Shown here one piece after another: positions 1 to 32,000 of a stretch of 32,000 nt of DNA. The first letter of the stretch is position 1. Each line of letters starts with the position of its first letter. This DNA is from Archaeoglobus fulgidus DSM 4304 (GTDB taxonomy: Archaea > Halobacteriota > Archaeoglobi > Archaeoglobales > Archaeoglobaceae). The stretch lies in contig NC_000917.1 in assembly GCF_000008665.1 (NCBI RefSeq), forward strand, positions 780,001 to 812,000. The letters run 5' to 3'. The notes beneath the pieces were generated by a model. That model did no database searches and was not told the DNA's origin. It was given only the letters and a program-made list of their open reading frames with translations. The translations under genes and the position numbers were made by a program.

Positions 1-112
1 AATAAGAAAAAGAGGCTAAAAGCTCAAGGATTGAAATCGCAGAGACAAAACCTAAACTGAACCACAAACTTTATATACCGGATAAGTAATTATTTTTCAT
101 TACATAACGGAG

Positions 113-526
113 GTGGTAGCATCGTACGAGATAGAGTTTATCGGGGAAGGAGAAGTTGCAGGCATTTTGAGGGAAGCTCTGAGAACGGATAGCAGGGTTG
201 AGAGCTTCGAGGAGTTCGAAAGAGGGTTCAAGCTGAGGTTGGTTGGTGCGAAAAGGAGGATAACGATAGTCTGCAAGGGAAGCGTTCAAAGCGACGATTG
301 TTTGCTAATCGTGAATGCGAGAAAAATGCCTGAGAACGGAGGAATTGCGTTAAACGCGGATAAAATTGCGGAAAGGTGCGGAAGTAAGCCTGAAATTGCA
401 ATGCTCGGAGCGATAGCAAAGCTGGGAGTTGTGGACCTGAAACGTCTGATGAGCGTGATATACAGAGAAATGGGCTACGGGGACGTGTTAGCGGTCAAAA
501 AGGGGTTTGAGGCGACTAATATTTAA
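113..526 (+). CDS. Small protein with a divergent 2-oxoacid:ferredoxin oxidoreductase gamma-subunit-like region; function uncertain
   Basis: 137-aa ORF with a GTG start, downstream of TATA-like tttatata (70-77). The C-terminal half (NADKIAERCGSKPEIAMLGAIAKLGVV) resembles the POR gamma-domain pattern from memory only. Confidence 0.45.
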   Translation: MVASYEIEFIGEGEVAGILREALRTDSRVESFEEFERGFKLRLVGAKRRITIVCKGSVQSDDCLLIVNARKMPENGGIALNADKIAERCGSKPEIAMLGAIAKLGVVDLKRLMSVIYREMGYGDVLAVKKGFEATNI

Positions 527-657
527 TTTTATTTTTATTTCATTATGTTTGATACTCGTGCGAACTTAGAGGTTAATGATGCAATTGGTTTTCAGAAACT
601 CCTGCAAGTTTCATTTTTGTGACAATCCTGCCAATCGTCTTTATCACCAAAAAATAC

Positions 658-729
658 CGGGCCCGCCGGGAATTGAACCCGGGTCGGAGGTTCCGGAGAC
701 CTCCAGGATATCCACTACCCCACGGGCCC
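658..729 (-). tRNA. tRNA-Arg (anticodon CCG), 72 nt, no encoded CCA
   Basis: The reverse complement folds as a cloverleaf. Acceptor GGGCCCG/CGGGCCC, T-arm CCGGG-TTCAATT-CCCGG, anticodon stem GAGGT/ACCTC with loop CTCCGGA (anticodon CCG, G37), discriminator G. Confidence 0.85.
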
Positions 730-1308
730 CCAAATTATACCCTCCCTTTCAAGGATGAATTTTGCCCACTTAAGCTTTTTCAGCTTGACAGGGTTATCAG
801 CTTTCTCAAAATCAAAGCCGTAGAGTCTTATTCTCCTCGCCCCGAACTTCTTTGCCAGCAATGCAGCCCTGTCTCCATCTGTGAAGCCACCAAAGTTGTA
901 GATTCTGTCGAAAGGTGTGCTCTGAGTCGTTCCCACAAATCTTTGCACTACTGGAACAACCCTCTTTATCCTTTCCACATTGTCCCCATGAGCGTGCAGA
1001 ACAAGAATGCATCCCCTCTCCTCCAAACTTGCCAAGATTTTCTCATCCTCCTCCATGTCGGTTACATGAATATGCGGAACGAAATTGACCTTGTTTACGG
1101 CCTTTCCTGCCGTAATTACTACCTCCTCTCTGATACTCTCACCCTCATAAGCCCCACCGATTACCGCCACGCTTTTCCCCCTTATGAATTCAAGAACAGA
1201 GCTTTCAAGCAGCCTGTCCCCAGCCAGCTCCTTCATCAGCCTTGCAGCCCTCTCATCCTCTTCCCTGCTGAATCCGAAATCCCTGAGAATTTGCTCGTAA
1301 ATCTCCAT
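715..1308 (-). CDS. mptE: 6-hydroxymethyl-7,8-dihydropterin pyrophosphokinase, archaeal MptE type (DUF115 family)
   Basis: 197-aa ORF. The layout (GGAYEG ... HIHVTDME ... HAHGDN ... GFTDGDRA) matches my recollection of the MptE/DUF115 family used in H4MPT/folate pterin synthesis. It lies 15 nt downstream of thiI on the same strand. Confidence 0.7.
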   Translation of the reverse strand: MEIYEQILRDFGFSREEDERAARLMKELAGDRLLESSVLEFIRGKSVAVIGGAYEGESIREEVVITAGKAVNKVNFVPHIHVTDMEEDEKILASLEERGCILVLHAHGDNVERIKRVVPVVQRFVGTTQSTPFDRIYNFGGFTDGDRAALLAKKFGARRIRLYGFDFEKADNPVKLKKLKWAKFILEREGIIWGPVG

Positions 1309-1322
1309 CCACTCTTCAAGAT

Positions 1323-2447
1323 TCAGCTTCCCACCTCCAGAATCTCGCTCTCCTCTACCGCTTTCCTTTCAAGTTCCTCAAAACCCTCGTATTTAACGAC
1401 GTCTTCAATTTTCGCCCTTGTCTCGGGATGCTGGGCAACCATGAAGCTGCAGCAGTCCTCGTAGGGAAGAATGGAAATCTCGTAAGTTTCAATTCTCTTT
1501 GCAATGGCAACAATCTCCTCCTTGTCCATTCCTATCAGTGGTGGAAGAACCGCAAGCTTTGAGGCTGAGTAAATGACATTGATGTTGTCGAGCGTCTGGC
1601 TCGCAACCTGAGAGAGGCTGTCTCCCGTGACTACGGCCTTACATCCCTCCTTTTCTGCAATAAGGTTGGCCATTCTCATCATGCTCCTTCTGTAAACAAC
1701 CATCCTCAGCTTGGGCGGAACCCTGTTGATTATCTCAAACTGCACCTCCTTAAACGGCACCATGTAAAGCTTAATTTTTCCTTGGTACTCAGCAAGCTTC
1801 TCAGCAAGCATCCTTATCTTCTCCCTCACCTTTGGGGAGTGCATGGTCTGGTTGAAGAAGTGGACAGCCACCACCTCACAGCCCCTCTTCATCGCCATAA
1901 ATGCAGCAACGGGACTGTCTATCCCTCCTGAAATGAGAGCAACAACTTTTCCGGCAACACCAACCGGCAGGCCACCAATCCCCTCGTACCTCTTCGAGTA
2001 AACGTAAGCCTCCTTTTCGCAGATTTCAATCCAAACTGTTACGTCAGGATTCGTTAAATCGACCTTCTTTCCCGTCTTTTCCACAATGAACGCTCCAACT
2101 TTTCTGTTGACTTCAACGGAGTTCATTGGGAAGTTTTTGTTGCTTCTCGAAGTATCAACCTTGAAGGTTTTGAAGCTTTCGGGCAGCACACTTAAAGCTG
2201 CCTTTTTAATTGATTCAAGGTTGAGTTCGGTTTTAAACCCAACACCAAAATACCTTATTCCTGGAATTTTCGCCATCCTGCTTTCCAGACCTTCTCTGTA
2301 CTCCACCTCTATTCTCCCGTATTTTCTTCTAACCCTCATGCCGGTGGCCCTTTTTATTGCCTCAATCAACTTCCTCTCGAAAAACTCCCTGTTTTTGCCC
2401 TTGATACCAATCTCACCGTAGTGAACCACTGCCACCTTTTCCATCAT
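1323..2447 (-). CDS. thiI: tRNA 4-thiouridine synthase / sulfur-carrier adenylyltransferase ThiI (THUMP + PP-loop, no rhodanese domain)
   Basis: 374 aa. N-terminal ferredoxin-like/THUMP region, PP-loop motif [10 protein letters not shown], then a conserved C-terminal ThiI-like region. Confidence 0.9.
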
Positions 2448-2509
2448 TCAATGTTGTTGAGGCGATATTTAAGCGAAAGGATTATAACTGAGAAGAAACA
2501 TGATTGGGT

Positions 2510-2671
2510 ATGGCAAAGTATCAGTGCACGATTTGCGGATACGTTTACGATGAAGCTGAAGGGGATCCGGAAAGTGACGTTTCTCCAGGTACGAAATGGG
2601 AAGACTTGCCTGATGACTGGGTCTGTCCTGTTTGCGGTGCGACAAAGGACCAGTTCGAGAAAATCGAGTAA
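2510..2671 (+). CDS. rub: Rubredoxin (53 aa; absent from the ORF track because it is under 60 aa)
   Basis: Translation is [53 protein letters not shown]. It has both CxxCG knuckles and the conserved W/DDW core. ATG at 2510, TAA at 2669-2671. Confidence 0.93.
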
Positions 2672-2739
2672 TTTCTCCTATTTTTAAGCTAATTTATCAA
2701 ACAAAATCGTTAAATATTTTCTCCACAATACTCACTATA

Positions 2740-4137
2740 ATGAACTTAATCATTTCAAACGAGGAATCGCATTACCTTCCGGGCTGGAAAATAATTCTGA
2801 GCATGGAGGAATTCAGCAAAGTTCTGCATTTCAGCATAGAAGAGGCTAAAATCAACCTTGAAATCGACTGGGCTGAAGCTGCTGAACTGAGTGCTGAGAT
2901 AAAGAGGAAAAATCCTGCTTGCAAAGTCGAGTTCTTTGAGTCAGATAAGGGCGAGTTTTCCTTTCTTAAAAGTTTTCTTGAGAGAATAAAGTATCCTGCA
3001 GTGATCGGAAGGTTTGTGGGTGAAGAACCCGTAATTGTCTACGCCAATCAGTCCTTTGTAGACTTGTTCGTCAATAATGGAAGTTTTATTGTGGGCGATT
3101 ACCTCGATAAACTTGTTGTACCACCTGAGAATCATGAAGAGGCCTTAGATTTGAACAGAAGAGTTAAAGAGGGTGAAGTGGTGTTTGTTGAGGTTAAGAG
3201 AGCTACAAAGACTGGAGAGAGATATTTTGAGCTAACCGCCCTCCCCTTTTCCAGAAAGTATGCAGTTGCTATTTACAGAGACATCACAAAGAGAAGAGAG
3301 GCCATGCAGAAAATAGTTGAGTCTGAGAGGAAGTATAGGGGTGTTTTCGACACATCCTTCGAGCCCATGGTCCTTCTCGATGGTAGTTTCAGCATTATTG
3401 AGGTCAATAAGGCTTTTGAAGAGGAGTTTGGTGTAAGTGGTGAAGAGCTTAAAGGGAAAAATATACGGGAAATTCTGGATATCGACCCCTCACTTGAAGA
3501 ATCCGAGATTGAAGCTTTGGTCGGGGGAAGAAGAAAAATAATGGTTTATCGAATAAAAAAGATTAACTCTGAGATTCTGCTCAGCATTAAAGACATTACT
3601 GAGTTTGAGGCAACAAGCAGACTGCTCAGGGCAATTACCTACGCCAACGACCTTATTGTCAGAGTGGATGACAGAGAGGAGCTTTTTGAGCAATCCGTTA
3701 AGCTTCTGGCCGACATAGGCAAGGAAAGCTCCTGCTGGATAGGCATGCTTTCAAATGGAGAAATAACAAAGGTTTACTGCGAGGGTTGCTGCTGTGCAGT
3801 TGAGATTACAACTTATCCAAAATGCTTTGAGGAGGTTCTCAGGAAGAAGAAAGCCATCATTGTCTCTGCAGAGGATAGAGACGAGGACTGCCCCTTTTAC
3901 ACCAAGAAGCCAAGGCTTTGCTGCATCATTGCTCCTCTCATAATAAACGGTGATGTGATAGGCTTTAACGTTCTGCACTCTCCAACTGAGTTCTCTGAGG
4001 AAATGAAGGAGTTTTTTGAGTCCGTAACCAACAACATAGCAATAAAGGCCAAAGCAATTGAAGCCGATAAAGCTAAGAAAATTGCCTTCAAGCAAATTGA
4101 GGACAACATCATCAAGCTTGCGGGGAATCAACAATGA
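2740..4137 (+). CDS. PAS + GAF-like sensor protein with no kinase domain and a Cys-rich C-terminal module
   Basis: The ORF is open from 2632, but that extension overlaps rubredoxin. The ATG at 2740 sits about 25 nt after TATA-like ttaaatatttt. It has a PAS-like block (RKYRGVFDTSFEPMVLLDGSFSIIEVNKAFEEEFG). The C-terminal GAF-like region holds 9 Cys in 64 codons. Its stop overlaps the next gene's start (ATGA at 4134-4137). Confidence 0.75.
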   Translation: MNLIISNEESHYLPGWKIILSMEEFSKVLHFSIEEAKINLEIDWAEAAELSAEIKRKNPACKVEFFESDKGEFSFLKSFLERIKYPAVIGRFVGEEPVIVYANQSFVDLFVNNGSFIVGDYLDKLVVPPENHEEALDLNRRVKEGEVVFVEVKRATKTGERYFELTALPFSRKYAVAIYRDITKRREAMQKIVESERKYRGVFDTSFEPMVLLDGSFSIIEVNKAFEEEFGVSGEELKGKNIREILDIDPSLEESEIEALVGGRRKIMVYRIKKINSEILLSIKDITEFEATSRLLRAITYANDLIVRVDDREELFEQSVKLLADIGKESSCWIGMLSNGEITKVYCEGCCCAVEITTYPKCFEEVLRKKKAIIVSAEDRDEDCPFYTKKPRLCCIIAPLIINGDVIGFNVLHSPTEFSEEMKEFFESVTNNIAIKAKAIEADKAKKIAFKQIEDNIIKLAGNQQ

Positions 4138-5441
4138 AGCAGGATGAGCAGGAGATTGAGTGGTATAAGGCATTGGTGGATAATTCGTCCGAAATACTGA
4201 TGATCATCGACGAATATGGAAACATAAAGTACATTTCTCCTTCTGTGAAGGATATTGCGGGATATGACAGTGATTCGCTCATAGGAGTTAATACCTTCAT
4301 TTTTGCCCATCCCGACGAGGTTGACTACATATTTTCCAAACTTCAGTTTTTGCTCGAAAACCCAGGAGTTCCAGAGTTCATCGAGTTCAGGGCTTTGCAT
4401 AAAGACGGGCACTGGGTGGAAGTGGAAGCAATGGGCAAAAACCTCCTTCACACGCCAGTTAAGGGAATTGTAGTTACAATGAGGGACGTGAGCAAAATCA
4501 AAAAGCTCGAAAAAGAGCTTAGAAGGCTGGCAGAGAACGTTCCCTTTGGAATTATTGTTTTGGGTGATGGTGGGATTATATACTCCAACAAAGAGGCCGA
4601 AAGGATTCTCGGATATAGCAGGGAAGATTTTCCGTCTTTGGAGGAAATCTCATCCAAAATTGAAGGAGAGAAAGGCAGCTTCATTTCAAAGATGAAGAGA
4701 AAGGATGGTAAGGAAATCTGGCTCAGTGTGAGATACATTGAGACGGAGTGGATGGGAGAGAAAGCCTACCTTGTAGCCTTCTCAGACATAACCGAAAACC
4801 TGTTACTCCAGAAAAGGCTTGAGAGCAGAACAACACTCCTCAAAACCATCAACAGAATTCTCCGCCACGATTTGATAAACGACTTAACTGCAGCCCTTGG
4901 AATGCTTGAAGTTTACAGGGATTTAAGGGAGGAGAGCCTTCTTTCTACAGTTGAAAGAAGATTGAATGATGCTGTAAAGCTGATAAAGAGGATGAGAGAG
5001 CTTGAAGTTCTCTCTGAAGATGGAAAGGAGCTGAAGGAGATTAGAATCTCCGAAATTGTTGGGGAATTGAGGGGAAAATACGACATTCAGATATCACTTC
5101 AGGGAGATGCTGTGGTGGAGGCTGATGATGCCCTTTTCTCTGTTTTCGACAACCTGATAAGAAATGCTGTCGTCCACGGAAACGCCTCCCTTGTTGAGAT
5201 TAAATGCACTCAGAAAGATGGACTTTGCGAGATAGTGGTTGAGGACGACGGCTCTGGAATTCCTGAGGACAAGCTGCAGAAGGTGTTTGAGAGAGGTGTA
5301 AAATTCGGAAAGGGTGGGGCGATGGGTCTGGGGCTGTTCTTGGTTAAAAAGCTAATTGAAAGGTATGGTGGTAATGTCAGGGCTGAGCCCTCCTCCAAGG
5401 GTGCAAGGTTCGTTATACAGCTTAGGGGTAGAGTTACTTAA
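4134..5441 (+). CDS. Sensor histidine kinase (two PAS domains, H-box, HATPase_c)
   Basis: 435 aa. PAS blocks, H-box ILRHDLINDL, N-box DNLIRNAVVHG, G1 VEDDGSGIP, G2 GGAMGLGLFLVKKLIERYGG. Confidence 0.9.
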   Translation: MKQDEQEIEWYKALVDNSSEILMIIDEYGNIKYISPSVKDIAGYDSDSLIGVNTFIFAHPDEVDYIFSKLQFLLENPGVPEFIEFRALHKDGHWVEVEAMGKNLLHTPVKGIVVTMRDVSKIKKLEKELRRLAENVPFGIIVLGDGGIIYSNKEAERILGYSREDFPSLEEISSKIEGEKGSFISKMKRKDGKEIWLSVRYIETEWMGEKAYLVAFSDITENLLLQKRLESRTTLLKTINRILRHDLINDLTAALGMLEVYRDLREESLLSTVERRLNDAVKLIKRMRELEVLSEDGKELKEIRISEIVGELRGKYDIQISLQGDAVVEADDALFSVFDNLIRNAVVHGNASLVEIKCTQKDGLCEIVVEDDGSGIPEDKLQKVFERGVKFGKGGAMGLGLFLVKKLIERYGGNVRAEPSSKGARFVIQLRGRVT

Positions 5442-5539
5442 TCTGAAAGTAATTGCAATTTTGAGCAAAAAATTTATTAATGATTTTTTGGTTAAATTAG
5501 ATTGGAGGTGATAGCCAAGAGGGGGAAGAAGAGCAGAGG

Positions 5540-6766
5540 CTAATACTGTGTCGTCGGCTCTATTTCGCCGGCGACACTCTTCTTCACCATTTCTTTCGCC
5601 TCTTCTATGCTGTAGTTTCCAAGCAGCCACATGAGCTTTATTAGGGCGACTTCTGGAAGCATGTCCTCTCCCTCTATTACTCCTGCCCTCAGAATGTCCC
5701 TTCCGGTGTCGTAAACTCTATCGCAGACCCTCCCCCAGAGGCACTGGGAGGTCATCACAACAACGGAGTCCTCGCAAACTCTTCTTAGCGTGTCAATCCA
5801 ATCAGTAGAAACGTGGCCCAATCCAGTCCCCTCGATAACAAATCCCCTGTAACCCTTGGAGTGGTAGTATTCGAGGATGTCGCTGCTCAGCCCGGGGAAG
5901 AACTTGATGAGGACTACTTTCCTCTCAAGCCTGTCCGTAAGCTTCAACTCCCTCTCACCCCTGCGGTAACGCCAAGAAAGCCACTCAACGCTGAGCGAGG
6001 GGTAGTCGATTCTGCCTATGGGCTTTGCGTTTACAGACTGAAAGGCATCCCTTCTGGAGGTGTGGTTCTTCCTTACTTTCACACCGCGGTGGACTAAGCA
6101 GTAATCATCACTTGTCGAGCCGTGCATGCAAACCACCACCTCGCCAATGTCCTCTGTTGCTGCCTTCGCAGCACACAGCAAGTTCATCGCAGCATCGCTG
6201 CTGGGCCTGTCGGAGCTTCTCTGGGCACCAACAAAAACCACGGGCTTTGGTGTTGAGAGCATAAATGAAAGCGCAGCAGCGGAGAAGTGCATTGTATCGG
6301 TGCCGTGGGTGATTATTACTCCCTCATGGTCTTTTAAAGCTTTGTAGACGTGCCTTGCAAGCTCAATCCAATTCTCTGGCTTCATATTCTCGCTCAGAAT
6401 GTTGTAAAGCAGCTCGGCATCAACATTGCAGATTTCGGTTAGCTCAGGCACTTCCGAGGCTATTTCCTCCGCTGTGAACTGGCTTGTTACCGCTCCGGTT
6501 CTGTAATCAACCTTGCTGGCTATAGTGCCTCCCGTTGAGATAATCTTGACATCCGGCAATCCCTCCCTCTTAACCAGTTCAGGAAGATGGGGTTCGAAGG
6601 GTTCAACCTCAAGGACTTCGAGAAGCTCGTACTCCTTAAATCCAACATTGTAGCCATTATCAAGCTTCAGGACAAAGTTTCCGGTAAAGGAGGGCATCAC
6701 TATGCCTTCAAAAATCTTTCCCTTTGCCTTTATTCTGACTCTCTTGCCTTCAAGCCTTTCAGACAT
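5540..6766 (-). CDS. gatD: Glu-tRNA(Gln) amidotransferase subunit D (asparaginase-like)
   Basis: Asparaginase motifs STGGTIAS and THGTDTM, with the N-terminal extra domain typical of archaeal GatD. I prefer the ATG at 6766 (MSERLEG...) to the longer 6796 start. It overlaps the argH stop by 8 nt. Confidence 0.9.
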   Translation of the reverse strand: MSERLEGKRVRIKAKGKIFEGIVMPSFTGNFVLKLDNGYNVGFKEYELLEVLEVEPFEPHLPELVKREGLPDVKIISTGGTIASKVDYRTGAVTSQFTAEEIASEVPELTEICNVDAELLYNILSENMKPENWIELARHVYKALKDHEGVIITHGTDTMHFSAAALSFMLSTPKPVVFVGAQRSSDRPSSDAAMNLLCAAKAATEDIGEVVVCMHGSTSDDYCLVHRGVKVRKNHTSRRDAFQSVNAKPIGRIDYPSLSVEWLSWRYRRGERELKLTDRLERKVVLIKFFPGLSSDILEYYHSKGYRGFVIEGTGLGHVSTDWIDTLRRVCEDSVVVMTSQCLWGRVCDRVYDTGRDILRAGVIEGEDMLPEVALIKLMWLLGNYSIEEAKEMVKKSVAGEIEPTTQY

Positions 6767-8210
6767 TGATATCCACCCCCAGCTTTTTGGCCTCATCGTA
6801 AAGCATTTTAAGCCCCATTTTAACCTCTCCCCTAAGCTTCCTTAACAAAGTTTTCCTGTCTTTCAGATCGCTTTTCCTCGCTTTTATCATTCTCTCCACC
6901 TCAGCCTTGCTCGTCCCTCCCAGATTTCCCCTGTTCTCCACGACCTTCTCAACGTCCAGAGCTTCAAGCACGTCTTCATCTCTGACGTTTATTTCAACAC
7001 CAAGTTCTTTAGCTGCCGAATTAACATCGGATGCTGTAGGCCTCTCCAGCTCCTTTGCAGCCAACCTCCCAACAATGCGATGCGCCATCCTGAAGGGAAC
7101 GCCGTACTTCATTACGAGCATGTCTGCAAGCTCGGTTGCGGTGGCAAACCCCTTTGAGGCTTTTCTTTCCGTAATCTCAGGGTTGAACTTTATTTTACCC
7201 ATCATTGAGGCAAAAACCTCCACAGCCAAGTGCGTTCTTTTCAGAGATTCGTAGAGCAGGGGATTCATCTCCTGAAAGTCCCTGTTGTAGCTGAAGGGTG
7301 TCGCCTTGTAAATCATCATTGCTGACGTTAAATTCCCCGCAATTTTTCCCGCATTGGCTCTCAAAAGTTCTGCAATGTCAGGATTCTTTTTCTGAGGCAT
7401 GATGGAGGACGTTGACGAAAACTCATCAGGTAAGGTGATGAAGCCGAATTCTGACGAAAACAGGACAATTTCCTCGGCAATTCTGCTGATTGAAAGCATT
7501 GCCTCGGCCGCCACAAAAATGGACTCAATAACGAAGTCCCTCGACGCCACTGCATCCTCGCTGTGCTCAACGACTCCGTCAAATCCCAGCAACCTTGCAG
7601 CGTAGACTCTGTCAAGGCTGTATCCCGTGGACGCGAAGGCAGCGGAACCGAGAGGTGATTTGTTCACTCTCCTGAACGCCTCTATTGCCCTCTCAAAGTC
7701 TCTTGAGAGCATATCGTGATAAGCGAGAAGGTGATGCGACAGCCTCGTTGGCTGCGCATACTGGAGATGCGTGAATCCGGGCATCAGAAAGTGGGACTTC
7801 TCGGCCTTCTTAATCAAAACATCCAGCGCGTTGAGGATTGCCTCTGCGAGATTCAGCAGGTGGTCTCTCGCGAACATTCTCAGGCAGGTTGCAACCTCAT
7901 CGTTTCTGCTCCTTCCCGTGTGCATTTTTGCACCGTGAGGGGTTATCTTCGTCACCTCTGCCTCAATGGCTTCGTGAACGTCTTCGTAGGGCCAATCTTC
8001 CCTAAATCCAGAATCCTTTACCTTTTTCAGAGCCAAAATTATCTCCTTTGCTTCTTCTTCGCTTAAGTAGCCTCCCTTCTTGAGAGTCAGGACGTGGGCA
8101 ACGTCAACGAGAATATCGTACAGGAAGATATTTTTATCGTGCTCGATTGAAGAGGAGAGCTTCAGAGCCTTTGGGTCCATGCCTTTCTTCATCCTGCTTT
8201 CTCTCAGCAT
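6759..8210 (-). CDS. argH: Argininosuccinate lyase
   Basis: 483 aa. Fumarate-lyase signature SSIMPQKKNPD, and an N-terminus that aligns with the ArgH pattern (SSSIEHD ... DVAHVLTL). Confidence 0.92.
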   Translation of the reverse strand: MLRESRMKKGMDPKALKLSSSIEHDKNIFLYDILVDVAHVLTLKKGGYLSEEEAKEIILALKKVKDSGFREDWPYEDVHEAIEAEVTKITPHGAKMHTGRSRNDEVATCLRMFARDHLLNLAEAILNALDVLIKKAEKSHFLMPGFTHLQYAQPTRLSHHLLAYHDMLSRDFERAIEAFRRVNKSPLGSAAFASTGYSLDRVYAARLLGFDGVVEHSEDAVASRDFVIESIFVAAEAMLSISRIAEEIVLFSSEFGFITLPDEFSSTSSIMPQKKNPDIAELLRANAGKIAGNLTSAMMIYKATPFSYNRDFQEMNPLLYESLKRTHLAVEVFASMMGKIKFNPEITERKASKGFATATELADMLVMKYGVPFRMAHRIVGRLAAKELERPTASDVNSAAKELGVEINVRDEDVLEALDVEKVVENRGNLGGTSKAEVERMIKARKSDLKDRKTLLRKLRGEVKMGLKMLYDEAKKLGVDINV

Positions 8211-8281
8211 GCACTCAGTTTGTGCAGAGGTTATTAATTCTTACCGCAAATGTATTTATGTTTTGGAGATGATGGCAGAGC

Positions 8282-8563
8282 ATGAAGTACAGAATAGTCA
8301 GGATAGAGCTTAAAAGTGACGATGAAGTTACGCTTTACCTGAAATCGGCCAGCAGGAAGCCGGGCGTTATGGCCAAAGCCGATTTCAGCGATCCGGTCAA
8401 GGTAATCGAATTCGGACTGCAGATGGGGATGGACCTGGCGAGGAGGATAGAGGAACTCATGCAGTTCGACGCCTTTCTCACCGTTCCCTACGATTACTAC
8501 AGCATGAACGAGTTGAAGGTCGGAGACGTGGTTGAGGTTGAAGTGAGGCTGGCTGAGAGGTAG
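8282..8563 (+). CDS. Hypothetical small protein (93 aa)
   Basis: The ORF has host-like composition and is divergent from argH. It has no recognisable motif. The antisense ORF 8234-8680 looks spurious. Confidence 0.5.
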
Positions 8564-8570
8564 GCGAAAG

Positions 8571-8582
8571 TGATATATATCT
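8571..8582 (+). promoter_or_regulatory. TATA box for tRNA-Glu
   Basis: tgatatatatct lies about 24-30 nt upstream of the mature tRNA 5' end at 8605, which is typical archaeal spacing. Confidence 0.5.
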
Positions 8583-8604
8583 ACTCTCTTTAAGTCAATC
8601 CTAA

Positions 8605-8695
8605 GCTCCGGTGGTGTAGCCCGGCCAATCATTCCGGCCTTTCGAGGTTTCGCCGAAGAGAGCCGGCGACCCGGGTTCAAATCCCGGCCGGAGCA
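8605..8695 (+). tRNA. tRNA-Glu (anticodon UUC) with a 16-nt intron at the canonical 37/38 position (about 8645-8660)
   Basis: Acceptor GCTCCGG/CCGGAGC plus discriminator A. T-arm CCGGG-TTCAAAT-CCCGG. Anticodon stem CCGGC/GCCGG is interrupted: CTTTCG | AGGTTTCGCCGAAGAG | A. Removing 16 nt gives a 75-nt canonical tRNA. Confidence 0.85.
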
Positions 8696-8701
8696 TTATC
8701 C

Positions 8702-8727
8702 TTTTGTGCTTGGAAACTCACACAAAA
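8702..8727. terminator. Inverted repeat between convergent tRNA-Glu and the AbfD-like gene
   Basis: TTTTGTG (8702-8708) and CACAAAA (8721-8727) form a 7-bp stem with T/A runs on both sides. Archaeal termination mainly uses oligo-T, so the role is tentative. Confidence 0.35.
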
Positions 8728-8729
8728 AA

Positions 8730-10115
8730 TTAAAAGTCAATGCAGTTCTTGACAGCCTCCTCTCTGCTGCTCAAGTCCATCAAAAACCGCAGGGTAATGA
8801 GGGCGGCCGTTGGTGAGCCTCCGCCGTGGAATGCTCCCACCAGGTGGGATGAAGTAGTCCAAAATTCGATGAACTTCACGATTTTAAGTCTCTGCTCCGC
8901 GGTAAATTTCTCGCTTGCCCGGAGGAAGTCCCCAACCATTTCAAGGTCAAATTCTGAAGGAGAGGTGCCTATAATCCCTCCCGAAATGTCTATCAGGTTC
9001 ATCAGAGCTTTGGCGAACCCCTCTACACCTATAACCTTCCCGGAATTTGCCATCTGAAAGTTGGGCAACCAGCAGCCGTTGTGATTTGCCCCCTTCACCG
9101 CAGCACCGACGGAGATTGCAAAGGCACCCTCGCTGACTGCAACCATCTCAGCCACTTTCTGCTGCAAAGCTGAAACGTTCTCAAGACCGCTCGTCTTTAG
9201 CATTAGACTCGCTGCACCGGCCATCGAGTCGATAAACCCTGCCTTGCACGCTGCCCCCACACACCTGTGAGAGGGTGCGAAGTAGCTGACCACGTCCCTC
9301 GCCGCCTTCAAGTCCTCAAAAACGAAAACCCTTTCCCACGGTATGAAGACGTCGTCAAACACAACCATGCAGGTTGTTCTGTCTCCGTACTTATTTCCTG
9401 CCTCAAACTTTCCCCCTTCGCGCTGCTTCGCCTGAATTCCAGTGTTCTGAAGGATATACTTTATCCCCTCGTCCTCGGGCATGGCGGCAAAAACGACAGC
9501 GAATTCCTCCTCTCCTGGACGGAAGGTCTGAGTTGGTAAGACGAAGTTGACGTCTGCCGCAAAGGCACCGCTCTGGCAAATCTTAGCTCCTCTGACCACT
9601 ATCCCATCTTCTCTCTTCTCAACCACACGAAGGTACTTGTCCTTTTGCTCCGAGGGCCTCTTTCCCCTATCCCCCTTAACATCCGTCAGCGCGGCGGTGC
9701 AGGCATAATCCTTCTTCTGGATCTCTTTGAGCAGTTCCAAAAACCTCCTGTGATAGTCCGTTCCCTCCCTCTCGTCAAGCGCCTTTGTTGCCGGGTAAAT
9801 GGCGTTAATTGCATCACAACCGGTGCATCGGTAGTTGCAGGTTGCAAGCTTTAGGCTTAGCTCTCTCTGATAATCATATCTCGCAATCAGGTCTTCAAAA
9901 GTTTGGTTAACGTAGTTCAGCCTGTTTACCTTCTCTCCAACAAGCTCGGAGTGTGGAGCGTACTTTTCCGCTATGCTGTAGGTATAGGCCATTGCCTCAA
10001 CCGTCGGCCTTATATTCGGATGGTTTACGAAATCCTCAATTTTCTTTCCGAGAACGTAGATATCCCTTTTGTATTCACCCAACCTCTCTATGTATTCCTC
10101 CGGCTTTAAAAGCAT
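8730..10115 (-). CDS. 4-hydroxybutyryl-CoA dehydratase / vinylacetyl-CoA isomerase family protein (AbfD/HpaB superfamily)
   Basis: 461 aa. Blocks such as YLRVVEKREDGIVVRGAKICQSG and VVFDDVFIPWERVF match my recollection of clostridial AbfD. Candidate cluster ligands are CNYRCTGC and SHRCVGAACK. Confidence 0.8.
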   Translation of the reverse strand: MLLKPEEYIERLGEYKRDIYVLGKKIEDFVNHPNIRPTVEAMAYTYSIAEKYAPHSELVGEKVNRLNYVNQTFEDLIARYDYQRELSLKLATCNYRCTGCDAINAIYPATKALDEREGTDYHRRFLELLKEIQKKDYACTAALTDVKGDRGKRPSEQKDKYLRVVEKREDGIVVRGAKICQSGAFAADVNFVLPTQTFRPGEEEFAVVFAAMPEDEGIKYILQNTGIQAKQREGGKFEAGNKYGDRTTCMVVFDDVFIPWERVFVFEDLKAARDVVSYFAPSHRCVGAACKAGFIDSMAGAASLMLKTSGLENVSALQQKVAEMVAVSEGAFAISVGAAVKGANHNGCWLPNFQMANSGKVIGVEGFAKALMNLIDISGGIIGTSPSEFDLEMVGDFLRASEKFTAEQRLKIVKFIEFWTTSSHLVGAFHGGGSPTAALITLRFLMDLSSREEAVKNCIDF

Positions 10116-10163
10116 AGTTCCACCTCAATCAATCCTGATAGAATTTCTTTTTTAAAAGCATTT

Positions 10164-11174
10164 CTATTTGTACATCATTATGGCTTCCAAAATTGTCGAT
10201 TCTATGTGGTGGGGAAGGGGGATAATTCCGTCAAAATCGCTCCTGCTCAAATGGTTTAAAGCAAGGATTGCCGCGGAAAAGGTCCTGTCCATCACCTCAA
10301 TCGGTGTTCCGCTACCGAGGGCGAGGTTTGCCGCATAACCGTCAGCGACCAAGAAATACCTTTTCCCGGCTATCTCGTACTCCTTAACCAGGCCGTAGTC
10401 TTTGATAAGCTCACCTGCAGGCTCAATTTCCATCTCAGCACCCATGTTCAGAATAATGCTCCCATCAGAGATTTCTTCAAGCTCCTCTTTACCGAGAACA
10501 CCTTTAACTCCGGTGCACGTTACCACCACTTCCGCGGTAAAATCTTTCTCGACTCTGAATCCCTCATAAAGAGCTTCAATCTGCCTCGTTTCGTCATTGT
10601 CCCAAACGGCTACATCACAGCCTACAGACTTCAGGAGTCTCGCACAACCTCTCCCAACTCTGCCAAAACCCAGAATAAGGGCCTTTTTTCCCGGCAAAAA
10701 CACGTTCAGCCTTAGCAACGCATCGAGCAAACCAAAAGCCGTCCCATGTGTGTTCTCTCCAGTGCCCTTTAACGTCGAGGAGTCAAGCGATATTGCTTTC
10801 ATCCTAACATCCATCTTTCGCAGGTACTCCTCGCCGGTTTTCGTGAGCTCCACAACCTTAAGCCTTTCCTTCCCGCTTTTTACCGCCACTCTCGAAAGCA
10901 CCGCTGCACAATCAAGGAAGTACTCAGCATTAACAACGTCCCTTTTCATCTTCACCTCAACACCCTTCTCCTTCAACCAACTAACAACCTCAGGTTTCGT
11001 TGAAAAATCGTCGAGCTTTGCAGCATAGACGTTGGTGTACCTGGAAAGCTCGTAAATTAGACAAGCGGACTTGTATTCGAGAGGAATGCAGATAGCCAGC
11101 TCATCCACCTCAATGTCCCTGGCAAATTTCCTGACGAGCTTCATTCTTCTGTGATACCAATCAACAGATATCAC
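10164..11174 (-). CDS. S-adenosylhomocysteine hydrolase-like NAD-binding protein (short paralog, 336 aa)
   Basis: Colinear with the SAHH pattern: substrate-domain strands, ELTKTGEEYL (compare EETTTG), and Rossmann motif ILGFGRVGRGCA followed by D at the strand end. It is about 80-100 aa shorter than canonical SAHH. The start is GTG at 11174; M11 is an alternative. Confidence 0.65.
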   Translation of the reverse strand: MISVDWYHRRMKLVRKFARDIEVDELAICIPLEYKSACLIYELSRYTNVYAAKLDDFSTKPEVVSWLKEKGVEVKMKRDVVNAEYFLDCAAVLSRVAVKSGKERLKVVELTKTGEEYLRKMDVRMKAISLDSSTLKGTGENTHGTAFGLLDALLRLNVFLPGKKALILGFGRVGRGCARLLKSVGCDVAVWDNDETRQIEALYEGFRVEKDFTAEVVVTCTGVKGVLGKEELEEISDGSIILNMGAEMEIEPAGELIKDYGLVKEYEIAGKRYFLVADGYAANLALGSGTPIEVMDRTFSAAILALNHLSRSDFDGIIPLPHHIESTILEAIMMYK

Positions 11175-11254
11175 GATACAGTTTCTGCAGCAAAATATTT
11201 CAACTTATTGAAAGACTCAGAGATAAACCGACCTTCAGGCTGAGGTGATAGCCT

Positions 11255-12760
11255 TTGGAAACTCTGCTCGAAATGAGGAACATAGTTAAGCGATTCGGCA
11301 GCCTTGTTGCCAACGACCACATCAACTTCGAAGTAAAAAGGGGCGAGATTCACGGACTTCTGGGTGAAAACGGAGCGGGTAAAACGACTTTAATGAATAT
11401 TCTCTACGGAATTTACCAGCCGGATGAGGGAGAAATAATCTTCGAGGGTAAAAAGGTGAGATTCAAAAGTCCGAAAGATGCCATCTCAGCCGGTATAGGG
11501 ATGGTCCATCAGCATTTCATGCTTGTTCCGAGGATGAACGTACTTCAAAACATAGTTCTCGGTTATCGCACTCCCTCTGACCCCCTAATAAACCACAGGT
11601 GGGTTGAGGAAAGAATTGAACGTCTCTCCGAAAAGTACGGGATTGACGTGGCGCTTTACGAGGTCATTATGAACTTGAGCGTTGGAGAGGAGCAGAGGGT
11701 CGAAATTTTGAAGGCTCTCTTCCGTGACGTTAAGCTTCTCATCCTCGACGAGCCGACAGCTGTTCTCACACCTCAGGAGGTTGACAGCCTTTTTTACGCT
11801 CTGAAATCCATGACGAAGAGTGGTCTTACAATTATTTTCATAACTCACAAGCTAAAGGAGGCTCTTAAGGTCACGGACAGGATAACCGTCTTGAGAAGAG
11901 GGAGAAAGGTGGGAACTGTCATAACTTCTGAAACAAACGAAAGAGAGCTTACCAGGATGATGGTTGGTCGGGACATAGTGCTTGATATTACAAAACCGCC
12001 TTCAACGCCCGGCAGAGAAGTCCTCAGGGTCGAGGATTTGTGGGTTAGGGACGAAAGGGGAAATTACGCTGTGAAGGGTGTGAGCTTCTCAATAAGAGAG
12101 GGAGAGATTTTTGGGATTGCCGGAGTTTCGGGCAACGGACAGAAAGAGCTCGAAGAGGCTATAGCGGGACTGAGAAAGGTTGAGAGGGGCAGAATCATTC
12201 TTGACGGAAAGGATATAACAGCCAAAGGCGTGGCGGAAAGAGAGGACATAGCATACATACCCGAAGACAGGATAGGCGTCGGGTTGGCACCCTCTCTTTC
12301 CGTTCTGGAAAACCTTATGCTGAAGGACTTTAAAAAGTACAAAAAGCGCTTCTCCCTGAACTTCGAAGAAATGGAAAAGAGAGCGATGAGCCTCGTTGAG
12401 GAATTCTCTGTAAAAACTCCATCTTTGCACTCTCCGGCAGGAACGCTTTCTGGTGGAAATATCCAGAGGCTGATTCTCGCAAGAGAGCTTTCAAGAAATC
12501 CCAGATTGATCATAGCCTCCCAACCAACAAGGGGACTTGACGTTGCCGGCATAGACTACGTGAGAAGGAGGCTTATAGAGGCGGCGATGAGGGGGTCTGC
12601 AGTCCTTCTGATTTCCGAAGATCTGGATGAGATTTTCCAGCTCAGCGACAGAATAGGGGTTATGTACGAGGGTGAGATAAGGGGAATCGTGGACAGGAAA
12701 AATGCCAACTACGAGAAAATTGGTTACCTGATGGCGGGAGGTTTGGAGGTCGCAGCATGA
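11255..12760 (+). CDS. ABC transporter ATP-binding protein, duplicated ATPase (BMP/nucleoside-sugar CUT2 type)
   Basis: Walker A motifs GENGAGKTT and GVSGNGQKE, signatures LSVGEEQRV and LSGGNIQRL. TTG start at 11255 lies 5 nt after GAGGTGAT (11242-11249). The ATG at 11273 is an alternative. Confidence 0.9.
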   Translation: METLLEMRNIVKRFGSLVANDHINFEVKRGEIHGLLGENGAGKTTLMNILYGIYQPDEGEIIFEGKKVRFKSPKDAISAGIGMVHQHFMLVPRMNVLQNIVLGYRTPSDPLINHRWVEERIERLSEKYGIDVALYEVIMNLSVGEEQRVEILKALFRDVKLLILDEPTAVLTPQEVDSLFYALKSMTKSGLTIIFITHKLKEALKVTDRITVLRRGRKVGTVITSETNERELTRMMVGRDIVLDITKPPSTPGREVLRVEDLWVRDERGNYAVKGVSFSIREGEIFGIAGVSGNGQKELEEAIAGLRKVERGRIILDGKDITAKGVAEREDIAYIPEDRIGVGLAPSLSVLENLMLKDFKKYKKRFSLNFEEMEKRAMSLVEEFSVKTPSLHSPAGTLSGGNIQRLILARELSRNPRLIIASQPTRGLDVAGIDYVRRRLIEAAMRGSAVLLISEDLDEIFQLSDRIGVMYEGEIRGIVDRKNANYEKIGYLMAGGLEVAA

Positions 12761-13755
12761 GGGACATAGTAACTCCAGTCATTTCCGTAGCCGCATCCCT
12801 CGTCCTGGTGGGGATTTTACTCGCCGCCATAGGGATAAATCCCCTCGAAGCGTACGCTGTGATGTTCACAAGGTCCTTCACATCCAAATTCGGTCTCGCG
12901 GAGCTGTGCGTGAAAACAACACCTCTGATACTCACCGGCTTGGCGGTGGCAATTCCACTAAGAGCGGGGCTATGGAACATCGGCGCGGAAGGGCAGCTTT
13001 ACATGGGTGCCTTCGCCGCAAGCGTTGTGGCCCTTTACTCCAACCTTCCGGGATACGCGATGCTCCCGGCAATGTTTGCTGTGGGAGCTTTGTTCGGGAT
13101 GGGCTGGGCGGCAATTCCGGCTGTTTTGAAGGCAAAATTCGACCTCAACGAGATAATTTCCACACTCCTTCTTAACTACGTCGCCATATACTGGGTGGAG
13201 TACATGGTTTACGGCCCTATGAGGGGCAAGGAGGTTTACAACTTCCCGTACACAGACCTTTTTCCCGATGCCGCAACACTTCCAAGGTTCTTCGGAACTC
13301 GCTTCCACCTTGGGTTCTTCATTGCTGTCGTCATTGCCTTGGTAATTTACTACATCATCAGGAAGACGGATTTTGGCTTCTCCCTCAAGGTTGTCGGAGC
13401 GAATCCGAGGGCTGCTGAATACGCGGGGATAAGCAGGCAGAAAATGGTAATATACTCCATGCTTCTCGGCGGAATGCTCGCAGGAATAGCGGGGATGATT
13501 GAGGTGAGCGGTATTCAGCTAAGACTGAGGCCCTCAATCTCCACCGGATACGGGTACGCGGGAATTCCCGTTGCTCTTCTCGCTTCCGGAAATCCGCTGC
13601 TCGTCATGCTCTCCGCAGCGCTGTTTGGCTTTCTGTACGTTGGTGGCTCAGCGCTCCAGACCACCTACTCTGTGCCAGTTGCTATAGTCTACGTATTTCA
13701 GTCATTGATAGTTCTGTTCATAATAGGCGGGCAATCGCTAAGGAGGAGGGATTAA
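12757..13755 (+). CDS. ABC transporter permease (BMP/CUT2 type)
   Basis: 332-aa polytopic hydrophobic protein. ATGA overlap with the ATPase gene. Confidence 0.85.
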   Translation: MRDIVTPVISVAASLVLVGILLAAIGINPLEAYAVMFTRSFTSKFGLAELCVKTTPLILTGLAVAIPLRAGLWNIGAEGQLYMGAFAASVVALYSNLPGYAMLPAMFAVGALFGMGWAAIPAVLKAKFDLNEIISTLLLNYVAIYWVEYMVYGPMRGKEVYNFPYTDLFPDAATLPRFFGTRFHLGFFIAVVIALVIYYIIRKTDFGFSLKVVGANPRAAEYAGISRQKMVIYSMLLGGMLAGIAGMIEVSGIQLRLRPSISTGYGYAGIPVALLASGNPLLVMLSAALFGFLYVGGSALQTTYSVPVAIVYVFQSLIVLFIIGGQSLRRRD

Positions 13756-13756
13756 G

Positions 13757-14689
13757 ATGGTGGACCCAAGCTTCTTGGCCTCGCTGCTGGCTTCCTCGAT
13801 TAGGGCCGGTACACCACTGCTTTACGCAACGCTGGGTGAGATTCTTACCGAGAGAAGCGGAATTCTTAACCTCGGACTTGAGGGGATAATGATTACCGGA
13901 GCCTTTACCGGATTTGCCGTAAGCCTCGCGACCGGCAGCCCATGGCTCGGAGTTCTCTGCGGTGGGCTTGCCGGAATGGCTCTCGCCTTCGTGCATGCGT
14001 TCTTTTCCATAACGCTGAGAGCCAACCAGTCCATAACCGGATTGATGCTGGTTCTTCTCGGTCTCGGCATAACGGGATTTCTGGGGAGAAACTACATAGG
14101 GGAAGTTGCGTTCTACATCGATCCAGTAAAGATTCCCGTCTTGTCAGACATTCCTTACATCGGAGAAATTCTTTTCAGTCACGATCCGCTGGCTTATCTC
14201 GCAATAATTCTCGCAGCAATTATGTGGTTCATCCTTTTCAGGACGAGGTACGGTTTGGAGATAATTGCAGCCGGAGAGAAACCGGAGGCTGCTGACAGCA
14301 TGGGTGTTAACGTTGACAGAGTGAGGTACCTGAGCACGCTTTTAGGAGGCTTTCTCGTTGGGATTGGAGGGGCGTATCTCAGCCTCGCCTACGCGAAGCT
14401 GTGGACGGAGGGGATGACCGCAGGAAGGGGATGGATCTGCTTAGCTTTAGTTATCTTCAGCGGATGGATGCCGCAGAGAGCAGTTTTTGGTGCCTACCTC
14501 TTCGGAGGTCTTGACGTGCTGTCCTTCAAGCTCCAGGCGACGGGAATAGAGGTGTCGTACCACCTCATGAAAATGGTCCCCTACGTCGTCACGATAGTAG
14601 TGCTGCTGTTCAGTGTCGTGAGAAAAAGGGCTGCCTTTGGAGCGCCTGCAGCACTTGGAATACCGTATGTCAGGGGGAGGAAAGAGTAA
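13757..14689 (+). CDS. ABC transporter permease (second subunit)
   Basis: 310-aa polytopic hydrophobic protein that starts 1 nt after the previous stop. Confidence 0.85.
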   Translation: MVDPSFLASLLASSIRAGTPLLYATLGEILTERSGILNLGLEGIMITGAFTGFAVSLATGSPWLGVLCGGLAGMALAFVHAFFSITLRANQSITGLMLVLLGLGITGFLGRNYIGEVAFYIDPVKIPVLSDIPYIGEILFSHDPLAYLAIILAAIMWFILFRTRYGLEIIAAGEKPEAADSMGVNVDRVRYLSTLLGGFLVGIGGAYLSLAYAKLWTEGMTAGRGWICLALVIFSGWMPQRAVFGAYLFGGLDVLSFKLQATGIEVSYHLMKMVPYVVTIVVLLFSVVRKRAAFGAPAALGIPYVRGRKE

Positions 14690-14720
14690 AGTTTATTTCT
14701 TTTGGCATTTGGCAGAAGAT

Positions 14721-15860
14721 ATGAAGGCAAAGGTTCTGGTTTTTATCGCTCTAGCGGTATTAGCTGCTGGGCTGTTTGCAGGGTGTGCAGGAGAAGAGAA
14801 GACTCCTACAACCACGCAAACCACAACTACTGAAACTGCATCTGAGAAAAAGCTTAGCGCTGCCTTCGTTTACGTAAGCCCGATTGGGGATGCGGGGTGG
14901 ACTTACAGCCACGACTTAGGGAGGCAGTATATTGAGAGGGTTTACGGAGTGAAAACCGCCTACGCAGAGAACGTTGCCGAAGGTGGTGACGATGAGAGGG
15001 TTATCAGAGAGTTTGCAGAGCAGGGCTATGACGTGATATTCACAACGTCCTTCGGTTTCATGGATGCCACGATAACCGTTGCGAAGGACTTCCCCAACAC
15101 GATATTCATGCACTGCAGCGGTTACAAGACCGCGAAGAACGTTGGAACCTACTTTGGCAGAATGTACCAGGCCAGGTATCTGAGCGGTCTCGTGGCAGGA
15201 GCAATGACAAAAACCAACAAGATAGGTTACGTTGCCGCAGTTCCGATTCCGGAGGTCATCAGAGGAATAAACGCCTTCGCTCTCGGTGTCAAGAAGGTGA
15301 ATCCGGATGCCAAGATTTACGTTGTTTGGACGGGGACTTGGTATGACCCAGCTAAAGAGAAGGAGGCGGCGCTCAGCCTTATCGATGAGGGGTGTGACGT
15401 TATAGCCCAGCATCAGGATTCTCCAGCAGCGCAGCAGGCTGCAGAGGAGAGGGGGGTTTACTCTATAGGCTACCACAGCGACATGTCCAAGTTCGCTCCT
15501 CACGCGCACCTCACCTCTGCCGTTTGGAACTGGAGCGTGATTTACTCCTACGTCATAGAGCAGGTGATGCAGGGAACCTGGAAGAGCGAGCAGATCTGGT
15601 GGGGAATAGACAAGGGCGTTGTTGGTCTAACACCTCTTAGCGACGTAGTACCTGAAGACGTGAAGAAGATGGTAGAGGAGGAGAAGCAGAAGTATCTGAA
15701 CGGGGAGGTTCCGGAGCAGTACCCGTTCGTAGGGCCAATCTACGACCAGCAGGGCAACCTCGTTAAGGCAGAAGGAGAGGTAATGACCGACAAGGAACTC
15801 CTCTCGATGAACTTCTTCGTGGACAACGTTGTTGGAGAAATTCCTTCAGCCTCTGAATAA
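14721..15860 (+). CDS. BMP-family (basic membrane protein / PnrA-like) substrate-binding lipoprotein
   Basis: I prefer the ATG at 14721, which gives MKAKVLVFIALAVLAAGLFAGCAG (signal peptide plus lipobox Cys). A Thr-rich linker follows, then a periplasmic-binding fold with BMP-like blocks (FVYVSPIGDAGWTYSHD, GYVAAVPIPEV). Confidence 0.85.
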   Translation: MKAKVLVFIALAVLAAGLFAGCAGEEKTPTTTQTTTTETASEKKLSAAFVYVSPIGDAGWTYSHDLGRQYIERVYGVKTAYAENVAEGGDDERVIREFAEQGYDVIFTTSFGFMDATITVAKDFPNTIFMHCSGYKTAKNVGTYFGRMYQARYLSGLVAGAMTKTNKIGYVAAVPIPEVIRGINAFALGVKKVNPDAKIYVVWTGTWYDPAKEKEAALSLIDEGCDVIAQHQDSPAAQQAAEERGVYSIGYHSDMSKFAPHAHLTSAVWNWSVIYSYVIEQVMQGTWKSEQIWWGIDKGVVGLTPLSDVVPEDVKKMVEEEKQKYLNGEVPEQYPFVGPIYDQQGNLVKAEGEVMTDKELLSMNFFVDNVVGEIPSASE

Positions 15861-15865
15861 ATTTT

Positions 15866-16141
15866 TTATTTCCTCAATTTTTCAAGCAAGTCCCCCAAGT
15901 AGGTTCCAGCAGCAAAAAAGATTGCGTAGATTAACGCCGCAACAATCAGGCCGAAGGCTTTCACGAATTCACCCCATCCTGCACCGTCAAGAACAGCATG
16001 GGAGAGAGCGATTCCGGAAACCAGACCCAGCAGCAGGGAAACGAATATAACTTCGATAATTTTGGCTCTGTCCTCCTTTCCCCTCCTCAGGAATCCGAAA
16101 GCTATCCCTAATAAAAATGAGATGATGGCGTAGGTGTCCAT
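15866..16141 (-). CDS. Small membrane protein (91 aa, about 3 TM helices), unknown function
   Basis: Hydrophobic helices with host-like composition. Convergent with the transporter operon. Confidence 0.5.
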   Translation of the reverse strand: MDTYAIISFLLGIAFGFLRRGKEDRAKIIEVIFVSLLLGLVSGIALSHAVLDGAGWGEFVKAFGLIVAALIYAIFFAAGTYLGDLLEKLRK

Positions 16142-16339
16142 GCAAGGGGTAGTTTACAACACTATAAAAACTTACTTTTGTTTTGAATCTTGCCTTTCCC
16201 CCTCCTCGAGGTCATCAACCTTTCTGAAGTACAGACCCTCGCACATAGAGCGGATTTTCCTTCCCACTTTTAAAACGCTAACCTTCAAATTTGAAATTAC
16301 TGGAGAAAGACTATATACCTCAATACATAACGACTAGAG

Positions 16340-16978
16340 ATGAGGGTAGCCCTTCTTGGAGGCACAGGTAATCTGGGAAAGGGTCTGGCGTTAAGGCTTG
16401 CCACTTTAGGCCATGAAATTGTTGTCGGTTCTCGTAGGGAAGAGAAAGCCGAAGCTAAGGCGGCTGAATACAGAAGAATTGCTGGAGATGCTAGCATTAC
16501 GGGAATGAAAAATGAGGATGCTGCAGAAGCCTGCGACATTGCCGTCCTCACGATTCCATGGGAACACGCAATAGACACTGCAAGAGACCTCAAAAACATT
16601 CTGAGGGAAAAAATCGTCGTTTCCCCTCTCGTGCCTGTATCCAGAGGTGCTAAGGGCTTTACCTACAGCTCAGAGAGGTCTGCTGCTGAGATCGTTGCGG
16701 AAGTGCTAGAAAGCGAAAAAGTAGTTTCCGCCCTCCACACCATCCCCGCTGCGAGGTTTGCAAACCTCGATGAGAAGTTTGACTGGGATGTTCCGGTCTG
16801 CGGGGATGATGATGAGTCAAAGAAGGTGGTCATGAGCCTCATATCAGAAATTGATGGACTTCGCCCACTCGATGCGGGGCCTCTGAGCAACTCGAGGCTT
16901 GTCGAGTCCTTGACGCCCTTAATATTGAACATAATGCGCTTTAACGGCATGGGGGAGCTAGGGATAAAGTTCCTCTGA
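16340..16978 (+). CDS. fno: F420H2:NADP+ oxidoreductase (NADPH-dependent F420 reductase)
   Basis: 212 aa. N-terminal Rossmann MRVALLGGTGNLGKGLA. The overall sequence matches my recollection of the structurally characterised A. fulgidus Fno. Confidence 0.9.
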   Translation: MRVALLGGTGNLGKGLALRLATLGHEIVVGSRREEKAEAKAAEYRRIAGDASITGMKNEDAAEACDIAVLTIPWEHAIDTARDLKNILREKIVVSPLVPVSRGAKGFTYSSERSAAEIVAEVLESEKVVSALHTIPAARFANLDEKFDWDVPVCGDDDESKKVVMSLISEIDGLRPLDAGPLSNSRLVESLTPLILNIMRFNGMGELGIKFL

Positions 16979-16988
16979 CTCTTGCCTT

Positions 16989-17993
16989 CTAGTCTTTCTT
17001 ATACGGAAACTTCAAAACGAAGACTGTCCCTGTGGGCTCGTTGTCTTTAACCTCCACATTCCCTCCGTATCTCTCCATAAGGCTTGCAACGATGAACAGA
17101 CCCAGTCCCTGACCCTCTCCCGAATGAAAACCTTCGTTGAATATTCTGCTCTTGTTCTCATCCGAAATGCCAATACCATCATCCTCAACCCTTACAACGA
17201 CTTTGTCTTTTTCCCATTCAGTGGCAACTCTCACGTTTTTGCATCTTCCATGCTTTACGGCGTTGTTCAGCAGGTTGTCTGCGATCGAGTAAAGACCGTC
17301 GTCTGCCATTACTGCTGCATCTCCCGTCACAACGACGTTAATGCTGTAGTTCTTGCTAACCTCCTCAAAAACCTCCTTTACCGACACAACTCTAAGCTCA
17401 CCTCCCGTTTTCATCAGCAATTCCAGGTTTCTCAACCTTCTGAGGGTCTTTACCGACTCCGCCAAAATCTGGTATGCTTTCGAGACTATTTCATCCTCCC
17501 GCTTTTCCATTGAAAGCTCAAGGAGATTCATCGCCGCGGAGATTTTGTTAGCAAGGTCGTGACGGATAATTTTCCCTACAAGTTCAACGTATCTCTCGAT
17601 GCTCTTTTTTCTCTCCTCCTCCAGCACCAGTTCGGTAATGTCGATGACGTTGCAAACTATAGCTTCCTTTCCTTTAAAAATGGCCGGAAAAGCCTTCATT
17701 TCAACCCAGGCCGGGGAACCGTTCTTTCGCCTAATCTTCGCCACGTACCTCTCCGGAAGATTGTCAAATTTACCGGATTCAGACATTTCGGTAAAAAGCC
17801 TTATGTTTTCTCTGTCCGTCTCGTCAGCAAGCAAATCGTAAGGACTTTTCCTCAATAGCTCCTCTCTGGTGTAGCCCGAAATCCGCTCAACCTCTCTATT
17901 GAGAAAAACGAATCTACCTTCCTGATACACGTAAATGCCCGTTCTCAGCTTTTCCAAAACTTCGAGGGGAAGGGCTACATCAAGATCTAACAT
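16989..17993 (-). CDS. Sensor histidine kinase (PAS + H-box + HATPase_c), cytoplasmic
   Basis: 334 aa. H-box IIRHDLANKI, N-box DNLLNNAVKHG, VEDDGIGIS, GQGLGLFIV. Confidence 0.88.
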   Translation of the reverse strand: MLDLDVALPLEVLEKLRTGIYVYQEGRFVFLNREVERISGYTREELLRKSPYDLLADETDRENIRLFTEMSESGKFDNLPERYVAKIRRKNGSPAWVEMKAFPAIFKGKEAIVCNVIDITELVLEEERKKSIERYVELVGKIIRHDLANKISAAMNLLELSMEKREDEIVSKAYQILAESVKTLRRLRNLELLMKTGGELRVVSVKEVFEEVSKNYSINVVVTGDAAVMADDGLYSIADNLLNNAVKHGRCKNVRVATEWEKDKVVVRVEDDGIGISDENKSRIFNEGFHSGEGQGLGLFIVASLMERYGGNVEVKDNEPTGTVFVLKFPYKKD

Positions 17994-18033
17994 TATTTAA
18001 TCTTGAATTAAATCCTTAAAATAGTTTGCCATA

Positions 18034-18043
18034 ACCTTTATAA
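18034..18043 (+). promoter_or_regulatory. TATA box for the SRP RNA gene
   Basis: acctttataa lies about 24-30 nt upstream of the RNA 5' end at 18067. Confidence 0.45.
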
Positions 18044-18066
18044 CTCACTGTGACAATACTTTATTT

Positions 18067-18376
18067 GGTGGGCTAGGCCGGGGGGTTCGGCGTCCCCTGT
18101 AACCCGAAACCGCCGATACGCGGGGGCCGAAGCCGAGGGGAGGCCTGTCAAGCGGGCGGCAGCGGTTCCAGGCACCGCAGAGTCCTCGTCCCGGAGGGCC
18201 GGCGGTTATGGCCGGGCTGCCCGGAGGGGCTGTCCGCCATATTAGCCGGGGGGAACGGCCCAGGCCCGGAAGGGAGCAGGCTAACCCCGGACGACCGGCG
18301 CTTCCGGGGGTGCGGGGAGGAGGTGCCTGGGGCTTCAAGCCGCCCGTAAGGCAGGTCGACCCGAGGCGTGCCCACC
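18067..18376 (+). ncRNA. ffs: Signal recognition particle RNA (archaeal 7S RNA), about 310 nt
   Basis: GC-rich block in an otherwise roughly 50% GC context. The 5' GGTGGGC pairs with the 3' GCCCACC. The start GGGCTAGGCCGGGGGGTTCGGCGTCCCCTGTAACC is typical of archaeal SRP RNA. The conserved helix-8 motif AGGCCCGGAAGGGAGCAGGC is present. It ends in TTTT. Confidence 0.9.
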
Positions 18377-18417
18377 TTTTCAGTTAAATTGAAAAATCCT
18401 CCAGCCAATTCTGACCG

Positions 18418-20067
18418 ATGTTCCTGCGCTTCATAGAGGAAGTGATTAAAGCACTGGGTGAATACGGAGACAAGAAATTTCTGAGGGAGAGCGAGCACGC
18501 TGACCTTGCCTCAACGATAGCCTTCAAGCTTGCAAAGGAGAGAAAGAAGAGCCCTAAGGAAATAGCGGACGAGATAGTGGAGAATCTCGAAGTAGAGAGC
18601 GAATACATCGGCAGTGTTGAAAGCGTAAACGGCTACATCAACTTCTTTGCGAGTTACGAGTTTCTTGAGGACACCGTTAACGTAATCCTCGACGAAGACG
18701 AGAATTACGGTCACCTCAACCTAAAAGGAGAGATTCTGATTGAACACACCTCAGCCAACCCCGACGGGCCCCTGCACATAGGTCACATAAGAAACTCCAT
18801 AATAGGGGACACCATAGCGAGAATTTTCGCCAAGGCCGGGTTCGACGTTAAAACGCACTACTACGTAAACGACATGGGAAGGCAGACCGCAATCACCGTT
18901 CTCGGCATTGAAAAGTTTGGCCTCAAGGACAAGAAGCCAGACCACGCGGTTGCTGAGGCCTACATCGAGGCCAATAAGCTGCTCGAAAGCAATCCCGAAC
19001 TTGAGGAGCAGGTGGAAAAATTGATGCTCGCTTACGAGGAGGGAGACGAGAAGACTGTTGAGAAGTTCAGAAGGGCTGTGGAGACGGCTTTAGAGGGTAT
19101 AAAGCAAACTCTGAAGACGATTAACGTCGAGCACGACGAGTTTGTTTGGGAGAGTGAGTTCGTCCGCAACGGTTACGTGGGCAAAGTCCTTGGAATTTTG
19201 GAAGAGAGGGGTCTTGTAAAGAAAAACGGTGCCTGGACTATTGAGCTTGAAGGCTTCGACAAAGAGGTGGTTTTAAGAAGGGAGAACGGAACGACTCTCT
19301 ACATCACCAGAGACCTCGCTTATCACATGTGGAAGAATGAGAATTACGAGAGATTCATAAACGTTCTTGGGGCAGACCACAAGCTTTACGGCGCTCAGCT
19401 GTCGAAAATTCTTGAGCTTCTCGGACTCAAGCCGCCGGAAATAATCTTTTTCGAGTTCGTTTCTCTGCCTGAGGGCAGCATGAGCACGAGGAGGGGCAAG
19501 TTCATCTCCGCCGATGAGCTGATAAGCAAGGTCAGGGATGAAGCGTGGAAGATACTCTCGGAGAGGGATATGGAAGAGGATGAGAAAAGGAAAATTGCCG
19601 ATGCAGTTGCTGTAGGGGCAATAAGGTTCGATTTCATAAAAATCGCCCCGGAGAAGCACATGACCTTCGACTGGAGTAAGGCTCTGGACTTTGAGAGGCA
19701 GACCGCAAGCTACATACAGTACAGCCACGCAAGGGCATGCAGCATTCTCCGAAAGGCCGTTGAAGATGGCATGCCTGAGCTTGAGTTCAAAGGAGAGCTT
19801 TGCACGGCAGGAGAGAGAAAGCTCGTGATGCTTCTCTCGAAAATGCCGTACGTCGTGAAGAGGATTGTTAGCGAGCTTCGTCCCAACGTTTTTGCGGAGT
19901 ACCTGCTGAGCGTGGCGGGAACCTTCAACGACTTCTACCGGGACCATCCCGTTCTGAAAGCGGAGTCAGAGGTTAGAATGCACAGGCTGGCCATAGTTGA
20001 TGCCACAAGAGTCGTGCTTAGAAACGGCCTCGAGCTGCTGGGAATAGAGCCGCTTGAGAGGATGTAA
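18418..20067 (+). CDS. argS: Arginyl-tRNA synthetase
   Basis: 549 aa. Class I HIGH motif PLHIGHIRN, KMSKS-equivalent MSTRRGKFI, and a C-terminal DALR-type anticodon-binding region. Confidence 0.93.
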   Translation: MFLRFIEEVIKALGEYGDKKFLRESEHADLASTIAFKLAKERKKSPKEIADEIVENLEVESEYIGSVESVNGYINFFASYEFLEDTVNVILDEDENYGHLNLKGEILIEHTSANPDGPLHIGHIRNSIIGDTIARIFAKAGFDVKTHYYVNDMGRQTAITVLGIEKFGLKDKKPDHAVAEAYIEANKLLESNPELEEQVEKLMLAYEEGDEKTVEKFRRAVETALEGIKQTLKTINVEHDEFVWESEFVRNGYVGKVLGILEERGLVKKNGAWTIELEGFDKEVVLRRENGTTLYITRDLAYHMWKNENYERFINVLGADHKLYGAQLSKILELLGLKPPEIIFFEFVSLPEGSMSTRRGKFISADELISKVRDEAWKILSERDMEEDEKRKIADAVAVGAIRFDFIKIAPEKHMTFDWSKALDFERQTASYIQYSHARACSILRKAVEDGMPELEFKGELCTAGERKLVMLLSKMPYVVKRIVSELRPNVFAEYLLSVAGTFNDFYRDHPVLKAESEVRMHRLAIVDATRVVLRNGLELLGIEPLERM

Positions 20068-20396
20068 GGGTAATAGTATCCTGAATTATTTCATTACTAA
20101 ACACCCACTTCACGTGAGAAAGCCAAGAACAAGAAAATAAGGTGGATAATCTGACAGCTCAACAAGGGAGCCCAGTAAAGGAGATATCTGCTGATGAAAG
20201 TAACACCAAGAAGCAATATGAGGAATTAGGTAAAATTCAAGACGTTACTGGTACAATTATGTTAAACATCAAATGAGCCTGAATTTTGATGAATGGAGAC
20301 TCCATATCAGGTTTTTCTCAGGAAGCTGAGAGTGTTTGAGTACACAAAGGGTTGGTTGTTTGAGGAGTGAGATTATTTCGGGATATCACATAAATG

Positions 20397-21054
20397 GGAC
20401 ATGTCCCCATTACTAAAACAAACAAGTACCAAAAAATAACACCAAAATATGCAATCAGTAAAGAATATTGTTAAGGAGCTTAAAGTCTTTTCGAAATTAA
20501 AGTTTTGGGAGTAGCAACCTATATCCAGACATCATCGGTGAGAAGAACTGCTAAAATTCTGTCAGAGTTGCATCCGGTTTCCAAATCATGAGTACATCGC
20601 TGGATAAAGAAGTTTGAGGAGAAATTTCCCATCTCAGCGGAGAAAAAAGGAATCTGATAGCGATGGATGAGACAGTGGTTAAGGCGAACAGGAAGCATTA
20701 CTACGTCTATGCTGCGATAGATGTGGAGAGGAATGAGCTTATTCTTATGAGAGTCTATACGACAAGGAATTACCTGACCACAAAGTCCTTTATCAAGGAA
20801 GTGCTTGAGTATTGCGAGAATAAACCAAAATTTGTGGTGGATAAGGCTCCCTGGCTGGTTCAGTTTGGAGAGTCTTGGATTGGAATACGAACACCAAACC
20901 TTTCGGTGAGAGAAGTCTGGTCGAATCAGTTTTCTCTTCGCTGAAGCAGCGAATTAAGATCTTTTTCTGTTCGATTAGCTGCCATAATCTCTGTAAGCTG
21001 TTTATGCTCTATTATAACAGGTATAGGTGGTGTTTGTGTTAAGTGGACACGTCC
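20397..21054 (+). mobile_element. IS6-family-like insertion sequence, inactivated, with 8-bp target-site duplication
   Basis: Imperfect terminal inverted repeats: GGGACATGTCCCCATTA (left) versus the reverse complement of the right end, GGACGTGTCCACTTA. An exact 8-bp direct repeat CATAAATG lies immediately outside both ends (20389-20396 and 21055-21062). An 8-bp TSD is the IS6-family hallmark. Confidence 0.75.
20449..21042 (+). pseudogene. IS6-like DDE transposase pseudogene (at least 3 stops or frameshifts)
   Basis: The central ORF reads DETVVKANRKHYYVYAAIDVERNE ... FVVDKAPW, the IS6 DDE signature. The N-terminal HTH part (RRTAKILSELHPVSKS*VHRWIKKFEE) is broken by stops. The C-terminal part (TFGERSLVESVFSSLKQRIK) is readable only after a 1-nt frameshift. 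Confidence 0.8.
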
Positions 21055-21194
21055 CATAAATGCACAAAAATTTATATCAAGGAAAAAGTAATTCCTGCGT
21101 GGGTTGAGATATAGTTTAGCTACAAACAGAGAATTCGAAAAAAATACTCAAAGAGCTCTTGCCTAGGGTGGAGATAGAACTGACCAACTATCAT

Positions 21195-21206
21195 AAATCT
21201 TATATC
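21195..21206 (+). promoter_or_regulatory. Candidate TATA box for the two-gene cassette
   Basis: aaatcttatatc lies about 35 nt upstream of ATG 21239. The resulting short leader carries a strong SD, GGAGGTG (21224-21230). Confidence 0.35.
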
Positions 21207-21238
21207 TGGGATAGTTAACAAAGAAGGAGGTGGAGATC

Positions 21239-22339
21239 ATGTTCCCCATCAAGCCACCAACAACCGAGCGTTTTGAGTTATCGGCAGAGTTTATAGACTA
21301 CCTAGATAGGGTCATAAAAAGTAAAGAGATGCCGACCTCACTCAAGGCGATTTTCACAATTTCCAATTTTAAGAGCGCTGATGAATTTCTCTATGATCTA
21401 AAGAAATCTGGATTTAAGCTAATATCTGACTACGGATGCGTTTTTTATCTCACAAAAAAATCTGAGTATGGAGATGTAAGATATCTTGCTCTTTTCACTG
21501 AAAATCACAATCCAATCTTTTTCACCTTAGCAACAAAAACAAAAGAGATACCACCGACTTTACTTGAATATTTAAACAAATCCCCCTATATATCTAATTT
21601 ATGGATAAGCTTAACTAAAATGGACGAATTAGTCGAGTCTCTTAAAAAAGAATATTCAGACCAGATTATGGGAACATACTTTACAGGGACGTACAGTCCA
21701 TTTTTCAAAAGAAAAGCGTTAATACGTCCGAACATAGAGAGATTTGTCGAATATAGGGGTGACGATGCAATTCAAATTTATGAGGAATACAAAAAATACT
21801 ATGGAATTCTTCCGAGGGTTTTTGAATTCAATCTGATTGGATACGGAACGTATAGACTAGACTACAGAGGGATTTTAGTTATAAAAGCTAGATCGTCTTT
21901 TAACTTTATTTATCAGCTTATGGATAGTATTGTTTCTGAAGTTGAAAAGTCTAAACAAAAAATTACCAGAGCCCGTGTCTTGGACAAATTCATGAAAACA
22001 AAACGCAAAGAATTCAAAATAAACATCAAAATACCTTGGTCCATAAAGCTAACTGAGCAGCTTGAATGCGTAAAATTTGATGACTTCGTTAAAGTTTTGG
22101 AACCTGAATGGCAATTTTTACCATTAGACATTGATATTAGTGAGAATGCAGAAAATTCAGAATTTTTGGATTTCAGTTATTTTAGAGTTATAGACCTAAT
22201 AAAACCAAGTGAATTCTCTGTTGTTTATAATAACAAAAATCTAAAGATTTACCCTTCTGATAAGTTAGATCTCGGCTCCTCTCTTAGGTTCTTCCAGTCT
22301 GTAAGGTCATCACTCGATCCGAGTGCATACCTAACTTGA
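21239..22339 (+). CDS. Orphan protein (366 aa), no recognisable domain; first gene of the AT-rich cassette
   Basis: Long intact ORF in about 30% GC DNA. The ATG at 21239 lies 8 nt after GGAGGTG, and I consider the track's GTG at 21230 less likely. I found no P-loop, SAM-binding, nuclease or TM motif by eye. Confidence 0.75.
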   Translation: MFPIKPPTTERFELSAEFIDYLDRVIKSKEMPTSLKAIFTISNFKSADEFLYDLKKSGFKLISDYGCVFYLTKKSEYGDVRYLALFTENHNPIFFTLATKTKEIPPTLLEYLNKSPYISNLWISLTKMDELVESLKKEYSDQIMGTYFTGTYSPFFKRKALIRPNIERFVEYRGDDAIQIYEEYKKYYGILPRVFEFNLIGYGTYRLDYRGILVIKARSSFNFIYQLMDSIVSEVEKSKQKITRARVLDKFMKTKRKEFKINIKIPWSIKLTEQLECVKFDDFVKVLEPEWQFLPLDIDISENAENSEFLDFSYFRVIDLIKPSEFSVVYNNKNLKIYPSDKLDLGSSLRFFQSVRSSLDPSAYLT

Positions 22340-22345
22340 TCGAAG

Positions 22346-23443
22346 ATGGCGAAATATGATAGAGATTGGTTCGCCAATAGTATTAAAAAAATAGCGGAAA
22401 AGAAGTTAGAAGAAGCTAGAAGACATGTAGAAGTGCAGCTTGATTCCGCAATAACTTTAGATAAACGCCATTGTTCGCTTGTTAGACATTGTAAATCTCT
22501 TTTGATTAACTTATATGAAAACACTCCCATAGGGTATGACATTATTATGCGTGAGCCGTTGATTGACCTATCTCTGAAAAAGAATGATATTTCTGTTTTC
22601 GATCTGGTAGCAATAAATTCCACAAACGGAATAGCTTCACTAATCGAATGTAAAACTGGCCATAATTCAAAATACATGTTGAAGAGTTTTGCTAAAAAGA
22701 TTGTGTCATTCAATGAACACTGCAGCCACATTGAAAAAATGTTAGGGATAAATATTAAAGACTCTGAATTTATTTTGTGCGTGGAATCGATTAATACTGG
22801 AGGAGTTTTGCAGTCTGTAAACGACCACACCAATAAAAAGCGAAGAGGACAAAGTTCAGCATTCAATGAATTAAGTGAGGACAAAATTAACAGGATAATA
22901 ATTTGGTCTGTTCTTGAAGGCGAAAACAAAATAGTTAAAGTGTATGGCAATCACCTTGACACAAATTTCGATAGGATCATGAGAGGTCCTCCCCTATTTG
23001 ATTACCTCTCGGATTTGGATTTAGAATATTGTTCACAACCGTGGAGGTTCATTGAAAGAGTAATTTACGAAAGAATTTTTGTAGAAAAGAAGAGATTAGA
23101 TGAAGCGAATCCTAAGGAATTTACTTACATCGAAGTCGTAAATGCGCTTGTTGATGAATTTAGTGACTTAGCTGTGGATAATTTAACATTGCGATCTATA
23201 GCCGAACAAAAAGCATCAGAAATAATAAACCATGGTATCGAATATGGGATATTTGAAGAAGTAAAGAAAAATAGATATTGCATAAAATGTAGAGGTGAGC
23301 GAATAAGCACAGTTAGAGAGAATTTAGAAAGAAAATACAGAAATAACTACATAAACAAAGAAGCCGAGAGGAAAGCTTACGAAGAAGCTAAAAAAGAAGT
23401 TAAAAGAATGCATGGAGACTTATCTAAGTTTGGCATTACTTAG
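22346..23443 (+). CDS. PD-(D/E)xK nuclease-fold protein with a probable C-terminal winged-helix region (365 aa)
   Basis: Starts 6 nt after the upstream stop. Its core reads GYDIIMRE(70) - VFD(86)LVAINSTNGIASLIE(101)CK(103)TG, the same pattern as Hjc-type resolvases and restriction endonucleases (xDLVA...hhIExK). An oligo-T run (gcattttt) follows the stop. Confidence 0.75.
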   Translation: MAKYDRDWFANSIKKIAEKKLEEARRHVEVQLDSAITLDKRHCSLVRHCKSLLINLYENTPIGYDIIMREPLIDLSLKKNDISVFDLVAINSTNGIASLIECKTGHNSKYMLKSFAKKIVSFNEHCSHIEKMLGINIKDSEFILCVESINTGGVLQSVNDHTNKKRRGQSSAFNELSEDKINRIIIWSVLEGENKIVKVYGNHLDTNFDRIMRGPPLFDYLSDLDLEYCSQPWRFIERVIYERIFVEKKRLDEANPKEFTYIEVVNALVDEFSDLAVDNLTLRSIAEQKASEIINHGIEYGIFEEVKKNRYCIKCRGERISTVRENLERKYRNNYINKEAERKAYEEAKKEVKRMHGDLSKFGIT

Positions 23444-23539
23444 CATTTTTCTCCTAACTTCAATGCTAAGTTCCTAACATCAATTCTTCAGATATTTATT
23501 TAAAAATAATTGTATTAAAACTTCTTTCCATCTTGATAC

Positions 23540-24400
23540 CAGTTCTTCAGAACTTCCACGTGAGCTTTGGCTTTTCCGCTTCGAACTTCGATTCGGGGAA
23601 GGGGAAGTATGTCTGCTCCATTGTTATGCTATTGAAACCTGTTATTCATCCTTAGTAGAAATCACACAGCTCTATTTGACGAAGCCCATCAGTGGAGCGT
23701 TGTTTTTGCTTGACGCGAGCAGTGTAACCTCTCCCCGTTATCCTATGTTATCGAAACCGCAACAGTTCTCTTCGTCCAGTCTTTTGACGGGTTTGACATT
23801 TTCAGAGTCTTTAGGTGTGAACCCCACATCCATCGACCTCAGAACCATCAACGAAGATTGCAACATCTCTAATCCTCAATTCAACTGCTCCTTCAGCCAT
23901 TTAACCGCCTCTACAAGACGATAACCAGATCCAGCACGATTTTGCTGAGCACTACGCTTAGATAGGTTGCTACCCTGCATTTCTCAGAATTCTTGCTGAC
24001 TTATCGGAGGCCTTATATCATCGTAGTTCGGAGCCTGCACCTCGTAATATCTTACCAGATTTCCATCCGCGTCAACATAACCCTCCTCATAGCTCCGAGG
24101 CTCTGTGCAACTCTGCAAACCCTCCTCGATTACGGCCTTGATCATGTTCAGACCCTGAGGTTATAAGGGGGTCTTCTGGCCTGCATGTTGGCAAGGCGGA
24201 GCTTCAGGTTGATCAGAGCGTTTTTGATCTCAGTTGCAAGATGTGTCTTCGTCCTCAGGGTGTCGACCCAGCTGCCGTCAAGACTCTTTTGTAGTTGAGA
24301 TTGCAGCCTTCCCCATCTCTCCCATGATTTGATTTGAGCTTATCGTGTTTTCCCACCTTGAACCATCTTCCTAATCTTGCTTTCCTTTAATTTTTCATAA
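23540..24400 (-). pseudogene. Unidentified broken reading frames (decayed gene or genes, or several very small ORFs)
   Basis: The minus strand gives protein-like fragments in shifting frames. Examples are ...AQIKSWERWGRLQSQLQKSLDGSWVDTLRTKTHLATEIKNALINLKLRLANMQARRPPYNLRV*, a 53-aa ORF at 24145-23984 (MIKAVIEEGLQSCTEPRSYEEGYVDADGNLVRYYEVQAPNYDDIRPPISQQEF), and MQGSNLSKRSAQQNRAGSGYRLVEAVKWLKEQLN*. No intact ORF over 60 aa exists on this strand. Confidence 0.35.
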
Positions 24401-24481
24401 TTTTCTTATTACCTTTACCGATTCCTAACCTTTACCAAACCCAATCAGGAAATTTTTAACCAGCAGTCACGAGGAAAAGAT

Positions 24482-25306
24482 ATGATAATAACCGACGACC
24501 ACATGCACCTGTACAACCACCTCAAGCTCAAAGCATTAGAGCAGTTCAGGGATGCGGGAGGGACGCACGTCTTCCTTGTCAACCTTCTGTGCCACCACTA
24601 CGGCATAAGGCCTACAAGCGGTAAGGACTTCAGGGAGGTTTTCGAAAGGCATCTCAGCCTTGTTGAGAAGGCGAACAAAATCGTGAAGGCTTACGCAGTG
24701 CTGGGAGTCCATCCAGCTGAGATTACCGTAATAGGGGACAGAATTGGCCACGAAAAAGCGGCGGAGATGATGAAGGAGGCTCTCGAAATTGCGGGAAAGT
24801 ACGTTGAGGAGGGCAAAGCTGTTGCACTGAAATCTGGAAGGCCCCACTATCCTGTAAGCAGGCACGTCTGGCAGCTGAGCAATGATGTTTTGAGGCACGC
24901 CTTTGAGGTTGCGAAGGATGTTGGATGTGCCATTCAGCTCCACACGGAGAGCTACACGAAGGAGGGAATGCTTGAAATTGCAAAAATGGCCGACGAGGTT
25001 GGCCTGAAGAGGGAGAAGGTGGTAAAGCACTTCTCCCCACCACTGATCAAGGAGTTCGAGGAGATAGGTATCTTCCCTTCTGTTCTTGCTGGAAACAATA
25101 ACGTTTTAAAGGCCGCAGAGCAGGGAAACCGCTTTACCGTTGAAACAGACTACATAGACGACAGGAAAAGGCCGGGAGCGGTTCTCGGACCAAAGACGGT
25201 TCCGAGAAAGGTGAAGGAGCTTATCGAGCTTGGTTATGAAGACATTGCCTACAAAATTTGCGTTGAGAACGTCGAAAAGGTTTATGGTGTGGAACTGGAA
25301 GAATAA
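24482..25306 (+). CDS. TatD-related metal-dependent hydrolase (amidohydrolase fold)
   Basis: 274 aa. N-terminal DDHMHL (HxH metal motif), with later His/Glu/Asp ligand positions (QLHTES, ETDY). Confidence 0.75.
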   Translation: MIITDDHMHLYNHLKLKALEQFRDAGGTHVFLVNLLCHHYGIRPTSGKDFREVFERHLSLVEKANKIVKAYAVLGVHPAEITVIGDRIGHEKAAEMMKEALEIAGKYVEEGKAVALKSGRPHYPVSRHVWQLSNDVLRHAFEVAKDVGCAIQLHTESYTKEGMLEIAKMADEVGLKREKVVKHFSPPLIKEFEEIGIFPSVLAGNNNVLKAAEQGNRFTVETDYIDDRKRPGAVLGPKTVPRKVKELIELGYEDIAYKICVENVEKVYGVELEE

Positions 25307-25315
25307 TTGGGCAGC

Positions 25316-26233
25316 ATGATAGGCGGAGATTTTGCTGTGGTAAAGGCCAAGAAAAGCCTTGAGAGGAGGGGCTTCGGGGTTAAGAGAGGGGATAAAATCT
25401 ACCTTCACCCGCTTGAGGTTGTTTACCTCCAGATAAAGGGGATAGAGAGCTTTGGAGAGCTCGAAGATGTCCTGAGTTGGGCTGAAAGCAGGATGGAGGA
25501 CTTCTCAACCTACTACTTCGTTTACGAGGACCTGAGGGATAGAGGAAACAAGGTGAAGATTCAGGGGGAGTTTTTGCTGACGAAAAAGCCCTACTTACCA
25601 ATTTCTGAAAGAAAAACAATCAGAATGGAAGAAATTGCCGAAAAGGCAAGAAATTTCGACGAGTTAAGGCTTGCTGTCGTTGACGAGGAGAGCGAGATAA
25701 CCTATTTCAGGGTGTATGAGCCAGATATGATGGGAGAGCAAAAGGAGGAGCTTCCCGAGATAGCAGGAATTCTGTCAGATGAGTATGTGATTACAAAGCA
25801 GACCGAGATTTTCAGCAGATACTTCTACGGGAGCGAGAAAGGAGATCTCGTCACACTCTCGCTGATTGAGAGCCTCTACCTTCTCGATTTGGGAAAGCTC
25901 AATCTGCTGAACGCTGACAGAGAAGAGCTTGTTAAGAGAGCGAGGGAGGTTGAGAGAAACTTTGATAGGAGGTATGAGGTTTACAGAAACCTCAAGGAGA
26001 GGGGGTTTGTGGTCAAAACTGGCTTCAAATTCGGAAGCGAGTTCAGGGTTTACAGGAAAGTCGAGAGCGTTGACGACCTGCCGCACTCGGAGTACCTTGT
26101 AGACATTGCAGACAGCAGGGAAATCAGGCTCATCGACCTTGCAAGGGCTGTAAGACTGGCCCAGAACGTGAGGAAGAGGATGGTCTTTGCCTACGGGAAA
26201 AACTATCTCTGCTTTGAGAGGGTTAAGGTTTGA
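25316..26233 (+). CDS. endA: tRNA-splicing endonuclease, tandem-repeat homodimeric type
   Basis: The ATG at 25316 gives 305 aa starting [21 protein letters not shown]. There are two EndA repeats, and the C-terminal repeat carries catalytic-type residues (YRKV...HSEYLV...K). It matches my recollection of the A. fulgidus enzyme. Confidence 0.92.
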
Positions 26234-26237
26234 TAGT

Positions 26238-26762
26238 ATGGTGAGGGTTGTCGTGGGCTCGAAAAATCCAACGAAAATTGAAGGGGCGAGGCGGGCCTTT
26301 GAGCAGTATTTCGACGATGTGGAAATTGTGGGTGTTGAGGTCAGCACCTCAGCCCCACCACAGCCCTTCGATGCTGAAACAGTGAGGGGGGCTATAGAGA
26401 GGGCGAAGAAAGCCTACTCACCTGATTTCGACTTCTCAGTCGGAATAGAGGCAGGACTTTTCCGCTCTGAGTGCACGATAACGGGCTACCTCGACTTTCA
26501 GGTTGCCGCTGTTTACGATGGGGAGAGATGCACAATCGGATTCGGACCGGGATTTGAGTACCCAAAACTGGTAGTTGAGGAGGTTCTGAAGGGGAAAGAG
26601 GTTGGAGAAGTGATGGAGAAGGTTTCAGGGATAAAAAACCTTGGCAAAAAGGTGGGGGCCGTGCACTACCTCAGCAAGGGGGCAATATCGAGAACCGACC
26701 TCTCAAGAATCTCCGTAACAATGGCTCTAATCCCCTTCATCAACCGAGAAATGTACCTATGA
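26238..26762 (+). CDS. Non-canonical purine NTP phosphatase (inosine/xanthosine triphosphatase, YjjX/DUF84 family)
   Basis: The ATG at 26238 gives MVRVVVGSKNPTKIEGARRAF, the characteristic N-terminus of the YjjX family. 174 aa. Confidence 0.75.
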   Translation: MVRVVVGSKNPTKIEGARRAFEQYFDDVEIVGVEVSTSAPPQPFDAETVRGAIERAKKAYSPDFDFSVGIEAGLFRSECTITGYLDFQVAAVYDGERCTIGFGPGFEYPKLVVEEVLKGKEVGEVMEKVSGIKNLGKKVGAVHYLSKGAISRTDLSRISVTMALIPFINREMYL

Positions 26763-27571
26763 GGGTCATAAGGGAATTCGACCCGTGGAAATCGCCCCTA
26801 TGCACCTGCCCGGAGAAGTACTCCTTCAACCCCTACACCGGCTGCGCTCACGGCTGCCTTTACTGCTACGCCACCTACATCCCCAGCTTCTTCAAGCTCA
26901 GAGAGAAGAGGAACCTTTTCAGAAATCTTGAGAGAGACCTTCAGGAGCTTCCAGCAAACGCTCTCATCTCAATGTCCAACAGCTCCGACCCCTACCCGCC
27001 AGTTGAGAAAGCAAGGGAGATTACGAGAAAGTGTCTCGAAATCATGAAAGACTACGACGTCAGGGTGATGGTTGTTACGAAGAGCGATATTGTGGTTAGA
27101 GACCTCAGGCTGCTGAGTGAAATGCGAAGTGCGGTCAGCATCACCATAACAGGCCTCGATGAGTTTGAGCCAAACGCTCCACCAACTGAAAAAAGAATAG
27201 AAGCGCTGAAAGCGGTTAAAGATGCGGGAATTCCAGCTGTTCTGCGCTTAGACCCCGTAATTCCGGGAGTGAACGACTCGAAGCTTGATATTATCGAGAA
27301 GGCTATGCCCGACCACGTTGTAACCTCCACCCTTAAACTGAAAGCCGACTCACTGGCAAGAATGGCGAAAAAGCTGCCGTGGCTGAAAAGAATTGAGTTT
27401 GAGAGAAAGGGTGCCTACAGATATTTCCCTGAAGAGGTGCGGAGAAGGGTTCTATTCAAAATAAAGAGCTTCTGTGAAGAAATCGGAGTCGGTGTGGGGT
27501 TCTGCAGGGAAGGTTTCGAATTCCCCTCTAAATCCTGTGACGGTAGTCACCTTATTGACCACGTTAAATAG
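26759..27571 (+). CDS. Radical SAM protein (SplB/COG1533-like)
   Basis: CxxxCxxC motif in GCAHGCLYCYA near the N-terminus. 270 aa. ATGA overlap with the upstream gene. Confidence 0.8.
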   Translation: MRVIREFDPWKSPLCTCPEKYSFNPYTGCAHGCLYCYATYIPSFFKLREKRNLFRNLERDLQELPANALISMSNSSDPYPPVEKAREITRKCLEIMKDYDVRVMVVTKSDIVVRDLRLLSEMRSAVSITITGLDEFEPNAPPTEKRIEALKAVKDAGIPAVLRLDPVIPGVNDSKLDIIEKAMPDHVVTSTLKLKADSLARMAKKLPWLKRIEFERKGAYRYFPEEVRRRVLFKIKSFCEEIGVGVGFCREGFEFPSKSCDGSHLIDHVK

Positions 27572-27591
27572 ACTGGAAAATTTTTAAATAT

Positions 27592-28089
27592 ATGAGGGAA
27601 GAAGACAGAAGAGGAGGTGTAAAATTGAGCCTTACAAGGCTGTTTCTTCATGAAAGAACTGTAGAGATTATTCTTAGAATCCTCAAAGCTGAGGAGAACG
27701 GAGAAAAGATATACCCGCTTCAAATTTCAACTGATATCGGTTCACCGTACAGCTACGTTTCAAAGGTTTTGGGAGAGCTCGAAAAGTGCTCTCTCGTCGA
27801 AAGCAGGCCTGAAGGCAGGATGAGGGTCGTTTCATTGACGCCCTACGGGAAGGTGGTAGCTTCGATGCTCAGGGACCTCTACACAGAGCTTGAAAAGGAC
27901 TTCAACTCAAGAATGAAGCTCGACATCCTCAAGGACGTTTACAGCAATGCAAACGGAGACGTCAGAGTTTACCTTCCCGTAATGGCGGAACTGGAGATGC
28001 TTGCCAAGTCAACTAATGATGGCTTCGTTGTCGAGGAGGCTAAAAAACTGATATCGGAAGTTAAGAGAAAAATAGAGGGGGCGAAATGA
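27592..28089 (+). CDS. Winged-helix transcriptional regulator (ArsR/MarR-like)
   Basis: wHTH pattern YPLQISTDIGSPYSYVSKVLGELEKCSLVESRPEGRMRVVSLTPYG. An alternative in-frame TTG start at 27625 lies 5 nt after GGAGGTG. The stop overlaps the next gene (ATGA). Confidence 0.7.
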   Translation: MREEDRRGGVKLSLTRLFLHERTVEIILRILKAEENGEKIYPLQISTDIGSPYSYVSKVLGELEKCSLVESRPEGRMRVVSLTPYGKVVASMLRDLYTELEKDFNSRMKLDILKDVYSNANGDVRVYLPVMAELEMLAKSTNDGFVVEEAKKLISEVKRKIEGAK

Positions 28090-29297
28090 GGATTGTGGAG
28101 GCGGTTGAAGACTTCAGAGATGACATGGTCAAAACGCTTTGCGATTTGATTGAAATAAAAGCCATAGCCCCTGAGTTCGGAGGGGACGGGGAGTACAAGA
28201 AGGCGGAGTATTTGATGAAGCACCTCGAAGGTTTTGACAGCGTTGAGAGGTACGACGTTGAGGATGACAGAGTTAGCGACGGTGTGAGGCCCAACATAGT
28301 CGCCAAGGTTAAGGGCGTCCTCGAAAAAACAATCTGGATTGTTGCCCATCTTGACGTCGTTCCCGAGGGTGATGAAAGGCTGTGGGAAACTCCACCCTTC
28401 AAGGGAATCGTTAAGAACGGAAGGATTTACGGAAGGGGAAGCGAGGACAACGGTCAGAGCTTAGTGTCATCGCTTTACGCAGCGAAAGCCATCGTTGAAA
28501 GCGGCCTGACTCCAAAGTACAGCCTCGGCCTTGTTTACGTGGCTGACGAGGAGGCGGGAAGCAACTACGGAATAAAGCACCTTCTCAAGCAGAACATTTT
28601 CGACAGGGAGGACATGTTTGTCGTTCCGGACATCGGAACGCCCAAAGGGGATATGATAGAGATTGCTGAGAAGAGCATTTTGTGGCTGAAGTTCGTCGTT
28701 CACGGTCAGCAGAGCCACGCAAGCATGCCGTCAGGCCTGAACGCAAACAGAAGGGCCATGGAGTTCATACTTGACCTGGACAGAAAGCTTCATTCGAAGT
28801 TCAACGCAAGAAACAGGCTATTCGTTCCGCCCTACTCCACTTTCGAGCCAACAAAGAGGGAGAAGAATGTGGACAACATTAACACCATTCCCGGCCTCGA
28901 CGTGAGCTACATGGACTGCAGGATAATTCCTGACTACGACGTGGAGGAGGTGCTGGACTACATAGAGGACATCAGGAGCTTCCACCAGATGAGGGGCAAC
29001 AGCAAGATTGAAATTGAAGTGGTGCAAAAGGTGTCCTCCCCGCCAACCCCCGAAACAGCCCACATAATCGAAAGGCTGAGACACACGATAGAGGAGCTAA
29101 GAGGTTTCAGGCCGAAGGTTTACGGAATTGGCGGCAACACATGCGCTTCGTTTTTCAGGAAAAGCGGTTTCACCGAAACTGCTGCATGGTGCACCGCAGA
29201 CGGTGTCGCTCACCAGGCAAACGAGTACTGCGTAATAGACAACATGGTTGAGGACGCAAAGGTTTTCGCCCTTCTGCCCTTCGATCCGGGATATTAG
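28086..29297 (+). CDS. M20-family metallopeptidase/deacylase (ArgE/DapE/ACY1 family)
   Basis: 403 aa. AHLDVVPEG, GRGSEDNGQS, ADEEAGS and a dimerisation-domain insert are typical of M20 enzymes. The substrate cannot be assigned. Confidence 0.85.
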   Translation: MRIVEAVEDFRDDMVKTLCDLIEIKAIAPEFGGDGEYKKAEYLMKHLEGFDSVERYDVEDDRVSDGVRPNIVAKVKGVLEKTIWIVAHLDVVPEGDERLWETPPFKGIVKNGRIYGRGSEDNGQSLVSSLYAAKAIVESGLTPKYSLGLVYVADEEAGSNYGIKHLLKQNIFDREDMFVVPDIGTPKGDMIEIAEKSILWLKFVVHGQQSHASMPSGLNANRRAMEFILDLDRKLHSKFNARNRLFVPPYSTFEPTKREKNVDNINTIPGLDVSYMDCRIIPDYDVEEVLDYIEDIRSFHQMRGNSKIEIEVVQKVSSPPTPETAHIIERLRHTIEELRGFRPKVYGIGGNTCASFFRKSGFTETAAWCTADGVAHQANEYCVIDNMVEDAKVFALLPFDPGY

Positions 29298-29668
29298 AGT
29301 TCAATTCCACTTATTTTCTCGTAAAAAGCCGAAATCTCCTCGACCTTCGAAATTTCCTTTCTTACGTTGCTGAAAATCTTTCTCTTAATCTCAACGTCCG
29401 GAATCTTTCCGTAAGTTTTCAGAGCTTCTACGAGGCCCTTTTCTATCTCCATTCCTTTTGCATCCGAATCTGTCAGAATTATGACTTTTCTGTCCTTTAA
29501 AGTGTCGGCGGTTGATGCGTAGCCCGTAAACACAACAATCTCACCGCTCACCCCTATCGCCCTCAGAGACCTGACGTCCTTTTTCCCCTCCACCACCACA
29601 ACCCAGCCGTTCTCCGATTTCTCCTTCAGTTCGTCAATGGCTTCAAAAAATGGCTTATAATCCTCCAT
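29294..29668 (-). CDS. Small stand-alone Toprim-domain protein (124 aa)
   Basis: Toprim acidic motifs VVVEGKKDV (E) and ILTDSDAKG (DxD). Overlaps the upstream gene by 14 nt. Confidence 0.75.
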   Translation of the reverse strand: MEDYKPFFEAIDELKEKSENGWVVVVEGKKDVRSLRAIGVSGEIVVFTGYASTADTLKDRKVIILTDSDAKGMEIEKGLVEALKTYGKIPDVEIKRKIFSNVRKEISKVEEISAFYEKISGIEL

Positions 29669-31139
29669 ACCTGATTCCCGGCTCTATCTGAACGATAACG
29701 TCCGCGATAACACCCCTTTTCATCCCTCCTCTGACGACGGTGAAGGAGTTGAAGTAAACAGTCCTGACTTTCCCAAGCTCCTCCTCGCTCGCCCCGAACT
29801 TCTTCGCCACTTCAACGACCTTCTCCTTTGCTACCTCTAGAATCTGCTCATCGTCCGGCAAGCTACCCGGTTTGAAGGGGCAGCTTTCGGTGTGGCCGTT
29901 GTACGCTGCAAAGCACTTTTCCGTATCAATGCGAACGTAGAGAGTGAGGCTCACCCTTGAAACTGCCACACCAACGGCGTTTGCCGACTCGTAGTGGTCA
30001 GGGATTACATATTCAACCCCTGCAGCCTTTGCAACCTCGGGAATGAGATACGGTGCCAGGTAACCCGTGCCTACTATCTTTTTGCAGCCTATCTCCCTCA
30101 CCGTTGTCGCTGCAAGAGAAACAAATTGATTAAGGGCTTTCTCAACGTCACACTCATACTTTCTCGAGCTTCTGTAGTCTCCAATTTCGTATCCAGCGCA
30201 GTTCAAAGCGTCGGTGAGCGTGAAACTCTCTCCTCCAAAGGCGATAGGTTTTGAGCAGACTGGAACGAGCTTTCCGTTTTCAACCACCGAATCCCCACCA
30301 AACGGAATGCTGACAGAGTCAACGCACCTTATCAGCGTCTTCCTTCCGGCAAGCTCTATCCCCTCTACTATCTTCGGCATTCCGTCAATAACCTCAACAA
30401 AGTCCGTTGAAGTCCCCCCTATGTCGACAACCAGAGCGTTCTTCTCCCCCGTCAGATAAACGGCACCAAGAGCCACAGCGGCAGGAGATGAGTTGTACAG
30501 CTCTGAAGGATTGTTGAGGGCTATCGTGTACGGCACAATTCCTCCATCCCCTTTGAAGTAGTAGAAATCCCCGGCATAAGCTTTAATCAGCTCGGTGAGC
30601 CTGTAAACAGTCTCCCTTATTTTGGCGTTTACTACAGTCGTGTGAATTCTCGCAGGATAGTTCATCCCACCTGCATAGTGACTCAGGGCAATTCTGTAGT
30701 CTTCCACATAATTTCTCACAATCTCAGCCACTCTGTCCTCCAGAGAACCGTTTCTGACCGAAAATTTTGATGAAATCGCTACGTTATCGTAGGAATTTTC
30801 CCTGAAGATTGCCGCAATTTCGTACTCATCGATGTCCTCAACAACGTCTCCCCTGTGGTTTACATAGCCCTTCAAAACCTCACCATACTCAGAGTAATTC
30901 AACCCCGGCCCAGGTATTACGAGGCTGAGAGTGCGGGACTCGCTAAACTTTGAAATGATGAGGTTTAACGGCCAGGACGTGCTAACAACAACCTTTTCCT
31001 CGATTAGGTTAGCTTCCTTCGAAATCTCCTTGAGAATTCCACCTATTCCCGCCTCATTCGGGAGCTTAATCGTTTTGATTTCGTCAGAAACAATAGCAGC
31101 GTCCGTGTTGGTTCCACCAACGTCAATCCCAATTATCAT
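29655..31139 (-). CDS. Hydantoinase/oxoprolinase-family ATPase (ASKHA fold)
   Basis: 494 aa. N-terminal phosphate-1 motif MIIGIDVGGTNTDAA and a second DIGGTSTD motif. Confidence 0.8.
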   Translation of the reverse strand: MIIGIDVGGTNTDAAIVSDEIKTIKLPNEAGIGGILKEISKEANLIEEKVVVSTSWPLNLIISKFSESRTLSLVIPGPGLNYSEYGEVLKGYVNHRGDVVEDIDEYEIAAIFRENSYDNVAISSKFSVRNGSLEDRVAEIVRNYVEDYRIALSHYAGGMNYPARIHTTVVNAKIRETVYRLTELIKAYAGDFYYFKGDGGIVPYTIALNNPSELYNSSPAAVALGAVYLTGEKNALVVDIGGTSTDFVEVIDGMPKIVEGIELAGRKTLIRCVDSVSIPFGGDSVVENGKLVPVCSKPIAFGGESFTLTDALNCAGYEIGDYRSSRKYECDVEKALNQFVSLAATTVREIGCKKIVGTGYLAPYLIPEVAKAAGVEYVIPDHYESANAVGVAVSRVSLTLYVRIDTEKCFAAYNGHTESCPFKPGSLPDDEQILEVAKEKVVEVAKKFGASEEELGKVRTVYFNSFTVVRGGMKRGVIADVIVQIEPGIRYGGL

Positions 31140-31171
31140 TAACTTGACGAATTCGTGTGATTTAAAAAAGC

Positions 31172-32000
31172 TTATCGTTTTTCATGGACAAATAAAATCA
31201 GCACCGCCGAAACCACTGATGCAGCGAGGCAAAAGGAGAACGCGAGTGAGTATGCTTCCGGAGGATAGGAGCCATCAACCATCCCCACCGTGTCCATAAG
31301 ATAGCCCATGAAAACCTGGAAGAGGGCTCCGCCAAAGAAGGGGAAAACGTTTACGATGCTTGTCGCCAGACCGGTAACTTCGAGCGGGTAAGACTCCTTA
31401 ATCAGGGCGTAGGCAACCGGACCCGCAGCGCTGAAAAGGCCAATAAGAAATGATATTGCGTACAGCTGGAATACCGTGAGGCTGGCCGTGAAGAAGACGA
31501 GCGGAGCCATCGTAAAGGTGAATCCGATACCCGCAGCAACGAGGAACCACTTTCTCGTTCTGAAAACCTTGTCTGAGAGGAATCCTATGATTGGCGCTCC
31601 CAGAATCGTTCCGAGACCGACCATCATCAACACACCGCCAGCCTCTTCCCTCTGCATTCCGTAGACGTCCATTAGGTACGGACCACCCCACAGCCCCTGG
31701 TAGCCCATTACGATGCCGTATCTCAGAAAGGCAGACGTGGCGATTAACCAGACAACCGGGTTGAGCACCACCACGCGAAAATTAGTCGCAAACCTCCCAC
31801 CCTCTCTGGACTTTTCCAAAACTCCTCCCGGTGAATCCCTCACGAAAATCCAGCAACTGAGAGCAAGAACAAAGGTAATTGCCCCAATGAAGAGAAACGT
31901 GACCCTCCATCCGAACAGAGAGACCATCGTTGCAAGCGGATAGGCCGAAACTAATGCACCCATATTGCCCACAGCGAACAGCACGCCTGTCAAGGTGGCA
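31172..32000 (-). CDS. MFS transporter (C-terminal part; the gene continues beyond the window)
   Basis: Polytopic hydrophobic ORF, open to the window edge. About six TM helices are visible, the length expected of half an MFS protein. Confidence 0.75.
   Translation of the reverse strand, partial: ATLTGVLFAVGNMGALVSAYPLATMVSLFGWRVTFLFIGAITFVLALSCWIFVRDSPGGVLEKSREGGRFATNFRVVVLNPVVWLIATSAFLRYGIVMGYQGLWGGPYLMDVYGMQREEAGGVLMMVGLGTILGAPIIGFLSDKVFRTRKWFLVAAGIGFTFTMAPLVFFTASLTVFQLYAISFLIGLFSAAGPVAYALIKESYPLEVTGLATSIVNVFPFFGGALFQVFMGYLMDTVGMVDGSYPPEAYSLAFSFCLAASVVSAVLILFVHEKR

Follow-up and report, generated by a model that had tools for sequence, protein, structure and literature searches.

A two-gene cassette of Archaeoglobus fulgidus combining an RdgC/Iml3-like protein with a predicted PD-(D/E)xK nuclease as a candidate archaeal immunity module

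Organization and composition of the locus

Two consecutive genes on the same strand, gene 1 and gene 2, encoding protein 1 and protein 2, form a distinct cassette in the window, the 32,000-nt stretch of Archaeoglobus fulgidus DNA analysed here (Table 1). The original prediction described two intact reading frames 6 nt apart behind a strong Shine-Dalgarno sequence, and each of these elements is present, the spacer being TCGAAG. A GTG at 21230 offers an alternative start for gene 1. The GGAGGTG Shine-Dalgarno sequence is complementary to the 3' end of archaeal 16S rRNA. A candidate TATA-like element lies further upstream, and the putative hairpin following gene 2, with its T run, is a possible operon terminator. 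No Rfam RNA was found within the cassette, and a sigma-70 promoter scan was discarded as irrelevant to an archaeon.

The cassette is foreign in composition to the A. fulgidus chromosome. The GC content is 0.32-0.37 over 21001-23500 versus about 0.45-0.52 in the surroundings, and the GC3 values are 0.335 for gene 1 and 0.317 for gene 2 versus 0.60-0.64 for argS, the tatD-like gene and endA. This confirms the atypical composition claimed earlier: overall, GC3 is about 0.33 in the cassette and about 0.62 in its flanks. The insertion sequence expected beside the cassette is also there: a DDE_Tnp_IS240 match (E 3.2e-9) on the ORF 20663-20944 marks an IS240/IS6-family transposase, fragmented into short ORFs, and the ends of the remnant are imperfect 17-nt inverted repeats (20390-20406 and 21045-21061). 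On the other side of the cassette, the region 23444-24481 contains only ORFs of at most 82 aa, none with a Pfam match, which is compatible with the proposed gene decay. The housekeeping flanks, likewise as described, comprise the SRP RNA, ArgRS, a TatD-like protein and the tRNA-splicing endonuclease. No att-like repeats, tRNA or integrase were found in the flanks of the cassette.

The broken insertion sequence on one side, about 1 kb without recognisable genes on the other, and the missing integrase and att site could indicate that the cassette is the last piece of a degraded integrated element, functionless in A. fulgidus. We consider this very improbable. Indeed, both reading frames are open although the chance of a stop codon at the composition of the cassette is 0.079 per codon (an open run of 366 codons would arise with a probability of about 7e-14), and the Shine-Dalgarno sequence and the operon junction are preserved. 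The intact active-site residues of A. fulgidus protein 2 and the purifying selection across relatives, both described below, also argue against an inert remnant.

Table 1. Positions of the cassette and its associated features in the window
Feature	Position	Strand	Remarks
IS6/IS240-family insertion sequence remnant	20390-21061	.	directly upstream of the cassette
Candidate TATA-like A/T-rich element CTTATATC	21199-21206	+	read from sequence
Shine-Dalgarno GGAGGTG	21226-21232	+	6 nt before the gene 1 ATG; read from sequence
Gene 1 (AF_0896 family)	21239-22339	+	366 aa, ATG start, intact
Protein 1 middle domain, residues 125-243	21611-21967	+	most conserved part of the family
Gene 2 (downstream neighbour of AF_0896)	22346-23443	+	365 aa, intact
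Predicted active-site codons, gene 2	22553-22768	+	conservation among partners and model
Codon E70, gene 2	22553-22555	+	
Codon D86, gene 2	22601-22603	+	
Codon E101, gene 2	22646-22648	+	
Codon K103, gene 2	22652-22654	+	
Codon E141, gene 2	22766-22768	+	
Winged-helix-like domain, protein 2 residues about 232-313	23039-23284	+	model secondary structure, Foldseek
Putative hairpin TTAGCATT / AATGCTAA and T5 run	23440-23469	+	directly 3' of the gene 2 stop; read from sequence

Predicted folds of the two proteins

Pfam, NCBIfam and PADLOC scans of the two window proteins gave no significant match, and PDB sequence searches with the single proteins and with profiles gave none either. Matches to Cas11b (E 0.0037) and DpdG (E 0.14) were rejected as chance, being single, short and absent from homologs. 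When the 77 homologs of protein 1 were scanned with Pfam and PADLOC, no family was common to more than two members. These profile searches thus assigned neither protein to a housekeeping complex. In agreement with the earlier reading, Walker A and DPPY/NPPY motifs are absent from both proteins; no transmembrane segment was detected in either, the maximum KD19 value of protein 2 being 1.39. A literature search on AF0896, AF0897 and PF27341 returned unrelated accession-number matches only, and a suspected link between KwaB and RdgC was dropped since the literature searched gave no support for it.

Protein 1 had been regarded as an orphan, which proved incorrect. The A. fulgidus hypothetical protein that is 100% identical to it has a precomputed PF27341 (AF_0896_M) assignment, as do homologs, and phrog_24372 matches residues 11-361 (E 2.2e-33), both entries lacking a functional annotation. 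The family amounts to 142 clusters at 50% identity, and all members with an organism name are archaeal. The AF2 model (pLDDT 95.3, pTM 0.92) consists of three tandem α/β domains, at residues about 11-120, 125-243 and 246-358. The top Foldseek matches were E. coli RdgC (2owl; prob 1.0, E 7.5e-4, 300 columns) and Iml3 (E 4.9e-4), and several phage RdgC-like proteins of BFVD resemble the model as well (E 7e-4 to 9e-3). From this confident model, protein 1 probably belongs to the RdgC/Iml3 fold class; since the TM score with RdgC is low, at 0.28-0.32, the domain arrangement differs between the two. The RdgC profile (PF04381) gave no match at E <= 0.1 in protein 1 or in any of the 77 homologs, and RexA was absent from the top 50 Foldseek matches. 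RdgC, RexA and Iml3-Chl4 have been described as one DNA-binding fold class whose binding is non-specific, RexA being a phage-exclusion protein (PMC11077077).

The middle domain of protein 1 is basic (pI 9.2) and carries the motif RPxxxRxIxYxGxDGxxTLxExxxxYGVLP. In the alignment of the 77 homologs, Y172 and G189 are invariant, and F148, R163, R168, D176, E183, Y188, P192 and G211 are conserved in at least 90% of the sequences. Protein 1 probably binds DNA and is predicted to be the DNA-binding partner or sensor of the pair.

The model of protein 2 (AF2, pLDDT 84.1, pTM 0.76) shows, in this order, a long N-terminal helix, a PD-(D/E)xK core, a winged helix and a long C-terminal helix. The modelled core has an alpha-beta-beta-beta-alpha-beta arrangement, with strands 64-69, 87-91 and 96-103, helix 108-133 and strand 139-147, D86 standing just before the second strand and E101-C-K103 within the third. 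This predicted topology is that of the PD-(D/E)xK superfamily core and fits the nuclease signature with winged helix that had been recognised in the downstream protein. Sub-threshold HSDR_N_2 and NOV_C matches coincide exactly with the motif region. The Foldseek matches of protein 2 are weak and mostly PD-(D/E)xK nucleases, including Upx (prob 0.98; PMC13099982), R2 restriction-like endonuclease, Avs3, LmuA, DpnI, Shedu, GajA and SdaI, with every E value above 0.02 against solved nucleases. The winged helix matches E2F-DP (prob 0.98, TM(target) 0.64) and contains an NPKEF motif, of which P256, K257, E258 and F259 are kept in most homologs. Protein 2 is thus predicted to be the effector of the pair, with a PD-(D/E)xK endonuclease and a winged-helix DNA-binding domain in one chain, and it would be expected to possess nuclease activity.

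The catalytic residues had been expected to be conserved among homologs, which holds for one part of the family. Eight of the 10 non-Halobacteria partners have exactly E70, D86, E101, K103 and E141; the other two are L015 (D70, D101) and L016 (Q141). The five positions are thus kept exactly or conservatively in all ten, down to about 20% identity. The branch to which the A. fulgidus protein belongs has therefore retained its site, whereas in Halobacteria both E101 and K103 are replaced in 16 of 16 partners, position 70 is a glutamate in none of them and E141 is changed to Q in 15. As no member of the Halobacteria branch retains the catalytic E-x-K, nuclease activity is presumably not universal in the family; there, the module either works without the active site of protein 2 or has another role.

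Conservation of the pair and its genomic carriers

Adjacent co-occurrence of the two genes, anticipated if they form a module, held in every locus examined. Wherever the downstream sequence was readable, a gene 2 homolog, or an ORF of similar size on the same strand, came after the gene 1 homolog, with gene 1-gene 2 spacers of -8 to +98 nt across loci. The two proteins co-diverge: their pairwise identities correlate with a Mantel r of 0.95, or 0.78 without close relatives, and 0 of 5000 permutations reached as high a value. The two proteins may form a complex. Selection on both genes is purifying, with dN/dS values, in the comparisons that allowed dS to be estimated, of 0.06-0.12 (gene 1) and 0.14-0.20 (gene 2). 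Of the two proteins, protein 1 has changed less (dN 0.11 versus 0.21 for protein 2).

The roughly twofold faster evolution of protein 2, frequent in specificity modules, would also suit a type IV-like restriction enzyme, in which the winged helix would recognise modified invader DNA by analogy with DpnI and Mrr-type enzymes and protein 1 would be an accessory; this would be a specific form of defence, distinguished by what triggers it. As in DpnI, SdaI and Mrr-type enzymes, a PD-(D/E)xK core is joined to a winged helix in protein 2, and the cassette lacks a methyltransferase gene. However, protein 2 differs from them by its long N- and C-terminal helices and its obligatory partner gene, it matches no REBASE-type PADLOC or Pfam model, and the weak structural matches to DpnI and SdaI are non-significant (E 0.35-0.95). 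Since such an enzyme also leaves the strictly conserved large partner unexplained, we find this explanation quite unlikely.

Members of the family come from at least four lineages of archaea, thermophiles and halophiles among them, and its carriers include a fusellovirus-like provirus, two pleolipoviruses, integrative elements and haloarchaeal megaplasmids. One pair is located inside the 14.9-kb fusellovirus-like provirus, integrated at a tRNA-Glu, and another in a tRNA-Thr element that also contains an integrase and an MmeI-like R-M enzyme. The pair adjoins Hma (HmaB 1.5e-121, HmaC 4e-146), and its other defence neighbours include a type III R-M system (MTase 6e-111) and PDC-S32 (1.6e-91); a HEC-01A/OLD-like ATPase, a PLD/DrmC-like protein and VapBC are further neighbours. 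Defence, toxin-antitoxin or mobile-element genes are present within about 8 kb at most loci with readable flanks; at the A. fulgidus and BMS3Bbin16 loci, no recognisable gene of defence or of a mobile element lies nearby except an IS remnant. In keeping with the defence-island setting originally proposed, the homologs lie in defence islands and on mobile carriers (proviruses, integrative elements and plasmids). Relatives and A. fulgidus have the cassette in common but not its flanks, so that the context is indeed not conserved; a housekeeping role was rejected on this ground and on those of the foreign composition and the patchy distribution. Since only one of 50,697 virus records carries the pair, it is accessory rather than core. 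IMG/VR scans gave no family locus, and a scan of genome contigs for the family returned the Mnemosynella MAG only. The broad alignments were too diverse for pattern scans.

The frequent carriage by proviruses, integrative elements and plasmids could also mean that the nuclease and its RdgC-like DNA binder serve the carrier element itself. By analogy with phage pairs of an exonuclease and a recombination-associated protein, they might act in recombination, replication restart or genome resolution, or as an integration accessory. Indeed, among viral structures, protein 1 best matches phage entries named 'recombination-associated protein RdgC', and in the pleolipovirus Harhisp1 an Orc1-type replication gene stands directly downstream of the pair, on the same strand. 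On the other hand, the pair is also found as an isolated cassette without other element genes and in chromosomal defence islands beside Hma and R-M, and the fusion of a winged helix to a nuclease is typical of restriction-type enzymes. Furthermore, all other pleolipoviruses and fuselloviruses among the virus records lack the pair, hence it does not belong to their core replication functions. We regard such a role in DNA metabolism as rather unlikely.

The pair also stands beside classical toxin-antitoxin genes on plasmids and proviruses: it adjoins RelE/CopG in Harhisp1 and HicA in a Haloferax pleolipo-provirus, besides the VapBC mentioned above. Together with the tight two-gene operon, whose junctions are of 6 nt or overlapping, and the persistence of the cassette in isolation in A. 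fulgidus, this might point to addiction, with protein 1 restraining a nuclease toxin and post-segregational killing stabilising the carrier elements. But both proteins are structurally elaborate and about 365 aa long, unlike typical antitoxins, and the stronger conservation of protein 1 is the opposite of a fast-turnover antitoxin. The Halobacteria branch, moreover, retains the pair despite the lost toxin site. Addiction thus appears unlikely.

A possible role in archaeal immunity

The cassette shares features with several known systems without coinciding with any of them. It resembles Hachiman HamAB, Gabija, Septu, Lamassu, Shedu and Upx by its location in defence islands or mobile elements and its PD-(D/E)xK-type effector, and Upx, LmuA, Shedu and GajA are among the weak structural matches of protein 2. 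In contrast to Hachiman, Gabija, Septu and Lamassu, it has neither an ATPase/helicase partner nor a Walker A motif, the partner here being an RdgC-fold protein, and PADLOC found no relevant match for either protein or for the 77 homologs of protein 1. R-M systems include a cognate methyltransferase in the operon, whereas the two-gene cassette has no methyltransferase family match. An R-M or ATPase-nuclease system was rejected since the defining partner is missing, and the dissimilarity to both groups noted in the original prediction was upheld.

RdgC and phage RdgC-like proteins appear to have a fold class in common with protein 1, but RdgC is a stand-alone bacterial housekeeping gene without a nuclease partner. 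RexA/RexB of lambda is likewise a two-gene module borne by a (pro)virus, and RexA has been placed in one fold class with RdgC and Iml3 (PMC11077077), the top structural matches of protein 1. The differences are nevertheless substantial: RexA has two domains, whereas protein 1 has three in its 366 aa, and RexB is a membrane channel, whereas protein 2 is a predicted soluble PD-(D/E)xK/winged-helix protein lacking a transmembrane segment. No sequence similarity was detected.

We propose that the cassette is a horizontally acquired, archaea-restricted two-gene operon whose likeliest function is DNA-targeting immunity or superinfection exclusion, a reading to which we give a probability of about one half; the idea of a defence or addiction module from which this study started is, overall, partly supported. 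Carried as cargo by archaeal viruses, integrative elements and plasmids, it would settle in defence islands. Protein 1 would bind invader DNA or replication/recombination intermediates as a clamp-like sensor or regulator and, once bound, recruit or license protein 2, which would then cut DNA. Its association with archaeal viruses, plasmids and defence islands makes the pair a credible candidate for a new archaeal antiviral system, through guilt by association at about 20 loci, and an antiviral phenotype would be expected. Going further, and less likely than not, one could picture an archaea-specific immune system of new architecture, in which a DNA clamp of the RdgC/RexA fold would detect DNA that is invading or being replicated and would govern a PD-(D/E)xK/winged-helix effector, and which fuselloviruses, pleolipoviruses, integrative elements and megaplasmids would spread as superinfection-exclusion cargo. 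In such a system, since the nuclease site is lost in Halobacteria, the pair may protect there by DNA binding or occlusion and not by cleavage.

What archaea use for immunity besides CRISPR and R-M is still poorly mapped. The pair described here is noteworthy as it is apparently restricted to archaea and has plasmids as well as two unrelated virus families among its carriers. The pair would unite a restriction-type nuclease with a fold known from RdgC, the kinetochore proteins Iml3/Chl4 and, according to the literature, RexA. Tests are feasible, since the active provirus Harhisp1 carries a member of the family and others come from relatives of Haloferax and Haloarcula hosts that are genetically tractable. 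If the cassette is a defence system, it would represent a new sensor-effector combination, and the family, having both active-site-intact and active-site-lost branches, would constitute a natural experiment.

Setting of the cassette in A. fulgidus

The cassette is composed of gene 1 (AF_0896) and gene 2 (AF_0897), encoding proteins 1 and 2. As the original prediction proposed, these are two intact, co-oriented ORFs separated by 6 nt (TCGAAG). With the composition of the cassette, one codon in 12-13 would be a stop by chance, and the probability of a 366-codon open run is ~7e-14. The strong Shine-Dalgarno sequence claimed for the first gene is present as GGAGGTG, 6 nt 5' of the ATG, while the candidate TATA box ahead of gene 1 and the decayed genes beside the cassette are plausible. 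An A. fulgidus hypothetical protein matches the gene 1 product at 100% identity.

The composition is indeed foreign to the chromosome, with a GC content of 0.32-0.37 versus ~0.45-0.52 in the surroundings, and a GC3 of 0.335 (gene 1) and 0.317 (gene 2) versus 0.60-0.64 in argS, the tatD-like gene and endA. A local GC spike of 0.60 at 18001-18500 is caused by the SRP RNA gene located there. The proposed position beside an IS element and between housekeeping genes was also confirmed: the neighbouring element is an IS240/IS6 remnant, whose broken transposase is left as ORFs of 93 and 55 aa, and further out lie genes for SRP RNA, ArgRS, a TatD-like protein and tRNA-splicing endonuclease. Neither of the two tracts, one flanking the IS and one following the cassette, has an ORF longer than 82 aa or a family match; both may be left over from the element that brought the cassette.

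Positions of features in the window, in proteins 1 and 2 (AlphaFold models) and in homolog loci
Feature	Position	Strand	Description
tRNA	8605-8695	+	91 nt
Archaeal SRP RNA	18066-18377	+	Rfam RF01857, 216 bits; immediately 5' of argS
Tract flanking IS	20068-20390		~0.3 kb
IS240/IS6-family element	20390-21061		degraded, ~672 bp; 17-nt imperfect inverted repeats; 5' of cassette
Gene 1	21239-22339	+	intact ORF, 366 aa
Gene 2	22346-23443	+	intact ORF, 365 aa
Tract after cassette	23444-24481		~1 kb
Protein 1, three tandem domains	residues ~11-120, 125-243, 246-358		alpha/beta
Protein 2, N-terminal part	residues 6-59		long helix
Protein 2, core	64-69, 87-91, 96-103, 108-133, 139-147		strands; 108-133 helix
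Protein 2, winged-helix-like unit	residues 232-313		helix/strand
Protein 2, C-terminal part			long helix
Provirus repeats	L001 2368-2617, 17252-17501		250 nt
ABC-type ATPase and overlapping ORF	L001 12249-14148	-	469 aa; 179 aa
Split protein 2 homolog	L004 1199-2295		ORFs of 157 and 177 aa
Pentapeptide-repeat protein	L005 11924-13240		Harhisp1
Pentapeptide-repeat protein	L018 5408-6874		Haloarcula sp. JP-L23 plasmid

Pairing, selection and distribution

Three further archaeal contigs carry close relatives (46-79% identity); each has the two genes adjacent and keeps the 6-nt spacer, and tblastn shows that the cassette alone, not its flanks, is common to them and the window. At all loci with a readable downstream region, gene 1 is followed at -8 to +98 nt by a same-strand gene of 352-386 aa, which BLASTP to the pleolipovirus partner and joint alignments identify as a gene 2 homolog; for the most distant partner tested, hhalign gives a probability of 96%. 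Co-occurrence of homologs as adjacent pairs thus holds at every such locus. Furthermore, the pairwise identities of proteins 1 and 2 correlate over 13 loci (Mantel r 0.95, and 0.78 without the close relatives, with 0/5000 permutations as high). The two genes are inherited together and diverge together. In one Logan assembly (L004) the protein 2 homolog is split, so that it is a pseudogene with a frameshift unless the assembly is in error.

Synonymous sites are saturated in these comparisons; those that allowed an estimate of dS give dN/dS values of 0.06-0.12 (gene 1) and 0.14-0.20 (gene 2), with gene 2 evolving about twice as fast. A rival view is that the cassette is an inert remnant.

Gene 1, used in an exhaustive HMMER search, retrieved 142 clusters at 50% identity, mostly of ~360 aa, and all members with an organism name are archaeal (Haloferax, Nanohaloarchaea, Thermoplasmata and unclassified Euryarchaeota). 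Among 72,556 plasmids, mostly bacterial, tblastn found matches in those of Halobacteria only. The pair is present in 1 of 50,697 virus records and is, therefore, accessory cargo rather than a core virus function.

Predicted folds and active-site conservation

The upstream protein, initially taken for an orphan, is not one: it carries PF27341 (AF_0896_M), a family named after AF_0896, and matches phrog_24372 (E 2e-33), so that it is already catalogued in Pfam and PHROGs, with no function attached. Its model, built with 77 homologs, is of high confidence (pLDDT 95.3, pTM 0.92). The middle domain is basic (pI 9.2) and best conserved, with Y172 and G189 invariant and F148, R163, R168, D176, E183, Y188, P192 and G211 nearly so. 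Foldseek matched the model significantly to Iml3 (E 4.9e-4) and to E. coli RdgC (E 7.5e-4, prob 1.0, 300 columns, TM ~0.3), with RnlA N-terminal domains and TBP next; BFVD similarly returned phage entries annotated as "recombination-associated protein RdgC", TBPs and RnlA/LsoA N-domains. RexA was absent from the top 50 matches, and profile scans of the protein 1 family found no sequence-level link to RdgC. By its model, protein 1 thus appears to resemble RdgC in fold class and not as a family member. According to the paper on the lambda RexA structure, RdgC, RexA and Iml3/Chl4 share one non-specific DNA-binding scaffold that dimerises via an extended sheet; in the prophage exclusion system to which it belongs, RexA is the half that acts as sensor (PMC11077077). 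One rival reading of the pair is a recombination or replication module of a mobile element.

Protein 2 was modelled from an 18-sequence alignment (pLDDT 84, pTM 0.76). The order of its modelled core, alpha-beta-beta-beta-alpha-beta, is that of PD-(D/E)xK nucleases, with D86 ahead of beta2 and E101-C-K103 within beta3. No PDB match fell below E 0.02 in Foldseek; in this list, where all E values exceed 0.02, PD-(D/E)xK enzymes dominate (bunyavirus cap-snatching endonucleases, R2 restriction-like endonuclease, Avs3, LmuA, DpnI, SdaI and Shedu), with Upx at prob 0.98 (23% identity, 122 columns) and the E2F-DP winged helix also at prob 0.98. Upx is a dual PD-(D/E)xK defence nuclease (PMC13099982). 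Two protein 2 homologs gave sub-threshold matches to the nuclease families HSDR_N_2 (E 0.017) and NOV_C (E 0.09), precisely on the motif region. These independent hints from profiles and structures, though weak, are consistent. A type IV-like, modification-dependent restriction variant is another rival.

Conservation of the predicted active site separates two groups of partners. Ten non-Halobacteria sequences, down to ~20% identity (four Archaeoglobi, L007, L009 and L013-L016), all keep D86 and K103; E70 and E101 are retained in 9/10 (D in L015), and E141 in 9/10 (Q in L016, a nanohaloarchaeon that retains D...ExK). The 16 Halobacteria partners (L005, L011, L017, P0010-P0022) keep an acidic residue at D86 (D or E), but E70 is N, D or S and never E, E101 is replaced in 16/16 (S, A, T or F), K103 likewise in 16/16 (E, R, G, N, T or Q), and E141 is Q in 15/16, L017 keeping E. 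Such a joint loss is sequence evidence that E70, E101, K103 and E141 form one functional site. The nuclease call based on D86/E101/K103 therefore has support within the A. fulgidus branch and lacks it for the family as a whole.

Mobile elements, defence neighbours and candidate function

Many homolog loci lie in mobile elements. In Ca. Mnemosynella biddleae (L001/L006), the pair is carried by a 14.9-kb fusellovirus-like provirus with an SSV-type integrase and a fusellovirus VP2-like gene, inserted in tRNA-Glu(TTC) and bounded by repeats that are 99% identical, one of which overlaps the tRNA. The tRNA of the window, whose anticodon was not named by ARAGORN, probably because of an intron, matches these att repeats; hence, in that relative, the pair-carrying element uses this same tRNA as its integration target. 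The ATPase adjoining the pair in this provirus matches HEC-01A/OLD/AriA models (E 3.6e-34) and, with an overlapping 179-aa ORF that has no match, is a candidate second defence cargo.

The pair also occurs in the Haloarcula pleolipovirus Harhisp1 (L005), which is active as a provirus (PMC7911831) and has RelE/CopG on one side of the pair and an Orc1-type rep gene on the other; in a pleolipovirus-like provirus of Haloferax denitrificans, with HicA near (L017); in a nanohaloarchaeal tRNA-Thr element whose other genes include an integrase, DUF5906 and an MmeI-like R-M enzyme (L016); and on haloarchaeal megaplasmids (L018, L019). Elsewhere it adjoins an integrase fragment and a type III R-M system (L007/L008; MTase E 6e-111) or a PLD/DrmC-like protein (L012), lies immediately 3' of an Hma system (L013; HmaB 1.5e-121, HmaC 4e-146), 7 kb from PDC-S32 (L014; 1.6e-91), or with VapBC in its surroundings (L011). 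It is flanked by aaRS and ribosomal protein genes, with no mobile gene nearby, at L009/L010, and by metabolic genes at L015. Pentapeptide-repeat proteins found near the pair may represent a third linked gene of the haloarchaeal branch. A toxin-antitoxin-like addiction module is a further rival.

PADLOC 2.0 models matched neither protein, and no paper on the pair was found. Nucleases with accessory proteins are a known kind in defence islands and mobile elements; the archaea-restricted combination of an RdgC-fold partner and a PD-(D/E)xK/winged-helix effector appears to be undescribed.

As a candidate the pair is well supported and open to testing, but the evidence on its function is associative only. 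What the evidence favours most is a two-gene conflict module that is mobile and restricted to archaea, consisting of a predicted PD-(D/E)xK/winged-helix nuclease effector and an obligatory, predicted DNA-binding partner of the RdgC/Iml3 (and, according to the literature, RexA) fold class. RexA senses phage DNA-protein intermediates, and RdgC clamps DNA. By analogy, protein 1 would bind invader DNA or replication/recombination intermediates and recruit or license the nuclease of protein 2; the complex between the two proteins, DNA cleavage and a protective phenotype are likewise predicted. Halobacteria keep the pair despite replacing E101 and K103, and with the active site lost in this branch, "nuclease defence" is too simple a reading for the family as a whole: either this branch would act through DNA binding alone, or cleavage would be dispensable for the family's core function.

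Follow-up and report, generated by a model that had tools for sequence, protein, structure and literature searches.

We propose that the second gene of a two-gene cassette found in the window (the whole stretch of 32,000 nucleotides of Archaeoglobus fulgidus DSM 4304 DNA that was analyzed) probably encodes a previously undescribed restriction-enzyme-type nuclease that is part of an uncatalogued archaeal defense system. In the reading that we favor, to which we assign a probability of roughly 0.6, the protein is a metal-dependent DNA endonuclease that serves as the effector of an uncatalogued two-gene archaeal module for defense or mobile-element conflict. The gene 2 product would be a divalent-metal-dependent DNA endonuclease with the PD-(D/E)xK fold and an active site made up of D86 and E101-x-K103, helped by E70, H42, E141 and probably H203, and its catalytic domain would be joined at the C-terminal side to a winged helix for DNA binding and then a long helix. 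The protein comes from a strictly conserved operon of two translationally coupled genes, an AF_0896-family gene (gene 1) and then the nuclease gene, and this operon travels as a cassette between chromosomes of archaea, plasmids, proviruses and a pleolipovirus. As the effector, the nuclease would cut the DNA of invaders, the winged helix may place or pick that DNA, and the AF_0896-family partner could either detect the invader or restrain the nuclease. The features that underlie this proposal are listed in Table 1.

Table 1. Features of the two-gene cassette and its island, with positions in the window.
Feature	Position	Strand	Description or basis
Low-GC island (IS remnant and cassette)	20070..23600	.	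32-40% GC vs about 48-52% in the flanks; composition profile
Frameshifted IS6/IS240-family transposase pseudogene	20519..21042	+	Left edge of the island; PF13610; frame broken over three frames
Gene 1 of cassette, AF_0896-family, 366 aa	21239..22339	+	ATG 21239 (alternative GTG 21230); upstream partner
Gene 2 of cassette, 365 aa	22346..23443	+	ORF; PD-(D/E)xK domain, winged helix and C-terminal helix
N-terminal long helix (residues 3-59) and PD-(D/E)xK core with sheet extension (residues 60-215)	22346..22990	+	DSSP, PF13588 sub-threshold, Foldseek
H42 codon cat	22469..22471	+	Conserved His of the N-terminal helix
E70 codon gag	22553..22555	+	First acidic residue (GYDIIMRE); near-invariant P71-L72 after it
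D86 codon gat	22601..22603	+	D of VFDLVA, 'D' of PD-(D/E)xK; start of strand 87-91
E101-C102-K103 codons gaa tgt aaa	22646..22654	+	(D/E)xK of SLIECKTG; end of strand 96-103
E141 codon gaa	22766..22768	+	Opens strand 139-147; another conserved acidic residue
H203 codon cac	22952..22954	+	Conserved His; co-varies with the site residues
Winged-helix domain (residues 232-313)	23039..23284	+	Secondary structure, Foldseek
Lys/Glu-rich long C-terminal helix (residues 320-356)	23303..23413	+	DSSP; pLDDT about 89

The predicted active site and its conservation

The codons of D86 and of E101-C102-K103, read from the sequence, stand exactly where the initial annotation had placed a catalytic signature of the PD-(D/E)xK type (Table 1). 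The gene 2 protein, which is rich in Lys, Glu and Asp, contains eight instances of the plain pattern D-x(10-20)-[DE]-x-K, and because at least one occurrence is present in 93% of 1000 shuffles of the protein, the D...ExK motif is no evidence by itself. What rises above chance is the conservation of the motif residues, not the bare pattern. The gene 2 family has 96 representatives at E ≤ 1e-3, mostly of 350-395 residues and full length, and conservation was scored in an alignment (A2) of 82 full-length representatives with a median pairwise identity of 21% and a mean column identity of 22%. D86 is kept in 82 of 82 and is the sole invariant column of A2, while E101 is kept in 77, C102 in 67, K103 in 76 and P71 in 81 of these representatives. 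The three residues that the initial annotation expected to be invariant thus do not vary freely among 82 distant homologs, D86 being the same in all and E101 and K103 being kept in 93-94%. The position of E70, offered at the outset as a possible additional acidic residue, is indeed conserved, being Glu in 68/82 (83%) and Asp in 8/82 (10%), and D86, E101, K103, P71 and E70 rank with the best-conserved positions of the whole protein. Across the same 82 sequences H42 is 89% His, E141 is 85% Glu and H203 is 87% His, and H42 is invariant in a 40-sequence alignment of the core (A5).

The gene 2 protein of the window carries all seven site residues H42, E70, D86, E101, K103, E141 and H203 (HEDEKEH). 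Five to seven of them are kept in 81 of 86 sequences and one in the other five, and none of the 86 keeps two to four; such all-or-none retention argues for a single functional unit. We propose from this pattern that H42 may be a metal ligand, and H42, E141 and H203 would be expected to cluster spatially with D86, E101 and K103. In a degenerate clade of haloarchaeal and viral sequences (among them HarHp1_100, a Natrialbaceae locus, a Haloarcula plasmid, P0064 and P0104), H42, E70, E101, K103, E141 and H203 are replaced, E141 by Gln or Arg. These proteins are still full length and their partner gene is retained, and the clade thus keeps the pair without the catalytic residues. At least in this clade the module works without this nuclease activity, a point against our reading.

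Predicted fold and resemblance to known nucleases

The AlphaFold model of the gene 2 protein (pLDDT 81, pTM 0.75; secondary structure by DSSP) runs through helix 3-59, strands 64-68, 87-91 and 96-103, helix 108-133 and strand 139-147, which is the alpha-beta-beta-beta-alpha-beta order of the nuclease core that the initial annotation had called for. Its block pLDDT in the nuclease stretch ranges from 53 (residues 71-80) to 89, with values of 74-89 for residues 81-150. D86 is located just ahead of strand 87-91 (beta-2), and E101 and K103 close strand 96-103 (beta-3), in agreement with the original description of an Asp opening one strand and an ExK in the next. The guess that the C-terminal part is a winged-helix module is borne out by helices 261-271 and 279-299 and a hairpin at 303-313 in the model, and by Foldseek matches of this region to E2F-DP (1cf7_B, probability 0.99), the cullin WHB domain (4p5o_C, 0.87) and the Z-alpha domain of ZBP1 (2lnb, 0.82). 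The Lys/Glu-rich tail noticed in the sequence is modeled as one long helix (320-356), and this is possibly an oligomerization element. We consider the PD-(D/E)xK fold of the gene 2 protein to be well supported.

With the whole three-module model as query, the best Foldseek match has an E value of 0.03 and none reaches 0.001, and the best matches are mostly PD-(D/E)xK enzymes, namely LmuA (9nxx), XisH (2inb and 2okf), DpnI, BstEII, SdaI and BamHI. Bunyavirus cap-snatching endonucleases, the Shedu nuclease and the R2 restriction-like endonuclease are also among the top matches. In sequence terms, PF13588 (HSDR_N_2) is matched on the D...ExK segment by 22 of the 82 homologs at E ≤ 0.1 (best 2.8e-4), and all of these matches score below the gathering cut-off of 25 bits. 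The window protein itself has no match. Chance is expected to give about eight matches at E ≤ 0.1 with all families pooled, and no other family is matched more than twice. The resemblance to known nucleases is weak but consistent. No model of Pfam, NCBIfam, PHROG or PADLOC matches the gene 2 protein at threshold and no family of PADLOC-DB 2.0.0 does so at E ≤ 1, and sequence searches of the PDB returned nothing credible, whether the query was the single protein, a profile of the 82 sequences or a profile of the core domain from 40 sequences. Matches to 2ppv and CSM1 in the PDB were dismissed as weak and off the catalytic segment, and a Foldseek search of the BFVD viral predicted structures gave weak matches, mostly to uncharacterized proteins.

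The initial annotation had assigned the protein to the fold of Hjc and the restriction endonucleases. This stands at the level of the superfamily, but not for the individual families, as Hjc, NucS and Mrr are matched by no profile. Specifically, PF01870 (Hjc), PF01939 (NucS/EndoMS) and PF04471 (Mrr) are absent from the matches of the window protein and from the 25 Pfam families listed for the 82 homologs, and the three were also rejected on the architectural grounds given below.

The AF_0896-family partner

Gene 1 has a GGAGGTG sequence 5 nt ahead of its ATG, and in the window 6 nt separate it from gene 2. An AF_0896-family gene lies immediately upstream in 66 of the 70 gene 2 ORFs that have room for one, often with a 4-nt overlap so that stop and start codons overlap. 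At one locus (L037) the nuclease gene has no partner and adjoins an IS, and at another (L019) the partner is split in two fragments with the nuclease intact. Homologs of gene 1 carry the precomputed family PF27341 (AF_0896_M), and gene 1 matches phrog_24372 (1.4e-33), while in PADLOC-DB 2.0.0 it matches Cas11b alone at a chance-level 0.0024 (15.8 bits). A model of gene 1 built with five sequences is confident for residues 1-240, with residues 241-366 unmodeled, and with residues 1-240 as query Foldseek gave weak matches to TBP, Iml3 and RdgC. No identity for gene 1 came from a PDB profile search, a Pfam scan of nine members or Foldseek.

Genomic context and distribution

The cassette in the window shares a low-GC island with an IS remnant, in which an ORF at 20663-20944 matches PF13610 (DDE_Tnp_IS240) at 3.2e-9. 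A search for att-type repeats bounding the island gave short, chance-level repeats only. Elsewhere the pair is present in archaeal chromosomes, in proviruses (one of them fusellovirus-like), in a pleolipovirus and in plasmids, including pHLAC01 of Halorubrum lacusprofundi. At two loci (L035 and L036) it is inserted between HmaA (1e-195) and HmaB (5e-131), and at others it adjoins PDC-S68 (E = 0), type I HsdR and HsdS, a type I HsdM-S fusion, a HepT toxin, a HerA-like ATPase, a DrmC-like PLD protein or a HEC-01A/AriA/Old-like ATPase. In the pleolipovirus Harhisp1, where the pair is HarHp1_105/100, it lies beside RelE/CopG and an Orc1-type rep gene. At no fewer than five loci (L010, L019, L022, L032 and L056) it is found amid housekeeping genes with no defense neighbor, which counts against our reading. 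A tRNA-Arg gene is located directly upstream at locus L007.

The pair thus recurs in or beside known defense systems, an enrichment that is qualitative, and it is from this genomic context that we read a role in defense. Genes nested in Hma systems proved to be defense systems in seven of nine tests (bioRxiv 10.1101/2024.01.29.577857), a study that used this very setting to find such systems. Neither cassette protein matches any of the HEC or PDC models of PADLOC-DB 2.0.0, no PADLOC model or literature description of the pair was found, and no mention of AF0896 or AF0897 was found in the literature or in the 2014 'dark matter' survey of archaea. By tblastn, gene 1 was found in one of 50,697 phage and virus records and gene 2 had no match in phage and plasmid collections; the haloarchaeal homologs of gene 2 were located solely through their gene 1 partner. 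Scans of IMG/VR with three sub-alignments found no relatives, and when the profile of 82 sequences was used in a word-indexed search for homologs, only five proteins came back. A bolder version of our proposal, which we put forward as tentative, is that the pair is a new archaea-centered immune system, with a His-assisted PD-(D/E)xK nuclease plus winged helix and a partner fold new to defense, in which the dead viral and plasmid pairs, such as that of Harhisp1, might act as decoys or dominant-negatives against the host system.

Alternative explanations

The protein could be a modification-dependent, type IV-like enzyme in which the nuclease cuts, the winged helix reads a modified base (for example 6mA) and the partner modulates. 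Such an enzyme is a specific sub-case of the defense reading. The predicted domain order, nuclease and then winged helix, is that of DpnI, and the prokaryotic fusions of a winged helix and a nuclease described in PMC11037411 are 6mA-dependent type IV enzymes. DpnI itself (4kyw_A) is present in the Foldseek list, but with poor scores (E 0.13, probability 0.16). Moreover, adenine methylases of type I restriction-modification and Hma systems often adjoin the cassette, which would entail self-harm unless the sequence contexts differ, and DpnI-like enzymes have no obligate partner whereas gene 2 almost always has one; we consider this rather unlikely. An addiction module, with a nuclease toxin and an AF_0896-family antidote that stabilizes proviruses and plasmids and that might still abort infection, would agree with the tight coupling through overlapping stop and start codons, with the presence of the pair on plasmids and proviruses beside RelE/CopG and HepT toxins, and with its occurrence as a stand-alone cassette amid housekeeping genes. 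It is an unlikely account, as both proteins (about 365 residues) are large for a classical type II module, and the nuclease without partner and the split partner noted above are unexpected for an essential antidote unless the nuclease is silent there. The pair could also serve mobile elements themselves, as a site-specific nuclease or resolvase or as an accessory of replication initiation that functions in replication, recombination or integration. Its location next to the Orc1-type rep gene of Harhisp1 and inside a fusellovirus-like provirus, the tRNA-Arg gene upstream of one cassette, and the weak Foldseek matches of gene 1 to DNA-binding proteins of the TBP fold and to RdgC are all consistent with such a role. 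We nevertheless think it quite unlikely: around many cassettes there are no further genes of mobile elements, the pair is missing from most pleolipoviruses and fuselloviruses (by tblastn, gene 1 matched a single viral record and gene 2 matched none), and nesting in an Hma operon together with restriction-modification neighbors fits cargo rather than core replication.

Two further possibilities concern what the proteins themselves do. That gene 2 encodes a non-catalytic DNA-binding or scaffold protein that has kept the nuclease fold is suggested by the degenerate clade, whose full-length proteins lack six site residues and keep the partner, but the window protein retains all seven, at least five are kept in 81 of 86 members, and such conservation at 21% identity is what selection on catalysis yields, which makes this very improbable. 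The cassette might also be a VIPR-like RNA-guided system, with gene 1 as a RAMP-like Vipr, of the type with an RRM core, a G-loop and a thumb, that is loaded with a guide RNA made of tandem repeats, and gene 2 as a nuclease accessory (Vap), as in VIPR types III and V. VIPR loci have two genes and occur for the most part in viruses and proviruses, those of archaea among them, with types III and V in defense islands; their accessories have winged-helix, HTH or nuclease domains, and their intergenic flanks are long (bioRxiv 10.64898/2026.04.26.720920). The distribution of the cassette resembles that of VIPR loci, and about 1 kb downstream of it in the window has no long ORF. On the other hand, the flanks in the window and at 72 related loci contain no vrRNA of 9-16 tandem YNNGG units: there is no GGY/NN period-5 tract, the best having 5-7 of 9 units, which is the level of shuffled sequence and G-runs, and no array of period 5-7 with any fixed dinucleotide. 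There is also no TRF array near any cassette and no Rfam hit, the flanks are not conserved among four close homologs, and no Cas5, Cas6 or Cas7 is among the top 50 Foldseek matches of gene 1, which are weak and pertain to a model confident for residues 1-240. We therefore regard VIPR membership as extremely unlikely, and return to the reading of gene 2 as the nuclease effector of a defense or conflict module.

Significance

Archaeal immunity outside CRISPR and restriction-modification is poorly charted, and the analysis presented herein makes of two 'hypothetical proteins' a unit open to experiment that has a mutable site (D86, E101, K103 and H42) and an obligate partner, with natural catalytically dead viral variants as a comparison set. 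The family comprises approximately 100 clusters, and its genomic neighbors hint at an antiviral or anti-plasmid role. If our proposal is true, an archaea-borne system would join the defense catalogue, together with a thermostable nuclease that reads DNA through a domain of its own. Should the pair serve mobile elements instead, it would represent a new accessory module common to fusellovirus-like and pleolipovirus-type elements.

Comparison with known systems

The gene 2 protein has in common with the PD-(D/E)xK superfamily the same core, with an Asp opening beta-2, an ExK in beta-3 and an acidic residue further upstream, and it shares the superfamily fold and the logic of the catalytic triad with Hjc, NucS/EndoMS and Mrr. 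It differs from each of these in architecture: Hjc consists of one domain with about 140 residues while gene 2 encodes 365 residues in three modules, NucS has an N-terminal half-barrel and a C-terminal nuclease where the gene 2 protein begins with a single 57-residue helix, and in Mrr the winged helix precedes the nuclease, whereas here it follows it. The closest profile is PF13588, an N-terminal nuclease domain related to the type I R subunit, relative to which the gene 2 protein has the extra 57-residue N-terminal helix with its conserved His and the C-terminal winged helix, and it is not fused to a helicase or translocase. DpnI has the same order of an N-terminal PD-(D/E)xK domain and a C-terminal winged helix, a likeness of architecture only, but it is an enzyme of 254 residues that acts alone and lacks long terminal helices, whereas the gene 2 protein has an obligate upstream partner.

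The cap-snatching endonucleases of bunyaviruses and orthomyxoviruses have a site of the form H...D/E...PD...(D/E)xK in which the His is on the first helix. This is paralleled by H42...E70...D86...E101-x-K103, and structures of this type (such as 7ewu and 5amq) recur in the Foldseek list, although the cap-snatching enzymes cut RNA as parts of viral polymerases and have no sequence relationship to the gene 2 protein. The best whole-chain Foldseek match is to LmuA (9nxx; E 0.03, probability 0.75, 318 aligned columns, TM about 0.26), the Cap4-type effector of Lamassu, which is likewise a nuclease effector of about 370 residues whose partner in the defense operon is non-enzymatic or a sensor, as is proposed here for the gene 2 protein. 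The partner of gene 2 is not an SMC-like LmuB/C ATPase, however, and no PADLOC model of Lamassu matches. In HEC-02 the partner is an ABC ATPase, which the partner in our cassette is not, but this system, in which the ATPase is combined with a NERD-type PD-(D/E)xK nuclease, is likewise made up of two genes and is likewise nested between hmaA and hmaB (bioRxiv 10.1101/2024.01.29.577857).

Conservation and predicted structure of the putative catalytic site

The bare signature D-x(10-20)-[DE]-x-K carries little weight, because the Lys/Glu/Asp-rich product of gene 2 (the window protein) contains eight copies of it and at least one copy is present in 93% of shuffles, and the test is therefore the conservation and structural position of the D86...E101-x-K103 copy. 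The codons assigned to these residues in the initial annotation were confirmed by reading the DNA. A word-indexed homolog search recovered only three relatives of the window protein (46-68% identity), in which D86, E101 and K103 are invariant, as are ~130 other columns. An HMM search run exhaustively over 1.84 billion cluster representatives gave 96 family proteins at E ≤ 1e-3, the majority full length (350-395 aa), and 82 full-length members were aligned (median pairwise identity 21%, mean column identity 22%). The proposed motif is upheld in this alignment, where D86 is the sole invariant column and E101 and K103 are at least 90% conserved together with P71, L72, W187 and L208, followed by H42 (89%), H203 (87%), E141 (85%) and C102 (82%). 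E70, suggested earlier as a possible additional acidic residue, is also conserved (83% E and 10% D). When four haloarchaeal/viral homologs reached via the partner gene were added, five to seven of the residues H42, E70, D86, E101, K103, E141 and H203 were kept in 81 of the 86 sequences, one was kept in five, and intermediate numbers were seen in none. Because these residues are retained or lost together, they are most simply explained, from the sequence comparison, as a single functional site.

An AlphaFold2 model of the window protein built on a four-sequence alignment (pLDDT 81, pTM 0.75) predicts the anticipated nuclease core, with elements in alpha-beta-beta-beta-alpha-beta order and the catalytic residues at superfamily positions. 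The earlier guess of a C-terminal winged helix also agrees with the model (residues 232-313) and with the Foldseek matches to this region, mainly winged helices (E2F-DP, probability 0.99; cullin WHB; ZBP1 Z-alpha).

Coordinates of cassette features, of homologs lacking the site, and of elements in the AlphaFold2 model of the window protein
Feature	Location	Strand	Remarks
IS6/IS240-family transposase, broken over three frames	20519-21042 (ends ~20396, ~21065)		left part of low-GC island
Gene 1 ORF, 366 aa	21239-22339	+	stop 6 nt before gene 2 start
Gene 2 ORF, 365 aa	22346-23443	+	
E70 codon, gag	22553-22555	+	read from DNA
D86 codon, gat	22601-22603		
E101-C-K103 codons, gaa tgt aaa	22646-22654		
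Site-less gene 2 homolog	L011 (MW344767.1) 14549-15673	-	
Site-less gene 2 homolog	L009 11086-12231		
Site-less gene 2 homolog	L017 7068-8216		
Helix, 57 residues	res 3-59		carries H42
Strand	res 64-68		E70-P71 come after
Strand	res 87-91		immediately after D86
Strand	res 96-103		E101-C-K103 at its end
Helix	res 108-133		
Strand	res 139-147		E141 near its start
Additional strands	res 184-190, 195-200		
Linker	res 222-226		low confidence
Winged helix	helix 232-250, strand 258-260, helices 261-271 and 279-299, hairpin 303-313		
Long C-terminal helix	res 320-356		

In one haloarchaeal and viral clade H42, E70, E101, K103, E141 and H203 are all replaced, ECK becoming SCE, LCE or similar, while the proteins are full length with an intact partner gene (hhalign E 1e-21 to 1e-23). 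It consists of HarHp1_100 of pleolipovirus Harhisp1, copies from a Natrialbaceae island and a Haloarcula plasmid, and the homologs P0064 and P0104. Two readings fit this clade: the module acts there without the nuclease, or these are inactive, possibly interfering, copies; they could be inactive, regulatory or decoy proteins.

The partner gene and the settings of the cassette

Gene 1 is preceded by GGAGGTG 5 nt upstream of its ATG and matches phrog_24372 (1.4e-33), and its relatives bear PF27341 (AF_0896_M), a recent Pfam family. All retrieved gene contexts have an AF_0896-family gene immediately upstream in the same orientation. In a set of 72 loci searched with local HMMs, 54 of which came from scanning a metagenome collection, the gene 1 family is directly upstream in 66 of 70 gene 2 ORFs with room upstream, frequently with a 4-nt overlap. 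The pairing is genuinely broken only at L037 (4246-7068), where a DUF4277/DDE_Tnp_1 IS transposase occupies the gene 1 position with a HepT toxin gene next, and at L019 (4882-5963), where gene 1 is broken into two fragments; other apparent exceptions come from the second piece of a split gene 2 ORF or from imprecise start-codon assignment (L040). The gene 1 model is confident only at residues 1-240, folded as two alpha/beta modules with weak Foldseek matches only, to TBP-fold proteins (Iml3/CENP-L, 2e-3; TBP) and to RdgC, unclassified by fold in the output. Its conserved polar residues (K100, T101, R163, R168, D176, E183, R350 and D360) are retained even where the gene 2 nuclease site is lost.

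The cassette is within an island of 32-40% GC (~20070-23600; flanks ~48-52%), located between argS and host genes and adjoining the frameshifted transposase, near whose two ends are GGGACATGTCCC- and GGACACGTCCC-like sequences. The ~1 kb 3′ of the cassette (23444-24480) has host-like GC (45-48%), no ORF longer than 82 aa, short broken minus-strand ORFs, and neither an Rfam match nor repeats; it may be a decayed gene. Elsewhere in the window, ARAGORN reports a 91-nt 'tRNA-???' (8605-8695, +) whose anticodon loop is irregular and which may be an intron-containing archaeal tRNA.

In other genomes the pair is carried as cargo in a fusellovirus-like provirus of Candidatus Mnemosynella biddleae (L001/L016, 1240-16114) with an SSV-type integrase and a VP2-like capsid protein, convergent with a HEC-01A/AriA/Old-like ATPase gene and its 179-aa partner, also cargo. 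It is present on haloarchaeal plasmids and in the accessory region of pleolipovirus Harhisp1 (L011), adjoining RelE/CopG and an Orc1 rep gene (PMC7911831). Both Harhisp1 (11924-13240) and the Haloarcula sp. JP-L23 plasmid (L017, 4408-5874) have a pentapeptide-repeat protein gene near the cassette, and the plasmid region may represent a related element that has integrated. Five or more additional cassettes lie between housekeeping genes of methanogen-like archaea, and neighboring genes are archaeal wherever indicative of taxonomy. On the contig of a 56%-identical homolog (L007), a tRNA-Arg(gcg) gene (71-142) is 55 nt upstream of gene 1, which points to a tRNA-adjacent integration in that genome.

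Proposed function

Several settings involve known defense genes. At L035/L036 (1410-13049) the pair is between HmaA (1410-4832, 1e-195) and HmaB (7122-10013, 5e-131), all on one strand with overlapping gene ends and a ParA/AAA-like 861-aa protein next, which is a textbook 'embedded' site within a known defense system. Hma-nested genes were the basis of 'guilt-by-embedding' defense discovery, in which 7 of 9 systems protected cells (bioRxiv 10.1101/2024.01.29.577857). The pair also occurs immediately downstream of PDC-S68 (E = 0), downstream of a type I hsdM-S fusion, immediately upstream of type I hsdR and hsdS, and beside HepT, HerA-like, DrmC-like and Schlafen/AlbA_2 genes. In PADLOC-DB 2.0.0, which includes guilt-by-embedding candidates, neither gene has a model match beyond a chance-level Cas11b match of gene 1 (0.0024), and a literature search found no paper on either protein. 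Genomic context thus tips the balance modestly toward a defense role, and the pair is a credible but unproven archaeal defense candidate.

We propose that the gene 2 product would be a metal-dependent DNA endonuclease in which D86, E101 and E70, with H42, bind the metal and K103 activates water, while the winged helix would serve in DNA binding or target choice and the terminal helices probably in oligomerization. The pair would then act as a defense or inter-element conflict module, with the gene 1 protein, as a guess, sensing the invader or restraining the nuclease. The enzyme could, as a plausible special case, depend on DNA modification as DpnI does, a reading made awkward by the adenine methylases adjacent to the cassette, and a toxin-antitoxin module or a role in element maintenance is possible. 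An RNA-guided system of the VIPR type was considered on account of its shared locus logic, but is not supported: the window and the 72 loci all lack the GGY/NN repeat RNA that defines such systems, the flanks of the four close homologs are not conserved, and gene 1, modeled confidently only at residues 1-240, has no RAMP-like match among its best 50, all weak, Foldseek matches.

Relationship to known nucleases

A Foldseek search of the PDB with the window protein model gave no match below E 0.001 and so is no proof by itself; PDB sequence profile searches found nothing. The top of the Foldseek list is mostly PD-(D/E)xK enzymes, and its nuclease matches include LmuA (9nxx), XisH (2inb/2okf), DpnI, BstEII, SdaI, BamHI, orthobunyavirus cap-snatching endonucleases, the Shedu nuclease and the R2 restriction-like endonuclease. 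The Pfam PD-(D/E)xK domain PF13588 (HSDR_N_2) is matched by 22 of the 82 homologs, all below the gathering score, and every other family by at most two; the window protein itself has no PF13588 match. In 7 of 10 members examined the match spans residues ~85-135, the D...ExK segment. Conservation, fold, and structural and profile similarity together make membership of the PD-(D/E)xK superfamily well supported, and from these several independent lines we place the probability of the fold and active site at 0.85-0.9. The superfamily assignment of the initial annotation stands, placement in the Hjc, NucS or Mrr families has no such support, and gene 2 represents a novel family with a familiar enzyme fold, whose two-gene arrangement is also new.
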